64,000 nucleotides of DNA from a virus (IMGVR_UViG_3300032319_000936:64001-128000); one strand, 5' to 3'. Positions 1 to 64,000 are shown, counted from the stretch's first letter. Numbers and translations: made by a program. The notes: generated by a model not told the origin, from the sequence alone.

Positions 1-256
1 ATACACCTCTCAACTTAACAGTACGTACACGTTGACCTTTACGTAGGTAATTAGTCACGTTCATCGAGTCCGATAACTCTACAGGGATGACTGCATCTGT
101 GGTTGCTACTACAACTAGATCACCCACTTTGTATTCACCTTTTTTGATGATGCAATTCCATCCTCCGATAACACCTTGCTCGATATTATCAGATCCCGGA
201 ATTTCTTTGATTTCATTTATGAGTGCTACATAGCACACGCTGTTTGGATTTTCCAT
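1..256 (-). CDS. RNA ligase, DRB0094/Rnl2-like family (5' part; runs off the window)
   Basis: Manual translation from ATG at 256: MENPNSVCYVALINEIKEIPGSDNIE...GWNCIIKKGEYKVGDLVV...RVRTVKLRGVY, the typical DRB0094-type ligase N-terminus. Not in the ORF track. Confidence 0.8.
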   Translation of the reverse strand, partial: MENPNSVCYVALINEIKEIPGSDNIEQGVIGGWNCIIKKGEYKVGDLVVVATTDAVIPVELSDSMNVTNYLRKGQRVRTVKLRGV

Positions 257-257
257 G

Positions 258-851
258 TTACGATAAGTATTTTAAAATTTTCTCTTTAACCCCAGCTTGT
301 TTAATCCCCTCGCTTGGTCTGGGCGTCCAAACAAAGTTTTCAAGTCCCCAGTCGTCTCTATCGAATGCACCATACTTGCTGTTCTCTACGTGTCTTCCCA
401 TGTGTAGATCATCAACTGACACCCAATGGGTGATCTCCGGGTGGTCCATTAGATACTGAGTGATCTCCACGTATCTAGATTGCTCTAGATCATATGTTAC
501 AGACCAAATGAAAGACTTTGTGTCCTGAAAGCTACATTGTCCTAGGTTCTTAGTGTATGCAATTGGTTTCTTGATTATGCCCTGCATCTCGTAGTACTCG
601 CCCATCTGCTCTATAGAAGCCCATGCTTTCCAATCGGACGAAACCACTATCTCTGCTCCTGTTGCCTCAAGGATCTCGTTCAGAACATCTATCGACTTCT
701 TATCGAAGTTATCGAATCTGTACTCAAGAGGAATTTCTCTGAGCGTCATAGATAGTTTTCTGCCACCCCACTTAGCCTGCTTCTTCCCTCTTGAACCCCA
801 GTTGTTGTCAAGACAAATTACGCCATCATGATCCAAAAATAAAATCTTCAT
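258..851 (-). CDS. HAD-family phosphatase (Swiss-Army-knife RNA repair type)
   Basis: FLDHDGV, VVSSDW and VSVDD HAD motifs; adjacent to RNA ligase. Confidence 0.8.
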   Translation of the reverse strand: MKILFLDHDGVICLDNNWGSRGKKQAKWGGRKLSMTLREIPLEYRFDNFDKKSIDVLNEILEATGAEIVVSSDWKAWASIEQMGEYYEMQGIIKKPIAYTKNLGQCSFQDTKSFIWSVTYDLEQSRYVEITQYLMDHPEITHWVSVDDLHMGRHVENSKYGAFDRDDWGLENFVWTPRPSEGIKQAGVKEKILKYLS

Positions 852-857
852 ATGTTA

Positions 858-1247
858 TTATAGACTAATTTCAAATCTGGTTTTCATTTGTTCTATTTTA
901 TCATCCGGACAGCCGTGTATATTTTTACCTCCGTGCCTATTTTCAACAATCATGGAAGTTACGCGATAACCAAGTTCTTCAGCTAAAAGATAGTATACAT
1001 CCATTTCCCATTCCTGGGTAAATGTGTTTGACACGACAACAATTGGGTGACCTTCTTTCATAGCATCCATTACCGAATGACGACACCAGTTATGTGCATT
1101 TTTAATTTTTGAGGCATCAAAATGATAGTTACCGTCTGCATCCAAGAAATACATGTCAGCCTCAAAATGGAGGGCTTTATCGAATAGTTTTGCTGTAGTG
1201 GATTTCCCTGAACCAGGTAAACCCCGTATTAACATAAGTTGTTTCAT
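858..1247 (-). CDS. P-loop polynucleotide-kinase-like protein (AAA_33/N4BP2-like)
   Basis: IRGLPGSGKST, EADMYF, AHNWC, VVSNTF, HGCP motifs. Confidence 0.8.
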   Translation of the reverse strand: MKQLMLIRGLPGSGKSTTAKLFDKALHFEADMYFLDADGNYHFDASKIKNAHNWCRHSVMDAMKEGHPIVVVSNTFTQEWEMDVYYLLAEELGYRVTSMIVENRHGGKNIHGCPDDKIEQMKTRFEISL

Positions 1248-1251
1248 GTCG

Positions 1252-1274
1252 CTAATCTAAATCAGATCTCCGTA
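1252..1274 (-). promoter_or_regulatory. TACGG-N10-TAnnTTTG-type promoter (copy 1)
   Basis: TACGG agatctgatt TAGATTAG, 4 nt before the ATG at 1247. Confidence 0.55.
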
Positions 1275-1620
1275 AAAAATCCTCTGGTTTCAGAGGATTT
1301 TCACATTTAATTTTTAACAGAGATATAGATTCCTTTATACCACCCAAAGGTCTCGTCTTCAAATTCCCGATCAGGTTTGAATTCAATGGGGTCTAAATTA
1401 ATTTCCCCAAAGCAAATCTCATTAGGAGATCTAACCCAAGATTTACTATTTACATTCTCCGCAGCACTCATGGATCTCATCTTTATCGTAAGCCGCACAC
1501 TTTTGATGTTTCGATGAACATGAGGTTAAAATGCCTACTAATAATGCTAAGACTAAACAGGTCATAATTACAAAAGTTACTTTTTCTATTCTTTTCATAA
1601 TTTTTTTTATTATATCTATC

Positions 1621-1821
1621 CTAGAGGCTAATCGAACAGTCTAAGATATAAAACTCCCTATTTGGATCTTGTGGGCCATTCTCACTATACCACTCTTTCT
1701 CTATTGATTGCTTTACCCAATTAGACATTTCTTCACCTTCGCACTGCGCTATTAATATATCCTGGGAGTTAAGTCCAGTATCTGGATCTATGTCTCTAAA
1801 TCTTATCTGAAATTTATTCAT
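1621..1821 (-). CDS. hypothetical protein
   Basis: ORF in a minus-strand gene run. Confidence 0.55.
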   Translation of the reverse strand: MNKFQIRFRDIDPDTGLNSQDILIAQCEGEEMSNWVKQSIEKEWYSENGPQDPNREFYILDCSISL

Positions 1822-2077
1822 AAATATTATATTAAAATTGCGAGGTATGTTTCTTAAATATCTAATCTATCGTCAACACGGGTCGCTATGTGTTTATCCC
1901 ACCATTTGACAAATCTTGAATTAGGTAGTTTAACCCTAATCCACTCGCCCAGTATAATTATTCCAATGCGGATGATAACCAAAGCCATGCAAATCATGAA
2001 GAAAGCTATTATTTTCATATCTCAAAAATATTAATTTTTATTTAATTTAACACCACTTTTTTTATAGGCTTTATCGC

Positions 2078-2491
2078 CTACTTTGAATTTTGTAATTTTT
2101 TCCATTTGTTATCGGAATCTAAGATAAATGTTCCTACGTGAACCTGATCCCATTCTTCTGGACCGATCATTGAAAGAAAAACATCTCCATTTTCTCTAAG
2201 ATATAGATTATACCTCTCCCCGGGGATAGGCTGAAAAGAATAATTCGACGAGTAAACTATTTTATTCCACTCTAGCTCCTCCTGTAACTTTTTATACTCC
2301 TCTAATAGCTCGTCAAATTTTTTCTTGTAATAAGAGTTAGCTTTGAGTATCTTCTCGTTTTTCCACGAAGAGATGTCCTCTGGTATTATGGCAGGAGCAC
2401 CAACGTTGCTTCCGTAGGCCAGCTTGCTTGGATAAAATCCTTTATCCTCGCTCCATACCACATTGTCTGGATATTTCTTACTGTTCTCCAA
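2078..2491 (-). CDS. DUF2452-like hypothetical protein
   Basis: Coiled coil followed by YSFQPIPGERYNLY...LSMIGPEEW. Confidence 0.6.
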   Translation of the reverse strand: MENSKKYPDNVVWSEDKGFYPSKLAYGSNVGAPAIIPEDISSWKNEKILKANSYYKKKFDELLEEYKKLQEELEWNKIVYSSNYSFQPIPGERYNLYLRENGDVFLSMIGPEEWDQVHVGTFILDSDNKWKKLQNSK

Positions 2492-2695
2492 TTAATTTAA
2501 TTGACCTATGCCCTTTAGATATTCAATATAGTTCCTCTGGGTAGTCATGTTGGCTAGGTTCTGATTAACCTCCATGATGTACTTCTCTGTGGACATTCTA
2601 TTTCTTTTAAATCTTTTTGTCAGGTATTCGATATTCCGGATAGCCTCGTGGGTCTTCACATAATTGAAGGTACCCGATTCTTTTTTTCCGTTCAT
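2492..2695 (-). CDS. hypothetical protein
   Basis: Tightly packed ORF. Confidence 0.6.
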   Translation of the reverse strand: MNGKKESGTFNYVKTHEAIRNIEYLTKRFKRNRMSTEKYIMEVNQNLANMTTQRNYIEYLKGIGQLN

Positions 2696-2706
2696 TGTTT
2701 ATATTA

Positions 2707-2889
2707 TTAGTAACTCCAGTATTTGTTTTGGATTGCTCTTATCTCCTCCATGCCTTCCATTATCTTCTTGAACGGACCTTCTAGCTCCGTGTTGTCCCCA
2801 TAGAAGATGTGACCAGATTCTTCAATCGAATAATAGAAATCTATGATCTCCTCCATTTCTTCTTTTCTTAGGTCCTTGATGTCTGGCAT
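2707..2889 (-). CDS. hypothetical protein
   Basis: Tightly packed ORF. Confidence 0.6.
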   Translation of the reverse strand: MPDIKDLRKEEMEEIIDFYYSIEESGHIFYGDNTELEGPFKKIMEGMEEIRAIQNKYWSY

Positions 2890-2890
2890 T

Positions 2891-3142
2891 TTATTCTATG
2901 ATTTTAATTTCAGATTCTGTTTCTATTACAACCCTAGCCCCACATCCTAGTAGTGCCTTAGTATCACAACCTGAACCGCTGTATATTATTTTGCTCGGGC
3001 CAAGAATCTCAACAGCATTGCAGTAAGTGTTAGTTCTGCCCTGTTTTATTGTGATCACCGGCAAATCAGTACCCTTTGTCTTATTGGATCTGATATTGTG
3101 CTGGTTGACGTGGATCTTAGTCGTTGGAGATTTCTTTGCCAT
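2891..3142 (-). CDS. conserved phage hypothetical protein
   Basis: IHVNQHNIRSN...CGARVVIET pattern. Confidence 0.65.
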   Translation of the reverse strand: MAKKSPTTKIHVNQHNIRSNKTKGTDLPVITIKQGRTNTYCNAVEILGPSKIIYSGSGCDTKALLGCGARVVIETESEIKIIE

Positions 3143-3153
3143 GCTGTGATTTT

Positions 3154-3447
3154 TTAATCCGTTACGTAATTCAAATCGTATTTCTTTGCAACTGCCATAA
3201 ACTTCTCCTTAACAAAGTCGTCTATTGATTTGTAATCCCCGCTATCCTTGGCCATTTCCCACCACCAACCTCTAATCTGGTCCAATTCTGATATGTCATT
3301 GATAAATGGATAACGTAAATCATTATTGTGCAAGTCAATCAACATCATTGAGAAATTTTCAATGTTAGTTCCCGCGCTTAAATCGTCTTTATAGACCTCG
3401 CACTCTATAATTGTTTGGTTGATTTTGTTTCTTAAAAAGTGTATCAT
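3154..3447 (-). CDS. hypothetical protein
   Basis: ORF in a minus-strand run. Confidence 0.6.
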   Translation of the reverse strand: MIHFLRNKINQTIIECEVYKDDLSAGTNIENFSMMLIDLHNNDLRYPFINDISELDQIRGWWWEMAKDSGDYKSIDDFVKEKFMAVAKKYDLNYVTD

Positions 3448-3532
3448 ATTATTAAATTATTTTCTAATTGGAGAGAGGCATTTTTATTGTTGGATGGTAT
3501 TGATAATTTTCAATAATAAAATCAGTGCTATC

Positions 3533-3844
3533 CTAAATGCTGTCTTCCACTTCATATACCGTGTGGGGATAAAATTCTATACAATACACTTTAACTTTTT
3601 CTATCTCTGGTCCTGGTGTACCAAGTCCATTGGGTTCATCTACTTCGTAACGATGCCACCCTTCAAGTTCATCTGGGTACTTGCTGTCATACGGGTTCCA
3701 GTCGAGATACTTTGCTTTAGAGTCTGTTCCTATTCCATAGTACTCGTCAAGACCTATCTTGAGATCTTTAAAAGAACCAGCAGAAATTATTGGCTTGCCG
3801 TACTCAGATATGGCTACGTATGTTACCTTAACCCGCGTTCTCAT
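3533..3844 (-). CDS. hypothetical protein
   Basis: ORF in a minus-strand run. Confidence 0.6.
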   Translation of the reverse strand: MRTRVKVTYVAISEYGKPIISAGSFKDLKIGLDEYYGIGTDSKAKYLDWNPYDSKYPDELEGWHRYEVDEPNGLGTPGPEIEKVKVYCIEFYPHTVYEVEDSI

Positions 3845-4016
3845 TATTGTACTCGTAAGTTGTTATGATCTCCTCACCAACTTGGGTTGTTACCACGTGG
3901 GTCGGAGTCGTTGGTTTAGCAATCTCCTCTACAATGTAGAGATTTTCTAATTCGACATCGGTGTTTCTCATCACCCATTGCACCTGCTCGTCCCAGGTTA
4001 GTTCTCTTTTTTGCAT
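3828..4016 (-). CDS. hypothetical protein
   Basis: Short overlap with the neighbouring gene, typical packing. Confidence 0.5.
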   Translation of the reverse strand: MQKRELTWDEQVQWVMRNTDVELENLYIVEEIAKPTTPTHVVTTQVGEEIITTYEYNNENAG

Positions 4017-4026
4017 ACGTTTTAAT

Positions 4027-4464
4027 TTACCAGCTTGAGCTATGTGGAACCACCCATCTTGAGCAGTTCTGCTCCAGCCTATTAATGTGTCTATAGTTAT
4101 TGATGTAGCCCATCATATTAGCAGAGCCTATAGCATTTGCCGAGTGAATCATAACTTGACAAACGGGAGCGCCATCCAGCCACTTCTCAACCAGCCACTT
4201 GGTGCAATCCATTCCAGTCTTCTCCGTTATATTGTCGTAGTCCAATTTGAAGTTGTGGTAGACATTCGTGTGCCACTCTTTCATAGCGCTATCACCAAGA
4301 TCATGGTCTAGTGAGATTAAATCAATATTCTCTAAACCAATTTCGGTTACCTTCTCTATGAACTCATCGTAACTTCTAACCACCGTCCATTCCGGAACGT
4401 CGTGGGTTGTTGGATTCGGTAGAGGTGTTCTCACGTCATCCAGGTAAATTCTAGCTTTGCTCAT
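4027..4464 (-). CDS. cyclic-phosphate-processing receiver-like domain protein
   Basis: IYLDDVR...ISLDHDLG...TGMDC...IHSAN motifs. Confidence 0.75.
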   Translation of the reverse strand: MSKARIYLDDVRTPLPNPTTHDVPEWTVVRSYDEFIEKVTEIGLENIDLISLDHDLGDSAMKEWHTNVYHNFKLDYDNITEKTGMDCTKWLVEKWLDGAPVCQVMIHSANAIGSANMMGYINNYRHINRLEQNCSRWVVPHSSSW

Positions 4465-4759
4465 TTTTATTTTTTTCTAAATTTTTAAGATCTTGATCGA
4501 GTCTCCTGAGAAAGGATTCCTCCCCGTCATCACCAGAGACCAGCCAATCTATTCTCTGTGCATAGATTTCAGCCTTTCTTATGATCTCTAATCCCTCCTT
4601 GAATTTCTCGATAACCTCAGGCGGGTAATTGTAGTAATACTCGCCCTCCCAGGATTCTCTTCTTTCCCTCTTTTCTCCGTTCTTGAGAATGATTCCCTCG
4701 ACATCATCTGCTATTTGCCTTATCTTGTATTGATCGTAAGAGAAATGACCTCCTGACAT
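4451..4759 (-). CDS. conserved phage hypothetical protein
   Basis: MSGGHFSY...RIDWLVSGDDGEESF. Confidence 0.65.
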   Translation of the reverse strand: MSGGHFSYDQYKIRQIADDVEGIILKNGEKRERRESWEGEYYYNYPPEVIEKFKEGLEIIRKAEIYAQRIDWLVSGDDGEESFLRRLDQDLKNLEKNKNEQS

Positions 4760-4784
4760 AAACTATTATTTTTATTTATATTTT

Positions 4785-4807
4785 CAAATGTAAGACTGTA
4801 TCCCGTA
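4785..4807 (-). promoter_or_regulatory. TACGG-N10-TAnnTTTG promoter (copy 2)
   Basis: TACGG gatacagtct TACATTTG upstream of 4759. Confidence 0.65.
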
Positions 4808-4830
4808 TTTTCGCAGACGGAAACTAAGCA

Positions 4831-5394
4831 TTATTCAGCGTCGTTAATTGATTCTACAAGAACGGTTTCACTCTCTATGTCTTTCACATAATATTCTCTC
4901 CAATTACCACCGGGTTCAGGGGCAGCACCCGCTGCTTTAGCTATCTCCTCGTCTTTTGTTTTGGTAAGTACAGCAACATAGCAATTTCCTCTCTGAGCTT
5001 CTAGAAGCTTATCCACTGTATCAGGATCCACTTTCTTGCTCTCCATTTTAAGATAGGATGACTCAATCTCGGATAGAGTACGGAAGAATCTTTTTTCCGT
5101 TTGTTTTATTCTTCCAACTATAGAGTAGACCTCTCCCATTTCGTCTTTCCTTGGAACGCCTTGTGTGTCTAAATACATGTGCACAGACTCCAAATCTTCC
5201 CTCAATAGCTCAATCTGGTTATCTCTAATGTCCAAGTCAGATTGCTTGATTGTTGTTTTTGGTTCGATGTAGTTCTTAACCGCAGAATCAATTGCTGATG
5301 TTATAAATCTACGGGTATCGTCTGGATATTCAAAATGTTTGGTGGTTGATGCTTCAACCTCCCAGTCTCCGCTTTTAATTTTTACTGTTGTCAT
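4831..5394 (-). CDS. hypothetical protein
   Basis: 187-aa ORF. Confidence 0.65.
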   Translation of the reverse strand: MTTVKIKSGDWEVEASTTKHFEYPDDTRRFITSAIDSAVKNYIEPKTTIKQSDLDIRDNQIELLREDLESVHMYLDTQGVPRKDEMGEVYSIVGRIKQTEKRFFRTLSEIESSYLKMESKKVDPDTVDKLLEAQRGNCYVAVLTKTKDEEIAKAAGAAPEPGGNWREYYVKDIESETVLVESINDAE

Positions 5395-5774
5395 GGTGTT
5401 AATATTCTTTTTGGTGTTTCTTTTTCTACTTGTTGTTCTATCCTATCGTGGTTTAGCCCAAGTGGTCCATCTCTTTCTAATAGTATGTTCCACCTCTCTC
5501 CATAGGTTAGCTCCTTTGTGCAATCCTTGGCCCATCTCTCACAAAAATCATCATTTGTTAAAGCCTCGTGGGTAAACCAGTCTTTTGATGGTATATTCTC
5601 GTATTCTTCAAAGTGGTCTCTGTATCTCTGGTAAGCCAATTCAACTCTATCCATATTATCATCAATTCTTTCTTTCTTTTGTGATTCACCTAGATCTCTC
5701 CAATCTTTGAAAGTCAAAGATGCCCCAGGATTGTCCTTTAGAAATTGCCAATACTGTAGTTTATTTGAATTCAT
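5391..5774 (-). CDS. hypothetical protein
   Basis: 127-aa ORF with 4-nt overlap. Confidence 0.65.
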   Translation of the reverse strand: MNSNKLQYWQFLKDNPGASLTFKDWRDLGESQKKERIDDNMDRVELAYQRYRDHFEEYENIPSKDWFTHEALTNDDFCERWAKDCTKELTYGERWNILLERDGPLGLNHDRIEQQVEKETPKRILTP

Positions 5775-5775
5775 A

Positions 5776-6081
5776 TCACTTCAGTATACATTTTTCATCA
5801 ATCTCATCTAGAACCTGCTGGATATAGTCATATACAAATTCCTGATCGTAAATAACCGGTCCTTTGAATCCCCTGAGTGCATCCAGAGAAAAAGGAGTCA
5901 CAAAAAGACAATTTGGATTGCTTGTTATCTCTTTACCCGTTTGGAATGATTTACAGATCAGAGCAAATGGCTTATCGTAATTGTCAATACCCACTTTAAG
6001 CAGAGTTGTTTTTCCGCTTCTTCTGTTATCTACTATCGGAGATAGAAGTTCATTCAGTATCTGTCTCTTTGTTTTTGCCAT
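5776..6081 (-). CDS. small P-loop-like protein
   Basis: RRSGKTT Walker-A-like motif, VIYD. Confidence 0.55.
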   Translation of the reverse strand: MAKTKRQILNELLSPIVDNRRSGKTTLLKVGIDNYDKPFALICKSFQTGKEITSNPNCLFVTPFSLDALRGFKGPVIYDQEFVYDYIQQVLDEIDEKCILK

Positions 6082-6698
6082 TATATTTTTTCTTTTTTGA
6101 AAAGCTCAATGAGTTCTTCCGATAAATTTTCATAATCCATATCGAACTTATCCGACATAGCCTCTACTATATTTTTATTTCTATAAGGAGCATTGTCGGG
6201 ATTTGACCACTTCCGGCTGATCTTCATGTAGTTATAGAAAAGCACGTAAGCATTAGACTTCCTGATGTAAAGATCCACATCAACGGGTAGCTCCCATTTC
6301 TTAAACATCTCCACTGATCTTTTCTCGTTATCTAGTTCTAGCTCTCTTGAGTTATTTAAAGAGACCTCTACTAATTCTTCCGGGTGATCCACACCGGATA
6401 ACCACTCATCTACGACTGTCAAAGAATTAGCACTTACGTCCCATAGTTCTATGCCATCTATCCATTGGGTCATATGGCAGTATTCATGAACCATTAACTC
6501 TATGAAATCCTCTCTTCCCTGAGCAAATGCTAGTGTTGCCTTTCTTAATTTCGGATCCGACCCATCGTCGAAAAAACCACCGCATTTTATATCATCTGTT
6601 AACTTGATATAAGATCTCTTGTATGGCTTGAATACGACCGAGTTCTTTTTACATTCCTCTTTAACAAAAGAGATGAATGCTTCTGTTTTTTTATCCAT
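6081..6698 (-). CDS. putative HExxH metallopeptidase-like protein
   Basis: VHEYCH motif followed by ELELDNE. Confidence 0.55.
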   Translation of the reverse strand: MDKKTEAFISFVKEECKKNSVVFKPYKRSYIKLTDDIKCGGFFDDGSDPKLRKATLAFAQGREDFIELMVHEYCHMTQWIDGIELWDVSANSLTVVDEWLSGVDHPEELVEVSLNNSRELELDNEKRSVEMFKKWELPVDVDLYIRKSNAYVLFYNYMKISRKWSNPDNAPYRNKNIVEAMSDKFDMDYENLSEELIELFKKEKI

Positions 6699-7669
6699 TA
6701 TTTTTTTGAATTAAGACCTATTTTAGGCATTTTCTTTTTGATCTTTGGTGATTCCTTCATGTCAAGAAGAGAGCACTTAGCCTCCTCTAAATCCTTTCCC
6801 ATCACCACAACAGAAACCACTAATTCTTTCAGGTGCGAAAGCGACATGCCATCTGAGAATTCCACCCATTCTTTCAGATCGATTTTCTTTAGATCATCAT
6901 CAGAAAGCTTTTTCTTTATATAGGATTCCCTTATCTCTGCTGAGGGCATATGCACCTCGAACCTTCTGTCGAATCTGGATGGTCTATTACTAATTCTTTC
7001 CTCTAGTTTATCAGGATAGTTAGTTGTTGCTATATAGACAACATTCTCTATTTGTTTTACCCCGTCCAGAACATTTAGTAACTTGGTTGTTGAATACCTG
7101 TCTTCCCCAGCCAAAGCATCTATGTCCTCTAGGATAACAATAAGGGGTCTTTCAGGTTCAACCTTTCTTAATGTGGATATGTTATCAACATAAAATCTGA
7201 AATCATCCTCGTCCTTGATGTTGATGACTATACCCTCTTCTTTTTCAATTAAACTTTTAACACAGAGCTGAATGATACCAGACTTTCCACATCCAGGTTC
7301 TCCCCATAGCAGGATCCCTCTTTTGTGAACAAAGTTGTACTTCTTATATTGATCTCTCTTATTCCAGAAAGTTTGGATGTCGTCTAGAATGGACTGTATC
7401 TCAGGAGACGGCAGATGATAGAGCTCGTCTATATTCATAGCCTGCTTCTTGAAGGTGGCCTGTCCCATGGATTGATTCCATATTATCTCATAGAGCCCAG
7501 CCGGAAGTTTTTTGACTGTAGATAGAGCAGGTGCAAATTCGTCATTTGTCAAAATAGACCACTGGCAATGCGAGAAAGAGCTTGTCCCCTCTTTATCAAC
7601 AGTGCTCTCATCTGGAATTAACATAATATTATGCTCCTCTAATAGTTCTTTAATTCTTCTATTTTTCAT
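6698..7669 (-). CDS. AAA+ ATPase
   Basis: GEPGCGKS, ILEDID, ATTNYP, RPSRFDR; start moved to the ATG at 7669 (MKNRRIK). Confidence 0.85.
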   Translation of the reverse strand: MKNRRIKELLEEHNIMLIPDESTVDKEGTSSFSHCQWSILTNDEFAPALSTVKKLPAGLYEIIWNQSMGQATFKKQAMNIDELYHLPSPEIQSILDDIQTFWNKRDQYKKYNFVHKRGILLWGEPGCGKSGIIQLCVKSLIEKEEGIVINIKDEDDFRFYVDNISTLRKVEPERPLIVILEDIDALAGEDRYSTTKLLNVLDGVKQIENVVYIATTNYPDKLEERISNRPSRFDRRFEVHMPSAEIRESYIKKKLSDDDLKKIDLKEWVEFSDGMSLSHLKELVVSVVVMGKDLEEAKCSLLDMKESPKIKKKMPKIGLNSKK

Positions 7670-7670
7670 C

Positions 7671-7940
7671 TTAGTAAATTTTTCCGTTTGTGTTAATACC
7701 AATAAATTCGTCTAGCTTTTTAAGATTCGGTTTCATAGAACCTGGATACTCCGAGTATTTAAAATCTCTACCCTCTGAGTCAATCAGCCTCATGTCACCG
7801 TGAATAAAATCTTGCATCTCAGATTCGCTAAGATGTGCTATCACCTCCTTAAATTGGTCTACTATCCTATAAGTAACAATTTTTTCTGTTACCAATATTG
7901 GACCTTCCGAATTCAAAAGCTCCATTCTTTCTTTCTTCAT
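7671..7940 (-). CDS. hypothetical protein
   Basis: ORF abutting the AAA gene. Confidence 0.6.
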   Translation of the reverse strand: MKKERMELLNSEGPILVTEKIVTYRIVDQFKEVIAHLSESEMQDFIHGDMRLIDSEGRDFKYSEYPGSMKPNLKKLDEFIGINTNGKIY

Positions 7941-8095
7941 ATTTTTAGATTAATTGTTTTATCCCCTATTGTGTTATTGTCTTTGTATGCTCAAAGTGTC
8001 TTATTGTTTCCTGTGAGCTTTAATAACAGCCATTGCTGCTATTATGCATCAAACTGACTTTGACCGTATTTTAGAGATGGATTTCTCCTAAAAAT

Positions 8096-8656
8096 TTAAA
8101 AATTAAAAAAGTATCCTTTTTTCTCCATGTTTTTTCTAATCGAAATCCTGCCTTTTAGTAGCTGGGTCTTTGAAGTGTTCTCGCTTATTCCCATTATTTT
8201 AGATATCTCTTTGTGCTTATATCCATCCAAGAAATAAAGTTTTAAAACTTGCCCGCAGCCCTTTGGTAGATCGCCTATAAATTTGACTATTTCTTCGTGG
8301 GTGCACCCGAAATCAATTCTTCTAAATGAATCATCCTGTATATCAAATTTTCTATCGATGTCATCATGTATACCAACCTTTCTCCTTTTGTTATATTCGG
8401 TAATCGAAAGATTAACTGCTATTCTTCTAACCCAGCCTTGGAAGGATCCGTCTCCCCTGTATTCACCTATTTTTGCAAATACCTTTATGAAGCACTCCTG
8501 CGCAATATCCTCAGCTTCCTGCTGATCCCCTGCATACCTCTTACACACAGAATGAATTGTATTCTTTAGTATTTTATAAAGTCTTTCCTCGGAATTTCTG
8601 CATTTTTTTTTGCACTTTTCTATCAGCTCCAGACATTCCTCTTGTGAGATATTCAT
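8096..8656 (-). CDS. ECF-type RNA polymerase sigma factor
   Basis: AEDIAQECFIKVF, GSFQGWVRRIAVN, region 4 YKHKEISKIMGISENTSKTQL; Bacteroidota style. Confidence 0.9.
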   Translation of the reverse strand: MNISQEECLELIEKCKKKCRNSEERLYKILKNTIHSVCKRYAGDQQEAEDIAQECFIKVFAKIGEYRGDGSFQGWVRRIAVNLSITEYNKRRKVGIHDDIDRKFDIQDDSFRRIDFGCTHEEIVKFIGDLPKGCGQVLKLYFLDGYKHKEISKIMGISENTSKTQLLKGRISIRKNMEKKGYFFNF

Positions 8657-8662
8657 TATCTT

Positions 8663-9154
8663 TTACTTTTTAACCCTTGATTCGTACTTCCTCTTTATCG
8701 AAGAAGAGATCGGAATAGCAGATCCCTCCTCGTCTATTCTAACGAATGTTGCTCTTGCTCTTAGACACACAACTTCTGCTTCGCTTCTTAGGTTGTATTT
8801 TCTCATTTCCACTACGACATTAATAGAGGTATTCCCGATCGACTCTATACCGCAATATGTTTTTATCACATTCCCGACTTTCATTGGCATCAAGAAATCA
8901 GACGACAGAGATCTGGTAACCATCAGGGGTGTGTCGCATATTTCGGAAGCAAAGAAAGCTGCTATCTCGTCAACGTGAGACAGCAATATTCCTCCAAATG
9001 CATTGTTATGAACACCGAGATCTTTTGTCATACAGATCCATGTTGATCTCATAACCATACCTCCATCCCTTAATATCTGAACGTTCATGTCAGTTATTTC
9101 TTCTTTCTCTGGGTTTCTCTTTCCCGTTGTGTTATATTTTGCTTGTTCTTCCAT
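8663..9154 (-). CDS. acyl-CoA thioesterase (hotdog fold)
   Basis: DLGVHNNAFGGILLSHVD, IGNTSI, ATFVRIDEEG. Confidence 0.8.
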   Translation of the reverse strand: MEEQAKYNTTGKRNPEKEEITDMNVQILRDGGMVMRSTWICMTKDLGVHNNAFGGILLSHVDEIAAFFASEICDTPLMVTRSLSSDFLMPMKVGNVIKTYCGIESIGNTSINVVVEMRKYNLRSEAEVVCLRARATFVRIDEEGSAIPISSSIKRKYESRVKK

Positions 9155-9163
9155 TTTATTGAT

Positions 9164-9508
9164 TTATTTCCAGAGTAATTGAATAAGAAGTATTACTACA
9201 GATAGACATAGGCACACTATAGTTTTTGATTTAAGTGGCTCGTCAAAGAGAGCTATAGACATGAAGGTATAGACAGTAACACCTATAACAAATCCTATTA
9301 GCCGGCTTGGCCAAAGCTCACCATTGAAAGCCATAATAAGATACTTAATGGATGACATATAAAAGAAAGATATTGGGATTCCACATAGCAACAAAACCCA
9401 TACATTATCCCTCATCCATTGATACTTCAGTGGTCCCTGATATTGATAGAAGGTACAAATCTGTGCTATTGTACCCCATAGAATCCCTTGAATCCAGTTA
9501 TTGTTCAT
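9164..9508 (-). CDS. small multi-pass membrane protein (DMT-like)
   Basis: Four hydrophobic segments. Confidence 0.6.
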   Translation of the reverse strand: MNNNWIQGILWGTIAQICTFYQYQGPLKYQWMRDNVWVLLLCGIPISFFYMSSIKYLIMAFNGELWPSRLIGFVIGVTVYTFMSIALFDEPLKSKTIVCLCLSVVILLIQLLWK

Positions 9509-9519
9509 TAATTTTTATT

Positions 9520-10158
9520 TTAATCCCACCACTGTCTCAAGTCGCTTCCGTCATATTTCACATACCAGTCTTCATTTGAATCTCTTAAAGCATCATAGTC
9601 AGGCCCTTTGATAATTGCACATAGCTCTTCCCAATATTCCTTTTGTATCCCGTGAGCTCTCTTAAGGAGCTCCCCGTTTCTTTCTTTCTGATCTTGAGTT
9701 TCGTTATCCTTAAGTTGGTATAACTTTTCGTTCTTCTCACCTAACGGATTATCATAAGTTCTGCCTTCAATTTCTTCAAACTCAAAGTCACGGTAAACGT
9801 ATTCAAACCCGAGTTCTTTCTCAGCTTCCTCAACAAATGAGTCATTCACAAAAACATCAATAAGATATGAAAGTCGTTTCATCTTTGCAACTTTCTTCAT
9901 ACGGCTCTCATCGACCTCGTGTCCGTGTTTCTCAATTCTCCAGGTCATATCATCAACAGCAGTTTTAACCCAAGGTAAGATTGAAGCATCCCCGTTGTAC
10001 CAAGTGTGGTTCCATAAGTTCTTGCGGAATAACCAAAGATTGCTGAGGAATCTTGGGATGTCGTACCTGAACAGGTCCCAGGCTTTCCAATACCATTTTT
10101 CCCGGTTAATCATCTTTTCAAGGCTATCAAAAAAAGTTGTTCCGAATTGTGTTTTCAT
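9520..10158 (-). CDS. hypothetical protein
   Basis: 212-aa ORF ending in WWD. Confidence 0.7.
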   Translation of the reverse strand: MKTQFGTTFFDSLEKMINREKWYWKAWDLFRYDIPRFLSNLWLFRKNLWNHTWYNGDASILPWVKTAVDDMTWRIEKHGHEVDESRMKKVAKMKRLSYLIDVFVNDSFVEEAEKELGFEYVYRDFEFEEIEGRTYDNPLGEKNEKLYQLKDNETQDQKERNGELLKRAHGIQKEYWEELCAIIKGPDYDALRDSNEDWYVKYDGSDLRQWWD

Positions 10159-10194
10159 ATAATATCATATGAAGATTATCCGATTTTATTCCAC

Positions 10195-10221
10195 AAAAAA
10201 AACCGGATTACTCCGGTTTTT
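10195..10221. terminator. intrinsic terminator
   Basis: A8-CCGGA ttac TCCGG-T5 hairpin. Confidence 0.7.
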
Positions 10222-10313
10222 GTATATCTTCGTTATTAGGTGACTCTAAAATCAATCTCTTGACTGAAGTGACGTAGTTGTCATAGGCATAAAGATTACC
10301 CCAGGGGGTAAAA

Positions 10314-10760
10314 TTATTCTTCGTCTTCTTCGCCTTCGCCTTCGTCTTCTTTTTCATCCTCTTCTTCCTCTTTTTCGTCGTCCATCATCTCCAATTCTGT
10401 TTTAACGTCTCCCTCGGGTTCCGTTATAAATTCAGTAGAGATAACTTCAGCACCCATTGGTTCCTCGTCTGCACCTTCCGCTTCTCCTCTTAGCCAGTTT
10501 GCAACTTCTGCAATATCGTCTGTTGAGGTTGCAAGATGATCGATAGCCCAATCGTGTCCAGCTGATAAGAAGGCATCTACCTTACTTTTATCCATAGCCA
10601 TTATCTCTTCTAGATAATGTTTAACTGTTGCTAGATTCTGAAAAAACATATAGTGCTTCAATTCACTATCGTGTGTGTGTTCCTTTAGTGAAGCATTGTT
10701 GTTTACTCCGGATGCTGGATTCTTTTTGGCGAAATCCTCAAATGTCAAAACTTTTCCCAT
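10314..10760 (-). CDS. acidic putative virion/head protein
   Basis: N-terminal KVLTFEDF tag, acidic tail, GATATATA upstream. Confidence 0.6.
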   Translation of the reverse strand: MGKVLTFEDFAKKNPASGVNNNASLKEHTHDSELKHYMFFQNLATVKHYLEEIMAMDKSKVDAFLSAGHDWAIDHLATSTDDIAEVANWLRGEAEGADEEPMGAEVISTEFITEPEGDVKTELEMMDDEKEEEEDEKEDEGEGEEDEE

Positions 10761-10803
10761 TTTTAAATTTTTATTTTATTTAACTATATATCTTTCCTTT
10801 TTG

Positions 10804-11532
10804 CTAAATCCTATTACTATAAGAAACGATCTCACCTTTCTCAACCTCCAGTACCCATGGCATATTAGATGGGTAATATCTTTCGTCCAGAGAGCAACAG
10901 TTAAAATAATGAGTACCGTTATCCAGAGCGTGTCCATAAGACTCGTGTATATGCCCAAAAAAGTGAGCTTTTATATTTCTTTCAGAAATTCTGCCCGATA
11001 AATTGCTGCAGCCAACACCTATAGTGGATCCATATTTTACTGCATCAAGTATATTGAACGGCGGTCCATGAGTTATAAGGACGTCTGTATTTTGAGGTAT
11101 CTTTTCCCAAATAGAGTCTATCATAGGACCTCTATCATAATTAAACCCCCAGCCATATCCAAAAGTAGGTGTAGCAGCGGATCCCCAAAAATTCAATCCC
11201 TCGATGGTAACACCAGAATTGTCCAGGTAGTGGACGTTTTTGTTTTTTCTTAGCCTAGCAAAGAAATCCGAATGTATCCAGTGAGAATCGTCATCCTCTC
11301 CGAAGAAGCTCTGTCTCGTGCCCCTAATATAAGGGTCTAGTGTAACGTCATGATTTCCAGCTATAAATACCTTGTGCTTGTGCGGCAGATTCAGAAACCA
11401 ATCAAGAAAATCGCTTATCTCTTCCTTTCTGCCTTTATAAGTAAAATCGCCAGCATGTACCAATACGTCTCCGTCTGGTATGGATAATTCTCTTTCCTTG
11501 GTATGCGTATCTGATATAGCTACTATTCTCAT
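10804..11532 (-). CDS. calcineurin-like metallophosphoesterase
   Basis: DTH, GD, GNHD, THGPP, GHIHE motifs. Confidence 0.9.
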   Translation of the reverse strand: MRIVAISDTHTKERELSIPDGDVLVHAGDFTYKGRKEEISDFLDWFLNLPHKHKVFIAGNHDVTLDPYIRGTRQSFFGEDDDSHWIHSDFFARLRKNKNVHYLDNSGVTIEGLNFWGSAATPTFGYGWGFNYDRGPMIDSIWEKIPQNTDVLITHGPPFNILDAVKYGSTIGVGCSNLSGRISERNIKAHFFGHIHESYGHALDNGTHYFNCCSLDERYYPSNMPWVLEVEKGEIVSYSNRI

Positions 11533-11542
11533 GTCTATATAA

Positions 11543-12196
11543 TTAGTGCAAAACTAATTTAAGTTTCCGTCTTAAATCCGAAAAACTGAGATGATAATAC
11601 TTTTCTAGATAATTTTTCGGTAGTTCGAACTGTGACGGACTAGATGAATTTACAAAGGATCTAGACACGTAAGTCTGGCCGTTTGAAAGGGATCTTGCTA
11701 TCTTTATACAATCGGTTGGTACAGAAACACCGCCCATCATGCTATAGCCAGATCTAAATTCATTTATGCAAATAACAAGAAGTGAATCAGTCTGAGATAT
11801 TCTTCTAATCTCCTCCTCTGTTACCTTCCATATGCCTCTATTAAGTTCAGGCCTCTGCGGAACGCAATTGTAATATCTGAATGTTAATTCATCAAGCTCA
11901 CAGTTAAAGGCAAAGTCCTCAGCATTTGCAAGGTGTCCTTTGTCATATCCGCTTTTAAGATACTCCTTTGTTGTTGCAGCAGGTATCTTGAGATCATTCT
12001 TAAATGAGAACTTATCCCTCTTACAAGGTCCTCCACCTTTATAGAGTTTGTATGTTACCATAACCGGATTTCTATATTTATTGGAAAAATAAGAAGCGTA
12101 TCCATTATTATAGACCACTGTATCCCATTGCAATACCTGAGCTGCAGATAAAAAAGAGATAAAAAATAAAAAGATAAACAGTGTGTATTTTTTCAT
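11543..12196 (-). CDS. DNA/RNA non-specific endonuclease (NucA/EndoG family) with signal peptide
   Basis: YDKGHLA, NCVPQRPELNRGIW; likely start MKKYTL at 12196. Confidence 0.85.
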   Translation of the reverse strand: MKKYTLFIFLFFISFLSAAQVLQWDTVVYNNGYASYFSNKYRNPVMVTYKLYKGGGPCKRDKFSFKNDLKIPAATTKEYLKSGYDKGHLANAEDFAFNCELDELTFRYYNCVPQRPELNRGIWKVTEEEIRRISQTDSLLVICINEFRSGYSMMGGVSVPTDCIKIARSLSNGQTYVSRSFVNSSSPSQFELPKNYLEKYYHLSFSDLRRKLKLVLH

Positions 12197-12227
12197 AATA
12201 TAGTATTTATCAAAAATTTTTAAAAAA

Positions 12228-12623
12228 ATGAAGTTTGAGCCTTTCCACCAACACCTATTAGTAAAAGGAAAAATTAACAACCCAACAAAGAGCACAGAAG
12301 TATTAGACCAGTGGCTTATAGATCTTGTACATAAAGTAGGCATGGAAGTTCTAGCAGGACCAAATTCTGTTTACTGCGATCATCCAGGAAACGAAGGAAT
12401 AACAGGTACAATAGTTCTTTCGACATCACATGCCTCTATCCACATATGGGACTCTGTAACCCCTAGTGATTTTCAATTCGACATCTATTCGTGCAAGCCG
12501 TTTCTTTCTGAAACAGTTCTGGAACACCTGGATCAATTCGGATTAGTAGAATACAATCTGCTGATGATAGACAGAAACGGTAATATGAAAATAGTGGAGG
12601 AAGCTAAAAGTTCTAAAGCTTAA
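12228..12623 (+). CDS. speD: S-adenosylmethionine decarboxylase family proenzyme
   Basis: LSTSHASIHIW pyruvoyl site, FDIYSCK. Confidence 0.85.
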   Translation: MKFEPFHQHLLVKGKINNPTKSTEVLDQWLIDLVHKVGMEVLAGPNSVYCDHPGNEGITGTIVLSTSHASIHIWDSVTPSDFQFDIYSCKPFLSETVLEHLDQFGLVEYNLLMIDRNGNMKIVEEAKSSKA

Positions 12624-12628
12624 TAGCT

Positions 12629-13342
12629 TCAGTCCCAGTATCCCCAGTCCCTCATAAAAAATTCCTTGTTATTACGATTGAGGAAACTTCTTATGGCCAT
12701 CTTAATCATCCATATTGGTTTTTTCTTGGAGAATCTTCTGCTGGAAGTGTAAACGACGGCCCAAAATGGAATTGAGAATTTTTTAGGGTCTACCTCTTTG
12801 CTTAGATAGTAATCCTCAGCGTATACTATCTCCTCGTCAAACATACCTAAATTAGAGAAAGATTCGGCTCTAAATAGCATGAATCCCCCTATGGCGAAAG
12901 GAGATGCCCATCCTGTCATAATATGGGATAGGTCCTTTAATCTATACATCCAATTAAATTTACCATCGAAACTTCTAACCCTACAGCTAGTCAGATCTAG
13001 TTCTTTATCTTCCATTTTCTGGATGAGATCATGCAGTAAGAATCCATTTTTTATCCTCATGTCAGCATCTATAAAAACGACATATTCAGAGTCACTAACT
13101 AGGGAGAATCCTTTATTTCTACCCTCTGCGGGTAGTCCACCCTGTACTATTTTACAATTTATTCCCTGGAAACTATCTCTTTTGAAATGTAGGTCTATTA
13201 TAGATTTGGTGTTATCTGTGGAACAATCTGCTACTATGATATCCTTTATACTAATCCATCTTTGATTGCAAAGATCATCAAGCAGGATAGTTATATCCTC
13301 GCCCTCATTTTTGCATGGTATTACAACAGACAGGTTAAACAT
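12629..13342 (-). CDS. glycosyltransferase family 2
   Basis: VVIPCKNE, FIDAD, AEDY, TSSRRF. Confidence 0.9.
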   Translation of the reverse strand: MFNLSVVIPCKNEGEDITILLDDLCNQRWISIKDIIVADCSTDNTKSIIDLHFKRDSFQGINCKIVQGGLPAEGRNKGFSLVSDSEYVVFIDADMRIKNGFLLHDLIQKMEDKELDLTSCRVRSFDGKFNWMYRLKDLSHIMTGWASPFAIGGFMLFRAESFSNLGMFDEEIVYAEDYYLSKEVDPKKFSIPFWAVVYTSSRRFSKKKPIWMIKMAIRSFLNRNNKEFFMRDWGYWD

Positions 13343-14051
13343 TCTCGAAGGTTCTTATTTCAAATATACCAGATTTTTCAATTATATAAGAATTATTTTC
13401 TATCCAATCACCACAGTTTAAATATCTGATTTCTCCTATCATTTTATCCTGTGGAGTGTGTATATGACCGCATATAACACCAGTGCATCCTTTTTTAACA
13501 GCAGCATCAGTTAGGGTTTCTTCAAAGTGACCAATATACTTGGCTGCTTTCTTGACAGAGTCTTTTACGAATTTAGAAAATGAAGATGGCTGCATTCCCA
13601 AAAAAAGACGGATCCTATTATTTGCCTTGTTTATATTTATAACTACCTCGTATCCCCAAGCACCAAGAACCGATATGAATTTACCATACTTAACTATTGG
13701 ATCGTACAAATCACCATGTGTTATGAAATAGCCATTATAGAAAGCCTCATCCGTGACGTGGATGTTCCCGAAATTAAGTGGAACATACTCCCTTAAGAAA
13801 TCGTCATGGTTACCCGTTATGTAATTGACCTCTACACCCTTTTTAGATAGCGATAGTATCTTTTTAAGAACCTTAGTGTGGCTTTCGGGCCAATGGTGTC
13901 TTTTTTTCAAAAGCCATCCGTCGATGAAATCCCCAACTATAAAAAGCTTCTTAAATTTATACTCCTTAAGTACTTTTCTTAAGTATTCGGCATTAGATCC
14001 TTTACTGCCTAGATGAACATCAGAAATAAAAAGAGAATCAATTTTTTCCAC
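13335..14051 (-). CDS. UDP-2,3-diacylglucosamine diphosphatase (LpxH-like) metallophosphoesterase
   Basis: SDVHLG, VGDFIDGW, GNHD, HGD, CGHIH, NCGDW. Confidence 0.8.
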   Translation of the reverse strand: MEKIDSLFISDVHLGSKGSNAEYLRKVLKEYKFKKLFIVGDFIDGWLLKKRHHWPESHTKVLKKILSLSKKGVEVNYITGNHDDFLREYVPLNFGNIHVTDEAFYNGYFITHGDLYDPIVKYGKFISVLGAWGYEVVININKANNRIRLFLGMQPSSFSKFVKDSVKKAAKYIGHFEETLTDAAVKKGCTGVICGHIHTPQDKMIGEIRYLNCGDWIENNSYIIEKSGIFEIRTFENV

Positions 14052-14124
14052 AACTTATATAATAGATTTCTTACTGTTATAATGTTAGGACTCTATTAAA
14101 TTATCCAGTCTAAATCGTGGGGGG

Positions 14125-14559
14125 TTACCAATATGAATCCCTGGTGTCATCCTCGTTGTAGCCATCCTCGTCCCAGTCGCTTTCACCGTAATTTCTGAGA
14201 TCGTTTTCTATTTCAGAGAATTCCCATGCGTCTTTATTTCTGAACCATAGTAAATTAAAATCATCCATATCTGATCCCCACTCTATTCTAGAATCTATCG
14301 TGCATCCTCCGGGAAGAAATTTTTCGAGAAGACTAAATATCTCCGGTATCTGATCGGAATAATTAACCGGGAATTCATTATCTTCTATGTTGATGAATAT
14401 GTAATTCTGAAAATTGATTGATATGCTGTTTAATATAGGCTCTAATAAATCGCTAGACTTAGAATCAGTTTCAAGTAGATTTATTATGCTCTCCAGATCC
14501 TCTGGACTGCTTTTTTCGTTTGATATAATATCAACTGTGAAATAATAAGAATTCTTCAT
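14125..14559 (-). CDS. hypothetical acidic protein
   Basis: 144-aa ORF. Confidence 0.6.
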   Translation of the reverse strand: MKNSYYFTVDIISNEKSSPEDLESIINLLETDSKSSDLLEPILNSISINFQNYIFINIEDNEFPVNYSDQIPEIFSLLEKFLPGGCTIDSRIEWGSDMDDFNLLWFRNKDAWEFSEIENDLRNYGESDWDEDGYNEDDTRDSYW

Positions 14560-14588
14560 AATCAGTATATACCTATTTATTTTTTCAC

Positions 14589-14614
14589 AAAAAAAGTGCT
14601 AAAAGCACTTTTTT
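14589..14614. terminator. intrinsic terminator
   Basis: A-tract GTGCT aaa AGCAC T-tract. Confidence 0.65.
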
Positions 14615-14631
14615 CATAGGTTGGTTTTGTA

Positions 14632-14964
14632 TTACTTGACTTCCGATTCCGTTTCTGATTCCACAGTCTCTTCTTGTAACATTTTATCTCTATCTGCCTT
14701 TGTCTCCTCACTCATTTCTCTTACTACGATAGAAAAAGTTTTTCCTGTACTAGGACACTTAAAGGTTGCAGCCGTTCCGGCTATAGCAGGAACGTTTAGA
14801 ACGAAATCTCCAACGTCACCTTCCTCCCTGCTCCATGCAAAGATTACTGGCTCGCCGTTGTCAAACTGGAAGCACCATTCAGCTTGGCCCAATCTAGCTT
14901 GCTCTCCTAGGTTCATGTTTGCAGATTCCATTTCGTTCTCTTGTGTTTCGATGTTATTCTCCAT
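14632..14964 (-). CDS. hypothetical protein
   Basis: 110-aa ORF. Confidence 0.65.
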   Translation of the reverse strand: MENNIETQENEMESANMNLGEQARLGQAEWCFQFDNGEPVIFAWSREEGDVGDFVLNVPAIAGTAATFKCPSTGKTFSIVVREMSEETKADRDKMLQEETVESETESEVK

Positions 14965-14978
14965 TTTTTATTGTTTTT

Positions 14979-15710
14979 TTATTTTACTATCTTAGTTGTA
15001 TATAGTTTCCCTGTTGAATCATTTATTATAATCACATAAGTTCCTTGATCTAGTTCAGAAGAGTCTACCCTTACTAAACTTGAGGCATATCTATTTTGAT
15101 AAACGCATCTGCCATCGATTGACATAACCTTAATATTTCCACTATTAGATGGGGTTGTAACGTTAATCATATCGGATATAGGATTTGGCCAAACTTTAAC
15201 GTTGTTAGTTAATTCAGTTACACCATCTACGCATTGTAATTTATAAATCCATGCACCTACTATATCGTTTGGAATTGTATCTGGTATAGAGTTCCACATA
15301 GTGTTACATATAATGCCATCACCGTCTGTATCGTACATAGGGTCTATGGCACAATAACAATCTTCCACATAATTTAAACAGAAATCCAAAGAATCCCCAT
15401 TATAAGGTAAATTAAACAAGAACTGGGTGCTTATCCATTGTGTGGCCGCATCATCACTATAAACTATGGCAATAGCTATGGGTGTCATACTTGATTCTAG
15501 TGTAACGTTAGGGAAGCCACACTCATATATAGGGTTACCGGGTGCTGGTTGTCTAACTGATACTTTAGCATTGAAACCTAATGAATCAGGAAACTGTAAA
15601 AGTAAATATGAAGGTGAATTTGGGGTTACAATGATGGTATCAACTTGCGAAAACCCAACCAATGTTGATAAGCTCAATAGAGCAAAAAGAAATAGTTTAA
15701 TTTTTTTCAT
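14979..15710 (-). CDS. secreted protein with T9SS (Por) type A C-terminal sorting domain
   Basis: Signal peptide ending GFS-Q; C-terminus VWPNP...SIDGR...GTYVI...TTKIVK. Confidence 0.85.
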   Translation of the reverse strand: MKKIKLFLFALLSLSTLVGFSQVDTIIVTPNSPSYLLLQFPDSLGFNAKVSVRQPAPGNPIYECGFPNVTLESSMTPIAIAIVYSDDAATQWISTQFLFNLPYNGDSLDFCLNYVEDCYCAIDPMYDTDGDGIICNTMWNSIPDTIPNDIVGAWIYKLQCVDGVTELTNNVKVWPNPISDMINVTTPSNSGNIKVMSIDGRCVYQNRYASSLVRVDSSELDQGTYVIIINDSTGKLYTTKIVK

Positions 15711-15728
15711 AATTTTTTGTTTACTTTT

Positions 15729-15977
15729 TTAGAGTGTTTCTTTCTTTTGTTCCTCACTTCCTATTGAATTTTCTATCTCGCAAAAAAAATCAACCACGAA
15801 TTTGCACTTTTCAAACTCATCTGTTGATTCGTAATATTCTAATAGAGTATTTTTTATTGAGTTTCTTTTTTTTACTACACCCTGTGAATAACTCTTAAAA
15901 AATTCAGAGTATCCATATTTTTTCATTGTGTGTATAGTGTTTTCGAATATCTGTCTATTTAATTTTTCCACCTTCAT
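15729..15977 (-). CDS. small protein with UVR-like EFEKC motif
   Basis: YYESTDEFEKCKFV. Confidence 0.6.
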   Translation of the reverse strand: MKVEKLNRQIFENTIHTMKKYGYSEFFKSYSQGVVKKRNSIKNTLLEYYESTDEFEKCKFVVDFFCEIENSIGSEEQKKETL

Positions 15978-16161
15978 TGGGTTTAGCTGAGTCCATTATA
16001 TATTTTAGGGTCATGCATTTTTCATATTCCTCGAAGTATTCTAGGGACCTAATGCATTCCTTTATCGTTTCACTGGAAAAGTTTTTACCTTTGCTCCTAC
16101 TTATATCAGTAAAGAGTGCTAGGGTATTTGTGTACTTTTTTCTATCCCCGTCGGTTACCAT
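15955..16161 (-). CDS. small protein with UVR-like EYEKC motif
   Basis: YFEEYEKCMTL. Confidence 0.6.
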   Translation of the reverse strand: MVTDGDRKKYTNTLALFTDISRSKGKNFSSETIKECIRSLEYFEEYEKCMTLKYIMDSAKPNEGGKIK

Positions 16162-16580
16162 GATTTATAACCTTTTGTTTTCCTATATTCCTCTATGACA
16201 TCCTTTATTTCAATACACTTTTCGTAGTCTTCGTTATTTTCTGAATAATGAAGATAGTTCTCCAAAAGAGCATCAAATTGATTTTCGCTTAGAGTTATAG
16301 ATGTTATTTCGCTGCCATCAGGGGTCTCGGATTCCACTTGGAATATTGTTGCTGTAGATTCGCAGTTATCTATAGCTTTCCTAACAGAGTCATAAAGGAT
16401 TTTCCAGAATGCGTCTCTGTCAGTCTTCGTTAATTGAAGAAGGTAGTCAAGAGAGTAGCTTTCTTCTTCCTTCATATCTGCTATTTTTTTTAAGCTCCCA
16501 CGTTGAAAATGACTTTCACTGCTATTGCTATTAATGCACCGAATATAATCCACATGGCTTTGTTTATCCCACTTTGCCAT
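16155..16580 (-). CDS. protein with C-terminal UVR-like EDYEKC motif (true start probably downstream, MKEEES)
   Basis: ENNEDYEKCIEIKD. Confidence 0.6.
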   Translation of the reverse strand: MAKWDKQSHVDYIRCINSNSSESHFQRGSLKKIADMKEEESYSLDYLLQLTKTDRDAFWKILYDSVRKAIDNCESTATIFQVESETPDGSEITSITLSENQFDALLENYLHYSENNEDYEKCIEIKDVIEEYRKTKGYKSW

Positions 16581-16876
16581 TTTTTAAGATCCTGTACATC
16601 GACATTTATTTTCATATAGTCCTCAAACCTATCCTCTTCTTGCATTCTGAATTTAGTGTTTTCGTTGACCCTTACGATAACGCCGTCATACGGATCCAGA
16701 AGTTTCTTCTTAAGTTCGGAAAGATCCTCTTTCATTGATTTCTGTGAATCTCTCATCTCATCTATGCTTTTTTCCAACACTTTTAGTTCCCCATTGGGCA
16801 TTCTATTACCCATTTTCTGTAACTCTTCTAGTACCTGTCTTATAAGCACGGATTCGTTTTTGTTCTCTGGCATCAT
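16490..16876 (-). CDS. coiled-coil protein with C-terminal TM helix (XhlA/holin-like)
   Basis: Coiled coil followed by MWIIFGALIAIAVKVIF. Confidence 0.55.
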   Translation of the reverse strand: MMPENKNESVLIRQVLEELQKMGNRMPNGELKVLEKSIDEMRDSQKSMKEDLSELKKKLLDPYDGVIVRVNENTKFRMQEEDRFEDYMKINVDVQDLKKWQSGINKAMWIIFGALIAIAVKVIFNVGA

Positions 16877-16941
16877 CTTAATAGTAATTTTAGATCTAAA
16901 TGATCCTACTATATATTAAGAAAGAGCTGGAAAAATGGATG

Positions 16942-17163
16942 TTATCGAAGAGTATTCCGGGGATCCATAAAAACAGAAATCCCAGGGAACGCTGAGAGTA
17001 TCTCGAAGCATTCCTCGCTGCTTTCCAAAAAGAACTCAGCATAAAAGGTATCCTCTGGATTTCCCATCTTTTCCTTAAGGATATTGCATCTGAAATAGTC
17101 AATGACCGAGCAAGCCTCTATGTGAGTTTTTGGATTGCTTGTTTGTATGGTGAATTTAACCAA
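16942..17163 (-). CDS. hypothetical protein
   Basis: 73-aa ORF. Confidence 0.45.
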   Translation of the reverse strand: MVKFTIQTSNPKTHIEACSVIDYFRCNILKEKMGNPEDTFYAEFFLESSEECFEILSAFPGISVFMDPRNTLR

Positions 17164-17175
17164 TTTTAAATTTTT

Positions 17176-17454
17176 TTAAGATAATCCGAAAGCTGCAGTT
17201 ACCAAGTCGGAGTGAACCCTATAGTATTTATTAGACTCGGTCTCTCTAACGAGCATATTCATCGCATCTATAGCTCCCTCCACTACGTAGGTCTTATCCT
17301 CCCAGATAAAATCCTTTCCTAAATCAGAGAGCTCTAGCTTTGATCTCCTCATCCACTTGCTTTGATTTCTATTAAATAGCTTTCTATAAGATACCATTAG
17401 ACTCTCGCTTGGCTCTATGACCTGCTTGAATTCCGTTTTGTGTTTCTCCATCAT
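17176..17454 (-). CDS. hypothetical protein
   Basis: 92-aa ORF. Confidence 0.6.
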   Translation of the reverse strand: MMEKHKTEFKQVIEPSESLMVSYRKLFNRNQSKWMRRSKLELSDLGKDFIWEDKTYVVEGAIDAMNMLVRETESNKYYRVHSDLVTAAFGLS

Positions 17455-17470
17455 AACTTTATATTATTAC

Positions 17471-17653
17471 TTATTGACTAAAATATTTGCTATCTTTGGT
17501 TAAATTTATTTTACCTTTCTTGTAATCATTTAGTTTAAATCTTAAGAGGGCACCGAATTCGTAATTGTTTGGAGTTTCTCTTTCCATCTCAATTAAGTGC
17601 TTAATAAACCTGTCACTCTTTGATTCGAATAATCTTCTTATAAAATTCATCAT
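17471..17653 (-). CDS. hypothetical protein
   Basis: 60-aa ORF, PNNYEFG. Confidence 0.55.
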   Translation of the reverse strand: MMNFIRRLFESKSDRFIKHLIEMERETPNNYEFGALLRFKLNDYKKGKINLTKDSKYFSQ

Positions 17654-19545
17654 AATTTAGCCTGCTTTAAAATACCCTTCTCCTTATTGAAACAGTGTAA
17701 AGAGGTAATGTGCATAGTGTACCACCCCGGTTTCACGTCCTTCCATGTTTCATAATCTTTTTCTTTGAGCCTATCTAAAAGCCAATATAATTTCATACAG
17801 GCTAAATAGATATCGTCTCTGAAGTGTCTGATATAATCACAGGATCTAATATAGTAGACTATATGCATATGGTCGCCTCTTCTAATGAAGTGATAACCTA
17901 TCGTACAATTGTGAACAGTGCAGTTTGATATATTATAGCTATTATCCTCCTCAACCTGCAGATTATAAACATCAATGCCATCAGGATTACTTATTTCATC
18001 TTTTGTATTTACACTAAATAAAACTCTATTGGAATTAAACCATTTATGCCGGTAGATTTCCCTTTGATTTTCAACAATCTCAATATTAAAGAATTCAGAA
18101 GATAATCTTCCACCCTGGGAAAATACCAACTTATATGTTGGATAATTTGGTTTAATTACTCCATTTAACATTTTATTAAAGTATGGCTTCCTCAGTTTAA
18201 TTTTTTGCAATGAATTATAGATACCATTTCTAAAACACATAGTTCTTAATCCCATAATGATGGAAGGTGATACCGAGGTACATTCTATATTTTTCTGATT
18301 AGGCTCGAATGAGCCATCACCCCTAGTAAATCCAATAAGTGTTTGTAACTGAGATTTACTTGGTAATTTTAGAAATTCGATAGGTATAATTTTATTATAT
18401 GAACCGCTACCAAACATATCATATAGGGTTTTTGCAAAATCAACACTATGAAAATATATTCTGATTGATTGTTCATCGTTTATTCTGATTGGTCTTTTAA
18501 TCTTTACCTCCCTATTGAATTCATTTCTAATTATATTAGCGATATCATCGATGTAACCATTTCTTTCATCCTTAGTTGACATGTTAAATCTAACTGTGCA
18601 TGGCTTTTTATTTCCATATCTTTTGTCAAAAATTATATCCCCTTCGGCTAAATAGTAACCAAAGAGCCTCATAAGATCATCGGAATATTTGGATTCTGTA
18701 TTATCATTTATAAAAGAATGAACCACATAATCACCAGGATTTATATCCTCAGCATTTATCCATTCCTCGATCCATTCAAACCTACTATCACTGGGTAAAA
18801 ATCCTTTATTTTTAACTACCAAGAAAGGATGATCCCTAGTTGTCCTTATCTCCTGGTTTGTGTTTGAAGTTTTTATAGATATTATCTGATCGGTATATCT
18901 AGATTGGTATACTTTTTCTATATTACGGAATCTTCCATTATGTGTTATTACCTGATCCCCCACAGATGCATCTTTAATCTTTCTATAGCCAGTTGATGTT
19001 TGTATCTCTATTTCACCGGTAAAGCAGGGCACTCGCTCTCCGTGTGCTGACCCGGTATCCTCAGGAAACCAAATAGGAAGAAATGCTTGTCTTGTAAAAG
19101 GCTCTCTCACCATCAGATCTACTACATCATCGAAATCCCCGTAATCGTATCTTATTCCACCCATTATTTCGTTAGAGCTATCTGATGTAAATTTTGGCCA
19201 AATTCTCTCCGGATACGTGTGGCTAAATTTTTCACTACCGCCAAATTGTTCATTGGACTTCTGGGCAAAGGGCCACCTAACATGGGATGGAGGTGGATTT
19301 AGTGGTTCACCGCTAACTCTTTCTTCGAAGTGCTCTTTTGCCCACGGTAGATTTGGTCTCACCTCTTCTATAAGCACATCTTCAGTTTCGGGAATCACAA
19401 ATCTCAATGAATGTCCAAGCAATTCAAACATATCATCTGGCGAAGGTATACCCTGCCATCTCTCGGTCTTTACGACGTATCCGTGGTTAATAAGACACTC
19501 TTTAGTGTACTTTATTGCTGCTGAAGGGTGTTGAAAGGCTCTCAT
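17650..19545 (-). CDS. thymidylate-synthase-family dNMP methyl/hydroxymethyltransferase (dCMP-type signature), intein-containing
   Basis: Spliced VP|CTIGYHF catalytic Cys, RSCDYIRHFRDD, ITSLH. Confidence 0.85.
   Translation of the reverse strand: MRAFQHPSAAIKYTKECLINHGYVVKTERWQGIPSPDDMFELLGHSLRFVIPETEDVLIEEVRPNLPWAKEHFEERVSGEPLNPPPSHVRWPFAQKSNEQFGGSEKFSHTYPERIWPKFTSDSSNEIMGGIRYDYGDFDDVVDLMVREPFTRQAFLPIWFPEDTGSAHGERVPCFTGEIEIQTSTGYRKIKDASVGDQVITHNGRFRNIEKVYQSRYTDQIISIKTSNTNQEIRTTRDHPFLVVKNKGFLPSDSRFEWIEEWINAEDINPGDYVVHSFINDNTESKYSDDLMRLFGYYLAEGDIIFDKRYGNKKPCTVRFNMSTKDERNGYIDDIANIIRNEFNREVKIKRPIRINDEQSIRIYFHSVDFAKTLYDMFGSGSYNKIIPIEFLKLPSKSQLQTLIGFTRGDGSFEPNQKNIECTSVSPSIIMGLRTMCFRNGIYNSLQKIKLRKPYFNKMLNGVIKPNYPTYKLVFSQGGRLSSEFFNIEIVENQREIYRHKWFNSNRVLFSVNTKDEISNPDGIDVYNLQVEEDNSYNISNCTVHNCTIGYHFIRRGDHMHIVYYIRSCDYIRHFRDDIYLACMKLYWLLDRLKEKDYETWKDVKPGWYTMHITSLHCFNKEKGILKQAKL
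17908..19026 (-). mobile_element. cis intein with LAGLIDADG homing endonuclease (373 aa)
   Basis: Starts CFTGE, TRDH block B, FGYYLAEG and LIGFTRGDG motifs, ends VHN followed by Cys+1. Confidence 0.92.
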
Positions 19546-19582
19546 CTTGAGTATTATACTAAAAAAGAATGAAAAGTTCTTG

Positions 19583-19972
19583 TTAAATTAGATTTTGTAT
19601 CAATAGTTTAGCAGTGCTTGGATTTGTTGCTAGTGGTATCTCGTGCACATCACAGAGCCTCATTAACATCTGGACATCTGGCTCATGAGGATGCATGCCC
19701 AAGGGATCTCTAAAGAATATCACAAGGTCCAATTCTCCCAAGGAAACCATCTGTGCTATCTGGGCATCACCGCCAAGTGGACCGGATAGTAGTTTCTTTA
19801 CTCTTACACCCGCTTCTTCCACGTGTTTACCGGTAGTTCCAGTTGCATATAGCAGAAGATCCTCTCTCCCAAAGAAGTTCAAATGGTGCATAATAAATGA
19901 AACCATCTGAGCTTTCTTACCGTCGTGGGCTATGATTGCTATTTTCTTAAAACTATTTGCTGTCCTCTTCAT
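19583..19972 (-). CDS. mgsA: methylglyoxal synthase
   Basis: IAHDGKK, ATGTTG, SGPLGGDAQI, FFRDPL, HEPDV, PLATN. Confidence 0.95.
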   Translation of the reverse strand: MKRTANSFKKIAIIAHDGKKAQMVSFIMHHLNFFGREDLLLYATGTTGKHVEEAGVRVKKLLSGPLGGDAQIAQMVSLGELDLVIFFRDPLGMHPHEPDVQMLMRLCDVHEIPLATNPSTAKLLIQNLI

Positions 19973-20384
19973 CTGTTTCTAAAAATTTTGTTAGGTCCTG
20001 TAAGAACTTAAATTCATTCCTTCTGACCTCCGCCTCTACAGATTTCATTTCTTTCTCTATCCTCTCTCTGCCTAGCATCATAAGCTGGTCGCCTATCTTA
20101 GAAGCTATTTTAGTGGACAGAAATAATTTATGATTAGCAATCCTAATCTCGTATTCATTAAATATAATAGTATACTTATGATCCGGGGTTTGCATATAGA
20201 TCGAATGAGAGAGCGGGGAATAGAATATTCTGATATCTTTTCTCTTGACCATTATCTTAACGGCCTTAATCATGATTCTGTCTTCATCGGTTGTTTCCAA
20301 CTGATAGCCTATCACCGATCTCTTGATGTTTCTCCAAAATTTTAGCCATTTGAAAAATAATCTTTTCCTACCGATTGAGTTCAT
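19953..20384 (-). CDS. hypothetical protein
   Basis: 143-aa ORF downstream of a promoter motif. Confidence 0.65.
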   Translation of the reverse strand: MNSIGRKRLFFKWLKFWRNIKRSVIGYQLETTDEDRIMIKAVKIMVKRKDIRIFYSPLSHSIYMQTPDHKYTIIFNEYEIRIANHKLFLSTKIASKIGDQLMMLGRERIEKEMKSVEAEVRRNEFKFLQDLTKFLETDEEDSK

Positions 20385-20400
20385 AATTAGTCATTTTATG

Positions 20401-20423
20401 CAAAAATAGGAAAAGATTCCGTA
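20401..20423 (-). promoter_or_regulatory. TACGG-N10-TAnnTTTG promoter (copy 3)
   Basis: TACGG aatcttttcc TATTTTTG. Confidence 0.65.
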
Positions 20424-20467
20424 GTAAAGAAGAACTTTAGAGATAAATAAAGAAAAAAATTAATATT

Positions 20468-21304
20468 ATGTTACTTAAACTAGGTTCTAAAGGTCCTGAG
20501 GTTGTTAAACTTCAGACCGCATTAGGAATTACCGCGGATGGTAATTTCGGTACAGGCACTGAGAAAGTCCTTAAAGAATGGCAAGCTAAAATGGGATTGA
20601 CTGCTGATGGTATAGCTGGCGCTGCTACATTCCAAAAATTAGGGATAGCTCCTGTTGAAAATGTTGTATCTGAATCTGCTCCTGTGGTGGAAGTTCCTGC
20701 AAGTGATTTCAAATTGGCAGCTTTAAAAGGTCATGTTCCTGACGCTGTAATTGCTCAAATCCCAGACACGGCTAAGAAATTTGGAATTACAAACACACTT
20801 AGATTAGCCCACTTCCTTGCACAATGTGGACATGAATCCGGTGGTTTTAAAGCAGTTACTGAAAATCTTAACTATTCAGCAGACGGACTTAAGAAAATCT
20901 TCGGCAAATATTTCCCAGGAAATCTAAACGAATCCTATGCTAGACAACCCGAAAAAATTGCTTCACGCGTTTACGGAGGAAGAATGGGCAATGGTGATGA
21001 GTCAACAGGAGAGGGGTATAAATTCCGCGGAAGATCTTACGTTCAGGTAACTGGAAAAAGCAATTATGCAGCTTTCGATAAATTCGTTGATGACGATATT
21101 CTAGGAAACCCTGACTTGGTTGCAACGAAATACCCACTCATGGCAGCCGCATGGTTTTTCTGGAAAAACGATCTATGGTCAATATGCGATCAGGGAGCTA
21201 CGGATGACATAGTAAAAAAAGTAACGCTAAGGGTGAACGGTGGACAAATTGGAATTTTAGACCGTATTAAGCACTTTAAGGAATATTGGGCTTTGTTAAA
21301 ATAG
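20468..21304 (+). CDS. endolysin: PG-binding domain + GH19 catalytic domain
   Basis: LKLGSKGPEV...ADGIAG; FLAQCGHESGGF, ENLNYS, VNGG. Confidence 0.9.
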   Translation: MLLKLGSKGPEVVKLQTALGITADGNFGTGTEKVLKEWQAKMGLTADGIAGAATFQKLGIAPVENVVSESAPVVEVPASDFKLAALKGHVPDAVIAQIPDTAKKFGITNTLRLAHFLAQCGHESGGFKAVTENLNYSADGLKKIFGKYFPGNLNESYARQPEKIASRVYGGRMGNGDESTGEGYKFRGRSYVQVTGKSNYAAFDKFVDDDILGNPDLVATKYPLMAAAWFFWKNDLWSICDQGATDDIVKKVTLRVNGGQIGILDRIKHFKEYWALLK

Positions 21305-21307
21305 TAT

Positions 21308-22141
21308 TTAATCAATATCTTTAGAAACCCCACGATTATTCGGGGGGTTTTTTATTTTAACTATTCTATTATCTATTTTTTGATTTCTTTTCAAATAATA
21401 AGAAAACATCCACGATGAGCAAGAAAAATCCTCAGATGCTTTTGTTATTGATTCCCATTCATTCAGAACCTTCCCATTCTCATTCAATTCTATAATTTTT
21501 TTGGAATCCCCGTTTTCCCAATTTTTTTTAGAACCGACATTCTCGCCAAGGTATTCATATGACCAGATGAAGTTTAATCCAGCTTTTCTTTTTCCGGATA
21601 ATGCCCAACTTATTGTTTTTGGATTACATTGGTAATAGTTTATTGCCTTTCTTATTGAATCCCAAACTTGAATAAAATTTCCATTTAAAGCATCATATTG
21701 AAAAATCTTTTTTTTATTGAACCCATCATGAGTTTTACCCTTCCATGGATTATTAGTTAACATTCTTTCTCTCGCTCTTTGTGAAATTATCTCCATTGCC
21801 CCATTTTTTCTTTTCGTTTCTAAAATTTTTAATATCGTATCCTTTGACATTTTAAACGTCTTCTCTCCTCCTGTCGTTTTATTGACTAGGGGTCCGGTTC
21901 CAAGATCCTTCCTTCCGTATTTTAAAATCAGCTCGATTTCTTTGTTGCAAACCTCTTCCCTTGATTCGGATTCGAAAACTATTTTGGAATCAAATCCATA
22001 TTTTTTGGCAGTGGCGTGCCAATGTGGGTTTCTTTTCGCGAGGGAGTATGCTCTTTGATATTTGCCATTCTCTATTTTTCCTATCCCCACGTAAAAGATC
22101 TGATCAGTGTCTTTTTTGTAGTGTTCATAAGCGTAATACAT
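21308..22141 (-). CDS. free-standing homing endonuclease (GIY-YIG-like + NUMOD1 repeats)
   Basis: YAYEH...FYVGIG, LVNKTTGG, two NUMOD1-like WxSIxxA repeats; start MYYAY at 22141. Confidence 0.8.
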   Translation of the reverse strand: MYYAYEHYKKDTDQIFYVGIGKIENGKYQRAYSLAKRNPHWHATAKKYGFDSKIVFESESREEVCNKEIELILKYGRKDLGTGPLVNKTTGGEKTFKMSKDTILKILETKRKNGAMEIISQRARERMLTNNPWKGKTHDGFNKKKIFQYDALNGNFIQVWDSIRKAINYYQCNPKTISWALSGKRKAGLNFIWSYEYLGENVGSKKNWENGDSKKIIELNENGKVLNEWESITKASEDFSCSSWMFSYYLKRNQKIDNRIVKIKNPPNNRGVSKDID

Positions 22142-22231
22142 ACTGTATATATCCTCTCCCGCTAAACAGAAAAATACTATTTTTACACACATCTCAGATA
22201 ATTTTTCATTAATTGATCGGATATATAAATC

Positions 22232-23053
22232 ATGAAAAACAGAAAAATTAAACTTTTTGAAGATTTCTCCATAGAACTTTTAGTGAATAAAGTTTATGAA
22301 GAAACGATGCAGGATTTTTTATATGAGTCCAATTTAGTATCCACCGATGCAGAGGAGGATATGCAAAGCGAACTAACCTCGGGTGAAAAAGCAGCTTTTG
22401 CTAGGGATTTCCAAATTCTTACGCCTGAGCAATTGGCTGCGATATATCTGAGAGCTCTAGGTAAGGCAGAAGGAGAAACCGCTAAATACATCGTTATGAT
22501 ACCAAATATAGATCAGTTTGGTATGAACGATAGGGAATCAGGAGCTTTCAAAATCACTCTACCGGCTTTCTCTGATGCTATAGGATTAGATTCTTATACG
22601 ACAGCTATAAGAACAACTAAAAAGTTCGTAAATCTTCTAAACGGTATAACAGAGGATTCAAGCGAAGCCATTTACCCTAAGCTAATAAAAGCTTTTAATA
22701 GATTCCAAGGTAAAAGTCCATCTGAACTAGCTGGTATAGCAGCAAACGCAATACAGGATCCTTCCTTCACTCAGAACAGAGATAAGGCTATGGATGTATT
22801 GGACAGAGCAGCGGATCAAAGGAAATCTAAAAAAGAATCGGAACTTAAAACTGGTATGAAGGTGTTCACTTTAATAAATTCTTTAAGATCTGCATCACCT
22901 ATATTTTCAGATATTAAAAAAGCACAAAAAACTGCAATTTCTAAAATAGCATCTGAGATCAATCAGGATCAAGAAATGATCAAAAACGCATATATGGAAT
23001 ATCTAAAAAGTAAGGGACTTCTTACTGATGTGATGTACTCCAAGGTGGAATAA
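22232..23053 (+). CDS. putative virion/head protein
   Basis: KIKLFEDF tag; GATATATA at 22220. Confidence 0.65.
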   Translation: MKNRKIKLFEDFSIELLVNKVYEETMQDFLYESNLVSTDAEEDMQSELTSGEKAAFARDFQILTPEQLAAIYLRALGKAEGETAKYIVMIPNIDQFGMNDRESGAFKITLPAFSDAIGLDSYTTAIRTTKKFVNLLNGITEDSSEAIYPKLIKAFNRFQGKSPSELAGIAANAIQDPSFTQNRDKAMDVLDRAADQRKSKKESELKTGMKVFTLINSLRSASPIFSDIKKAQKTAISKIASEINQDQEMIKNAYMEYLKSKGLLTDVMYSKVE

Positions 23054-23073
23054 AAAATCAAACCAACTCAGAT

Positions 23074-23101
23074 AAAAAGGATCCTTATGGGATCCTTTTT
23101 T
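23074..23101. terminator. intrinsic terminator
   Basis: AAAAAGGATCC ttatg GGATCCTTTTTT. Confidence 0.75.
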
Positions 23102-23179
23102 ATTGCCATTTAGATCGATATATAAAAAAACTAGGCGGGGGTATAACTCAGCCCTTGATTAAAAAAATTAACCATAAAA

Positions 23180-23575
23180 ATGCGCAATGTAATTACTCTA
23201 GCGTTACTGTTCTTAAGTATAAACGCATCTTCACAGATCATAATAGCAGATGAAGATGAGATTCTAAGATCCAGAGTAGACTCTGCACTCAGCATAATAG
23301 AGACATCTGACCCATCAAGATATTCTTTCCTATTGGAAAACTGCGACAAGATAGATTTCTCAGACTATGCCACACCAATATCCTTATCTAATGGTGTTGT
23401 GATAATACCAGTAAAAATGATCAATGAATCTAGTGTGAATGAAATAGCAGGTATTATTGTAAACCAATCCATGCATTTGTTTTTCATAAACTATGTGATA
23501 GAAATGGATAAGCATCTAGAAGACATAGCATGCTCGGCATACGAGATTGACTTTCTTCTGAAGATAAGGGATTAA
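23180..23575 (+). CDS. secreted hypothetical protein
   Basis: Signal peptide ending ASS-Q. Confidence 0.65.
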   Translation: MRNVITLALLFLSINASSQIIIADEDEILRSRVDSALSIIETSDPSRYSFLLENCDKIDFSDYATPISLSNGVVIIPVKMINESSVNEIAGIIVNQSMHLFFINYVIEMDKHLEDIACSAYEIDFLLKIRD

Positions 23576-23586
23576 CATAAGACCAC

Positions 23587-23609
23587 AAAAAAAGCCCCAA
23601 GGGGCTTTT
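23587..23609. terminator. bidirectional terminator
   Basis: A-tract GCCCC aa GGGGC T-tract between convergent genes. Confidence 0.7.
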
Positions 23610-23629
23610 ATGTAATTTCATCTTTAAAA

Positions 23630-24037
23630 TTAGCTTAATAGCAAATTATCCTTACCACCTTTTTTCTTTCCTTTCTTAGGAGCTGCTTTCATTTTAGGAG
23701 CTGGCTTTTCACCATTTGATTTCTTGTCTTTTCTCTTATAGTAGCTCTTTTTCTTCTTAGGCTTTTCTTCTTTTACTTCAACAGCTTGTGTTACCGTAGT
23801 TCCTGCCAATGTGTAATCGATTGTGGATTCTACGGTAGCTGTAGATTCCCATTTAATCTCATCGTATTTGAAAGTCTCTGGCTCCGATACCGTGTAATCT
23901 ATCCCATTATCTAATACTGTTGGCTCATCTTCCGTACCATGATCGATCTTTTTTTGATCACTGGATACAGCTGAATAAATTTGATAACCCACTATGGCTG
24001 CTATGGCCAAAGCTAAAATTGCAAATAAATAAATCAT
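23630..24037 (-). CDS. membrane-anchored protein with Lys-rich tail
   Basis: N-terminal TM helix, basic C-terminus. Confidence 0.65.
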   Translation of the reverse strand: MIYLFAILALAIAAIVGYQIYSAVSSDQKKIDHGTEDEPTVLDNGIDYTVSEPETFKYDEIKWESTATVESTIDYTLAGTTVTQAVEVKEEKPKKKKSYYKRKDKKSNGEKPAPKMKAAPKKGKKKGGKDNLLLS

Positions 24038-24093
24038 TCTGTTTTTGTTTTAAGTTTAATATTCTATATACCTTCCTAAAAAAAGTTTCAAAT

Positions 24094-24118
24094 AAAAAGG
24101 GAGCAAATTGCTCCCTTT
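24094..24118 (-). terminator. terminator after tmRNA
   Basis: AAAGGGAGC aattt GCTCCCTTTTT on the minus strand. Confidence 0.7.
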
Positions 24119-24120
24119 AG

Positions 24121-24484
24121 TGGAGATGCCGGGGGTCGAACCCGGGTCCGTCTCAACAAGCGCAGAGGACTCATTCACAGGCTTAGTATCGGTTTAACAG
24201 AACTCCGTACAAACTGTTTCACTGTATTTTTTGAGCTGACTTCAGCGTTAGTCAGTGAATTGTCCGGAGGTCCGGAGTCTTCGTGGCTTGCGGTCTACCG
24301 CGTCTTGGTACTTTCTGTTCCTAGGTCGTACCGACCCGTAGCTTAGGCTGCAAGAGCAAATTCAGCTGACCCTACGTAAGAGTTGTCATTTGTCGTTTTG
24401 ATAGGTATTTAAAGTGTTTCCATCTAACACTGCCTGCATCATCTCAAAGAACTTCCGTTGCACGTCAATGCCATTAACATCCCC
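24121..24484 (-). ncRNA. ssrA: tmRNA
   Basis: 5' GGGGATG pairs with 3' CATCTCC-A (G3:U70), T-arm CCGGGTTCGACCCCCGG, tag frame 24393-24343 TNDNSYVGSAEFALAA*. Confidence 0.95.
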
Positions 24485-24498
24485 GTTCATTATATATG

Positions 24499-24525
24499 AA
24501 AAAACCCAGACTTTTACATCTGGGT
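24499..24525 (-). terminator. terminator after the small-RNA pair
   Basis: ACCCAGA tgtaaaag TCTGGGT TTTTT on the minus strand. Confidence 0.65.
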
Positions 24526-24534
24526 CTTGTGGAA

Positions 24535-24595
24535 CGGGATTGTGGTTTTTACATTTGGAAAGTGTATAGTTTTTAATTTGCTGAAACAATCCCTT
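24535..24595 (-). ncRNA. putative structured small RNA copy 2 (Y-RNA-like, DUF2828-associated)
   Basis: GGGATTG-TTTCAGCAAA...AAAAACCA-CAATCCC-GTT terminal stem; covaries with copy 1. Confidence 0.6.
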
Positions 24596-24621
24596 ATTTC
24601 TATGCTTATCTTAAAATAAAA

Positions 24622-24712
24622 CGGAATCGGTGTTTTTGCTTTTGATCTTGCGATCTCTGGCGTGATTAATCAATCGTTGTAATTTATTATTTTTTTGCTG
24701 AAACGATTCCTT
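24622..24712 (-). ncRNA. putative structured small RNA copy 1 (Y-RNA-like, DUF2828-associated)
   Basis: GGAATCG-TTTCAGCAAA...AAAAACAC-CGATTCC-GTT terminal stem; internal GATC-GCAA-GATC GNRA hairpin. Confidence 0.6.
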
Positions 24713-24732
24713 ATTTATTTAGATATTATATC

Positions 24733-26193
24733 CTAGTTGTTATCAAAAGTTTCGGTATTAGGCAAAGAAATTTTTGAATATCTTGGTTTATTTAATGTCT
24801 CATCCATAACCAAAACCGGTGTGATACCTGTTCCATTCAATAGTGAAGTTAAAATAGCTGGTGAGAATCCTGAGATTAAAGCAGTCCCAGTCTCATCGAA
24901 TCTAACCGGTACGTTTCTGTCTCTTGATTGCAGATTCCAGAAAACTATCTCTGGCATAGAGTAACCAGATTTTTCATACTTTTCACGAATCATACTATGA
25001 GCTGTTAAAGAATGATTTGAGATAGCCTCATTAAACTGCATATCCGAAAGTATCATAACCTGATGAGGCATTTCGCTAGCATCAAGATTTGCTGATTTAG
25101 CCTTATCTAGGATAAGATTGAAAACTGACTCTAAATCTGTTGACATACCCCACTCAGCTGACTCCAACTGATTGAATCTCTCTTTCAGATTTCCCTTTAG
25201 ATATTGAAGATGCGGTCTCTCGGAGAATGTGATAAAAGCGTCCTGGAAAGCCCCAACATTTTTCTCGGAGATGTAAAGCCCTAAAGAGATAGCAACATCC
25301 ATACAGGTCAATGTGCTGCCATCAGATACCGAGCATCCCATAGAACCCGACACGTCAACAACCGGAAGAATCATCTTAGTGTTACCTTCTAGGTAATTAG
25401 GAAGAGCTTTCCATTGCTCTACTGCCAATTCTTCTATTCCTCTTCTTAGGGTCTTCACAACATCATAGGGATAAACAGCAGATGCGTTCACTTTGACATT
25501 TTCTTCATAAAGAGCTGGATTTGCCAGAGCTGCAAGATATTCTCTGTATCTGGCCATGTCATTCTTCATGAATGCTCTTGGGTATCTAGCAGCAGCAACA
25601 GAGGGAACCTGTGAGTAGTTTATCTTTGTCCACTCCTTAGCACACATGTGTGTTTCAATCACATTGCTAGTTTCAACTAGAAGTTTTCTATAGTCCTTTG
25701 GTGTCATTCCCCAGTTCTTACGAAGATGGTTGGCAATAGCTCCTTTTCTAGGCATCCATTTAGCAGCAAGTGCATTTCTATCTTCTTTGATAGATTTAAG
25801 AATAAGGCCGGATACCTCCTGAGATAACTTATCATTCTGTAGTCCCAATAGAACCAAGTAATCGTCCCATCTGCCATACTCTGCGATGACATCGAGATTA
25901 GCCATTAAATAGAGTAAGTGATATTTGGCAAGATGTGAAATACAAACACGGAATACTCTTCTCTCTCCTGCTCCACCTCTGACGTCTCTAGCCCAGAAGA
26001 GAATCTTTAGAGCTCTTAGTGGATCTTGTGCAAATGCTGCGGAGAAAGAAGCTATGATATCAGCCTCCTCCGCTTTTCTATATGCACCCGCTTGGAAGAA
26101 GAAATCCACGCATGAATTAAGAGAAGTTGAATTTGTGACCATACCATTTTCGGTTAGTCTGTCTTCAGTTCTTAGTGCAGAAATAAGGCTCAT
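24733..26193 (-). CDS. DUF2828 family TROVE-like + vWA domain protein
   Basis: TENG, RDVRGGAGER, YGRWDD, AKWMPR; vWA VVDVSGSM, LSDMQF, VFWNL. Confidence 0.85.
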   Translation of the reverse strand: MSLISALRTEDRLTENGMVTNSTSLNSCVDFFFQAGAYRKAEEADIIASFSAAFAQDPLRALKILFWARDVRGGAGERRVFRVCISHLAKYHLLYLMANLDVIAEYGRWDDYLVLLGLQNDKLSQEVSGLILKSIKEDRNALAAKWMPRKGAIANHLRKNWGMTPKDYRKLLVETSNVIETHMCAKEWTKINYSQVPSVAAARYPRAFMKNDMARYREYLAALANPALYEENVKVNASAVYPYDVVKTLRRGIEELAVEQWKALPNYLEGNTKMILPVVDVSGSMGCSVSDGSTLTCMDVAISLGLYISEKNVGAFQDAFITFSERPHLQYLKGNLKERFNQLESAEWGMSTDLESVFNLILDKAKSANLDASEMPHQVMILSDMQFNEAISNHSLTAHSMIREKYEKSGYSMPEIVFWNLQSRDRNVPVRFDETGTALISGFSPAILTSLLNGTGITPVLVMDETLNKPRYSKISLPNTETFDNN

Positions 26194-26253
26194 ATAAATT
26201 TGGAATTTTAGTTACCAAGATTATATGAGCCTCGAATTAAAAAAGTTTCCCTA

Positions 26254-26550
26254 TTAGTTCAAGAAAGCTTTTATTTTTTCATCATATAGTGAGATTTCCT
26301 TAACTCCAGCTATTCTTTCCATCTCCAGCCCGTCCTTGAAAAGGATAACCGTTGGTATAGATCTTATACCAAGTTCTTTTGTTAATTCGGGATTTTCGTC
26401 AACGTTCACTTTATGAATGCCAGCTTTACCCTCGTACTTCTCTTGCAATTCTGAAATGACTGGTGTTAAAGTCCTACAGGGCGAACACCACTCCGCCCAA
26501 AAATCTACCAGGTGAACTCCTTCACCTATTTTTTCTTTTAAATTTTCCAT
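26254..26550 (-). CDS. trxA: thioredoxin
   Basis: DFWAEWCSPC, IRSIPT. Confidence 0.92.
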   Translation of the reverse strand: MENLKEKIGEGVHLVDFWAEWCSPCRTLTPVISELQEKYEGKAGIHKVNVDENPELTKELGIRSIPTVILFKDGLEMERIAGVKEISLYDEKIKAFLN

Positions 26551-26562
26551 TGTTCTTATTTA

Positions 26563-26880
26563 TTAATATTGGAATCTCTGAACCTGGTCAATAGGATTCA
26601 GGTTAAGTTCTTTTTCCGGACTCATGATAACAGATATGCCGTCGGATAAGTCCATTTGTCCCTGCATAAAATCTTTCACATCATCTCTTAGATCCTTGCT
26701 GATACTTAGATCGGTCATACAGTCGTCTACGATAGTATCGTAATTTTGTTCAAAATCTGAGTCGTCTTTAAAATCAAATTCTGATTCGTTATTAGCCATC
26801 CACTCTTTAATCCTTTTTTGGATATCATCGGAAAGACTCATTTCCTCTAGAAAATCTTCGAATAATAGTATGTTTTTCAT
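26563..26880 (-). CDS. putative virion/head protein
   Basis: MKNILLFEDFLEE tag. Confidence 0.6.
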   Translation of the reverse strand: MKNILLFEDFLEEMSLSDDIQKRIKEWMANNESEFDFKDDSDFEQNYDTIVDDCMTDLSISKDLRDDVKDFMQGQMDLSDGISVIMSPEKELNLNPIDQVQRFQY

Positions 26881-28364
26881 TTCTTGTTCTTTTTTGATTC
26901 TTTGAAAAGAATTCCAGCGTGTGGCTCACCTTTAGATTCACCAGGGGAGTATTCATCTCTTGGCTCTTTGGTTGCTAGGAAAGCCTTATGTGGATTAACT
27001 ATAAGTCCTAGTCTTCTCATAAATGCTCTATTGACAAGAAATGGTGTGCTTTTCTCTGTTCTGTCTACTGGAGATACCCTTACGTTTTTAACTCTAACAG
27101 AGTTAAATTCTATATCTAGATGTATAATGGGTCTTTTATCGATATCAGATCCAACCTCCGCCATGCTGTATCCCATAATATCAGAGGTAAACTCTTTGCT
27201 GCCTATAGACCAAATTAATTTACCGCCTTTTTTTTCTATTTTATCTGCGTGTATAGTACAAGACTTTGCTCCATTACCTGTGTCGAATTTAGCAATCATC
27301 TCGCCTATTCCTGGTATCTTAATGTTCTCCAGGTACCCAACCTCTAGATTAGAGAATGTCCAATTTGATTTCTTAGTGACATATTCTATAACGTCATTAA
27401 CAATAGGCTTATCTATGGCCTTAGAAATACCTTCAGTTCCAGGGGAAGCATTAACTTCCAAAATATAAGGTTTCCCTGTTTTGCTATCGATCATGATATC
27501 AACACCACACCAGTGACAGCCAACTGCAGTAGCAGCTTTAATCGCCATTTCAGTAAGGTCGTCGTCTATCTCATATTTAGAAACTGATCCACCTAGAGAA
27601 TAGTTGGTTCTAAAATCCCCTTTAACTGCAGATCTTTTCATAACCCCTAGAATAACAGCATTATCGTCCTCGGGATCCAAAGCATTAAGCTTTTTAACAA
27701 GTACCTGTATTCTTAAATCGAAATCTGAATCAATTTTCTCTTGTAATAGGATCTCACTAGTTGGGTTTAATTTCTTGATTGTCTGGTAAACCGACTTAAG
27801 TGATGAATATGAATCAACCAAAGAAACCCCTATCCCTTGAGATCCGGAAAGCAATTTCATAACAATCGGGAATTTACCACCAACCGATTCTAGAGCAGCG
27901 TCCAAAGATTTCTCATCTGGAACCAGTGCAAACTTAGGAACTGGGAGATCCTGTGATTCCATTATTTCACAGGTGGTGAATTTATTCTCACAAGCTAATA
28001 TTGAATCTAGTGTGTTCACGCAGAAGTATCTAGCATCTTCCAATGCTTTCATAACTGAAATAGTATGTGAGTTATTAATAACTCCCCTTCTTGGTATGAT
28101 GGCTGTTGTATTTGGATCTATAGAAACTTTAACATTGTTAGCTATGTCCTCAATTACGTGTCCATTATAGACCTTTTTGATTCTAGCATTATTAACATTT
28201 ATAACATGACATTCTATATCCCTATCGGAGCATACCTTCATAAATTGCTTTGATGTCTTGCTTGGCTTCGCTGTGCCTGATAATATAACAACCTTAACTG
28301 GGCTGTTACTGGCTGACTCGTTTAAGAAGTTGCCAAACCTAAGGATTCTCTCGGTGATAAGCAT
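26877..28364 (-). CDS. rimK: RimK-family ATP-grasp ligase fused to RimK-associated aspartic-protease-like domain
   Basis: GSQGIGV, FRTNYSLGG, GVDIM, LEVNASPG; C-terminal AKFDTGN. Confidence 0.85.
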   Translation of the reverse strand: MLITERILRFGNFLNESASNSPVKVVILSGTAKPSKTSKQFMKVCSDRDIECHVINVNNARIKKVYNGHVIEDIANNVKVSIDPNTTAIIPRRGVINNSHTISVMKALEDARYFCVNTLDSILACENKFTTCEIMESQDLPVPKFALVPDEKSLDAALESVGGKFPIVMKLLSGSQGIGVSLVDSYSSLKSVYQTIKKLNPTSEILLQEKIDSDFDLRIQVLVKKLNALDPEDDNAVILGVMKRSAVKGDFRTNYSLGGSVSKYEIDDDLTEMAIKAATAVGCHWCGVDIMIDSKTGKPYILEVNASPGTEGISKAIDKPIVNDVIEYVTKKSNWTFSNLEVGYLENIKIPGIGEMIAKFDTGNGAKSCTIHADKIEKKGGKLIWSIGSKEFTSDIMGYSMAEVGSDIDKRPIIHLDIEFNSVRVKNVRVSPVDRTEKSTPFLVNRAFMRRLGLIVNPHKAFLATKEPRDEYSPGESKGEPHAGILFKESKKNKK

Positions 28365-28379
28365 TCAGAATTTTTTCTT

Positions 28380-28679
28380 TTATATATCAGCGCTGGGTAT
28401 GATATCCTTTTCAATTAAAATCTTAATAGTGAGAACGTCAATAAGTGACTCTATCTGGTCGATCGTTTCGTCCTGCATTCCTTCTAGTATAAAAAGATCG
28501 AGTATCTCATAAAGCTTCTGAACTTTTTTTCCGTCGTTTATTTTGTCTGTTTTAACAAAGACTTCTTTGTTTGAAAATATGGTGAAGTACTCACTGGTCA
28601 CAGTGTCCTTATAGAGCTGCAAGTCCTCTGCAGACATTTCAAAATCTATCTCCTCTTCAAATCCCATTTTTTCTTTCAT
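28380..28679 (-). CDS. hypothetical protein
   Basis: 99-aa ORF. Confidence 0.6.
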   Translation of the reverse strand: MKEKMGFEEEIDFEMSAEDLQLYKDTVTSEYFTIFSNKEVFVKTDKINDGKKVQKLYEILDLFILEGMQDETIDQIESLIDVLTIKILIEKDIIPSADI

Positions 28680-28848
28680 TTTCTATTTCCTCCTCGATAT
28701 ATCTAATCATTTGAAGGGATTCTGTGCTTCCCATTAAGCAGTCACTTTTGCCGACTACGTATTTTAAAAATTCACGATCGTCGTTAATCTCCTTTCGTAT
28801 CTCCATTAATCTATCGAGTTCAGGAAGATATCTTTTACTGAATCCCAT
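28657..28848 (-). CDS. hypothetical protein
   Basis: 63-aa ORF abutting the polymerase gene. Confidence 0.55.
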   Translation of the reverse strand: MGFSKRYLPELDRLMEIRKEINDDREFLKYVVGKSDCLMGSTESLQMIRYIEEEIENERKNGI

Positions 28849-28849
28849 A

Positions 28850-30526
28850 TTAAAAAAGAGGATTTATCATGAATAGGTTTGGACTTATAGGATTGTGTCC
28901 CATAGCTTCAATGAACCTGTTGATTGGGTCCAAAATCGTCTTGGTGAATTGCTGATCGTAATCGATCTGCGGCGCAAATTCATATGGGAAATTACCTTGA
29001 ACGAATGCAAACACGTTATTTTCAGCTGCAGATTTGGTTTTAACAAAGAAGAAATTAACTTTATCCGAACTTCTAATCATAGCATACTTGTCCTTAAATT
29101 TTGAATTATTCAGTAGATAGTTATGGTATGCACTTGCTCTAACGTGGATAGGACATCCCTTTCCAACTTCCAGAGCTGAGACATCATTCAAAACGAACTT
29201 CTCGTAGTTGTTAATCTGTATAGCTGCAGAGATATTCTGAGACTCCTGAGCTTTAAAGTCTTTCTTAATAGATTTAAGCTCTTGTACAAATTCCTTGATG
29301 CTGAACTTCTTACCTTTAGAGAAGATAAACTTTGTAAGATAGCTTAGTTTCTCCCTAACGAAAGGAGGTGTTCCACCCTTGATCATTTCAACACCGGTTA
29401 TCTTTAAATGGGAAAGAGGCTCCATATGGACTCCGTCTTCATACACAAGATTAGTAACGTACTTTTTCTTACCTAGGAATATACCATTTATAGCAAGTGT
29501 CTCTAACTCGAAATCCTGTTTATTTTCAGTACCCCATTTCTTTGAATAAATCTCGAAGCAGTTTTTTAGGTATCCCTTAAATCTTTTCTCGTTTATCTGT
29601 AGGATAAGCTCTTTCGGATCTCCCTGCCAGTCACAGGAGTTTACAACCTCTTCAAAAGCTACGTAATTGGAATTGTGAACCAATATATTATTAGCAAAGA
29701 ATGTCTGATTATCATATCCCTCTTCGTCTATTTCGAGATCGTATACATATTCACTATCGAATTCTCCTATCTGATCGCAAGATTTTATTCTTTCAAATTC
29801 GTATTTGTAACCTATTTCTTTATGTATTATATCGAGGTCTATGGACAAAATCCGATCCGTCTTGACATTTATTTCAGAAGGCTTTATATGGATCTTTTTA
29901 GAATCTCTAAATACTGTTATCGAATGATCATTCGTTACTATAACCTCTTTACCTGAATCTGTAACTATTCTCCACCTGGGTTTACTTACCTTGTGTCTAA
30001 TTATTCTTTTAATACCGGAGAATGTCACATCCTTCTTGTAATTCAATGCTGAAATCCCATATGGCTCGATAATTTCATTTCCCCTTTCGTCTACATTTAC
30101 ATCATAGGTCTTTGAGTACAATCTAAAAAGATCACCAAATTCAATTTCTTCTATATTATCTCCAGATTTCAATATTATTTTGGATGCTTGATCACAGCTG
30201 TCAGTGTCAGAATAAATTACGAGGGGCTTATGGACCTTTTTAACTTGGGTTATTCCTAATTGCTCATGAAGCTCGGTATCTAGATGCCAATGTTCTTGAA
30301 AATATCTATTTACAATCTTCTCAGAGAACTTAATCATATCCTGACCCTGTAAAGTAACGGCCTCAGCAACTTCAGTATTAAAGCAAACGAAGAAAGTATT
30401 GGCTAGAGCTCCGTAGATTGAATTCATCGTTAGCTTAACAGCCTGCTCCTCGTTCTTTAACTCGTTCTTTAAAGACGTAAGTTCCGTTATCTTATTCTCT
30501 ATCTCTTTGATTTCCGTCTCTGTCAT
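28850..30526 (-). CDS. polB: DNA polymerase family B, C-terminal half (motifs B and C, thumb), with mini-intein
   Basis: KLTMNSIYG, YSDTD|SNY, KKKY. Confidence 0.92.
   Translation of the reverse strand: MTETEIKEIENKITELTSLKNELKNEEQAVKLTMNSIYGALANTFFVCFNTEVAEAVTLQGQDMIKFSEKIVNRYFQEHWHLDTELHEQLGITQVKKVHKPLVIYSDTDSCDQASKIILKSGDNIEEIEFGDLFRLYSKTYDVNVDERGNEIIEPYGISALNYKKDVTFSGIKRIIRHKVSKPRWRIVTDSGKEVIVTNDHSITVFRDSKKIHIKPSEINVKTDRILSIDLDIIHKEIGYKYEFERIKSCDQIGEFDSEYVYDLEIDEEGYDNQTFFANNILVHNSNYVAFEEVVNSCDWQGDPKELILQINEKRFKGYLKNCFEIYSKKWGTENKQDFELETLAINGIFLGKKKYVTNLVYEDGVHMEPLSHLKITGVEMIKGGTPPFVREKLSYLTKFIFSKGKKFSIKEFVQELKSIKKDFKAQESQNISAAIQINNYEKFVLNDVSALEVGKGCPIHVRASAYHNYLLNNSKFKDKYAMIRSSDKVNFFFVKTKSAAENNVFAFVQGNFPYEFAPQIDYDQQFTKTILDPINRFIEAMGHNPISPNLFMINPLF
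29672..30199 (-). mobile_element. cis mini-intein (176 aa) in polB motif C
   Basis: SCDQASKI start, VTNDHS block B, VYDLEI...ILVHN followed by Ser+1; no endonuclease. Confidence 0.9.
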
Positions 30527-30533
30527 TTGTTTT

Positions 30534-31316
30534 TTATTTAATTACAATACCAATTGCAATAGACGTGCTACTCTGCTGTGAAAATAAAACTAATCTGTTT
30601 TCATGAACATAGCAATCACAAGTTTCGGATTCCATATATGAAAGTTGTGTTTTGTAGATCTGTGAAGTAGCAACGTCACTATCAACTCTTATCTCTTCTG
30701 GCGAGATGCTGATTTTGTAATTAAAAGACTCTCCTTTAGCTCTAACCTCTTTGCTACTCACATCAAAATAAAGAAGTTCTTCCGCATTGCTCTCTAATCC
30801 GCATAATGAAACTATCGATGAAAAATCAGATTGGTAAATCTTAAATTGGGCAATAGTGTCTTCCTTAGAGTGAACCATATCCAAAATATTATCATCAACA
30901 TAAGATAGGAGGGATAAATCAGCGCATTTAACTCTGATGTGTAGGGATTTAGAGGTCAGAAGCACATCTGTAGCTACGAGGTTTCCCTCTAGAACCTCGG
31001 TCGAGATCTCCATGAAAACATCCTCCTCCGGTCTGAAATGCTTGAAGCAGTCCATAAATTTACCAACATCGATCAATCCGATTTTAACTCTTTCTTCCTG
31101 ACTTTTACCCTTAAGAATGTCCTTCCATGATACCTCACCTTCGAAAACTTCACCGAAGGCTAAGGAAGCAAATTTCATAACAGCTTTATCTGGGGTGTGA
31201 ACCTTACAGAAAAAGTTATCTGATGTTAGTTCTAGAAGCACGCTTCTATCTACTGTTTTCAACCTCTTAAGAAAGTTAATAAGATTGTTTGTACTTGTGA
31301 TTCTTAGTTTTATCAT
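30534..31316 (-). CDS. putative sliding clamp (gp45/PCNA-like)
   Basis: 260 aa, beta-rich pattern, directly upstream of polB; function inferred from size and context. Confidence 0.5.
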   Translation of the reverse strand: MIKLRITSTNNLINFLKRLKTVDRSVLLELTSDNFFCKVHTPDKAVMKFASLAFGEVFEGEVSWKDILKGKSQEERVKIGLIDVGKFMDCFKHFRPEEDVFMEISTEVLEGNLVATDVLLTSKSLHIRVKCADLSLLSYVDDNILDMVHSKEDTIAQFKIYQSDFSSIVSLCGLESNAEELLYFDVSSKEVRAKGESFNYKISISPEEIRVDSDVATSQIYKTQLSYMESETCDCYVHENRLVLFSQQSSTSIAIGIVIK

Positions 31317-31346
31317 TTTTTCCTTTTATAATTTTAGATGTTTAGT

Positions 31347-32744
31347 TTAAATGTTTTCGTCTAATTCCTGATCTTCCCCTTCTTTTTCTTCTGGCTCTTC
31401 TTCTGGCTGGAATATTTCTATTCCATCAATCTCAGTGGGCTCGAATAATGAGTTAGTCCGGATTAGAGGTTTAGTTATCTTTTTTAAAATCTTCTTTGCC
31501 TCTTTGTATTTTGTCTCCTGTTCTTTAACAGCTTTCTTATTCTCCGATATTGCCTTCCTGATACGGTCAATCTCACTCTTAGTCTCCTCTATGCTTTCCA
31601 CACTTAGTTTAACTGCTTCTATTCTCTGTAGCCTCGATGTTATTTTTGAATTATACACTGACAAGAACTGGGAGATCTCCGAGTTGCTTCTTTTCTTCTG
31701 TATCATGAAATTTAGAAACTTTAATTTAGCTTCTAGAAATTCTAGATCAGCTGAAAGATCCAGCGCATCTTTTTTCAGTCTTTTTAATCTTACCTCTTCC
31801 AGATGAGCCTTAAATTGATCCAGATATTCCTTTACGGATCCATACTCAACTACTCCACCATCTTTAACTAAAACGACATCCTCCTTGATTATAATCTTTG
31901 TAATCTTTGAAATATTATCGGAAACGTATTTAAATCTATCGTCGTCAATTCCTCTGAATGTAATTGTAAGATCACACTTAATCTGTGATTTATTTTCTAT
32001 GCGATATTCGCATCCTAGTAAATCAAGCTTTGATTCAAGTCTCACCATAAAGCTATCGTATCTGATAGCTGGTGGAAGATCGAATATTCTCATCGATCTC
32101 TTAGTGGCATTCACCTCAAGACCGGACTCTATTAACCACGTGTTCTCTTCATTATTATACTTGGTTACTTTACCTGAAAAATCACGGAAATGCGGCTTCA
32201 ATAATTTAGGCTGGCCGGAAAGATATTCAGCCACATCCTCCATTTTTCTAGGTAGTATATTAGTTCTATAACCAACTGCAATACCAACCATGTGAGTCAT
32301 AAGACCTATTGGCATTTCCACATGGATCCAATCGTGTGATCCCTCCTCGTTGGCATCGTTAAGATCGGAGTGCTTTTCTATTAGCTCTTTTATCTTATTA
32401 TTAATTCTAACAGAGGTGTACCTAGGAGCTGATGGAGAAGGGTTAACGGGGGAACCAAAAAAACCGTCTCCTTCCAATATCTGGAAAGAACAACCGAATG
32501 GTCTTGCTAGTTTGGATATTGCTCCAGATAGTGAGCTGTCACTATGGTGGTAATGTCCGGTTTTAATAACCTCCCCTACTAGTCCAACAGTTTTATTGTA
32601 TCTGGAAGGGGAGTTTTCTAAGATTAATCTCTGTACCGGAGTTAGAAAATCATAGAAATTTGGAATACCCCTACTCTGCAGAACATATAGAGCATAATCT
32701 CTATATTGGGTATTGATCTGATCTGTGATGCTTAATTTATTCAA
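31347..32744 (-). CDS. type IIA DNA topoisomerase, GyrA/gp52-like subunit
   Basis: YHHSDSS, GDGFFGS, SAPRYT catalytic Tyr, GIAVGY. Confidence 0.92.
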   Translation of the reverse strand: MNKLSITDQINTQYRDYALYVLQSRGIPNFYDFLTPVQRLILENSPSRYNKTVGLVGEVIKTGHYHHSDSSLSGAISKLARPFGCSFQILEGDGFFGSPVNPSPSAPRYTSVRINNKIKELIEKHSDLNDANEEGSHDWIHVEMPIGLMTHMVGIAVGYRTNILPRKMEDVAEYLSGQPKLLKPHFRDFSGKVTKYNNEENTWLIESGLEVNATKRSMRIFDLPPAIRYDSFMVRLESKLDLLGCEYRIENKSQIKCDLTITFRGIDDDRFKYVSDNISKITKIIIKEDVVLVKDGGVVEYGSVKEYLDQFKAHLEEVRLKRLKKDALDLSADLEFLEAKLKFLNFMIQKKRSNSEISQFLSVYNSKITSRLQRIEAVKLSVESIEETKSEIDRIRKAISENKKAVKEQETKYKEAKKILKKITKPLIRTNSLFEPTEIDGIEIFQPEEEPEEKEGEDQELDENI

Positions 32745-32789
32745 CTTCTATAGTTTAGAAGTTCTATTGAAAAAAAGAAGCTAAGTTCC

Positions 32790-34352
32790 TTATCTACCGA
32801 ATTTTTTAAGGTATTTCATACCATTCTGGCTGAAAGATTCGTTAACTTTTTCAGATTTTTTATTTCCTCCAGCTTCCTGAGTGCTCTTCTTTTCCTCTTT
32901 CCTTTCCTCCTTTCTCTCCCTTCTCTCTTCTCTTTTAGATTTAACTCCATTATTTTCTGCTAGGATATAAGGAAGAGTTGCTGAAGGATTTGATTTAGCT
33001 GCTGCTAGTATCTTATCGAATGATGTTGCGTTCTTTATGACCTGATCTCCCGATGTCGTAGCATCCAATCCGTTTGCATTTCTTCCTTCGGGTAGAGCAG
33101 GAGTTATACAGAGATCAATTCTTCCTTTTTCAGCATCCCCGGGAGAGAATGTGTTGGTCCTTTTAGCCTCAGTTGCACTTCCTTCCAATCCATATTTATG
33201 AAAATTAGAGTTTCCGTCTTGCTGTAAAATAGATGAACCGAAATATTTACTTTTCGTGTCCGTATCTTTTATTATAAATTTATAAACACCCGGGTCTAAA
33301 ATATAAGATCCCTGCTGAACTATTAGTTTTGTGAATCCTATTTTAATGAAATAGTCGTACCAGTCTTTAACTCTAAATGCTGGTGACGGAGTTGTACTTC
33401 CCAAAAATGTGTCAATATCACCATCGATTTTAAACAATATAAAAAAGTCAGTAAAGTCATTCGGATAAGAATTCTTTATATCTAAAGAGGATCTAAGAGC
33501 AACTAAGTGATTTTCTCTTTCCCTTATTAGTTCAGTATCAACCCCTATATCCTCCAAAAATCTAAGTGCGGATTTTCTATTTTTTCCTATTGAGTCAAGT
33601 ATATCCTTATATTCTTTTGATCCAACAAAAGATGGTTTACCTATATTATAGTAGTTTGGCTGGGTTAAATTGCTCGTGGCCTTACTAAGATCGGGATTTT
33701 CAGTCTTGAGGGTCTCCGTTTTTTTGTTTTGGAATGAATTCTGGTTGGAAGCATCTATACCGCCATTTAAAGACGAGCTGGAAAAAGCTGCAAGTCCTGA
33801 TGGGCTACTAGTCGGTATCGTTTCCACTGGTCTTTCTTCTGCGGTCCCGAAGAAATAATTTTTAATCTGTTGTCTATCGTCAGCACTAAGATCACTCTTG
33901 GAGCTACCGAATACCGTCGAATCCGATGCGGTAGGGTCTTTAAAACCTCTTCTTGCATACTCAGCAGCATTAGCAACAATATCACCTAGATTACCTAATT
34001 TATCGCTCGAATTCGAGCTGTGAGCGCCTGAAGGTCCAGGTGGAGTTGCAATTGTGGCCCCACCTTTAGAATAAGATACATTAGTATCTTCCTTTGGTGC
34101 TGCTTTGACGCCATCTTTTTTGACTACTTCGACGCCATCGGATGAGAAATCAAGGGTAGCGCCGTTTAGCGTAACGTCGGTAATTGTTATTCCGTCACCA
34201 ATTTTTATTCCTCCTTTTCCTAGTTGTTTTTTAATTTCTTCAGAAGCTTTAGCTTCCTCGTCGCTAAGTACCTGAGCTGGTCCACTCTCGTTTATAGCTA
34301 TAGTACTGAATGAGAATTTATTAAAATCCATCCAGTTTTTTACTTTACTCAT
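32790..34352 (-). CDS. putative virion protein
   Basis: 520 aa; INES/VNES cleavage-like motifs at both ends. Confidence 0.6.
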   Translation of the reverse strand: MSKVKNWMDFNKFSFSTIAINESGPAQVLSDEEAKASEEIKKQLGKGGIKIGDGITITDVTLNGATLDFSSDGVEVVKKDGVKAAPKEDTNVSYSKGGATIATPPGPSGAHSSNSSDKLGNLGDIVANAAEYARRGFKDPTASDSTVFGSSKSDLSADDRQQIKNYFFGTAEERPVETIPTSSPSGLAAFSSSSLNGGIDASNQNSFQNKKTETLKTENPDLSKATSNLTQPNYYNIGKPSFVGSKEYKDILDSIGKNRKSALRFLEDIGVDTELIRERENHLVALRSSLDIKNSYPNDFTDFFILFKIDGDIDTFLGSTTPSPAFRVKDWYDYFIKIGFTKLIVQQGSYILDPGVYKFIIKDTDTKSKYFGSSILQQDGNSNFHKYGLEGSATEAKRTNTFSPGDAEKGRIDLCITPALPEGRNANGLDATTSGDQVIKNATSFDKILAAAKSNPSATLPYILAENNGVKSKREERRERKEERKEEKKSTQEAGGNKKSEKVNESFSQNGMKYLKKFGR

Positions 34353-34710
34353 TTTGGTTCTCTTTTTTATCTTTTTCTATAATGTATGTATCTCTAGAGT
34401 TTAGATAAAAAATAAGGGAATTCGCCAGTACAGAAAAAAGACTTGCCAGCAGTCCGCAAAGGAAAAAACTTAATATCGGGATATCTGAGTACCTAATATT
34501 ATCTTGATTGATAGAGATTAACCCAAAATAAGAAAGCAATGAAAATAGAAAGCCGCTCCAAAATCCAAAGCACTGAATGCAGCTAAGTAGTTTCCCTATA
34601 TAGGGGTATTTTACTAGAAAGTAATTTCTAACAGGAGCTACTATATAGGAGGTTACCACTAAGTAGCAAAATGAAAATGAGATGAATAGAAAAAGAATAA
34701 GATCCATCAT
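34345..34710 (-). CDS. DUF1360-like membrane protein
   Basis: LLSCIQCFGFW with flanking TM helices. Confidence 0.65.
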   Translation of the reverse strand: MMDLILFLFISFSFCYLVVTSYIVAPVRNYFLVKYPYIGKLLSCIQCFGFWSGFLFSLLSYFGLISINQDNIRYSDIPILSFFLCGLLASLFSVLANSLIFYLNSRDTYIIEKDKKENQNE

Positions 34711-35759
34711 ATAGAGAGTGCTTTATCCAATTCTTCCAACTTTAATCTCTGCTCGTCGGATATGAACTGTGGTACCTTAATGCTAACCTTAACGAGGATA
34801 TCCCCGTTTATAAATCCATTAAATTCCGGAATACCTTTACCCTGTAGTCTAAATATTTTACCAGGACTGGTTCCCCCTGGAACCTTGATCTTATATTCAC
34901 CGCCTTTCAGGTTTGGTATATTTATATCTGTCCCTAAGCAAGCTTCCTTATAGCTTATGGATTCCTCACATATTAGATTTATGCCGTCCCTCTTAAAATA
35001 TCGATGTGATACCTCATTCACATTCACAACAAGATCACCAGGGTTACAAGGTGATTTTGCATGGTCGCCCTTTCCAGATACAACAAAACTCATACCACCA
35101 ACGCTACCTCTTGGCATAGCTATGTCTATCTCGTCCAATATCCTTTCTGTACCTGTTCCGTTGCAGTGCTTACACGGATCCGTACTTTTAGATCCTGACC
35201 CCTGACATGTGTTACAGAAAGATTCATGACTGACTATACCAAATGCAGTATTTACGGTCTGTCTTATCTTACCTGAACCGTGGCAATCTTTACAGTTTTC
35301 AAGCTTACCTGAAGAGGATCCTGTTCCAGAGCAATACGAGCATCCCTCCTTTCGCCAGACAGCTACTCTCTTAGTAGCACCACTTAATATTTCATCAAGC
35401 GTGACCTCCATTGATACATTGACATTTCTACCCTTATTAATTAAAGGATCCTGTGAGAAGCCACCCTGTCTTCCGCCAAAAAAACTATAGAAATCGTTTC
35501 CTTGGAATGCATTAGATCCTTGGAATGGATTCCATCCCTGACTCCTGAAGGGATCTGGGTTGTCGTATTTTCTTTTCTTATCCGGATCCGAGAGTGTTTC
35601 GTATGCATCACTCACTTCCCTGAATTTTCTTTCCGATTCTTTATCTCCGTTATTTTTATCAGGATGATACTTAATAGCTAGCTTTCTATAAGCTTTCTTA
35701 ATGTCCTCGGGCGACGCATTTCTGTCAATACCAAGTATTGAGTAGTGATCATTTGCCAT
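34707..35759 (-). CDS. dnaJ: chaperone DnaJ
   Basis: HPD J-domain, four CxxCxGxG repeats. Confidence 0.95.
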   Translation of the reverse strand: MANDHYSILGIDRNASPEDIKKAYRKLAIKYHPDKNNGDKESERKFREVSDAYETLSDPDKKRKYDNPDPFRSQGWNPFQGSNAFQGNDFYSFFGGRQGGFSQDPLINKGRNVNVSMEVTLDEILSGATKRVAVWRKEGCSYCSGTGSSSGKLENCKDCHGSGKIRQTVNTAFGIVSHESFCNTCQGSGSKSTDPCKHCNGTGTERILDEIDIAMPRGSVGGMSFVVSGKGDHAKSPCNPGDLVVNVNEVSHRYFKRDGINLICEESISYKEACLGTDINIPNLKGGEYKIKVPGGTSPGKIFRLQGKGIPEFNGFINGDILVKVSIKVPQFISDEQRLKLEELDKALSI

Positions 35760-35766
35760 AATTTTT

Positions 35767-36096
35767 TTACTTGAATATGTCTATAATTTTCTTAGGCTCA
35801 AAATCATCTAATGTAGACTTTTCTTTCCATTCTTTCTTGAAATTTCTACCCAGCTTTTGTATTTCTGCACAGATCTCGTAATCCTCGTGCGATTCCCAAT
35901 ATTGGATCATCTTTTGAGTAAATGAATCTATTTGGTCCTCCGTTCTAAACACGTAGTTCAGCTCCTCAGTAGGATTTCTAAGAGCGCTTAAAAAAAGATC
36001 CTGCACAGCTCTATCTATATGCTTTCTGAGTATACTAAACTGTGGATGTGGTCCTTCCGAACCAAATCCCTTAGAGGGGTAGAAGCTTTTAGACAT
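35767..36096 (-). CDS. small protein with UVR-like EDYEIC motif
   Basis: YWESHEDYEICAEIQK. Confidence 0.6.
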   Translation of the reverse strand: MSKSFYPSKGFGSEGPHPQFSILRKHIDRAVQDLFLSALRNPTEELNYVFRTEDQIDSFTQKMIQYWESHEDYEICAEIQKLGRNFKKEWKEKSTLDDFEPKKIIDIFK

Positions 36097-36100
36097 GAGA

Positions 36101-36391
36101 TTATATATTTTTGGATTTCTTAAGGTTTGCTAATATGACATCCCAAACTTCCCCTCTAGAATATAAATCTTCTATGAAGCTACCGTCTGGATTCTTATAT
36201 TTTGAAATCTCATTCTCAGTTTCTTCCTGACCGAACTCATCCTTTAGGTAATCTATTCTGATTTGTACCTCTAGGTCGTTGTCTCGTGTGTACTTGATAC
36301 CATTTACAACACCTTCATTTTCGGAAACTTTGAAATCAAATTCTTCCATTGCTTTCCGCATCATCCATTCTTTTATCTCTTCCTCTTTCAT
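36101..36391 (-). CDS. hypothetical protein
   Basis: 96-aa ORF. Confidence 0.6.
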   Translation of the reverse strand: MKEEEIKEWMMRKAMEEFDFKVSENEGVVNGIKYTRDNDLEVQIRIDYLKDEFGQEETENEISKYKNPDGSFIEDLYSRGEVWDVILANLKKSKNI

Positions 36392-36394
36392 TTA

Positions 36395-37309
36395 CTATTT
36401 GTTATTTTTACTATCTAGATATCTTAGTAAAGCAATATTTTTCTGCTTTACTTCGAATTCTATATCAAAGTTCATCCCGTATGTTTCGGGATTCCCCCAG
36501 ATCCAGTCAGAATGAGCAAGCTCCTTAGCACTAGCATCTTCATATAATTTCCTAGAATCCGAATAGTGAGTGATTGGTATAAAATCTCCCCATGTCGAAA
36601 CGCAAATTGCCAAAGACTCCGCTTCAGATATTCCTTCTGGAGGATTGCAAATGTTATGCAGATAGTCAAATGTGACCGGGATCCCCACCTTAGAATGGAC
36701 AAGTTGTGCGAGATCTACCGAGGTGAACTGTGACTTTTTGTCATCAACCTCCACAACCAATCTTCTTTTCACGTTATCAGGTAGCTCTAGATAAGCTTTA
36801 CAAAACCTTTCAGCAGCTTCCTCCTTGGTTGGCTTTGATGTGTTAATGTGAATATTTATTGGGTAGTCGTAAGACTGGTCCAATCCCATTAGGTCCATTA
36901 TTTCTGCATGCTGTCTTAGCTCCTTAAATGATTTCTGAACTACATCAGGTCTTTCGGAAGCTATTACACAATAAGGCGAGGGATGGAATGTCAATCTCTG
37001 ATCTGTGGTCTTCGATAAATCCCCACACAATTTTAGGTTTATCGCGATCTCCTCGAAATCAGGTAGGTCTGATAATTCATATTCAGAGCACCATGGGAAT
37101 ATATCGGAACTCATCCGATACATGCGTATCCCAGTATCGGCGTTCCATGTTAAGACCTTATAGAGATCTTTCACATTTAACAAAGCCAGTTGTGAGGCGT
37201 AGGGTAGTCCCCTTTCTAGGAATGTTCTTTTGACCATACCTCTGTTCGTAGTAACCTTCTCCTTTTCAAGAGAGAGATTAATACAGCAATATCCATATCT
37301 TCTTTCCAT
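36395..37309 (-). CDS. uvsE: UV damage endonuclease
   Basis: GYCCIN, YRMSSDIFP, RLTFHP, FDYLH, AHSD, EVKQK. Confidence 0.92.
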   Translation of the reverse strand: MERRYGYCCINLSLEKEKVTTNRGMVKRTFLERGLPYASQLALLNVKDLYKVLTWNADTGIRMYRMSSDIFPWCSEYELSDLPDFEEIAINLKLCGDLSKTTDQRLTFHPSPYCVIASERPDVVQKSFKELRQHAEIMDLMGLDQSYDYPINIHINTSKPTKEEAAERFCKAYLELPDNVKRRLVVEVDDKKSQFTSVDLAQLVHSKVGIPVTFDYLHNICNPPEGISEAESLAICVSTWGDFIPITHYSDSRKLYEDASAKELAHSDWIWGNPETYGMNFDIEFEVKQKNIALLRYLDSKNNK

Positions 37310-37313
37310 ATTA

Positions 37314-37336
37314 CAAATATATTGAATATCGCCGTA
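37314..37336 (-). promoter_or_regulatory. TACGG-N10-TAnnTTTG promoter (copy 4)
   Basis: TACGG cgatattcaa TATATTTG, 4 nt before the uvsE ATG. Confidence 0.65.
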
Positions 37337-37347
37337 GTGAACCCGAT

Positions 37348-38310
37348 CTATTCGGTGTCTTTTAAAGCTTCTTTTACTTTTGCTATAACCATCTGCGAGG
37401 TTATGAGCCTATGACATTCGTTCTCCCTTGGAGTACCATGAAATATCGGGCAAGAATTTTTAATCCGCATGAAGACATTAAAACACCCAGAGCACCCAAT
37501 TTTGCTGTTTACTCTATAGCAATCAAACTCATTCTGTTCTTTCGTAAATCCGGCTACCATAACAACAGGGACACCATATGCCCAGGCAAGCCAAGCTAGA
37601 CCCGAGGATAGTCCTATAAAGATCCTGGATGATACTATGTGATCTATAGCAACTTTTATATCGTCAAATCCATTATAATTTATAACCTCATTTAGATTAA
37701 TGATTTTCTCGTATGAAACATTATAAACATCAATGTTCTCCTCTCTCAGATAATCTACGACATCCTGCCATCCATTAGGAACATCCCATCTTGCAATTAC
37801 CTTAAGTGATTCTGGTGCTATCGTTACCTTATTTTTTTCCACCAATCTTTCCTTGTATTTAACAGGAGGTCTATCTGGTAGAGTTTCTTGAGGCAGCAGA
37901 AAGGTATTTTTGGCCGCATAAAAAAGACCATTTATTGTGTGCATATAGTCTTCCTTATTATAGCCAACCGTTATCTGTGTGTCTACGTAAACCCTAGCAT
38001 AAGAATCAGCAGCTATAAAAACTATATCTTCCCCAATATCATCAAATAGATTTTTAAAGAAAGTGGTGACTAATATCTTTTTTGGTCTGTAATATTCAAA
38101 GAATGGCCTGAGAAAGCTAGAGAAGCATATGGTATCGCCAATACAGAAAGAGTCCAGATGTATTAAAATTTCCTTATCCCTGAAATTCCTGCTTCCAGGT
38201 TCCCTCTCTGTATAAGAAACAAGCTCCTCCTCTGAGTATTTTCTTCTTTTGTTTCTAATGTAATCGGGAGGAACTATCTGTGACCCTTCATTTTGCTGAT
38301 TGAACTCCAT
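37348..38310 (-). CDS. Aah/TibC-like protein O-heptosyltransferase (GT-B)
   Basis: CIGDTI, FIGLSSGLAWLAWA, CSGCFN...CP...EC; start set at MEFNQQ. Confidence 0.75.
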   Translation of the reverse strand: MEFNQQNEGSQIVPPDYIRNKRRKYSEEELVSYTEREPGSRNFRDKEILIHLDSFCIGDTICFSSFLRPFFEYYRPKKILVTTFFKNLFDDIGEDIVFIAADSYARVYVDTQITVGYNKEDYMHTINGLFYAAKNTFLLPQETLPDRPPVKYKERLVEKNKVTIAPESLKVIARWDVPNGWQDVVDYLREENIDVYNVSYEKIINLNEVINYNGFDDIKVAIDHIVSSRIFIGLSSGLAWLAWAYGVPVVMVAGFTKEQNEFDCYRVNSKIGCSGCFNVFMRIKNSCPIFHGTPRENECHRLITSQMVIAKVKEALKDTE

Positions 38311-38320
38311 AGCTAAACAA

Positions 38321-39019
38321 TTAAAATCCGGATAGCCAATTTTTTCTTGCCTGCGAAGATTTACCAAAAGCCATTTCCAGACTAGATTTTGATTCAGGAT
38401 CAGGTGATATCTGTAAAATTCTTCTGTTTCTCATAACAAAATCCCAATCGTCCAAAGATAATGAACCTAATCCCTTAAGGTATCTTACATTTTTAAGATC
38501 CGAAGAAGATGCTCTCTTGAATTCATCTAATGAGAAGTAATATTTTTTAACCCTATCCCCAGAACTAACTAGAGGCGTTTCCAATATATGTAGCCTCCCC
38601 TGTCCTACTATCCACGGGAACCAAGTATAGAAAAGATTAACCAGCAAGCTAGTAATGTGGGATCCATCAGGATCCTGGTCTGTTGATATGACTATGTTTT
38701 TAAATGGTCCATCGAAACTCTTCTCCTCGGGGTCAAGATTCAATATTTGCATTAGCTCCAATATCTCCCTATTTGAAGATAGATCCCCGAGTGATCTTGC
38801 ATTCTTGATCTTTCCCTTTAATGCATATACACCGTCTTTCTTAGGATCCCTCTTTTGCAAAAGTGAACCCATAGCAGAATTATGAGACACCACACCATTA
38901 GCTAAAACAAAGCTTTCGTCCTCTTCCACAGTAAGATCTATACAATTATAAACACCCGAATTTTCTATTTTCTCTATTTCCACTATCTGGAAAAAATTTT
39001 CATGTTGTTCAGTTAACAT
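38321..39019 (-). CDS. type IIA topoisomerase B subunit, C-terminal Toprim part, preceded by split intein C-half
   Basis: DLTVEEDESFVLANGVVSHN|SAMG, ALKGK, TDQDPDGSHI, YLKGLGS. Confidence 0.92.
   Translation of the reverse strand: MLTEQHENFFQIVEIEKIENSGVYNCIDLTVEEDESFVLANGVVSHNSAMGSLLQKRDPKKDGVYALKGKIKNARSLGDLSSNREILELMQILNLDPEEKSFDGPFKNIVISTDQDPDGSHITSLLVNLFYTWFPWIVGQGRLHILETPLVSSGDRVKKYYFSLDEFKRASSSDLKNVRYLKGLGSLSLDDWDFVMRNRRILQISPDPESKSSLEMAFGKSSQARKNWLSGF
38879..39019 (-). mobile_element. split intein C-half (47 aa), topoisomerase B
   Basis: Blocks F/G ending SHN, Ser+1. Confidence 0.9.
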
Positions 39020-39129
39020 ATTGTTGATTTTATTTTATTAATTGATTCTTCTATTAAAGAATCATATTTCCACCGATCCCTGACCAAATTTTTCCTGTCC
39101 GTTTCTATTTTTATTGAATATCCAGCTGA

Positions 39130-40869
39130 TTAAATATGATCAAAAACACATATCAAATCTCCATTTTTTATTTCAGAAGCTTTTCTCATTATAAAAGAGC
39201 TTTCTTTTTGGAGATAAATGCAATATTTGTGATCGTCACTGCATTTATAAAACGAGCCATCTTCTAGGATTAACCCGTTATGATATTTTTCATCACCAGT
39301 TTTAAATTTATCGGTCACCTCTAAATTTCCAATAAAATTTCCCAGACTAGATTTAACAATACAGTGTTTTTCTGCGTCCATATCCGAGACAGACAGAAAT
39401 GAAAAAACTGAAGATATTTTATCAAAGACATAATATCTGTGAGCCTTCGATTGGACTAATTGTGTTCCATCTTTTAGTGTTACAGTAAAACACTCCTTTA
39501 ATTTTCTTTGCTTATTTACGATCTTTCTGAATCTATTATTGTGTGTTATTACATCATCACCAAGCAAAACTTCCTTCATGGGTAGATTCAAAAGCTCGCC
39601 GTCTCTCCAAACATTTATTTTTTCATCCTCGTGTATACATAGCCCCTCTACTATAAATAGATTTTCCGCTTTAGAAGCTGTTGGAGGGAAATACTTATGA
39701 GAAAATTTTATCTTTACATTCTTTTTTTCCCTTCTAATCTTCTTTATCTCAGCATCTTTTCTTCTCTCATCGACAGATTTCTTTATTGATTTAAAGGTTT
39801 CTGTTCTGTAGAATTTCTGTAAGCCAGCTTCGAAGCTTCTAACGATGGTTGGCTCAACCTCTTCTCTCTTACTTACAAATTTAGTTTTATTCTGATCGCC
39901 AAATCTTACTAAACCGGGAGATAAATTAAGAATCAGTAGATGATCATAGAAGTGATGACCTAGGCTATCCTCAAGTTCACCATTGATTCTATCCATAACT
40001 ATCTTCTGATGAATACCCGTGCATATTGCAGAGTTCACAAAAGCAAAAGAAGAAGTAGATTCACTCTTTGGCCATATTAGAAGTTCCCCTATTTGACACT
40101 TGTATGAGAATCCCGGTGATAAAGCTGAGTTAATCAAGGTCTTGTTACCGTCCCATATAAACTCTATGTTAATGCTCTCGGTCTTTTTTTCGGTTTCTAA
40201 TACCCTCTTTTTCAGGACCAGTGTGGACCATAGAATATCACGGTCCCATTTATTATTATCGAATATCTTAGGCAGCGGGGAAAAGCTAACCCTTGTTCCG
40301 GTTTCCCTGCTAGAAGACTTCGTCTTTACATCAGGTTTAGATGCTAAAAAATTCTCCCACCTTTGAAAATATGTTTCTTGACTATTTGTTGTCTCTATCT
40401 CAAAGAATGACGACAAAGCGTTAACAAGACTAACTCCCATCCCGTTGGTACCAATTAGCGATTCCTCTATATCATCGTTATCGAAATTAGAACCAGCTCT
40501 TAGCATGGATACTGCGGTCTCAACGTTGGATAGCCCACTCTTTTTGTTCTTTTTAGATCCATTGAGAAATCCGTCACCTGAATCTGTAATGGAGATTGCA
40601 TTGGATTTGGTATCGATCTCGACTGTGATTTTCCTCATCGGAGATTTCATTCTCTTGGCCTCGTCGACGCAATTAGAAAAAACCTCATCGAAAAGTTTGT
40701 ACATACCAACAGAGATTGGTCGGGGTTGTGATTTAATACACTTACCCTCTTCCACTATAGGTACCTGTTCTTCCGACGTTTTTACACTACCAACATATAT
40801 GGTAGGTCTAGCCAAAATGTGTTCAAAGTCACTGAGGACTTGTATTTCTTTACTCGGTTTTGTAGCCAT
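39130..40869 (-). CDS. type IIA topoisomerase B subunit, N-terminal ATPase part, followed by split intein N-half
   Basis: EHILARP, DEVFSNCVDE, GTNGMG, FIVEGL|CIHED. Confidence 0.92.
   Translation of the reverse strand: MATKPSKEIQVLSDFEHILARPTIYVGSVKTSEEQVPIVEEGKCIKSQPRPISVGMYKLFDEVFSNCVDEAKRMKSPMRKITVEIDTKSNAISITDSGDGFLNGSKKNKKSGLSNVETAVSMLRAGSNFDNDDIEESLIGTNGMGVSLVNALSSFFEIETTNSQETYFQRWENFLASKPDVKTKSSSRETGTRVSFSPLPKIFDNNKWDRDILWSTLVLKKRVLETEKKTESINIEFIWDGNKTLINSALSPGFSYKCQIGELLIWPKSESTSSFAFVNSAICTGIHQKIVMDRINGELEDSLGHHFYDHLLILNLSPGLVRFGDQNKTKFVSKREEVEPTIVRSFEAGLQKFYRTETFKSIKKSVDERRKDAEIKKIRREKKNVKIKFSHKYFPPTASKAENLFIVEGLCIHEDEKINVWRDGELLNLPMKEVLLGDDVITHNNRFRKIVNKQRKLKECFTVTLKDGTQLVQSKAHRYYVFDKISSVFSFLSVSDMDAEKHCIVKSSLGNFIGNLEVTDKFKTGDEKYHNGLILEDGSFYKCSDDHKYCIYLQKESSFIMRKASEIKNGDLICVFDHI
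39133..39639 (-). mobile_element. split intein N-half (169 aa), topoisomerase B
   Basis: Cys1 inside the Toprim EGL|SA motif; GDDVITHNNRFR; two block-B-like segments. Confidence 0.88.
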
Positions 40870-40875
40870 ATTATT

Positions 40876-41643
40876 TTATCTAACTAGAGGAACTAGAACC
40901 TCTGTTACGAATTCCTCCATATCTTGTATGGAGATTTTATCAAAAGTATCCATCATACTGTGACAAAGATACCAAGATGAGTTATCAAGATACCCATTTT
41001 CATTGAGCATATCAGATTCTCCCTCCAATAAGAGAGGCAGGGGATTGATAACATTTGTGTCTATCCCATTCATGTATAACGGTAAGCAATCGCTTCCTGG
41101 CGTTCTTTTAACTGGGGGGTTGAACATTTCCTTTATTCTATCTGTGAGCTCACCTGAGTAGTCACCAATCATGAAGTTTCTACCACCTCTACCGCTTAAC
41201 TCTAAGTTAAGAACCCACTCTATAGAGCCAAAAAAACCATTCTTTATTTGACCAGCTAGCCTACTAGATCCAGCAAACCCAACCTCCTCACCGTCTGTTA
41301 TTACGACATTGACTTCGGGAACTAACTTTTTAAGAAGTATAGCATTAATAACCGAAGCCGAGTTATCGTTTGCATTTTCGGATTCTAAGTTAACTATATC
41401 ATGGTGGGCAATAACCATTCTTGTGGAATTCCCTCTTAATATGATATTATGATAGTGCCAACCTCCGCTCATAAAATAGTCAATCTCGTAGGTTATTCCT
41501 ACCCTTCCACACAAGTCGATTATGAATCTAGCACGGGGACTAGGTTCAGCACTATTCTCGAGTGCAGTTCCTAGATTTCTTACTTTACAAAAATCTTTTA
41601 GGGATTCAAGAATCTCCCTGTTTTCCATTGAGCTTATATACAT
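40876..41643 (-). CDS. M28 family metallopeptidase
   Basis: AHHD, ANDNSAS, DGEE, NLE, SD, CH motifs. Confidence 0.85.
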   Translation of the reverse strand: MYISSMENREILESLKDFCKVRNLGTALENSAEPSPRARFIIDLCGRVGITYEIDYFMSGGWHYHNIILRGNSTRMVIAHHDIVNLESENANDNSASVINAILLKKLVPEVNVVITDGEEVGFAGSSRLAGQIKNGFFGSIEWVLNLELSGRGGRNFMIGDYSGELTDRIKEMFNPPVKRTPGSDCLPLYMNGIDTNVINPLPLLLEGESDMLNENGYLDNSSWYLCHSMMDTFDKISIQDMEEFVTEVLVPLVR

Positions 41644-41659
41644 TCCTTCTATAATTATC

Positions 41660-41682
41660 CAAGATTAATAACAATCTCCGTA
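41660..41682 (-). promoter_or_regulatory. TACGG-N10-TAnnTTTG-type promoter (copy 5)
   Basis: TACGG agattgttat TAATCTTG. Confidence 0.6.
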
Positions 41683-41743
41683 GAAAAAAAGATGCCCGAA
41701 TAAAATATCCGGGCATCTAGTGGGTTTAGTTTAAAAAGTAAGA

Positions 41744-42265
41744 TTAGTAAGAGTAATGAACCTCTTCAATTTGCTCTGGCTTCAGGTATACTGAATAGTG
41801 AGCAGGATTAGACTTAGCCTTAACAGACAAACTCTGAGGATAACAAACGATGAATGTTCCATCAGCGCTTTTATCGATTCTATCCACAATAAATTCAGAA
41901 TCAAAGAAAACATCCTGCATAACACCAGCTCTTTCAATATCTGAAGGTGCAGCTTTTTCTATATCTATTCCAGTTTCGCGTCTGTACTTAAGAGCAGCTT
42001 CCTCTTTTGCTTTTGCAATAACCTCATCAACATATACAGGCTTAGTTTTTCCTTGCGTTGGAATTTCAGCTACTACGGTTACCTCATCAACTTCTCCCAT
42101 TGCTTTCTGATCCAATAAATCTTGAATAACAGCAATTGCCTTAAGTGGGCTAACGTTCATTTCTGGCTCACCACCTGTTTTGTTAAATGCAGTGTCGTCG
42201 TAAACCGGGATCGAACTCTCGTTAACATTCGAAACAAAGTTCTCGTAGATTTTAATGTGTTTCAT
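41744..42265 (-). CDS. putative virion/head protein
   Basis: MKHIKIYENFVSNVNES tag (start 42265), GATATATA at 42292-42299. Confidence 0.65.
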   Translation of the reverse strand: MKHIKIYENFVSNVNESSIPVYDDTAFNKTGGEPEMNVSPLKAIAVIQDLLDQKAMGEVDEVTVVAEIPTQGKTKPVYVDEVIAKAKEEAALKYRRETGIDIEKAAPSDIERAGVMQDVFFDSEFIVDRIDKSADGTFIVCYPQSLSVKAKSNPAHYSVYLKPEQIEEVHYSY

Positions 42266-42315
42266 TTCTATTTTTTTTATTTTTAATAGTCTATATATCA
42301 AACAAATTTTAGAAA

Positions 42316-43599
42316 TTATACTCTCTCTAATTTAGCTTTTCCTGATTTAAGATTTTCTTTGCCCTGCTTATAGAACTCAAGATTTTTCTTCAATCTATCC
42401 TGCTCTTGCGGGTGCAATGATGCAAAAAACGGAGATACAACTATCTGGGAGGTCTTCTCAAAAGCTATATCGGGGTGACCTATATAGAAAGCTGCTATGG
42501 AATATTCATCAACCATTCTCCATTGCCATATTTCAGGCTCTACGAATAGAATGTCACTAGTCCCTGGTGTTTTGATAGCTAGGTCTCCGTAAGTGAAAGA
42601 TAAAACGTATCTGTTCTCTTCTCTAAGCTTTCTCATAACGTGAAATACAGCTTCTAATCTTTGCGGTCTGTATTCCCATGCTCTAGAGTAAGCATTGATA
42701 ATCTCCATCGAAGGGAACTTCATCTTCTCCATTAATTTAGCTATCATATAGAGTGAATAGTAAACTTCCTCCTCCCATTCGCCTGCTTCTGCTCTTTTCT
42801 TATAAGCTTCTAGAGACTTTTCCAGCTGATCGGAATCCCTGTAACTTTGAGCCAAATAGAACATATATCTGGTATTGTTTGGCTCGTCCTCTAGTGCTTT
42901 TTCTAGAATCTCAGCATCTTTAGCATACTTCTCTTCTAGAGAGTTAGCTCTTTTCAATGGGCTGATATCTGCTTTAACGTGGCATCCTGGAAGAATAGCA
43001 CTTTTCAAATTTGGTAAATCGCAATGAAGATACTCGTGGAGTACACCCTTATAAACCCAAGGTTGATTGGATCTAACTATCTGAGCTCTGTGATATTGGA
43101 GAGCATTAAGTCTGTATGTGATCTGATAAGTGTCCATTGACTTATCAATGTGTGCAAATGGATTAAACCCAAATTGCTCAACAATAAACGTATCATCCGC
43201 ATCAATGATCCATCTATAATCGCATTTATCCTTAGCCAACTCAAGACTTTCAGTTCTGTTAACCTCAAAGTTAACCCAAGGTCTCTCGTGAAGCTCACCC
43301 TCTATTTCAAACTCTGCCATTGTTTCCCTGATCACCTCGATGGTATTATCAGTGGATCCTGTGTCAACAATTACCCAGTAGTTGATATAAGGGGCTACTT
43401 TTGATAAACACTCCCTGATATTATCGGCCTCGTCTTTTACGATCATAACCAAACACAGAGTAACTGTTTGTTTTTTAATCTCCTGCAATCCTGATATAGG
43501 GGCAGCTTTCATTGTTGAATTTTGTTGCGGTTGCTTAAAATTTTGTTTAGGTGGATTTGGCTTATTCCCACCTTTTTTTTTCTTTCTACTTGTTGGCAT
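42316..43599 (-). CDS. GT2 glycosyltransferase with TPR repeats
   Basis: MIVKDE, VDTGSTD, IDADD, YKGVLHE, TPR-like FYLAQSY. Confidence 0.9.
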   Translation of the reverse strand: MPTSRKKKKGGNKPNPPKQNFKQPQQNSTMKAAPISGLQEIKKQTVTLCLVMIVKDEADNIRECLSKVAPYINYWVIVDTGSTDNTIEVIRETMAEFEIEGELHERPWVNFEVNRTESLELAKDKCDYRWIIDADDTFIVEQFGFNPFAHIDKSMDTYQITYRLNALQYHRAQIVRSNQPWVYKGVLHEYLHCDLPNLKSAILPGCHVKADISPLKRANSLEEKYAKDAEILEKALEDEPNNTRYMFYLAQSYRDSDQLEKSLEAYKKRAEAGEWEEEVYYSLYMIAKLMEKMKFPSMEIINAYSRAWEYRPQRLEAVFHVMRKLREENRYVLSFTYGDLAIKTPGTSDILFVEPEIWQWRMVDEYSIAAFYIGHPDIAFEKTSQIVVSPFFASLHPQEQDRLKKNLEFYKQGKENLKSGKAKLERV

Positions 43600-43619
43600 T
43601 TTGAAAAATTTTGTTATTG

Positions 43620-44255
43620 TTATAGTTTATTTACTGATAAGATTTCATAATTAAGACCTGAATAATCTAATTCTGTCGCTATCCCGTATGTTTGCCCATC
43701 TATTTCACCTGAAAAGATTATCTCAGGAGCAAAAGGATCAATCCTATCCAGCACTATCTTGTGTAGCTTACCGTTCCAGATCCAGGTTACCCACTTCATG
43801 TTCTTTCTTAGAACCTTACCGCAGTGCTTATCCCTGTTACCCAGCATAACACGAATCCTGGTATTTTTTCCAGTAGGTGAGGGGTAAACTTCTACCAGTA
43901 CAGGATTTTCTAGAGAACCCGATATGAGTTCTAGACTTTTGAGATTGCAGCTTATTATAACTAGATCTCCTAGATCCAACCATTTCATTTTAGAATCTAT
44001 GCCCCGGATTGACTCCTTTATTATGGTTTTAAGTTTTCCTTCGTCTGTAGATTCGACATCAATATAGGAACTAAAGTCTTTAGATTTATAATTCTTAACA
44101 CCTTTTACAAATGATCCAGTTACAGAAGAGAAAACTGAGACCAGAAGATTCACAGCTTCATCTAAGAATGTCCTTTCGACACTCTGTTTAAGCTTCTCCT
44201 CTTTAATCCTCTTTTTTAAGGAATTTACAAATTGATCGACTGCTTCAGAACGCAT
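43620..44255 (-). CDS. hypothetical protein
   Basis: 211-aa ORF coupled to adk. Confidence 0.65.
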   Translation of the reverse strand: MRSEAVDQFVNSLKKRIKEEKLKQSVERTFLDEAVNLLVSVFSSVTGSFVKGVKNYKSKDFSSYIDVESTDEGKLKTIIKESIRGIDSKMKWLDLGDLVIISCNLKSLELISGSLENPVLVEVYPSPTGKNTRIRVMLGNRDKHCGKVLRKNMKWVTWIWNGKLHKIVLDRIDPFAPEIIFSGEIDGQTYGIATELDYSGLNYEILSVNKL

Positions 44256-44896
44256 TATCCTTTATTTTGCTCCTTGGACTTTTGCAAGCCCAAAGCATCA
44301 ACAACATTAGACAAAACCGCTTCCTTCCCTTCGGACGAGTCTATTTTCTTAACTTTCCTGTTTTTAGTGTAAAGCTCTATCAGAGGTAAAGTCTTTTCAA
44401 GGTACTCGTCAAATCTCTTGTTAATAGTTTCAAAACTAGCATCGTCCTTCCTCCCCTCTTCTTTAGCTCTTTTCTGTAATCTAGAGATTGCTTCTTCCCT
44501 CGGTAGGTCTAAGAAAATAGCATGATTTAAGCCAAGCCCTAGTTTTCCTAGCATTTTATCTAGCATCTTAGATTGCTCTATATTCCTAGGAAATCCATCA
44601 AATGCTATATTCTTTTCTAAATCAAGTTCCTTAACCTTTTCATTTAACATCTCTAGCATCTTATCGTCTGGAATCATATTTCCATTTGCTATGATTTCCT
44701 TCAGCTCCTTATCGTCGGAGTTTCTAATTAGATCGCCTGTTGAAATGTGCTGAAAATCATAGTCCTTTACTAGTCCCTTTGCTAGAGTTCCTTTCCCTGA
44801 TCCAGGAGGGCCAAGGAGAACTATTATTTTCCCCTGCTTATCCGGAAGCTCTCTTTCGTTTACAAAATCGGAAAATCTTTTAATACTAGAATTCAT
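44255..44896 (-). CDS. adk: adenylate kinase with N-terminal CTS-like extension
   Basis: GPPGSGKGT, HISTGDLIR, DGFPRN, GRKDD. Confidence 0.92.
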   Translation of the reverse strand: MNSSIKRFSDFVNERELPDKQGKIIVLLGPPGSGKGTLAKGLVKDYDFQHISTGDLIRNSDDKELKEIIANGNMIPDDKMLEMLNEKVKELDLEKNIAFDGFPRNIEQSKMLDKMLGKLGLGLNHAIFLDLPREEAISRLQKRAKEEGRKDDASFETINKRFDEYLEKTLPLIELYTKNRKVKKIDSSEGKEAVLSNVVDALGLQKSKEQNKG

Positions 44897-44917
44897 ACCC
44901 TATTTATCTATTTTTAA

Positions 44918-45694
44918 TTAAGATCCACAAGCAATACATCCATCAGGTCCACCGTCAAGGCTACATACTATATCGGAAGTTAATTTAGCGGCCAAATCAG
45001 CTAGCTCCTGTGAATTGTGAGTGAGTTCCTCAGGTAGCTCCGTTACAACTTTCTTAACTTCGTATTGCGGAACTGTTTCAATAACAGGGGCTTTAACCTC
45101 TTCTGTCTTTTGTGTCTTATATTTAGATAGATCAACACCAAGTCCTGAAAGAGCATCAGCTGCTGATTTAGTTCTCAAATAGTACATACCGGTCTTTAAC
45201 CCGATCTCCCAACTATGGAAGTGAGCAGCTGTCAATTTAGCAGCATTCACTCCCTCAATGAACAAGTTCATAGACTGTGATTGGCAGATAAATCTTCCTC
45301 TGTCTGCTGACATGTCCAATAGATCTTTTTGCTTGATCTCCCATACAGTTTTATAAACCTCCTTAATATCGTCTGGTATGCTAGGAATGTTCTGTACCGA
45401 TCCCTTGTTGATTATAATCATATTCTTCATATCCTCACCCCAGAGGTCCAGATTTATAAGATCTTTCACAAGATGCTTATTGACAACTACAAATTCTCCG
45501 GATAGTGTTCTTCTGGTGTAGATATTAGATGTGAACGGCTCAAATGCCTCATTGTTCCCCATTATCTGAGCTGTGTTGTGTGAAACCATACCGTTTTCCA
45601 ACAAGTATTCGTTAACATCCGGCACTTCAAGATCCCAAGTTGATCTTTCTTGGTCTGCCTTTCTGATTGATTTTATTTTTATCGTCTGTTTCAT
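44918..45694 (-). CDS. nrdA: ribonucleotide reductase alpha, fragment 3 (IntC-2 + C-terminal part)
   Basis: WDLEVPDVNEYLLENGMVSHN|TAQIMGNNEAFEP, ICQSQS, GMYYLR, CIACGS. Confidence 0.93.
   Translation of the reverse strand: MKQTIKIKSIRKADQERSTWDLEVPDVNEYLLENGMVSHNTAQIMGNNEAFEPFTSNIYTRRTLSGEFVVVNKHLVKDLINLDLWGEDMKNMIIINKGSVQNIPSIPDDIKEVYKTVWEIKQKDLLDMSADRGRFICQSQSMNLFIEGVNAAKLTAAHFHSWEIGLKTGMYYLRTKSAADALSGLGVDLSKYKTQKTEEVKAPVIETVPQYEVKKVVTELPEELTHNSQELADLAAKLTSDIVCSLDGGPDGCIACGS
45575..45694 (-). mobile_element. split intein C-half 2 (40 aa), NrdA
   Basis: MKQTIKIKSI...SHN, Thr+1. Confidence 0.9.
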
Positions 45695-45734
45695 ATTTGT
45701 AATTTATTTTATTTTTTGCCAACCAAAATATGAA

Positions 45735-47279
45735 TTATCCCTTGATTATTTCATCATTCTCAGTGAGTTCATCAGCTCTAACCCAAACTTCCTCCCCATT
45801 TCTCTGACAAAGGAATCTGTGGTTGTGAGAGCATGTTACCACGTTACCATCCTCGGTCTCTATTTCAATAACAGGGACTTTGCCATTATAGAATATTTTT
45901 TCACATTCCTTAGTTCCGAATCGTGTCTCAACTTTAACTTTATCGTCAAAGAAAACCCACTGTTGCTGGCCAGATTCTTCTATCGATTTCCAGTCTATAT
46001 TTCTCTCTTCTAATATTTCTATATAGGACTTAACTCCACGATCGGTTCTGATTCTTGATTCAGGCACAAGACAACTGGCTGTAGGCATGGGTGCCAGGAG
46101 TAAAGAGTTTCTAACACCGTGTTTCATAACATCCTTTCTCAATTTACCCCAATCCCATCTCCCTGAAAGATCATCATCATTGAAACCCCACATATTGAAC
46201 TGGAATTCTCCTTTGCTAATCGGTGAGCCCTCAAATGATTCGTATGCACCATTAGCTTTTGCTAGATCTTTAGAAGCTGTGCATGATGCAAAATAGATTG
46301 TCTCAAAAATATCAGAGTTTATCTTTCTGGCTTCTTCCGACGTGAATCCGATACCCATGATAGCATATAAATCTGCCAATCCCTGGATACCTATTCCGAT
46401 TGGTCTGTGCTTCGTATTGGATCTCTTGGTCTCCTCTGTTGGATAGTAGTTAACATCAATAACCTGATTTAGATTAAGTGTTGTCTGATATGCCACCTTA
46501 TAAAGCTCATCGTGATCAACGTCACACTTGCCTCTTATTAACTTCGTTGTTCTAGCGTCGGTCGACTTTAAGAACTTGTTAACTGGAATGGATGCAAGGT
46601 TACAAACAGCTTGTTCCTCCTTAGAAGTAACCTCCATGATCTCGGTACATAAATTAGAACTCTTGATTGTGCCGATATTCTTCTGGTTAGATTTCTTATT
46701 CGCGTGGTCCTTGTATAGGATATAAGGAGTTCCGGTCTCGATTTGTGACTCAATTATCTTCGCCCAGAGATCTCTTGCTTTGAGTGTTTTTCTAGCCTTT
46801 CCAGCTTCCTCAGCAGCAATATAAGCTTGGTCGAAGGCATCTCCGTATAATTCCCAAATCCCTTCCACATCAGATGGAGAGAATAAAGACCATTCGCCAT
46901 TTTCTTTTACTCTCTTCATGAAGAGATCAGGTGTCCAAAGAGCCAAGAAAAGATCACGAGCTCTTCTTTCTTCCTTACCTGTATTCTTTCTAAGATCTAA
47001 GAAATCCTCAATGTCAGCATGCCAAGGCTCCATGTAGATAGCGAAGGATCCTTTTCTGCGGCCGCCCCCGTTATGCACTATTGAGATATCAGTAGAATAA
47101 TTTGGTACATCCTTAACTCTCAGATCATATAGATTAGAATCTGCTATCTCAGCTTTTTTAACTCCCTTTACCCTATTAAATTTTAATTTTTCTAAAGAAA
47201 GGCTAACTGATTCCTCTCTTATTTCCCCATCGATCTCAGGATGATGCAAAAAGACATTTTTAATTTTTCCCATTTTCAT
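45735..47279 (-). CDS. nrdA: ribonucleotide reductase alpha, fragment 2 (IntC-1 + catalytic core + IntN-2)
   Basis: VHN|GGGRRKGS, SNLCTEI, VCNLAS, APMPTAS|CLVPES. Confidence 0.93.
   Translation of the reverse strand: MKMGKIKNVFLHHPEIDGEIREESVSLSLEKLKFNRVKGVKKAEIADSNLYDLRVKDVPNYSTDISIVHNGGGRRKGSFAIYMEPWHADIEDFLDLRKNTGKEERRARDLFLALWTPDLFMKRVKENGEWSLFSPSDVEGIWELYGDAFDQAYIAAEEAGKARKTLKARDLWAKIIESQIETGTPYILYKDHANKKSNQKNIGTIKSSNLCTEIMEVTSKEEQAVCNLASIPVNKFLKSTDARTTKLIRGKCDVDHDELYKVAYQTTLNLNQVIDVNYYPTEETKRSNTKHRPIGIGIQGLADLYAIMGIGFTSEEARKINSDIFETIYFASCTASKDLAKANGAYESFEGSPISKGEFQFNMWGFNDDDLSGRWDWGKLRKDVMKHGVRNSLLLAPMPTASCLVPESRIRTDRGVKSYIEILEERNIDWKSIEESGQQQWVFFDDKVKVETRFGTKECEKIFYNGKVPVIEIETEDGNVVTCSHNHRFLCQRNGEEVWVRADELTENDEIIKG
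45738..46073 (-). mobile_element. split intein N-half 2 (112 aa), NrdA
   Basis: CLVPESRI...TCSHNHRF...RADELTENDEII*. Confidence 0.9.
47070..47279 (-). mobile_element. split intein C-half 1 (70 aa), NrdA, Gly at +1
   Basis: LYDLRVKDVPNYSTDISIVHN followed by GGG. Confidence 0.85.
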
Positions 47280-47280
47280 T

Positions 47281-48174
47281 TTATATTATCTCACTTTTTT
47301 TATTTTTTTCATCCCATATATGAAATTCAAATTTGAATCCCTTAAATACGCAAGACTCTTTTTTAGCTATGTTCTTTTCATAATCCAGTCTTAAACTATA
47401 ATCCGATTTAACTTCTACTATTCTATTTTCTGGAACTATATAGAGGTCAGGATAGTACTCCCTTTCAATCCCCTTAAAAAAATACACAATTGGATCATTC
47501 TCCTCAAATCCTATTTTTAAATCACTTCTTTTGTATTTTTTTAAAAATTCGGGTATAACAAATCTTTCATATCCCTGTACTCTTATCAATTCACCTTCAT
47601 GTGAAATAGTATAGGATTTGTAGGATTGTTCTTTTTTTCTTCTACATATGTTGGAACATGTTTTTCTAAATCCTTTGTTTGTTAATCTTTCTTTAGCTGG
47701 TTTCCCGCAAACTTCGCATTTAGGATGGTCCACCACATCATTCAAAAACATATGGATCATTATCCTTTTATCTGAGAAATTACTGTATCTGTTTTTTAAC
47801 TCCTCAATTAGAATATAATTCTCCATTAGCATCTGTGTAACTGAACCACATTTTTTTTGTTTTTCTAAACTATCCTCAGTAAGTGATTGTTTAAATTTAT
47901 CCAGTGTATCTACAAGAAATTTATCGCTCAATTCTTTATATTCGCCTTTGCTGTTATATTTTTTATAGGATCCTCTAAATTTCTTAAATCCTAATTTATC
48001 TCTAGGTACTTCGTGCAATCCATTCTCATACAAATAGGAAATTTCTTCGTACGGTAACCCATAGAATCCCATCTCTTTAGACCACTCTATGATATTTAAA
48101 GTCTTATCCGGATAATGCGAGGACATGTACGAATATTTTCTGAATTTTCCAGATTTGTCTTCTTCCATAGTCAT
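47281..48174 (-). CDS. free-standing putative homing endonuclease (Zn finger + PD-(D/E)xK) between split-intein halves
   Basis: CEVC...CSNIC; YYPDLY...IVEVKS. Confidence 0.8.
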   Translation of the reverse strand: MTMEEDKSGKFRKYSYMSSHYPDKTLNIIEWSKEMGFYGLPYEEISYLYENGLHEVPRDKLGFKKFRGSYKKYNSKGEYKELSDKFLVDTLDKFKQSLTEDSLEKQKKCGSVTQMLMENYILIEELKNRYSNFSDKRIMIHMFLNDVVDHPKCEVCGKPAKERLTNKGFRKTCSNICRRKKEQSYKSYTISHEGELIRVQGYERFVIPEFLKKYKRSDLKIGFEENDPIVYFFKGIEREYYPDLYIVPENRIVEVKSDYSLRLDYEKNIAKKESCVFKGFKFEFHIWDEKNKKSEII

Positions 48175-48219
48175 TGAATATTTTTAATTTATATATCAGA
48201 CCAGGGCGGAGTTTTTATA

Positions 48220-49407
48220 TTAAAAGCTTAGCAAAATATCCTCGCCGGTAATATTTTTTGCCTCTATCCATTCTGGATTTATGGTTCCAGATTCGAATTT
48301 AATCTCTATATTTTCTATGAGATTTCCACCCTTAATGCATAGAAATAAATGGTCCTCGGTAACTATATTTTTACCACCATCTGTTTCTATTTCGACCATT
48401 ATTTTATCTGATGATCTTGTGACTATCTTTTCTTCAACCAAATGATATTCGCCATCGGAAGAAAGTACTAGATCACCCGCTTCGATCTCTTCTATCTTTT
48501 TATCACCTCCACTAACTCTAATTAGGGTCTCACCAATAAAACACTGATCTACGTACCTCGCAGTCTCATTAAAAACTCTTAGCATCGGTATAATACCATT
48601 GGAATTACCATTTGTACCTTTGATGTAAGATCCTGTGCTTCTAATGTTATGAATAGCCAATCCTATTCCTCCTGCATTCTGTGAAATAACAGCAACATCT
48701 GATAATGTCTTGTAAATACCAGGAATTGAATCATCGTCCATCATTAACAGAAAGCAAGACGAAAGCTGAGGTTTCTTAGTACCGGAATTAAACAGGGTTG
48801 GTGTTGCATGTGTCATCATGTGGTTAGAAAGAAGCTCGTAAGTTTTAATAACGTTCTTCATATCATCTCCCCATATACCAGCGGCAACACGCATATACAT
48901 GTGCTGTGGTGTTTCTGCTACCTCACCGTTTGTTTTTAACAGGTAACTTTTCTCGAGGGTCTTAAAGCCAAAATACTCAAAATCAAAATCTCTCTCGTGA
49001 AGTATTGCACTATCCAGCTTGTTTTTATTCTGCATTACAACCTGATAGGTTTTTTCGCTAATCATCCCAGCTGGCTGATTAGTAACAGGATCTATGTAAT
49101 TATAAAGAGTCTCTATAGTATCTGAGAATTTCTTCTTTGTTGTTTTGTGCAGTCTAGAAACTGCAATTCTAGAAGCTAGAATGGAATGGTCAGGATGCTT
49201 TGGTATCATGGAAGCAGCTGTCTCAGCTGCTAAGGTGTCCAACTCCTGAGTGGATATACCATCATAGATTCCCGCGATTACCTTCTGGGAGATACCCACA
49301 GGGTCAACTAGGTCCTGGTTTAGACCATAGGTCATCTTTCTAATTCTATTAGAAACTTTCTCAAATCTCACTGGTTCTTTAGAACCGTCTCTCTTAATTA
49401 CTTGCAT
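48220..49407 (-). CDS. nrdA: ribonucleotide reductase alpha, fragment 1 (ATP cone + N-terminal part + IntN-1)
   Basis: VIKRDG ATP cone, [18 protein letters not shown]|CFIGET. Confidence 0.93.
48223..48543 (-). mobile_element. split intein N-half 1 (107 aa), NrdA
   Basis: CFIGETLI...VTEDH...[15 protein letters not shown]. Confidence 0.9.
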
Positions 49408-49425
49408 ATTTTATTTAACTTATTT

Positions 49426-50415
49426 TTAGAAATCTGTATCAAACCCAAATGGATCGTCCTCGCTTTTATTCATGATACCCGCTTTCTGATACTCCGAGAC
49501 CCTCTTTTCAAAAAAGTTCGACTTTCCCTGTAATGCTATATTAGCCATGAAATCGAATGGATTTTCAGAATTGTAAACTCTTGAGCAGCCAAGGTCTACT
49601 AATAGTCTATCTGTCACAAATTCAAGATACTGTATCATTAATTCAGAGTTCATACCAATTAGTCTAACTGGAAGTGACTCTGTTATGAATTCCTTCTCAA
49701 TTTCCAAAGCGCTGGTGAGAATTTCTTTTATTCTATCTGGAGAAACCTTATTGATGATGTGATTGTTGTGCAAATGTACAGCAAAATCGCAATGCATTCC
49801 CTCGTCTCTTGAGATTAGCTCATTAGAAAACGAAAGGCCTGGCATTAACCCTCTTTTCTTTAGCCAGAAAATAGAGCAGAATGAACCAGAGAAGAAAATT
49901 CCTTCCACAGCTGCAAAAGCAATAAGTCTCTCCTGGAAATGTGGTGAATCGATCCACTTTAGAGCCCATTCTGCTTTTTTCTTAACAGCTGGGATTGTAT
50001 CAATAGCTTTGAAAAGCATATTTTTTTCTTCCTGCTCCTGAATATAGGTATCAATCAACAAGGAGTAAGTCTCGCTATGGATATTTTCCATCATGATCTG
50101 AAACCCATAGAAGAACTTGGCTTCAGAATATTGAACCTCTTTAACGAAGTTCTCCGCTAGATTTTCATTCACTATACCATCTGAGGCAGCGAAGAAAGCT
50201 AAGATATTCTTAACGAAATATTTCTCATCCTCATTAAGAACGTTTCTCCAGTCGTTTAAATCCTGAGATAGGTCTATCTCTTCCGCAGTCCATATGCAAG
50301 CCTGCTGCTTTTTATAAAGATCCCATAAATCTGGATGCTCTATAGGGAATATAACGAACCTATTTGGGTTCTCCTGGAGGATCTTTTCCCCATAGGAATA
50401 TACTGAATTTTCCAT
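49426..50415 (-). CDS. nrdB: ribonucleotide reductase class Ia beta subunit
   Basis: [44 protein letters not shown]. Confidence 0.95.
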
Positions 50416-50429
50416 TAAATTAATTTTTT

Positions 50430-50894
50430 TTAATAACCTCTATTTTGACGGTCGTGATTTTCTTTTTGCTTTGCCATATAGAGATTCACGATATCCTCGC
50501 TTGTCATTCCCATGGAAATACCAAAATTCATAAAGAAGTGGAGACCGTCGATCCACTCGTAATAAAGCTCTAATTTATCAGATTCCGATAGATCTGAAAT
50601 TTTCATGTCTGCGGCTTTAGCATTGTCTTTTTTCCAATATTTCCATGCGGCAGAGCCTATACCATCATTAACACCACCGAGTGCATCGAACATCTCATTA
50701 AGTTCGTCGGCTAAAGCGTGTTTGTTCACCATCCAAAAGTCAGCAATTTGCTTTATTGTCCAATCGGTAAAATCAAACCCGTATCTAGTCTGAAGCTCCT
50801 TTTGTTTATTGTAGATTAGTCCCAGTGTGTCCTCTGTTCCTTTGTAATAGTCCTGAACTTCTAGATCAGCACATTTGTTGTCTGTGTTAGCCAT
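50430..50894 (-). CDS. T4 gp56-like dCTPase/dUTPase (all-alpha NTP pyrophosphatase)
   Basis: [27 protein letters not shown] closely parallel T4 gp56. Confidence 0.8.
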
Positions 50895-50976
50895 TTTCTT
50901 GGTTTTTAATAGTTTAAATTAAGGTTTGACTCCCACCGGGGTTTTTTATATATCACCCCGGTTAGCCTTGGTCCCT

Positions 50977-52395
50977 CTATTTAGAGGAATTTTCTGATTC
51001 TTTTTTTATTAATTTTTCGAGTCTATCGATTTCGATCTGTAGAGCTAACATTTTGTCCTTTGTAGCTCTTCTTTTTGAGTAAAGATCGCTAACTATGCCC
51101 CTTAATATAGGCTCTTCATCTTCCCCTCCGAAATATGCTCCGGATGAAGTTTTAACCCAACTGTCCTTCGGAGTTAATATGCTCTTACCCTTATAGACCT
51201 CCGGGGATATACCCCATTGAACAATTGTATTTGGATACAGGGAGGCAAAGTCATAACAAGCTATCCATTCGTGCAATCCCGCTATTGGCTCCTTAACATA
51301 TCCACCTGCAAATTTAACTGCCTGCTCTTCTTTCCTCTCGTTAACAAATACCTGTTTTCTTTCTAGGAACTTTCTGAGCATCATGCTCTCTGTTGACCAA
51401 ACTGGGGAAAGTGCTCTATTGATTTCTACGCCTGTTACCAATGCTATCTTAAAGAAAGTCTGTAAGGTCTTTAGCTTCTGATCTATATAATGAACAAGAG
51501 CACAATCGACTGCGTTATAGTAGATAAAGTCTTCAAAATTAGATTGATATAGATCACGGAGAGTTCCGTTATATGAGATCTTCTTGAGTCCTATAGCTTT
51601 TTCAGCAACATAATCCAATCTATTGCTTTCCTTGATTTTAATAACTCTATCCCATTTCTTATAGATATCCAAATAATCGACCATTAGTATGTGTTGGGGC
51701 AACTGATTCTTTCCTATTAGAGTTCGGGATGGCGATATCATCTTGGGGTCTATTCCTAGCTTCTTTGCACGGTTTATCAGATATGGCCAGTCGTACCCTA
51801 GCCAGTTCCATCCTGTAATAAATGGCATCTTCGAGCCTATGTCCTTAAAGAAAGTATACAGCATATCATACTCGCTTTCAAATTGCTTGTATTTAAAGCT
51901 CCACTCGTCACCGGTTTTTTCGAAGTAGCTATTCAGCTTATTATGAATGGAAACTTGTTGCTCCTGAGTTAGAGGGTCTAGTCCTAAAACAATAAGCTTA
52001 CACTTATCCGTTGCAATACCGATTGATAAAACCCTATTCTTTGTGTTCTCAGTATCTAACGCATCAGCCATCTCATCCGTGATCTCAACCTCGATATCGA
52101 GAAAGTATTTCTTTGGTGTTTGATACTCCCAAAGCGGTGATGTTATGTTGCGATCTGACTCTTCCAGCATTTGAGCCATTCTATACTTATCGTATCTCTC
52201 AGAAGGAGCCTTTTTAACTGGTGCACCTGTCCAGTCTTTCCATTCTGGGTCTTTTTTTCTGTCATTAGGATAACACTTTGACCAAACAAATCTCTCCTCT
52301 TCAGGAACAGGAATGTGCAAAAAAACTAGATCACCCTCATCACTGAAATGAGAAACGTTCAAATACGTTCCTTTATTTTCTATGTCTACTATCAT
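50977..52395 (-). CDS. polB: DNA polymerase family B, N-terminal half (3'-5' exonuclease + motif A)
   Basis: FLDIE, TGWNWLGYDWPY, YNAVD, GGYVKEP, YDFASLYPN; ends in the fingers helix. Confidence 0.92.
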   Translation of the reverse strand: MIVDIENKGTYLNVSHFSDEGDLVFLHIPVPEEERFVWSKCYPNDRKKDPEWKDWTGAPVKKAPSERYDKYRMAQMLEESDRNITSPLWEYQTPKKYFLDIEVEITDEMADALDTENTKNRVLSIGIATDKCKLIVLGLDPLTQEQQVSIHNKLNSYFEKTGDEWSFKYKQFESEYDMLYTFFKDIGSKMPFITGWNWLGYDWPYLINRAKKLGIDPKMISPSRTLIGKNQLPQHILMVDYLDIYKKWDRVIKIKESNRLDYVAEKAIGLKKISYNGTLRDLYQSNFEDFIYYNAVDCALVHYIDQKLKTLQTFFKIALVTGVEINRALSPVWSTESMMLRKFLERKQVFVNERKEEQAVKFAGGYVKEPIAGLHEWIACYDFASLYPNTIVQWGISPEVYKGKSILTPKDSWVKTSSGAYFGGEDEEPILRGIVSDLYSKRRATKDKMLALQIEIDRLEKLIKKESENSSK

Positions 52396-52509
52396 GCGTT
52401 ATTGGATTTGTTAGTATTGTATTGAAGTTATTCGATTTATTTCCAATATCCCCGTTCTTTTTTACTTAATTTTCCGCAGATATATAAATCCAACAAAACT
52501 TACATCGTA

Positions 52510-52806
52510 ATGAAAAACATAAAGTCTATTACCGATTTTCTAAACGAAGATTTTGATCCGGGAACGGTTCAGGTTCCAGGTGATGCGTACGCTACTCGGG
52601 TTAATTCTAGAAATTACCAGTCAGCGCACCAGCCCCTTCCCCAGGTACTAGACCCAATGTACGAAGGATCTTATTTCTGTGATTTTCTAGACGAGTGTGG
52701 CAAATCGGAAAATTTCACGAGCATTGTGAAAGAGAAGAGAAAATCACCAACAGAGATCACTAATTATCTAAAAGAAGAATTTCTTAGCAATTCAGCTAAG
52801 AATTAA
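52510..52806 (+). CDS. putative virion/head protein
   Basis: MKNIKSITDFLNE tag; GATATATA at 52479. Confidence 0.6.
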   Translation: MKNIKSITDFLNEDFDPGTVQVPGDAYATRVNSRNYQSAHQPLPQVLDPMYEGSYFCDFLDECGKSENFTSIVKEKRKSPTEITNYLKEEFLSNSAKN

Positions 52807-52821
52807 AAATAAATATCAGAA

Positions 52822-53274
52822 ATGAAGCATTTAATATTATTTGAAGATTACACATCTACTGAATTAGATCTAGATCCAAAGATCAGAGAAGAATATATTA
52901 AGAAATTGGAGGATCTGGTAAGCTTTCCTGATCTTTATCGGGACGATTTTGAAACATGGATGGCAGTTATAGACGATGTGTCATCTAAATATTTGGATTC
53001 GGAAGAGATGTCTATCTCCAAACAAGAATATAATAAATTCCTAAAAGAATATAAAAGGGTGAGGGATGCTAATTCGAGCCAATTTCTTTTAGATGGGTTT
53101 TTTATTGGGATAAGCGGGGAGGTACCGGATACAGATTATGAGGATCTAAACGAAAAACCAATAGAATGGTGGTTAAAAGAGTTATCAGTATTTCCTAAAG
53201 AAATTGCTTATATGGCTAAATCTGTATGGGATAATATTAACATCTTTCCTATAGAATTTATCAGAATTAAATAA
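52822..53274 (+). CDS. putative virion/head protein
   Basis: MKHLILFEDY tag. Confidence 0.6.
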   Translation: MKHLILFEDYTSTELDLDPKIREEYIKKLEDLVSFPDLYRDDFETWMAVIDDVSSKYLDSEEMSISKQEYNKFLKEYKRVRDANSSQFLLDGFFIGISGEVPDTDYEDLNEKPIEWWLKELSVFPKEIAYMAKSVWDNINIFPIEFIRIK

Positions 53275-53293
53275 TAAAAGATCTGGACATGAT

Positions 53294-53521
53294 TTAAACC
53301 TCTTGTTCAATTTCAAACTTATCCACATCTCTACCGACTATGAATTTTCCAACTAAATTATTATCCCTTTCTATTCTCATTCCAGCTAGTTCCAATCCTT
53401 CACCTATATTTATTAATGGCGGAAGCTTAACATAGTTTGCAGGTCCTCTTCGTTCATGGATAGCTACTTTAAGTCCCGCTTGTAAAATTTCGGCTATTAA
53501 TTTTCTTTTTTCAATTTCCAT
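53294..53521 (-). CDS. hypothetical protein
   Basis: 75-aa ORF. Confidence 0.55.
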   Translation of the reverse strand: MEIEKRKLIAEILQAGLKVAIHERRGPANYVKLPPLINIGEGLELAGMRIERDNNLVGKFIVGRDVDKFEIEQEV

Positions 53522-53607
53522 TTGATACTATTTTACTTATCTTATTGATTTTGTAGTATTTTGTTTCACTTTGAAACTTAAAGGTAAATTCTGTATAAAA
53601 TTTCTCC

Positions 53608-54000
53608 TTATCTTATTTTTATAGAATCTAAATAAATTATTAATTTCTTATCGGTCGGTTCAACCGACAGATTTTTTTTAACAAAGATATCCCAGGAATC
53701 CTGACCATATTTTCCTATGCCGGGTAGCTCTGAAGGGTCATTGAAACCGTCTATCCACCTTTGACTCATCTTTTTTATTCTATCCGCTTTTACGTTTTGG
53801 AATCCCGTAGACTTTAGACATTCCGATATTCTTTCTTTTTGACACAGAACAGCAGAGTTTGGATCTGGTATGATGCTGAATAGAATGTCTAAAATAGGTC
53901 TAACCTGTTTATTGTTTGTTTGGTTTAGACATATACAACAGACCATCATTCTCCATGGGTTGTCCAGATACTCCTCCTGTATTAATATTTCTCTGCCCAT
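53608..54000 (-). CDS. MBD4-like HhH-GPD DNA glycosylase
   Basis: PWRMMVCCICLNQT, ELPGIGKYGQDSWDIF, DKKL; start MGREIL at 54000. Confidence 0.8.
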   Translation of the reverse strand: MGREILIQEEYLDNPWRMMVCCICLNQTNNKQVRPILDILFSIIPDPNSAVLCQKERISECLKSTGFQNVKADRIKKMSQRWIDGFNDPSELPGIGKYGQDSWDIFVKKNLSVEPTDKKLIIYLDSIKIR

Positions 54001-54004
54001 GTGG

Positions 54005-54027
54005 CAAATATAAGAAACACACCCGCA
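54005..54027 (-). promoter_or_regulatory. TGCGG-N10-TAnnTTTG promoter (copy 6)
   Basis: TGCGG gtgtgtttct TATATTTG, 4 nt before the ATG. Confidence 0.6.
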
Positions 54028-54028
54028 C

Positions 54029-54054
54029 AAAAAAAGCCGGTTGCCCGGCTTTTT
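54029..54054 (-). terminator. terminator after dnaK
   Basis: AGCCGG gcaa CCGGCT TTTTTT on the minus strand. Confidence 0.75.
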
Positions 54055-54070
54055 CTATAATAACACTGGA

Positions 54071-55372
54071 TTATCCCTTAACCTCCTCAAACTCAACCTC
54101 TTCAGCTTCCGTGCTTGCAGAGCTAGTGGTTTCTCCAGCTTCGCCGGGGTTAGCTTGCTCCTGAGCATAAACTTTAGTGGAGATTTCTTGGAGTGCCTCG
54201 ACTAGATCCTTGGTGCTAGATTCCATCTTTTCAACATCCTCACCTTTTATGGTCTCCTTAGCGGACTCTATCATAGAATTAATCTTAGCTCTTTCCTCCT
54301 CAGATGTCTTTTCCTCAAAGTCTTTAACCATTTTTTCAGCTTGGAAAATTAAGCCATCCAACTCATTCTTAACCTGGGATAGCTTAAGTCTTTCTTTATC
54401 TGCTTTCTCGTTAGCTAAAGCGTCGTCTTTCATCTTTTTGATTTCATCCTCTGATAGCTTATTACCAGCTTCAATCTTGATGTTCTGCTCTTTACCTGTT
54501 CCCTTGTCCTTAGCAGAAACACTAATGATACCGTTAGCATCAATATCAAAGGTAACTTCAATCTGAGGAACGCCTCTTGGAGCAGGAGGGACATCAGTTA
54601 GCATGAATCTTCCTAGAGTCTTGTTATCTGAAGCCATGGGTCTTTCACCCTGTAAAACATGGATTTCCACATTTGCCTGGTTATCAACAGCAGTAGAGAA
54701 TGACTCGCTTTTTCTAATAGGAATAGTTGAGTTAGATTCAATCAATTTGGTGAATACACCTCCCATTGTTTCAATACCTAAAGAAAGCGGAGTAACATCA
54801 AGCAAAAGAACGTCTGTGATTTCTCCTTTTAAAACTGCTCCCTGAACTGCTGCCCCAATAGCAACAACCTCATCGGGATTCACGCTCTTATTTGGCTTCT
54901 TACCAAATAGCTTTTCTACTTCCTCTTGAACCTTAGGAATTCTTGTTGATCCACCAACCAATAGAATCTCATCTATTTCAGAAACTTTAAGTTTGGAATC
55001 TTTGATAGCTTTTCTACAAGGGGCAAGTGTCTTCTGAATTAAATCGTCAATCATTTGCTCAAATTTAGCTCTTGAAAGTTTCCCTACAAAGTGCTTAGGT
55101 CCATCTGAAAGAGCGCTTAGATAAGGTAGGTTAATTTCTGTTTCTGATGAGTTCGATAATTCTATTTTCGCCTTCTCAGCAGCTTCTCTAATACGTTGAT
55201 AAGCCATTGGGTCCTTAGAGGCATCTATTCCAGTTTGAGACTTGAACTCATCCACGATCCAATCAATAATCTTCTCATCGAAGTTGTCACCACCAAGATG
55301 TGTATCACCGTTAGTTGAAAGAACCTCAAATACACCGGAGCCTATCTCCAGGATCGATACGTCAAATGTACC
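54071..55372 (-). CDS. dnaK: chaperone DnaK, exon 2
   Basis: [32 protein letters not shown]; joins exon 1 to give 627 aa. Confidence 0.95.
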
Positions 55373-56373
<1,001 letters not shown>

Positions 56374-56593
56374 TTACTTTTTTTTTATTTTTAAAACTTT
56401 TATTTTTAACTCCGGATTTATAGAGCCGGGTCTCTGAGGATGTTTCACCCTCGTCTTTTCAATCTTTAATGATATAGGTTTAAAATCTTTCATTTTTTTG
56501 TAATTTTTAGGACAACAATTCAAAAAGATTGCCGCAAGAAAAAAGGAGACATAATGTCTCCTTTCCTTTTATTTATATGTCAAAATTTACATA

Positions 56594-57040
56594 TTATAAA
56601 TTTCTAGACTCCTTAAGTTTGACAAATTCCCCGAATTTCTTAACTAGCTTCTTCTTTCTTTTGCTAGCAGCAGATGTTCCAACAGTTAGGCTGTCGAACT
56701 TATCGCCGGAGCCGGATAAGCTAGGATTATAGAATCCAGCATTAGTTCCACCGTTCTGGGGTGTAGCAGGATTTCCCATGCCTGGTGTAGCACCTAAAGT
56801 TGCTAAAGGAGCTGCCATACCTCCGTCCTCGTTTACTTGCATAGAGTAACCACACTCGTTTAGGTATTCATTTAACTGATCACAGGTAACACAATATCTG
56901 CTTTCATTTAACCAATTGTTCGTGCATTCCATAATACAAGCTTCGTCGCAAGATCCTAATTTTTCATTAACAAGATCAGCGTTCTTTTTCATGCAGACCA
57001 ATTCTCTGCCTTCTGTTGTTTTACCCGTTGGATAGTACAT
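56594..57040 (-). CDS. putative virion protein
   Basis: Multiple LNE/VNE motifs, C-terminal VKKFGEF. Confidence 0.6.
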   Translation of the reverse strand: MYYPTGKTTEGRELVCMKKNADLVNEKLGSCDEACIMECTNNWLNESRYCVTCDQLNEYLNECGYSMQVNEDGGMAAPLATLGATPGMGNPATPQNGGTNAGFYNPSLSGSGDKFDSLTVGTSAASKRKKKLVKKFGEFVKLKESRNL

Positions 57041-57041
57041 T

Positions 57042-57269
57042 TTAATTCAGTATGTTTTTTATATTTCTTTCGAATATCCTTATCACGTTTCCAGTTTCAT
57101 CTTTGGTAACATAGCCTATGATATCGTTATATGTATCGTAGATCGGTGAGCTTATTAGAAGCTTTCTCCCGTGATTATCAACGATCCATTTATTTAGGAT
57201 CTTACTTTCCTTCTTTGGACCCATTCTATAGTCCTGGTAGTTGCTATCTGGAGCACCGCAATCACACAT
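57042..57269 (-). CDS. hypothetical protein
   Basis: 75-aa ORF. Confidence 0.6.
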   Translation of the reverse strand: MCDCGAPDSNYQDYRMGPKKESKILNKWIVDNHGRKLLISSPIYDTYNDIIGYVTKDETGNVIRIFERNIKNILN

Positions 57270-57271
57270 AA

Positions 57272-57628
57272 TTATTCCTTATCTTTATCGTCAAATGACA
57301 CGCCAACTCTAATCGGTATACCATATTTATCAAAAGTTGTTTTTATATGGCCTACTGTTATCTTAACTTTGGTCTCTTTTTCTTTTATCTTTTCCAGACC
57401 ATTTACTCTAATGACTATCTTTTCAAAGTCATCAAGGATCTTCTTATCAACCTTCTTCTCTAACCAATCCCAAGGGTTTTCGTCAGGTATCCAGCTGCCT
57501 TGTGGTATAGAAGCAGCTACCCCTATTAGGACGTAAACGTCTATCCACACCCACTCAACACTGCCGCCGCTCCAAACTAGAGAGTCTCTATCGTCATTCC
57601 ACGGTAAATAGTATTTATTATCTGGCAT
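57272..57628 (-). CDS. hypothetical protein
   Basis: 118-aa Trp-rich ORF. Confidence 0.6.
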   Translation of the reverse strand: MPDNKYYLPWNDDRDSLVWSGGSVEWVWIDVYVLIGVAASIPQGSWIPDENPWDWLEKKVDKKILDDFEKIVIRVNGLEKIKEKETKVKITVGHIKTTFDKYGIPIRVGVSFDDKDKE

Positions 57629-57735
57629 GTTATTATAATTCTTCTAAATTATCACCGCCTGCCTGTGATATCTTGTGTATAGTGTGACATTAACTGCATG
57701 CTATAACACAGAAGATATATTTGGGATAAAAATTA

Positions 57736-57882
57736 TTATCTTGGTCCCTCAGGTTTTTGCTCCTCTGTGGTTTGTTCCCTAACAATCTGATTAAAGAAAT
57801 CAATAAGGGGTAAGCCATACTTAACTGGCATTTCTTGAATGAAAGCGTCTAACTGCTTTAAGTGTTCTTCGGTTAAGTTCAT
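57736..57882 (-). CDS. small hypothetical protein (tail-fibre module)
   Basis: Manual translation MNLTEEHLKQLDAFIQEMPVKYGLPL..., 48 aa, not in the ORF track. Confidence 0.55.
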   Translation of the reverse strand: MNLTEEHLKQLDAFIQEMPVKYGLPLIDFFNQIVREQTTEEQKPEGPR

Positions 57883-57885
57883 ATC

Positions 57886-58134
57886 TTATTTTATAATTGT
57901 TACTCCTATTGCATTCGCTACGCACTCAGTCACCCGCGAATTGTCCTCACCCCACGCTTCAAATTCAGCTGTGCTTAAAGTGTAGTTACCATTGCTTAGA
58001 ACCTTGCCTTCGGTCTTTAGTTCATAATAGGTAGTGCAAGTAGTTGCGCTTGTTTCAAAATTGAGAATGAGTACACTCATCTCTGTTGCTGTTCCTGCAT
58101 TTAAAGGAAAGACTATTGGTTGTATTTTAGCCAT
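57886..58134 (-). CDS. small tail-fibre-associated protein
   Basis: 82-aa ORF in the fibre module. Confidence 0.6.
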   Translation of the reverse strand: MAKIQPIVFPLNAGTATEMSVLILNFETSATTCTTYYELKTEGKVLSNGNYTLSTAEFEAWGEDNSRVTECVANAIGVTIIK

Positions 58135-58327
58135 TTTGTTGTTGTAATAATTCCCAAATAATGTATGCTTCAGGTGCTGTATCGTACCATTGCCACCCGT
58201 CTATTGGCTCTCTGTTACCATCTCTTTCGAGTGTGTATGTTGCAGCGTAAACGAAGTGAGGGCCGTAGAACCAACCCTCTTCTGTCTGCTTGTAAAATCC
58301 ACTTGTATCTTCCATAATATTATCCAA
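58127..58327 (-). CDS. small tail-fibre-associated protein
   Basis: TSGFYK...PIDGWQWYD, follows the BspA-like gene. Confidence 0.6.
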   Translation of the reverse strand: MDNIMEDTSGFYKQTEEGWFYGPHFVYAATYTLERDGNREPIDGWQWYDTAPEAYIIWELLQQQNG

Positions 58328-59681
58328 CTATTACCCAGTTTTTACCTGTTGCTATTGCTCTTTCTCCTGCTGTTAATGCACTCGCTCCCCAGTTACCGGT
58401 TATCGTTATTGTCGCACTTGTTGTTGCTGTTCTGTCTACTAAATTATTAAACACTTCAACAAGTGCTGTTCGTGAAAGTTGGCAGTTTAAAAGGCTTACT
58501 GTTCTTGCAAAAACCATAGGGCATCTATCCAAAGAAAAGTTGTTTTGAAAAATTGCTCCAAAATCCGTTCCGCTTGTTGTGGTAATTGATGTGGTAGAAA
58601 GTGCTGGAATAGAATTTACTGAACTACAACTCAAAAACATACCACTCATATTATTTACAAGAGCTGTATTTAACAATGGTATTGATTGAAGTGAAGTACA
58701 ACCACTAAACATAGATGAAATATTAGTAACTGCAGACGTGTTAAACAATGGTATTGTTACTAATGATGAACAGTTTTGAAACATAGATGACATATTAGTA
58801 ACTAACCCAGTATTAAACAATGGTACACTTTTTAATGATGAGCAACCTAAAAACATAGATGAAATATTAGTAACTGCAGACGTGTTAAACAATGGGATAG
58901 ATTTTAATGAAGCACAGCCATTAAACATAGATGACATATTTGTTACAGCAGATGTAATAAATAACGGCACTGATTGTAAAGAAAAACATTGAGTAAACAT
59001 TTGGCTCATATTTGTTACAGCAGATGTAATAAATAACGGCACTGATTGTAAAGAAAAACATTGAGAAAACATTTGGCTCATATTTGTAACTGCAGAAGTA
59101 TTAAATAATGGTACTGATTGTAATGAGGAAAACTGAAAGAATAAATTTGGTAATGAATTACATCCTCCAATAGTTTTTATATCAAATCTCTCGCAATATG
59201 AATGTCTTATTATTGTGCTTCCTAATACTATGCTTGTGCTAACACTTGCATTAGGCATTGATAAAATACAATCTAAAAAACCCGATGCGTATGCAGTAGT
59301 TTGAATTGGTGAAGTTACATAAGCTCTCTGTAAATCAATGATTCGAAGTAATCCACTTACTGGAGTAACAACAATCATTGCTTGTTTGTAACCTCTACTC
59401 GTTAATGTAGCATTGCTAACAGTTGCGTAGTCGTATTGATATTGCGCAACCGTTCCGCTATTATGAAGCGTTACCGTTCCGTCTCCCCAGTCTACTTGAT
59501 ATTGTCCTGCACTTGTTGTAAATAGAAAAGCTGCAAAGTTCTGCCCTTCAGGAAAGACAGCGTAAAGCCCTACAAATGTATCGTTGGCTGCTGTTACTGT
59601 TGGCATAGCTAGCCAGTCCGAAGGTCTAACCCATTCTGTATTACCGCTTGAAATCGGCAAACTAAAACTTCCTACTGCCAT
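58320..59681 (-). CDS. BspA/DUF285 leucine-rich-repeat surface or fibre protein
   Basis: WVRPSDW, VDWGDG, about 8 x 24-aa repeats (LxSVPLFNTSAVTNMSxMFxxC). Confidence 0.85.
   Translation of the reverse strand: MAVGSFSLPISSGNTEWVRPSDWLAMPTVTAANDTFVGLYAVFPEGQNFAAFLFTTSAGQYQVDWGDGTVTLHNSGTVAQYQYDYATVSNATLTSRGYKQAMIVVTPVSGLLRIIDLQRAYVTSPIQTTAYASGFLDCILSMPNASVSTSIVLGSTIIRHSYCERFDIKTIGGCNSLPNLFFQFSSLQSVPLFNTSAVTNMSQMFSQCFSLQSVPLFITSAVTNMSQMFTQCFSLQSVPLFITSAVTNMSSMFNGCASLKSIPLFNTSAVTNISSMFLGCSSLKSVPLFNTGLVTNMSSMFQNCSSLVTIPLFNTSAVTNISSMFSGCTSLQSIPLLNTALVNNMSGMFLSCSSVNSIPALSTTSITTTSGTDFGAIFQNNFSLDRCPMVFARTVSLLNCQLSRTALVEVFNNLVDRTATTSATITITGNWGASALTAGERAIATGKNWVIVG
58935..59086. repeat. near-perfect 72-bp tandem duplication within the LRR array
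   Basis: Units starting at 58935 and 59007 differ by one base; 72-bp period continues over about 58600-59160. Confidence 0.85.
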
Positions 59682-61048
59682 TAGTTAAAGATGTTAAATG
59701 TTACTGTTATATCTGCGCTTGGCAAGTTCGTTGCGTATAGCTTAACACTTCCTGCGCTGCTCAATGTCGCAGGCAATACTTGCGCTGCTTGTACTATTGC
59801 TATTGTGCTGTTAGCGGGTATAACGTCAACAATGCTTGTGCTTAAAATTGCTACGTTTGAATAGTTGTATTCGTATAAACCACTAACCAAACTCCAACTC
59901 GCAGCCGTTAACGTTACAGGTGTAACTTGTAACACGGTTAACCCTGTCGCAATCGTGAATGTTCTGTTGGCTGATAAGTCTTGCGTTGTGCCGTTAATCG
60001 TGAGCGTTCGCGTTTCGGGAACTGGAGTAAATCCTAACGCGTTTTGCTTGCCGTTGAAAGTGGTCCAATCAGTAGAACTTAATGCGCCTCTATTCGTTGC
60101 GCTTGCCGTTGGTATATTCAGTGTTATTACAGGTGTTGTTGTACCCGTTGCAACAGTGCTTGTGATATTTGTTCCTGTAGTACCTATAGTCAATGCCGCT
60201 ACGCTTGTAACCGTTCCCGTAACTATATTTACGTTACTGTAAAGAGATGTGCCATTTACTGTAGCTAATGTAGGATTTTGAGGAAAAGTTATATAACAAT
60301 TTGCATTTGTAAAAGAGGAAGGCGTTGTTGCAAGGTATCCTCCTACTGATATTATACAATAAGTTCCATAGTCAACCGCATAGCCAGCAGTAGTAAAAAC
60401 ACAATATTCACCTGCTTGATTTCTAATAATAATAGAATTACCCCCAACCAGATTATTTATGAAATAATTGTTCATAAGAGTAATGCCATCACTAGTGGTG
60501 TAGGAAATCCTCATTTCATATGGGTCACCTTCAGAGTACATGACATATACTTCTCCTGCACCTGGAACAACAGGGGAAGATGCTATAAATAGCCCATAAT
60601 TGAAACCGCCAAATTTACCATTAAATTTATTCCAATCTGCTGAGGATAGTGCACCTCTATTAACTGAGCTTGCTGTTGGTACATTAAGAGTGATAACTGG
60701 AGTAGTTGTGCTATTGGCGACCGTACTTGTCAAATCTGAACCGGTTGTTCCAATAGTCAAGGCAGCAACACTTACTACTGAACCTGGTCCAGTTGGGCCA
60801 GTTGGTCCAGCTACACCTTGAGGCCCAGTCGTTCCAGTAACACCTTGAGGTCCAGTTGGTCCGGCTACACCTTGAGGTCCAGTTGGCCCCGATGGACCCG
60901 CAGCACCTGTTACCCCACCACCACCTCCTATAAAGACCGGATCTCCTAGACCATTGAAATAGTTACCAAATCCATCCGTTTGTAGGATGTTCTGGTAAGT
61001 GAATGATATCTTCTGGTCTGTAAGGTTGTATGCTGGATTGTTTGGCAT
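59681..61048 (-). CDS. collagen-repeat tail fibre protein
   Basis: (GxY)n stretch, Thr-rich, internal 53-aa repeat at 60614-60772 and 60047-60205. Confidence 0.75.
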
Positions 61049-61059
61049 TTAAGCTGCAT

Positions 61060-61932
61060 TTAAGATTTACCCTTTATTTGTACTCTAACTTTCTTGGATT
61101 CCTCCACCCTAAATGCATTTTCCCATGGAGAAAATACAACATCGTCGACAACAACTTCTAAAGTAGCTCTTCCAGTTGTCCCCTGTGGGAGAACGACTAG
61201 TTTCTTAATTGGTATAATGCAAGTGCCATCCCTCTTTATTTTTCCATAGAACACTAGGTTCCAGGTATCAGTAATCAGTATTAATCTAGCGGTAGCTGTG
61301 CTTATGGTGCCCTCGATAGTCACTTTACACTCGAATACCTCGTCTCTGTCCCTATAGAAAGAATAATATTTAGAAATTGGCTCCACCGGAAGCTTTTCTG
61401 GTCTTGGCTTTAGCCCAATACCCTCAGTGTTTTGGAATCTTTCTATTCTTTGTTTTTCCGGAGAAGGATCTGGTTTTTTAAATTTTCCAGATCTCAAAAC
61501 CTGCTGGAATGGGGTTAGTATCTCTTCTTCCTCAGCATCCTCTAACTCATCAGGTTCTATAAAATCTATGTATTTCTCAGATGGGTCCTGGAAAGTGAAA
61601 TTACCGCCTTCTAATTCTTCCTCGTCTTCAATCCCACAGATACATTCAGACTCATCCATTTGACACTCGTTGCAAACAGGCTTAGGAGCTGGTCTTTTTT
61701 CCTTCCTTGGCGAATTCACATTTCTGTCTACCTCGGATATCTCCTCGAGTGAGGGTATTTCCATTTTACCAAAAGAATCAGTCGGAACGTTTTTATTTAT
61801 TTGAGAGGATTCTTCCTGTGGTGGTTGTGCTTCTATGAATCTTGCTCCCAAGGTAGATCTAATCAAATCCTCTACGGACCCGTGTGTTCTCACTTGAGAA
61901 CCACCAAACATATTATTCTGGAAGATATTCAA
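61060..61932 (-). CDS. hypothetical protein
   Basis: Acidic N-terminal part, beta-rich C-terminal domain. Confidence 0.65.
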   Translation of the reverse strand: MNIFQNNMFGGSQVRTHGSVEDLIRSTLGARFIEAQPPQEESSQINKNVPTDSFGKMEIPSLEEISEVDRNVNSPRKEKRPAPKPVCNECQMDESECICGIEDEEELEGGNFTFQDPSEKYIDFIEPDELEDAEEEEILTPFQQVLRSGKFKKPDPSPEKQRIERFQNTEGIGLKPRPEKLPVEPISKYYSFYRDRDEVFECKVTIEGTISTATARLILITDTWNLVFYGKIKRDGTCIIPIKKLVVLPQGTTGRATLEVVVDDVVFSPWENAFRVEESKKVRVQIKGKS

Positions 61933-61943
61933 CTGCTCTCTAG

Positions 61944-62357
61944 TTATTTATAATCACCTTTCTCTTCTTTTCTCTCAAGGTAACCTATTAGGTACTTGAT
62001 ACCTTTTATATAATCCCTACTTCTTATAAAAGGTTTTGCAAATTTCTTAATGTCATTTCCGCTTCCCTCCGGTTGCTCAGCTGACTTTGGGGGATTGTAT
62101 CTTCTCACAGTTCCGGACGGGTGTATGGTGTAGAAAGGAAAATCGTGACCCTTATCCTTAGCATGCCTTCTAGTCCTGATAAACTTCAAGGTGTTATTAA
62201 GCTCCTGTTGATCTGATGTGATCTCCTCAAACCCCATTCTGAGAAGCTCCTTGTAAGCAGGACTTCTTCTAGCAGAATTAAGGTTTAGCTCTCTCCTTAA
62301 TTCGGATTTGTATTCATCCGCTGGATCGTAATCTGAAAAAGAAAGTACGTTTTTCAC
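61944..62357 (-). CDS. putative virion/head protein
   Basis: KNVLSFSDY tag, GTG start. Confidence 0.6.
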   Translation of the reverse strand: MKNVLSFSDYDPADEYKSELRRELNLNSARRSPAYKELLRMGFEEITSDQQELNNTLKFIRTRRHAKDKGHDFPFYTIHPSGTVRRYNPPKSAEQPEGSGNDIKKFAKPFIRSRDYIKGIKYLIGYLERKEEKGDYK

Positions 62358-62472
62358 TTTTGTTTATTATTATTTTCCTTTATATGTTTCCAATTCTAAT
62401 TGACCACTCGATGCTAATGTCTGTACTTTAGCAACCATATTAGCGAGACGGGTAAGTGATGAAATTGCGGGA

Positions 62473-62883
62473 CTATCGGTTTATATTTTCATTTACCCAG
62501 TCTCTATAATCTTTTAGATTCTGTAAATTCTTTTTACCTTTCTTTTTCTTCTTTACATCCGGATCCAAGTAAGGAACTACTGGACCAGGACCGCTTGGAG
62601 AAAATTCTTCCGCACCGGTAACATTAACAAGTGGAACTATCGCTGTCTTTCCTCCGACTGCTAATTCACCTTTTTCGTTAACTTCGTCCTCTTTTACGTA
62701 ATGTGGAAGATTCTTTGTCTTGGTTGATGCAAAATCTTCTAATTGTTTCTTGGTCATTTTTTTAGCTAGTGCTAAAATTTCAGACTTGTACTTTGGGTTC
62801 AAATCTGATGGCTTAAGCTCTCCGGTCTTAATACCATAAGCAGACCCCATTAACCTTTGTTGGGCTTGACTTTGTGCTGGCAT
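62473..62883 (-). CDS. DUF3008-like protein
   Basis: MPAQSQAQQRLMG...MTKKQLEDFAST...LP. Confidence 0.7.
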   Translation of the reverse strand: MPAQSQAQQRLMGSAYGIKTGELKPSDLNPKYKSEILALAKKMTKKQLEDFASTKTKNLPHYVKEDEVNEKGELAVGGKTAIVPLVNVTGAEEFSPSGPGPVVPYLDPDVKKKKKGKKNLQNLKDYRDWVNENINR

Positions 62884-62933
62884 ATTAAAAATATTTTTTT
62901 ATTGGTATAGGCTATATATCAAAAAGGAAAGGC

Positions 62934-63161
62934 TTATAAATATAAGCCCTTCTTTTTCTTTTCCCACTCCTTCTGAGTGATTGGTTTGGAAGACAAGGTC
63001 CAGTTTGTATCCGGATTTATTATCTTCTTCTTTTTCTTTTTCCAATCAGAAAAAGTCCAGAGGAATCTATTGTATCCCTTCCCAACCGTCTCGAAGCCCT
63101 TGTCACCTGGTTGTATTGCAATAAGTGATTGCGGGGGTGCATAAAAAGATGTTTCAGCCAT
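62934..63161 (-). CDS. small basic hypothetical protein
   Basis: 75-aa ORF. Confidence 0.6.
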   Translation of the reverse strand: MAETSFYAPPQSLIAIQPGDKGFETVGKGYNRFLWTFSDWKKKKKKIINPDTNWTLSSKPITQKEWEKKKKGLYL

Positions 63162-63183
63162 TTAATTAAATCAATTTTTCTTT

Positions 63184-63390
63184 CTAATTTACGACTGCTT
63201 CGATCCTTGTTTTTGCGATCTGCACAGTCTCAAAAGACATCATAGTGCCTTTCATATATTCAGCAACTTTAGTCTCCGCTTCAATAACGGATTCTGCTGC
63301 TACTAAAAATTCAGATTTTCTAACAACCGGTTCGCCCTTTCTGCTAACTTCACCAGTTTCAAAATTTACTTTTGCTAAGTAGTAACTCAT
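63184..63390 (-). CDS. DUF4494-like protein (Bacteroidota family)
   Basis: YYLAKV...EFLVAAESVIEAETKV...IAKTRI. Confidence 0.7.
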   Translation of the reverse strand: MSYYLAKVNFETGEVSRKGEPVVRKSEFLVAAESVIEAETKVAEYMKGTMMSFETVQIAKTRIEAVVN

Positions 63391-63429
63391 TTTAATTTGT
63401 TTTAGATTGTTTATATATTCACTTTAAAT

Positions 63430-63458
63430 AAAAATGGGACCTTAAAGATCCCATTTTT
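63430..63458 (-). terminator. intrinsic terminator
   Basis: AAAAATGGGA...TCCCATTTTT inverted repeat. Confidence 0.6.
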
Positions 63459-63476
63459 AATAATTTGTCCTAGAGA

Positions 63477-63653
63477 TTAGGCAGCGTTCTTTTTATCTTG
63501 AACTTCCACTCTCAGATCTTGAGCTAATTTCTTAAGATCCTGCATAGCTTGTCTAACTCTTGTTCCTGCGCTTGAATTCCCTTTGCTGTAGAATTTTTCA
63601 ACGTCGCCTTGTACTCCTTCAAGAAGAGCTTTGATTTGTTCGAATTTCTCCAT
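63477..63653 (-). CDS. histone H1-like (Hc1-type) small DNA-binding protein
   Basis: Manual translation MEKFEQIKALLEGVQGDVEKFYSKGNSSAGTRVRQAMQDLKKLAQDLRVEVQDKKNAA, 58 aa, not in the ORF track. Confidence 0.8.
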   Translation of the reverse strand: MEKFEQIKALLEGVQGDVEKFYSKGNSSAGTRVRQAMQDLKKLAQDLRVEVQDKKNAA

Positions 63654-63706
63654 TGTTTTTTAATTTATTTATTAGTTTATATGAAAATTATCTAAAAAGG
63701 TTTCGA

Positions 63707-63940
63707 TTATCTAGAGATTAAAATTGAATTTTTATCAACTCCTTCCTGTACGCTCCAATCTTCTCCCAAGTATGAAATAACTATGGATTTCATAAATTCC
63801 ATATATGTTCCTTCACCTGAGAAAACTAGATTATCCTGTATCTCGTCGTAAATCTTGGATACTTTAGCATTATACTCCAGGTAATCCAAAATACATTTAG
63901 AAACGGTCTCGAATAGTCTAGACACATCGCTTTCCTCCAT
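63707..63940 (-). CDS. hypothetical protein
   Basis: 77-aa ORF. Confidence 0.55.
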   Translation of the reverse strand: MEESDVSRLFETVSKCILDYLEYNAKVSKIYDEIQDNLVFSGEGTYMEFMKSIVISYLGEDWSVQEGVDKNSILISR

Positions 63941-64000
63941 TTTAAACTCCGCAGATGTCGCGGGAGGTAAATCAGCTTTGCTTACCGCTATATCCTCTAT

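What the first reader, a model, noticed from the sequence alone, without database searches (positions are those of the whole stretch)
44918..49407. Ribonucleotide reductase alpha encoded in three genes joined by two split inteins
Seen: fragment 1 ends YVDQ|IntN-1 (107 aa). Fragment 2 is IntC-1|GGGRRKG...PTAS|IntN-2 (112 aa). Fragment 3 is IntC-2|TAQIMG... Removing the inteins restores YVDQGGGRRKG and PTASTAQI. Catalytic elements are spread across the pieces: SSC in piece 1, NLCTE and VCNL in piece 2, YY and the C-terminal CxxC in piece 3. The 40-nt gap between pieces 2 and 3 is out of frame, and each IntC has its own ATG. Established: fractured phage genes with a single split intein are known. 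Inference: this is natural three-piece protein assembly that requires the two intein pairs to be mutually orthogonal; IntN-1 pairing with IntC-2 would delete the catalytic core.
Basis: partly seen in the sequence, partly recalled or inferred. Interest (0 to 1): 0.88.

Follow-up and report, generated by a model that had tools for sequence, protein, structure and literature searches.

The report
Three-piece phage RNR, two split inteins
A large uncultured phage encodes the big subunit of ribonucleotide reductase as three separate proteins whose ends carry matching halves of two different split inteins; the layout recurs in independent assemblies, but one of the two joints starts with glycine, so textbook protein splicing cannot explain it.

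Summary
On the minus strand, nrdA is three ORFs: ext1+IntN-1 (48220-49407), IntC-1+ext2+IntN-2 (45735-47279) and IntC-2+ext3 (44918-45694). Removing the intein halves restores a gap-free match to human and yeast R1. A 297-aa free-standing endonuclease gene (47281-48174) lies between pieces 1 and 2. Intein-1 is followed by Gly, not Cys/Ser/Thr.

The layout is not an assembly error. Six 90%-identity clusters of IntC-1/ext2/IntN-2 middle pieces exist. Independent NCBI, JGI and Logan contigs show the three genes with every combination of endonuclease present or absent in the two gaps.

Intein-2 has all canonical residues (Cys1, SxxH, HN, Thr+1), so it most likely trans-splices. Intein-1 keeps Cys1, TxxH and HN under purifying selection. 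Gly+1 is invariant in 26 split variants and in at least 119 bacterial cis inteins at the same loop-2 site, including the only PF02867-type (class I/II) RNR large-subunit gene of Thiolinea disciformis. It must mature by a non-canonical route, such as BIL-A-like aminolysis, or act as a docking or cleavage module.

Orthogonality of the two pairs is logically required but untested. This scan found three-piece genes and Gly+1 RNR inteins before on other DNA. I found no paper on either.

The parts
49426..50415 (-). nrdB, the RNR small subunit, immediately upstream of nrdA piece 1 (context; same strand)
   Evidence: Pfam Ribonuc_red_sm, E 9e-109
48544..49407 (-). Extein 1 of NrdA (288 aa): ATP-cone, all-alpha domain and the first barrel strands with SSC; ends at Gln288 of specificity loop 2
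   Evidence: Pfam ATP-cone, Ribonuc_red_lgN and lgC positions 1-72; gap-free alignment to human RRM1 1-288, E 1.5e-119
48223..48543 (-). IntN-1 (107 aa): Cys1, block B TEDH; ends at the usual endonuclease-domain insertion point of inteins. The stop codon is 48220-48222.
   Evidence: Hint and Hint_2 hits; alignment with split and cis relatives has C1, T62 and H65 invariant; nearest solved chains are the gp41-1 intein 6qaz (E 1e-3) and the BIL domain 2lwy (E 4e-3)
47281..48174 (-). Free-standing putative homing endonuclease (297 aa) between the halves of intein-1; its C-terminal part contains a PD...EVK motif. I read this by eye as PD-(D/E)xK-like; that is an inference.
   Evidence: Pfam DUF7487, E 3e-15; phrog_3339 'homing endonuclease', E 1e-4; present in L001, L002 and L186 and absent from the same gap in L183-L185 and L187; the cassette is 99-100% identical to L001 against 92-96% flanks
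47070..47279 (-). IntC-1 (70 aa): conserved N-terminal extension (FLHHPE.DGEIREES), blocks F and G ...YDL..PNYST.ISIVHN; followed by Gly
   Evidence: the complex model with IntN-1 scores 0.87 against a best control of 0.01
46074..47069 (-). Extein 2 (332 aa): starts at Gly289 of loop 2; carries NLCTE and VCNL; ends ...MPTAS
   Evidence: Pfam lgC positions 69-392; alignment to yeast Rnr1 289-610, E 1e-121
45738..46073 (-). IntN-2 (112 aa): Cys1, block B CSHNH. The stop codon is 45735-45737.
   Evidence: Pfam Intein_splicing 17-93; relatives in L003, L044 and L183-L187
45695..45734 (-). 40-nt spacer between the halves of intein-2; the footprint of a deleted or never-acquired 418-aa endonuclease gene
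   Evidence: The near-identical contig L309 carries 1,187 extra bases with a 418-aa ORF exactly here, with identical flanks on both sides
45575..45694 (-). IntC-2 (40 aa) with its own ATG; ends ...NGMVSHN; followed by Thr
   Evidence: Pfam Intein_splicing 121-155; 84% identical to the L003 IntC-2; alignment
44921..45574 (-). Extein 3 (218 aa): TAQIMG..., the YY pair, and the C-terminal CIAC. The stop codon is 44918-44920.
   Evidence: Pfam lgC positions 390-523; contiguous with ext2 in L001 and L002

Best explanation
This is a fractured nrdA gene of a ~180-kb myovirus-like phage. Three adjacent same-strand genes, probably co-transcribed with nrdB, are translated separately.

IntN-1 docks with IntC-1 and IntN-2 docks with IntC-2. 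This brings the three extein pieces together in the right order.

Junction 2 lies between Ser610 and Thr611 (yeast numbering), in the PTAST loop. It is most likely closed by ordinary class-1 protein trans-splicing.

Junction 1 lies between Gln288 and Gly289, inside specificity loop 2. It cannot use the canonical route because the first C-extein residue is Gly. The route I think most likely (about 50%) is the one proposed for type-A bacterial intein-like domains:

1. Cys1 forms the thioester.
2. The C-terminal Asn cyclises and frees the alpha-amine of Gly289.
3. That amine attacks the thioester and makes the Gln-Gly bond.

The main alternative (about 35%) is docking with or without cleavage, leaving a two-chain enzyme.

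The split state arose when free-standing endonuclease genes invaded the inteins. These genes are now gained and lost independently of the intein halves, which the phage must keep.

Shown: the gene anatomy, its recurrence, conservation of the catalytic residues, and the endonuclease polymorphism.

Inferred: co-transcription, docking, both chemistries, and orthogonality.
For: Anatomy and exact extein abutment.

Recurrence:
- Middle pieces IntC-1/ext2/IntN-2 form six clusters at 90% identity: P0004, P0019, P0020, P0021, P0031, P0036.
- Contigs from NCBI GCA_013565695.1, four Logan runs and JGI 3300043518 show the three genes with an endonuclease in neither gap, in either gap, or in both.

Polymorphism of intein-2: one lineage shows intein-2 absent (P0035), fused in cis (P0026) or split (P0036). 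The window's 40-nt spacer equals L309 minus a 1,187-nt endonuclease insert.

Intein-2: Cys1, [ST]xxH, HN and Thr+1 are conserved in 8 loci.

Intein-1:
- C1, T62, H65, HN and Gly+1 are invariant.
- dN/dS is 0.08-0.17 where computable. The dN of IntC-1 is no higher than that of ext2.
- Both intein pairs are intact where both endonucleases are gone, in L183.

Gly+1 inteins at this site are compatible with life. In the genome scan, 119 of 120 returned loci are cis inteins in bacterial nrdA reading ...VNQ|C...HN|GGKRKG. In Thiolinea disciformis DSM 14473 and in a closed Azotimanducaceae chromosome, the intein-bearing gene is the only PF02867 gene. Intein-less alleles read Q-GG(G) exactly.

Docking: the complex model of IntN-1 with IntC-1 scored 0.87, with the best of 3 controls at 0.01. 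That mark was reached by 58 of 80 solved complexes and by 2 of 110 mismatched pairs. The runs share at least 92% of contacts and the partner pLDDT is at least 72. My own alignments were used, so these counts hold only roughly.

BIL-A aminolysis precedent: PMC4031507.

No intron or other RNA family lies in 44800-49500 at E <= 1.
Against: - No expression, protein or activity data exist for any member.
- Read support could not be checked.
- The complex score may reflect memory of solved split-intein structures and says nothing about chemistry.
- Aminolysis in BIL domains is reported as inefficient, with cleavage products dominating (PMC4031507). An essential enzyme relying on it would need a better-tuned version.
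- Orthogonality was not tested. Both IntN halves are acidic (net -13 and -8), so charge alone would not discriminate between the pairs.
- dS is saturated in most pairs.
Confidence: 0.75

Rival explanations
1. At junction 1 the intein halves do not ligate. They act as a docking module, with or without self-cleavage. The active enzyme would then be a two-chain protein (ext1 plus spliced ext2-ext3), analogous to the tail-mediated assembly of the split Aeh1 NrdA.
For: Gly+1 removes the nucleophile for steps 2 and 4 of canonical splicing (PMC4031507). A split NrdA held together by added interaction tails is enzymatically active in phage Aeh1 (PMC3045599). BIL-A domains mostly cleave.
Against: A docking-only role would not require Cys1, the block-B Thr and His, and the terminal His-Asn. 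All of these are invariant across split and cis relatives down to 32% identity. The break lies inside loop 2, right after Gln288. From established RNR structural work (my own knowledge), that loop carries the specificity signal, so a permanent nick or a bulky attached Hint domain there seems costly. Cis versions of ~378 aa sit in the sole RNR of cultured aerobes.
Confidence: 0.3
2. The three ORFs are an assembly or sequencing artefact, or a decaying pseudogene. The phage then has no functional nrdA.
For: The window comes from a single metagenomic virus record estimated 66% complete. No reads could be laid.
Against: The same stops and starts occur in independent assemblies from NCBI, JGI and Logan, with diverged sequences. 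All catalytic RNR motifs and all intein blocks are intact. There is purifying selection on the intein halves. The window-versus-L001 identity profile shows no strain switch.
Confidence: 0.03
3. The breaks are repaired before or during translation, so that a single polypeptide with two cis inteins is made. Possible routes are self-splicing introns carrying the endonuclease genes, frameshifting, or read-through.
For: The same window holds a group I intron elsewhere, in an Hsp70 gene. Endonuclease genes often ride in introns.
Against: No Rfam family matches 44800-49500 even at E <= 1. A 40-nt spacer is too short for a group I intron. Each downstream piece starts with its own ATG directly at the IntC half. 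The gaps vary from 34 nt to 1.2 kb between relatives.
Confidence: 0.02

Closest known systems
Fractured genes with split inteins and free-standing homing endonucleases (Dassa, London, Stoddard, Schueler-Furman & Pietrokovski 2009, PMC2677866), including NrdA-1 to NrdA-7 and the endonuclease-less gp41-7 locus
   Same: A phage replication or nucleotide-metabolism gene is broken at an intein. IntN sits on the upstream gene and IntC on the downstream gene. A free-standing endonuclease gene lies between them, or is lost as in gp41-7. The endonuclease 3' end overlaps or abuts the downstream start.
   Different: Those loci have one break each. Their NrdA inteins sit just before the thiyl-radical Cys. 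Here two breaks lie at other sites (loop 2, and PTAS|T), giving three pieces. One intein has Gly at +1. The endonuclease in gap 1 matches DUF7487, a family that paper does not describe. I read its PD...EVK motif as PD-(D/E)xK-like, which is an inference and not a GIY-YIG or Vsr-like assignment.
Type-A bacterial intein-like (BIL) domains (Amitai 2003; Dassa 2004; Aranko 2013; PDB 2LWY), as reviewed in PMC4031507
   Same: A Hint domain with an N-terminal Cys, a C-terminal His-Asn and no nucleophile after it. The proposed ligation is attack of the freed alpha-amine on the thioester. 2LWY is the second-best solved match of IntN-1.
   Different: From my own knowledge, BILs sit in variable, non-essential proteins, are not associated with homing endonucleases, and are not naturally split. 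Intein-1 sits at a precise conserved site of an essential enzyme. It has LAGLIDADG-bearing cis relatives and an endonuclease cassette, and its excision restores the native sequence exactly.
Split NrdA of Aeromonas phage Aeh1 (mobE insertion; Crona et al. 2010, PMC3045599)
   Same: A phage class Ia nrdA is broken by a mobile endonuclease gene into separately translated pieces that must reassemble.
   Different: Aeh1 has no intein. Short tails derived from the insertion act as interaction domains, and the product stays two chains. It has one break, not two.
Engineered multi-fragment ligation with orthogonal split inteins (e.g. Pinto et al. 2020, PMC7090010)
   Same: A middle fragment of the form IntC-a/extein/IntN-b is joined to two neighbours by two non-cross-reacting split inteins (abstract).
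   Different: That system is man-made. Here the layout is natural, recurrent and under selection.
CroV (Cafeteria roenbergensis virus) RNR alpha intein, marked as an InBase entry in the supplement of Green, Novikova & Belfort 2018 (PMC5784728)
   Same: A cis RNR intein starting CFTPDT... and ending ...SSGIVHN, which resembles the cis relatives of intein-1.
   Different: It is contiguous, not split. I could not read its +1 residue from the text held. The paper's main text does not discuss a missing nucleophile.

Membership tests
Class Ia ribonucleotide reductase alpha subunit (NrdA/R1) | ATP-cone, all-alpha domain and ten-stranded barrel in the right order once the inteins are removed | tested here: met
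   Pfam PF03477, PF00317 and PF02867, with barrel positions 1-72, 69-392 and 390-523 on the three pieces. Alignments to human RRM1 1-288 and yeast Rnr1 289-610.
Class Ia ribonucleotide reductase alpha subunit (NrdA/R1) | Catalytic residues: the SSC cysteine, N-L-C-x-E, the second active-site Cys, the YY pair and the C-terminal CxxC | tested here: met
   QLSSCF is in piece 1. SSNLCTEI and AVCNLAS are in piece 2. GMYYLR and CIACGS are in piece 3.
Class Ia ribonucleotide reductase alpha subunit (NrdA/R1) | Partner small subunit NrdB encoded nearby | tested here: met
   49426-50415, Ribonuc_red_sm, E 9e-109.
Fractured gene with split intein (Dassa 2009) | Adjacent same-strand ORFs; the upstream one ends in intein blocks A and B and the downstream one starts with blocks F and G | tested here: met
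   Met at both breaks.
Fractured gene with split intein (Dassa 2009) | Free-standing homing endonuclease gene between the halves (may be lost) | tested here: met
   Gap 1 holds a DUF7487 / phrog_3339 ORF. Gap 2 is empty here, but L309, L003, L184-L187 and L044 hold a 416-420-aa ORF there. Nuclease activity was not tested.
Canonical class 1 intein - intein-2 | Cys/Ser at position 1, block B [TS]xxH, C-terminal His-Asn, and Cys/Ser/Thr at +1 | tested here: met
   C1, CSHNH, SHN|T; conserved in 8 loci.
Canonical class 1 intein - intein-2 | Catalyses protein (trans-)splicing | not testable with these tools
Canonical class 1 intein - intein-1 | Cys/Ser at position 1, block B TxxH, C-terminal His-Asn | tested here: met
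   C1, TEDH, VHN; invariant in split and cis relatives.
Canonical class 1 intein - intein-1 | Cys, Ser or Thr as the first C-extein residue (the nucleophile of steps 2 and 4) | tested here: not met
   Gly in the window, in 26 unique split variants and in 17 phage and 119 bacterial cis relatives. No boundary shift can supply a nucleophile, because intein-less alleles read Q-GG(G)KRKG. A minority clade at the same site has Ser+1.
Type-A BIL domain | Hint domain with Cys1 and C-terminal His-Asn, and no +1 nucleophile | tested here: met
Type-A BIL domain | Located in variable regions of non-conserved proteins, with no homing endonuclease and no allele-specific conserved insertion site | tested here: not met
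   Intein-1 sits at a fixed site in loop 2 of RNR, with LAGLIDADG-bearing cis relatives and an endonuclease cassette. So it may work like a BIL-A domain but is not a member. The definition of the feature rests on my own knowledge of the BIL literature.

The most novel reading that the evidence does not exclude
Intein-1 is a naturally split intein that forms a native Gln-Gly peptide bond in trans without any side-chain nucleophile on the C-extein. It works side by side with a canonical, non-cross-reacting split intein on the same middle polypeptide. That would be a natural, evolution-tuned pair of orthogonal ligases. One of them would be scarless at glycine, and it would represent a fourth mechanistic kind of true intein.
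Probability: 0.4. Interest if true: 0.85.

Novelty: new variant of a known kind. Interest (0 to 1): 0.68.

Why it matters
Fractured genes with one split intein are known. A natural gene that needs two different split inteins to rebuild one enzyme from three proteins is, as far as I could search, described only for engineered systems.

It matters for three reasons.

1. It offers a natural pair of split inteins that have co-existed on one polypeptide. They have presumably been selected against cross-reaction and against self-cyclisation of the middle piece. That makes them a ready source of orthogonal ligation tools.
2. The relatives found here give a stepwise picture of how such genes arise and become fixed. 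Intein-2 occurs absent, fused in cis, split with an endonuclease, and split without one. Intein-1 occurs with or without its endonuclease.
3. One junction has glycine where every described intein mechanism needs Cys, Ser or Thr, yet it is conserved from phages to the sole RNR of cultured bacteria. If it ligates, it would remove the main sequence constraint of intein-based protein engineering. If it does not, it shows that an essential enzyme tolerates a break in its specificity loop.

Tried and rejected
- **Phage megablast.** Megablast of the locus against 50,697 phage records found no match.
- **Chimeric-assembly test.** The identity profile against L001 shows a 92-96% background on both sides of the locus and no strain switch. 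This explanation was rejected.
- **Regulatory hairpin upstream of the endonuclease gene,** as in Dassa 2009 and Aeh1. The fold is not better than shuffles (z = 0.14). The TATAAATA box is not enriched in the window (9 found against 8.2 expected). Only a TATAAATT lies before the gap-1 endonuclease gene. L309 has TATAAATA before its gap-2 endonuclease gene.
- **Promoter and terminator scans.** These were at chance level. They give no evidence for or against co-transcription beyond the absence of predicted terminators between the pieces.
- **Rfam on the locus.** Nothing at E <= 1. The intron explanation was rejected.
- **PDB sequence search with the endonuclease.** Nothing usable. Pfam finds no family for the gap-2 endonucleases. 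Their resemblance to Vsr-like enzymes (motif ..EFNG..WH) is only my reading.
- **The search for related loci with P0166 in genome contigs.** It found nothing. I replaced it with a degenerate DNA pattern.
- **dN/dS.** dS is saturated in most pairs, so only a few ratios are usable.
- **Boundary shift at junction 1 to gain a nucleophile.** Impossible given the intein-less alleles.
- **Literature.** Ten searches found no paper on a natural gene with two split inteins or on a Gly+1 intein. The library lacks most subscription journals.
- **+1 residue of the CroV intein.** It could not be read from the supplement text held.

Full report
**What is there.**

The window is part of a 180,758-bp virus record. 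Its genes lie mostly on the minus strand. Its closest cultured RNR relatives are phages of Flavobacteriia, with Tenacibaculum phage pT24 at 59%.

Downstream of nrdB (49426-50415) lie four ORFs on the same strand:
- 48220-49407, 395 aa
- 47281-48174, 297 aa
- 45735-47279, 514 aa
- 44918-45694, 258 aa

Pfam puts the ATP-cone, the all-alpha domain and barrel positions 1-72 on the first ORF. It puts barrel positions 69-392 on the third and 390-523 on the fourth. Hint or Intein_splicing matches sit at the C-end of the first ORF, the C-end of the third and the N-end of the fourth. The IntC-1 at the N-end of the third shows only in the genome-wide search below.

The junctions read:
- ...ARYVDQ|CFIGE...
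- ...SIVHN|GGGRRKG...
- ...MPTAS|CLVPE...
- ...VSHN|TAQIMG...

Ext1 aligns to human RRM1 residues 1-288 without a single gap. Ext2 aligns to yeast Rnr1 289-610. Break 1 is therefore between Gln288 and Gly289. From established RNR structural work (my own knowledge), this lies inside specificity loop 2. Break 2 is between Ser610 and Thr611 of the PTAST loop.

1. The second ORF is a free-standing gene. It matches DUF7487 (E 3e-15) and a PHROG annotated as homing endonuclease. This makes the locus a 'fractured gene' in the sense of Dassa et al. 2009 (PMC2677866).
2. The residue after intein-1 is glycine.

**Is it real?**

A search with the first 100 residues of the middle piece found about 35 clusters of proteins that start with an IntC-1:
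- Six clusters also end in an IntN-2. These are true middle pieces: P0004, P0019, P0020, P0021, P0031 and P0036.
- Most of the others continue straight into ext3. These belong to two-piece genes.
- One, P0026, carries intein-2 fused in cis.

The contigs behind these proteins show the three nrdA genes in a row. The contigs come from NCBI GCA_013565695.1, four Logan runs and a JGI metagenome. The endonuclease content of the two gaps varies:

| Locus | Gap 1 | Gap 2 |
|---|---|---|
| L183 | no endonuclease | no endonuclease |
| L184, L185, L187 | no endonuclease | endonuclease |
| L186 | endonuclease | endonuclease |
| L309 | not covered by the locus | endonuclease |
| the window | endonuclease | no endonuclease |

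L309 is 96% identical to the window upstream of the break. It differs at the spacer by exactly one 1,187-nt insert holding a 418-aa ORF, with identical sequence on both sides. The 40-nt spacer is therefore the empty site of that endonuclease gene.

L001 and L002 are about 94% identical phages. They have intein-1 and its endonuclease but no intein-2.

Across the window-versus-L001 alignment, the background identity is 92-96% on both sides. The intein-1/endonuclease cassette is 99-100% identical. That argues against a chimeric assembly and for recent exchange of the cassette.

No RNA family, and in particular no group I intron, matches the locus at E <= 1.

Assembly error, pseudogene and RNA-level repair are therefore very unlikely.

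**Intein-2.**

Eight loci keep Cys1, a block-B [ST]xxH, the terminal His-Asn and Thr+1. Within one lineage, intein-2 is absent (P0035), contiguous (P0026, where the fused form still contains the MKTQKIK start of IntC-2) or split (P0036).

Everything needed for canonical trans-splicing is present. Activity itself is inferred.

**Intein-1.**

IntN-1 aligns with the N-terminal part of 319-364-aa LAGLIDADG-containing cis inteins found at the same site in other phages, at 32-35% identity. C1, T62 and H65 are invariant. The split falls exactly where the cis forms carry their endonuclease domain.

IntC-1 is unusually long at 70 aa. Its conserved N-terminal extension is part of the predicted interface.

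The complex model of IntN-1 with IntC-1 scored 0.87, with the best of 3 controls at 0.01. That mark was reached by 58 of 80 solved complexes and by 2 of 110 mismatched pairs. The runs share at least 92% of contacts and the partner pLDDT is at least 72. My own alignments were used, so these counts hold only roughly. Split-intein complexes have been solved, so the pass may come from memory and shows likeness, not chemistry.

Where dS is not saturated, dN/dS of the intein halves is 0.08-0.17. The dN of IntC-1 is no higher than that of ext2.

In L183 both endonucleases are gone and both intein pairs are intact. The halves therefore appear to be kept for the host's sake.

**The glycine.**

Gly+1 is invariant in 26 unique IntC-1 variants and in 17 phage cis inteins found by a junction pattern. 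Intein-less alleles read ...Q-GG(G)KRKG..., so no shift of the boundaries can supply a nucleophile.

A profile search showed that ...[VI][DN]Q|C is a common RNR intein site. It has a minority Ser+1 clade (about 8 representatives) and a majority Gly+1 clade (about 22).

Of these, 119 are ~378-aa cis inteins in bacterial nrdA reading ...VNQ|C...HN|GGKRKG. They occur in six phyla and include cultured strains. One more example is in Undibacterium.

In Thiolinea disciformis DSM 14473 and in a closed Azotimanducaceae chromosome, the intein-bearing gene is the only gene with an RNR barrel. Gly+1 inteins must therefore be compatible with RNR function.

The review PMC4031507 states that all inteins use Cys, Ser or Thr at +1. 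It also states that only type-A BIL domains lack it, and that these are proposed to ligate by attack of the freed amine on the thioester, with cleavage dominating. The BIL structure 2LWY is the second-best solved match of IntN-1, after the gp41-1 intein. Both matches are weak.

I therefore give about 50% to BIL-A-like aminolysis at junction 1. I give about 35% to docking with or without cleavage, leaving a two-chain enzyme as in Aeh1 (PMC3045599). The rest goes to something else.

**Orthogonality.**

- IntN-1 and IntN-2 share 36% identity over aligned positions. IntC-1 and IntC-2 share 31%.
- Both IntN halves are acidic, so charge alone would not sort them.
- The more serious hazard is intramolecular. 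The middle piece has the IntC-extein-IntN topology used for engineered cyclisation. Cross-reaction would circularise the catalytic core.

The same genome carries a third split intein in its topoisomerase II large subunit (39130-40869 and 38321-39019, Ser+1). It also carries two cis inteins. At least three pairs must therefore coexist.

**Comparison with the known, and novelty.**

The parts are of known kinds: a split intein, a free-standing endonuclease, and a class Ia RNR. The closest described system is the set of fractured genes of Dassa 2009. Those have one break each, and their NrdA inteins sit before the thiyl-radical Cys.

Ten literature searches found no natural gene with two split inteins and no Gly+1 intein. 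The library is incomplete.

Earlier notes of this scan report three- and four-piece genes and Gly+1 RNR inteins on other DNA. I treat these as leads only. I did confirm that the supplement of PMC5784728 lists a CroV RNR intein marked as InBase, with ends like this family. I could not confirm its +1 residue.

My verdict is a real, recurrent, new variant of a known kind. Its most interesting open point is the chemistry of junction 1.

Noticed in passing
window 38321-40869 (-): The topoisomerase II large subunit is also fractured. ORF 39130-40869 ends ...FIVEGL|CIHEDE... with a 169-aa IntN. After 110 nt, ORF 38321-39019 starts with a 47-aa IntC ending ...VVSHN|SAMGS, which restores the TOPRIM EGxSA motif. 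There is no endonuclease gene in the gap.
   Followed up: partly
window 50977-52395 (-) and 28850-30526 (-): The family B DNA polymerase is encoded as two genes about 20 kb apart, with no intein halves at the break. The C-terminal half carries a cis mini-intein at ...YSDTDS|C...LVHN|S...
   Followed up: partly
window 17650-19545 (-): A 631-aa ORF carries a cis LAGLIDADG intein (...ERVP|CFTGE ... CTVHN|CTIGY). I did not test the host family.
   Followed up: no
window 55406-55795 (-), exons 55780-56367 and 54071-55375: A group I intron (Rfam RF00028, 50.6 bits) interrupts a phage-encoded Hsp70/DnaK gene. The upstream ORF matches HSP70 positions 1-195 and the downstream ORF matches 196-598.
   Followed up: partly
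window 24118-24484 (-): A full-length tmRNA gene (Rfam RF00023, 65 bits, E 4e-23) is encoded by the phage.
   Followed up: no
window 47030-48530 versus L001: The intein-1 plus endonuclease cassette is 99-100% identical between two phages whose flanking genes are 92-96% identical. This is a signature of recent lateral spread of the cassette.
   Followed up: yes
P0026, P0035, P0036 (metagenomic proteins): Within one lineage, intein-2 is absent, fused in cis as a 155-aa mini-intein that still contains the IntC-2 start methionine, or split. This suggests that splitting and re-fusion both occur.
   Followed up: partly
L310 (Campylobacter phage CP21, HE815464.1) and relatives: Cultured Campylobacter phages have nrdA ending in an IntN 34-38% identical to IntN-2. 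In CP21 this is followed by a 272-aa hypothetical ORF and a short 'RNR alpha' ORF. This is possibly a fractured nrdA at the same site in an isolate that could be used for experiments.
   Followed up: no
P0128 and P0167 (metagenomic proteins): Some N-terminal nrdA pieces that end in an IntN at the loop-2 site also carry a further cis intein at the ...SS|C site. Even more heavily interrupted nrdA genes therefore exist.
   Followed up: no
L254 (Thiolinea disciformis DSM 14473), L194, P0166 (Undibacterium WP_322118607.1): Cultured and complete bacterial genomes carry a ~378-aa Gly+1 cis intein in nrdA. In two of them it is the only RNR barrel gene in the genome.
   Followed up: yes
G000:C1:172784-173587 (outside the window): A second, longer DUF7487 gene (403-aa open frame, E 1e-58) lies elsewhere in the same phage genome. 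It is a possible free-standing relative of the gap-1 endonuclease.
   Followed up: no
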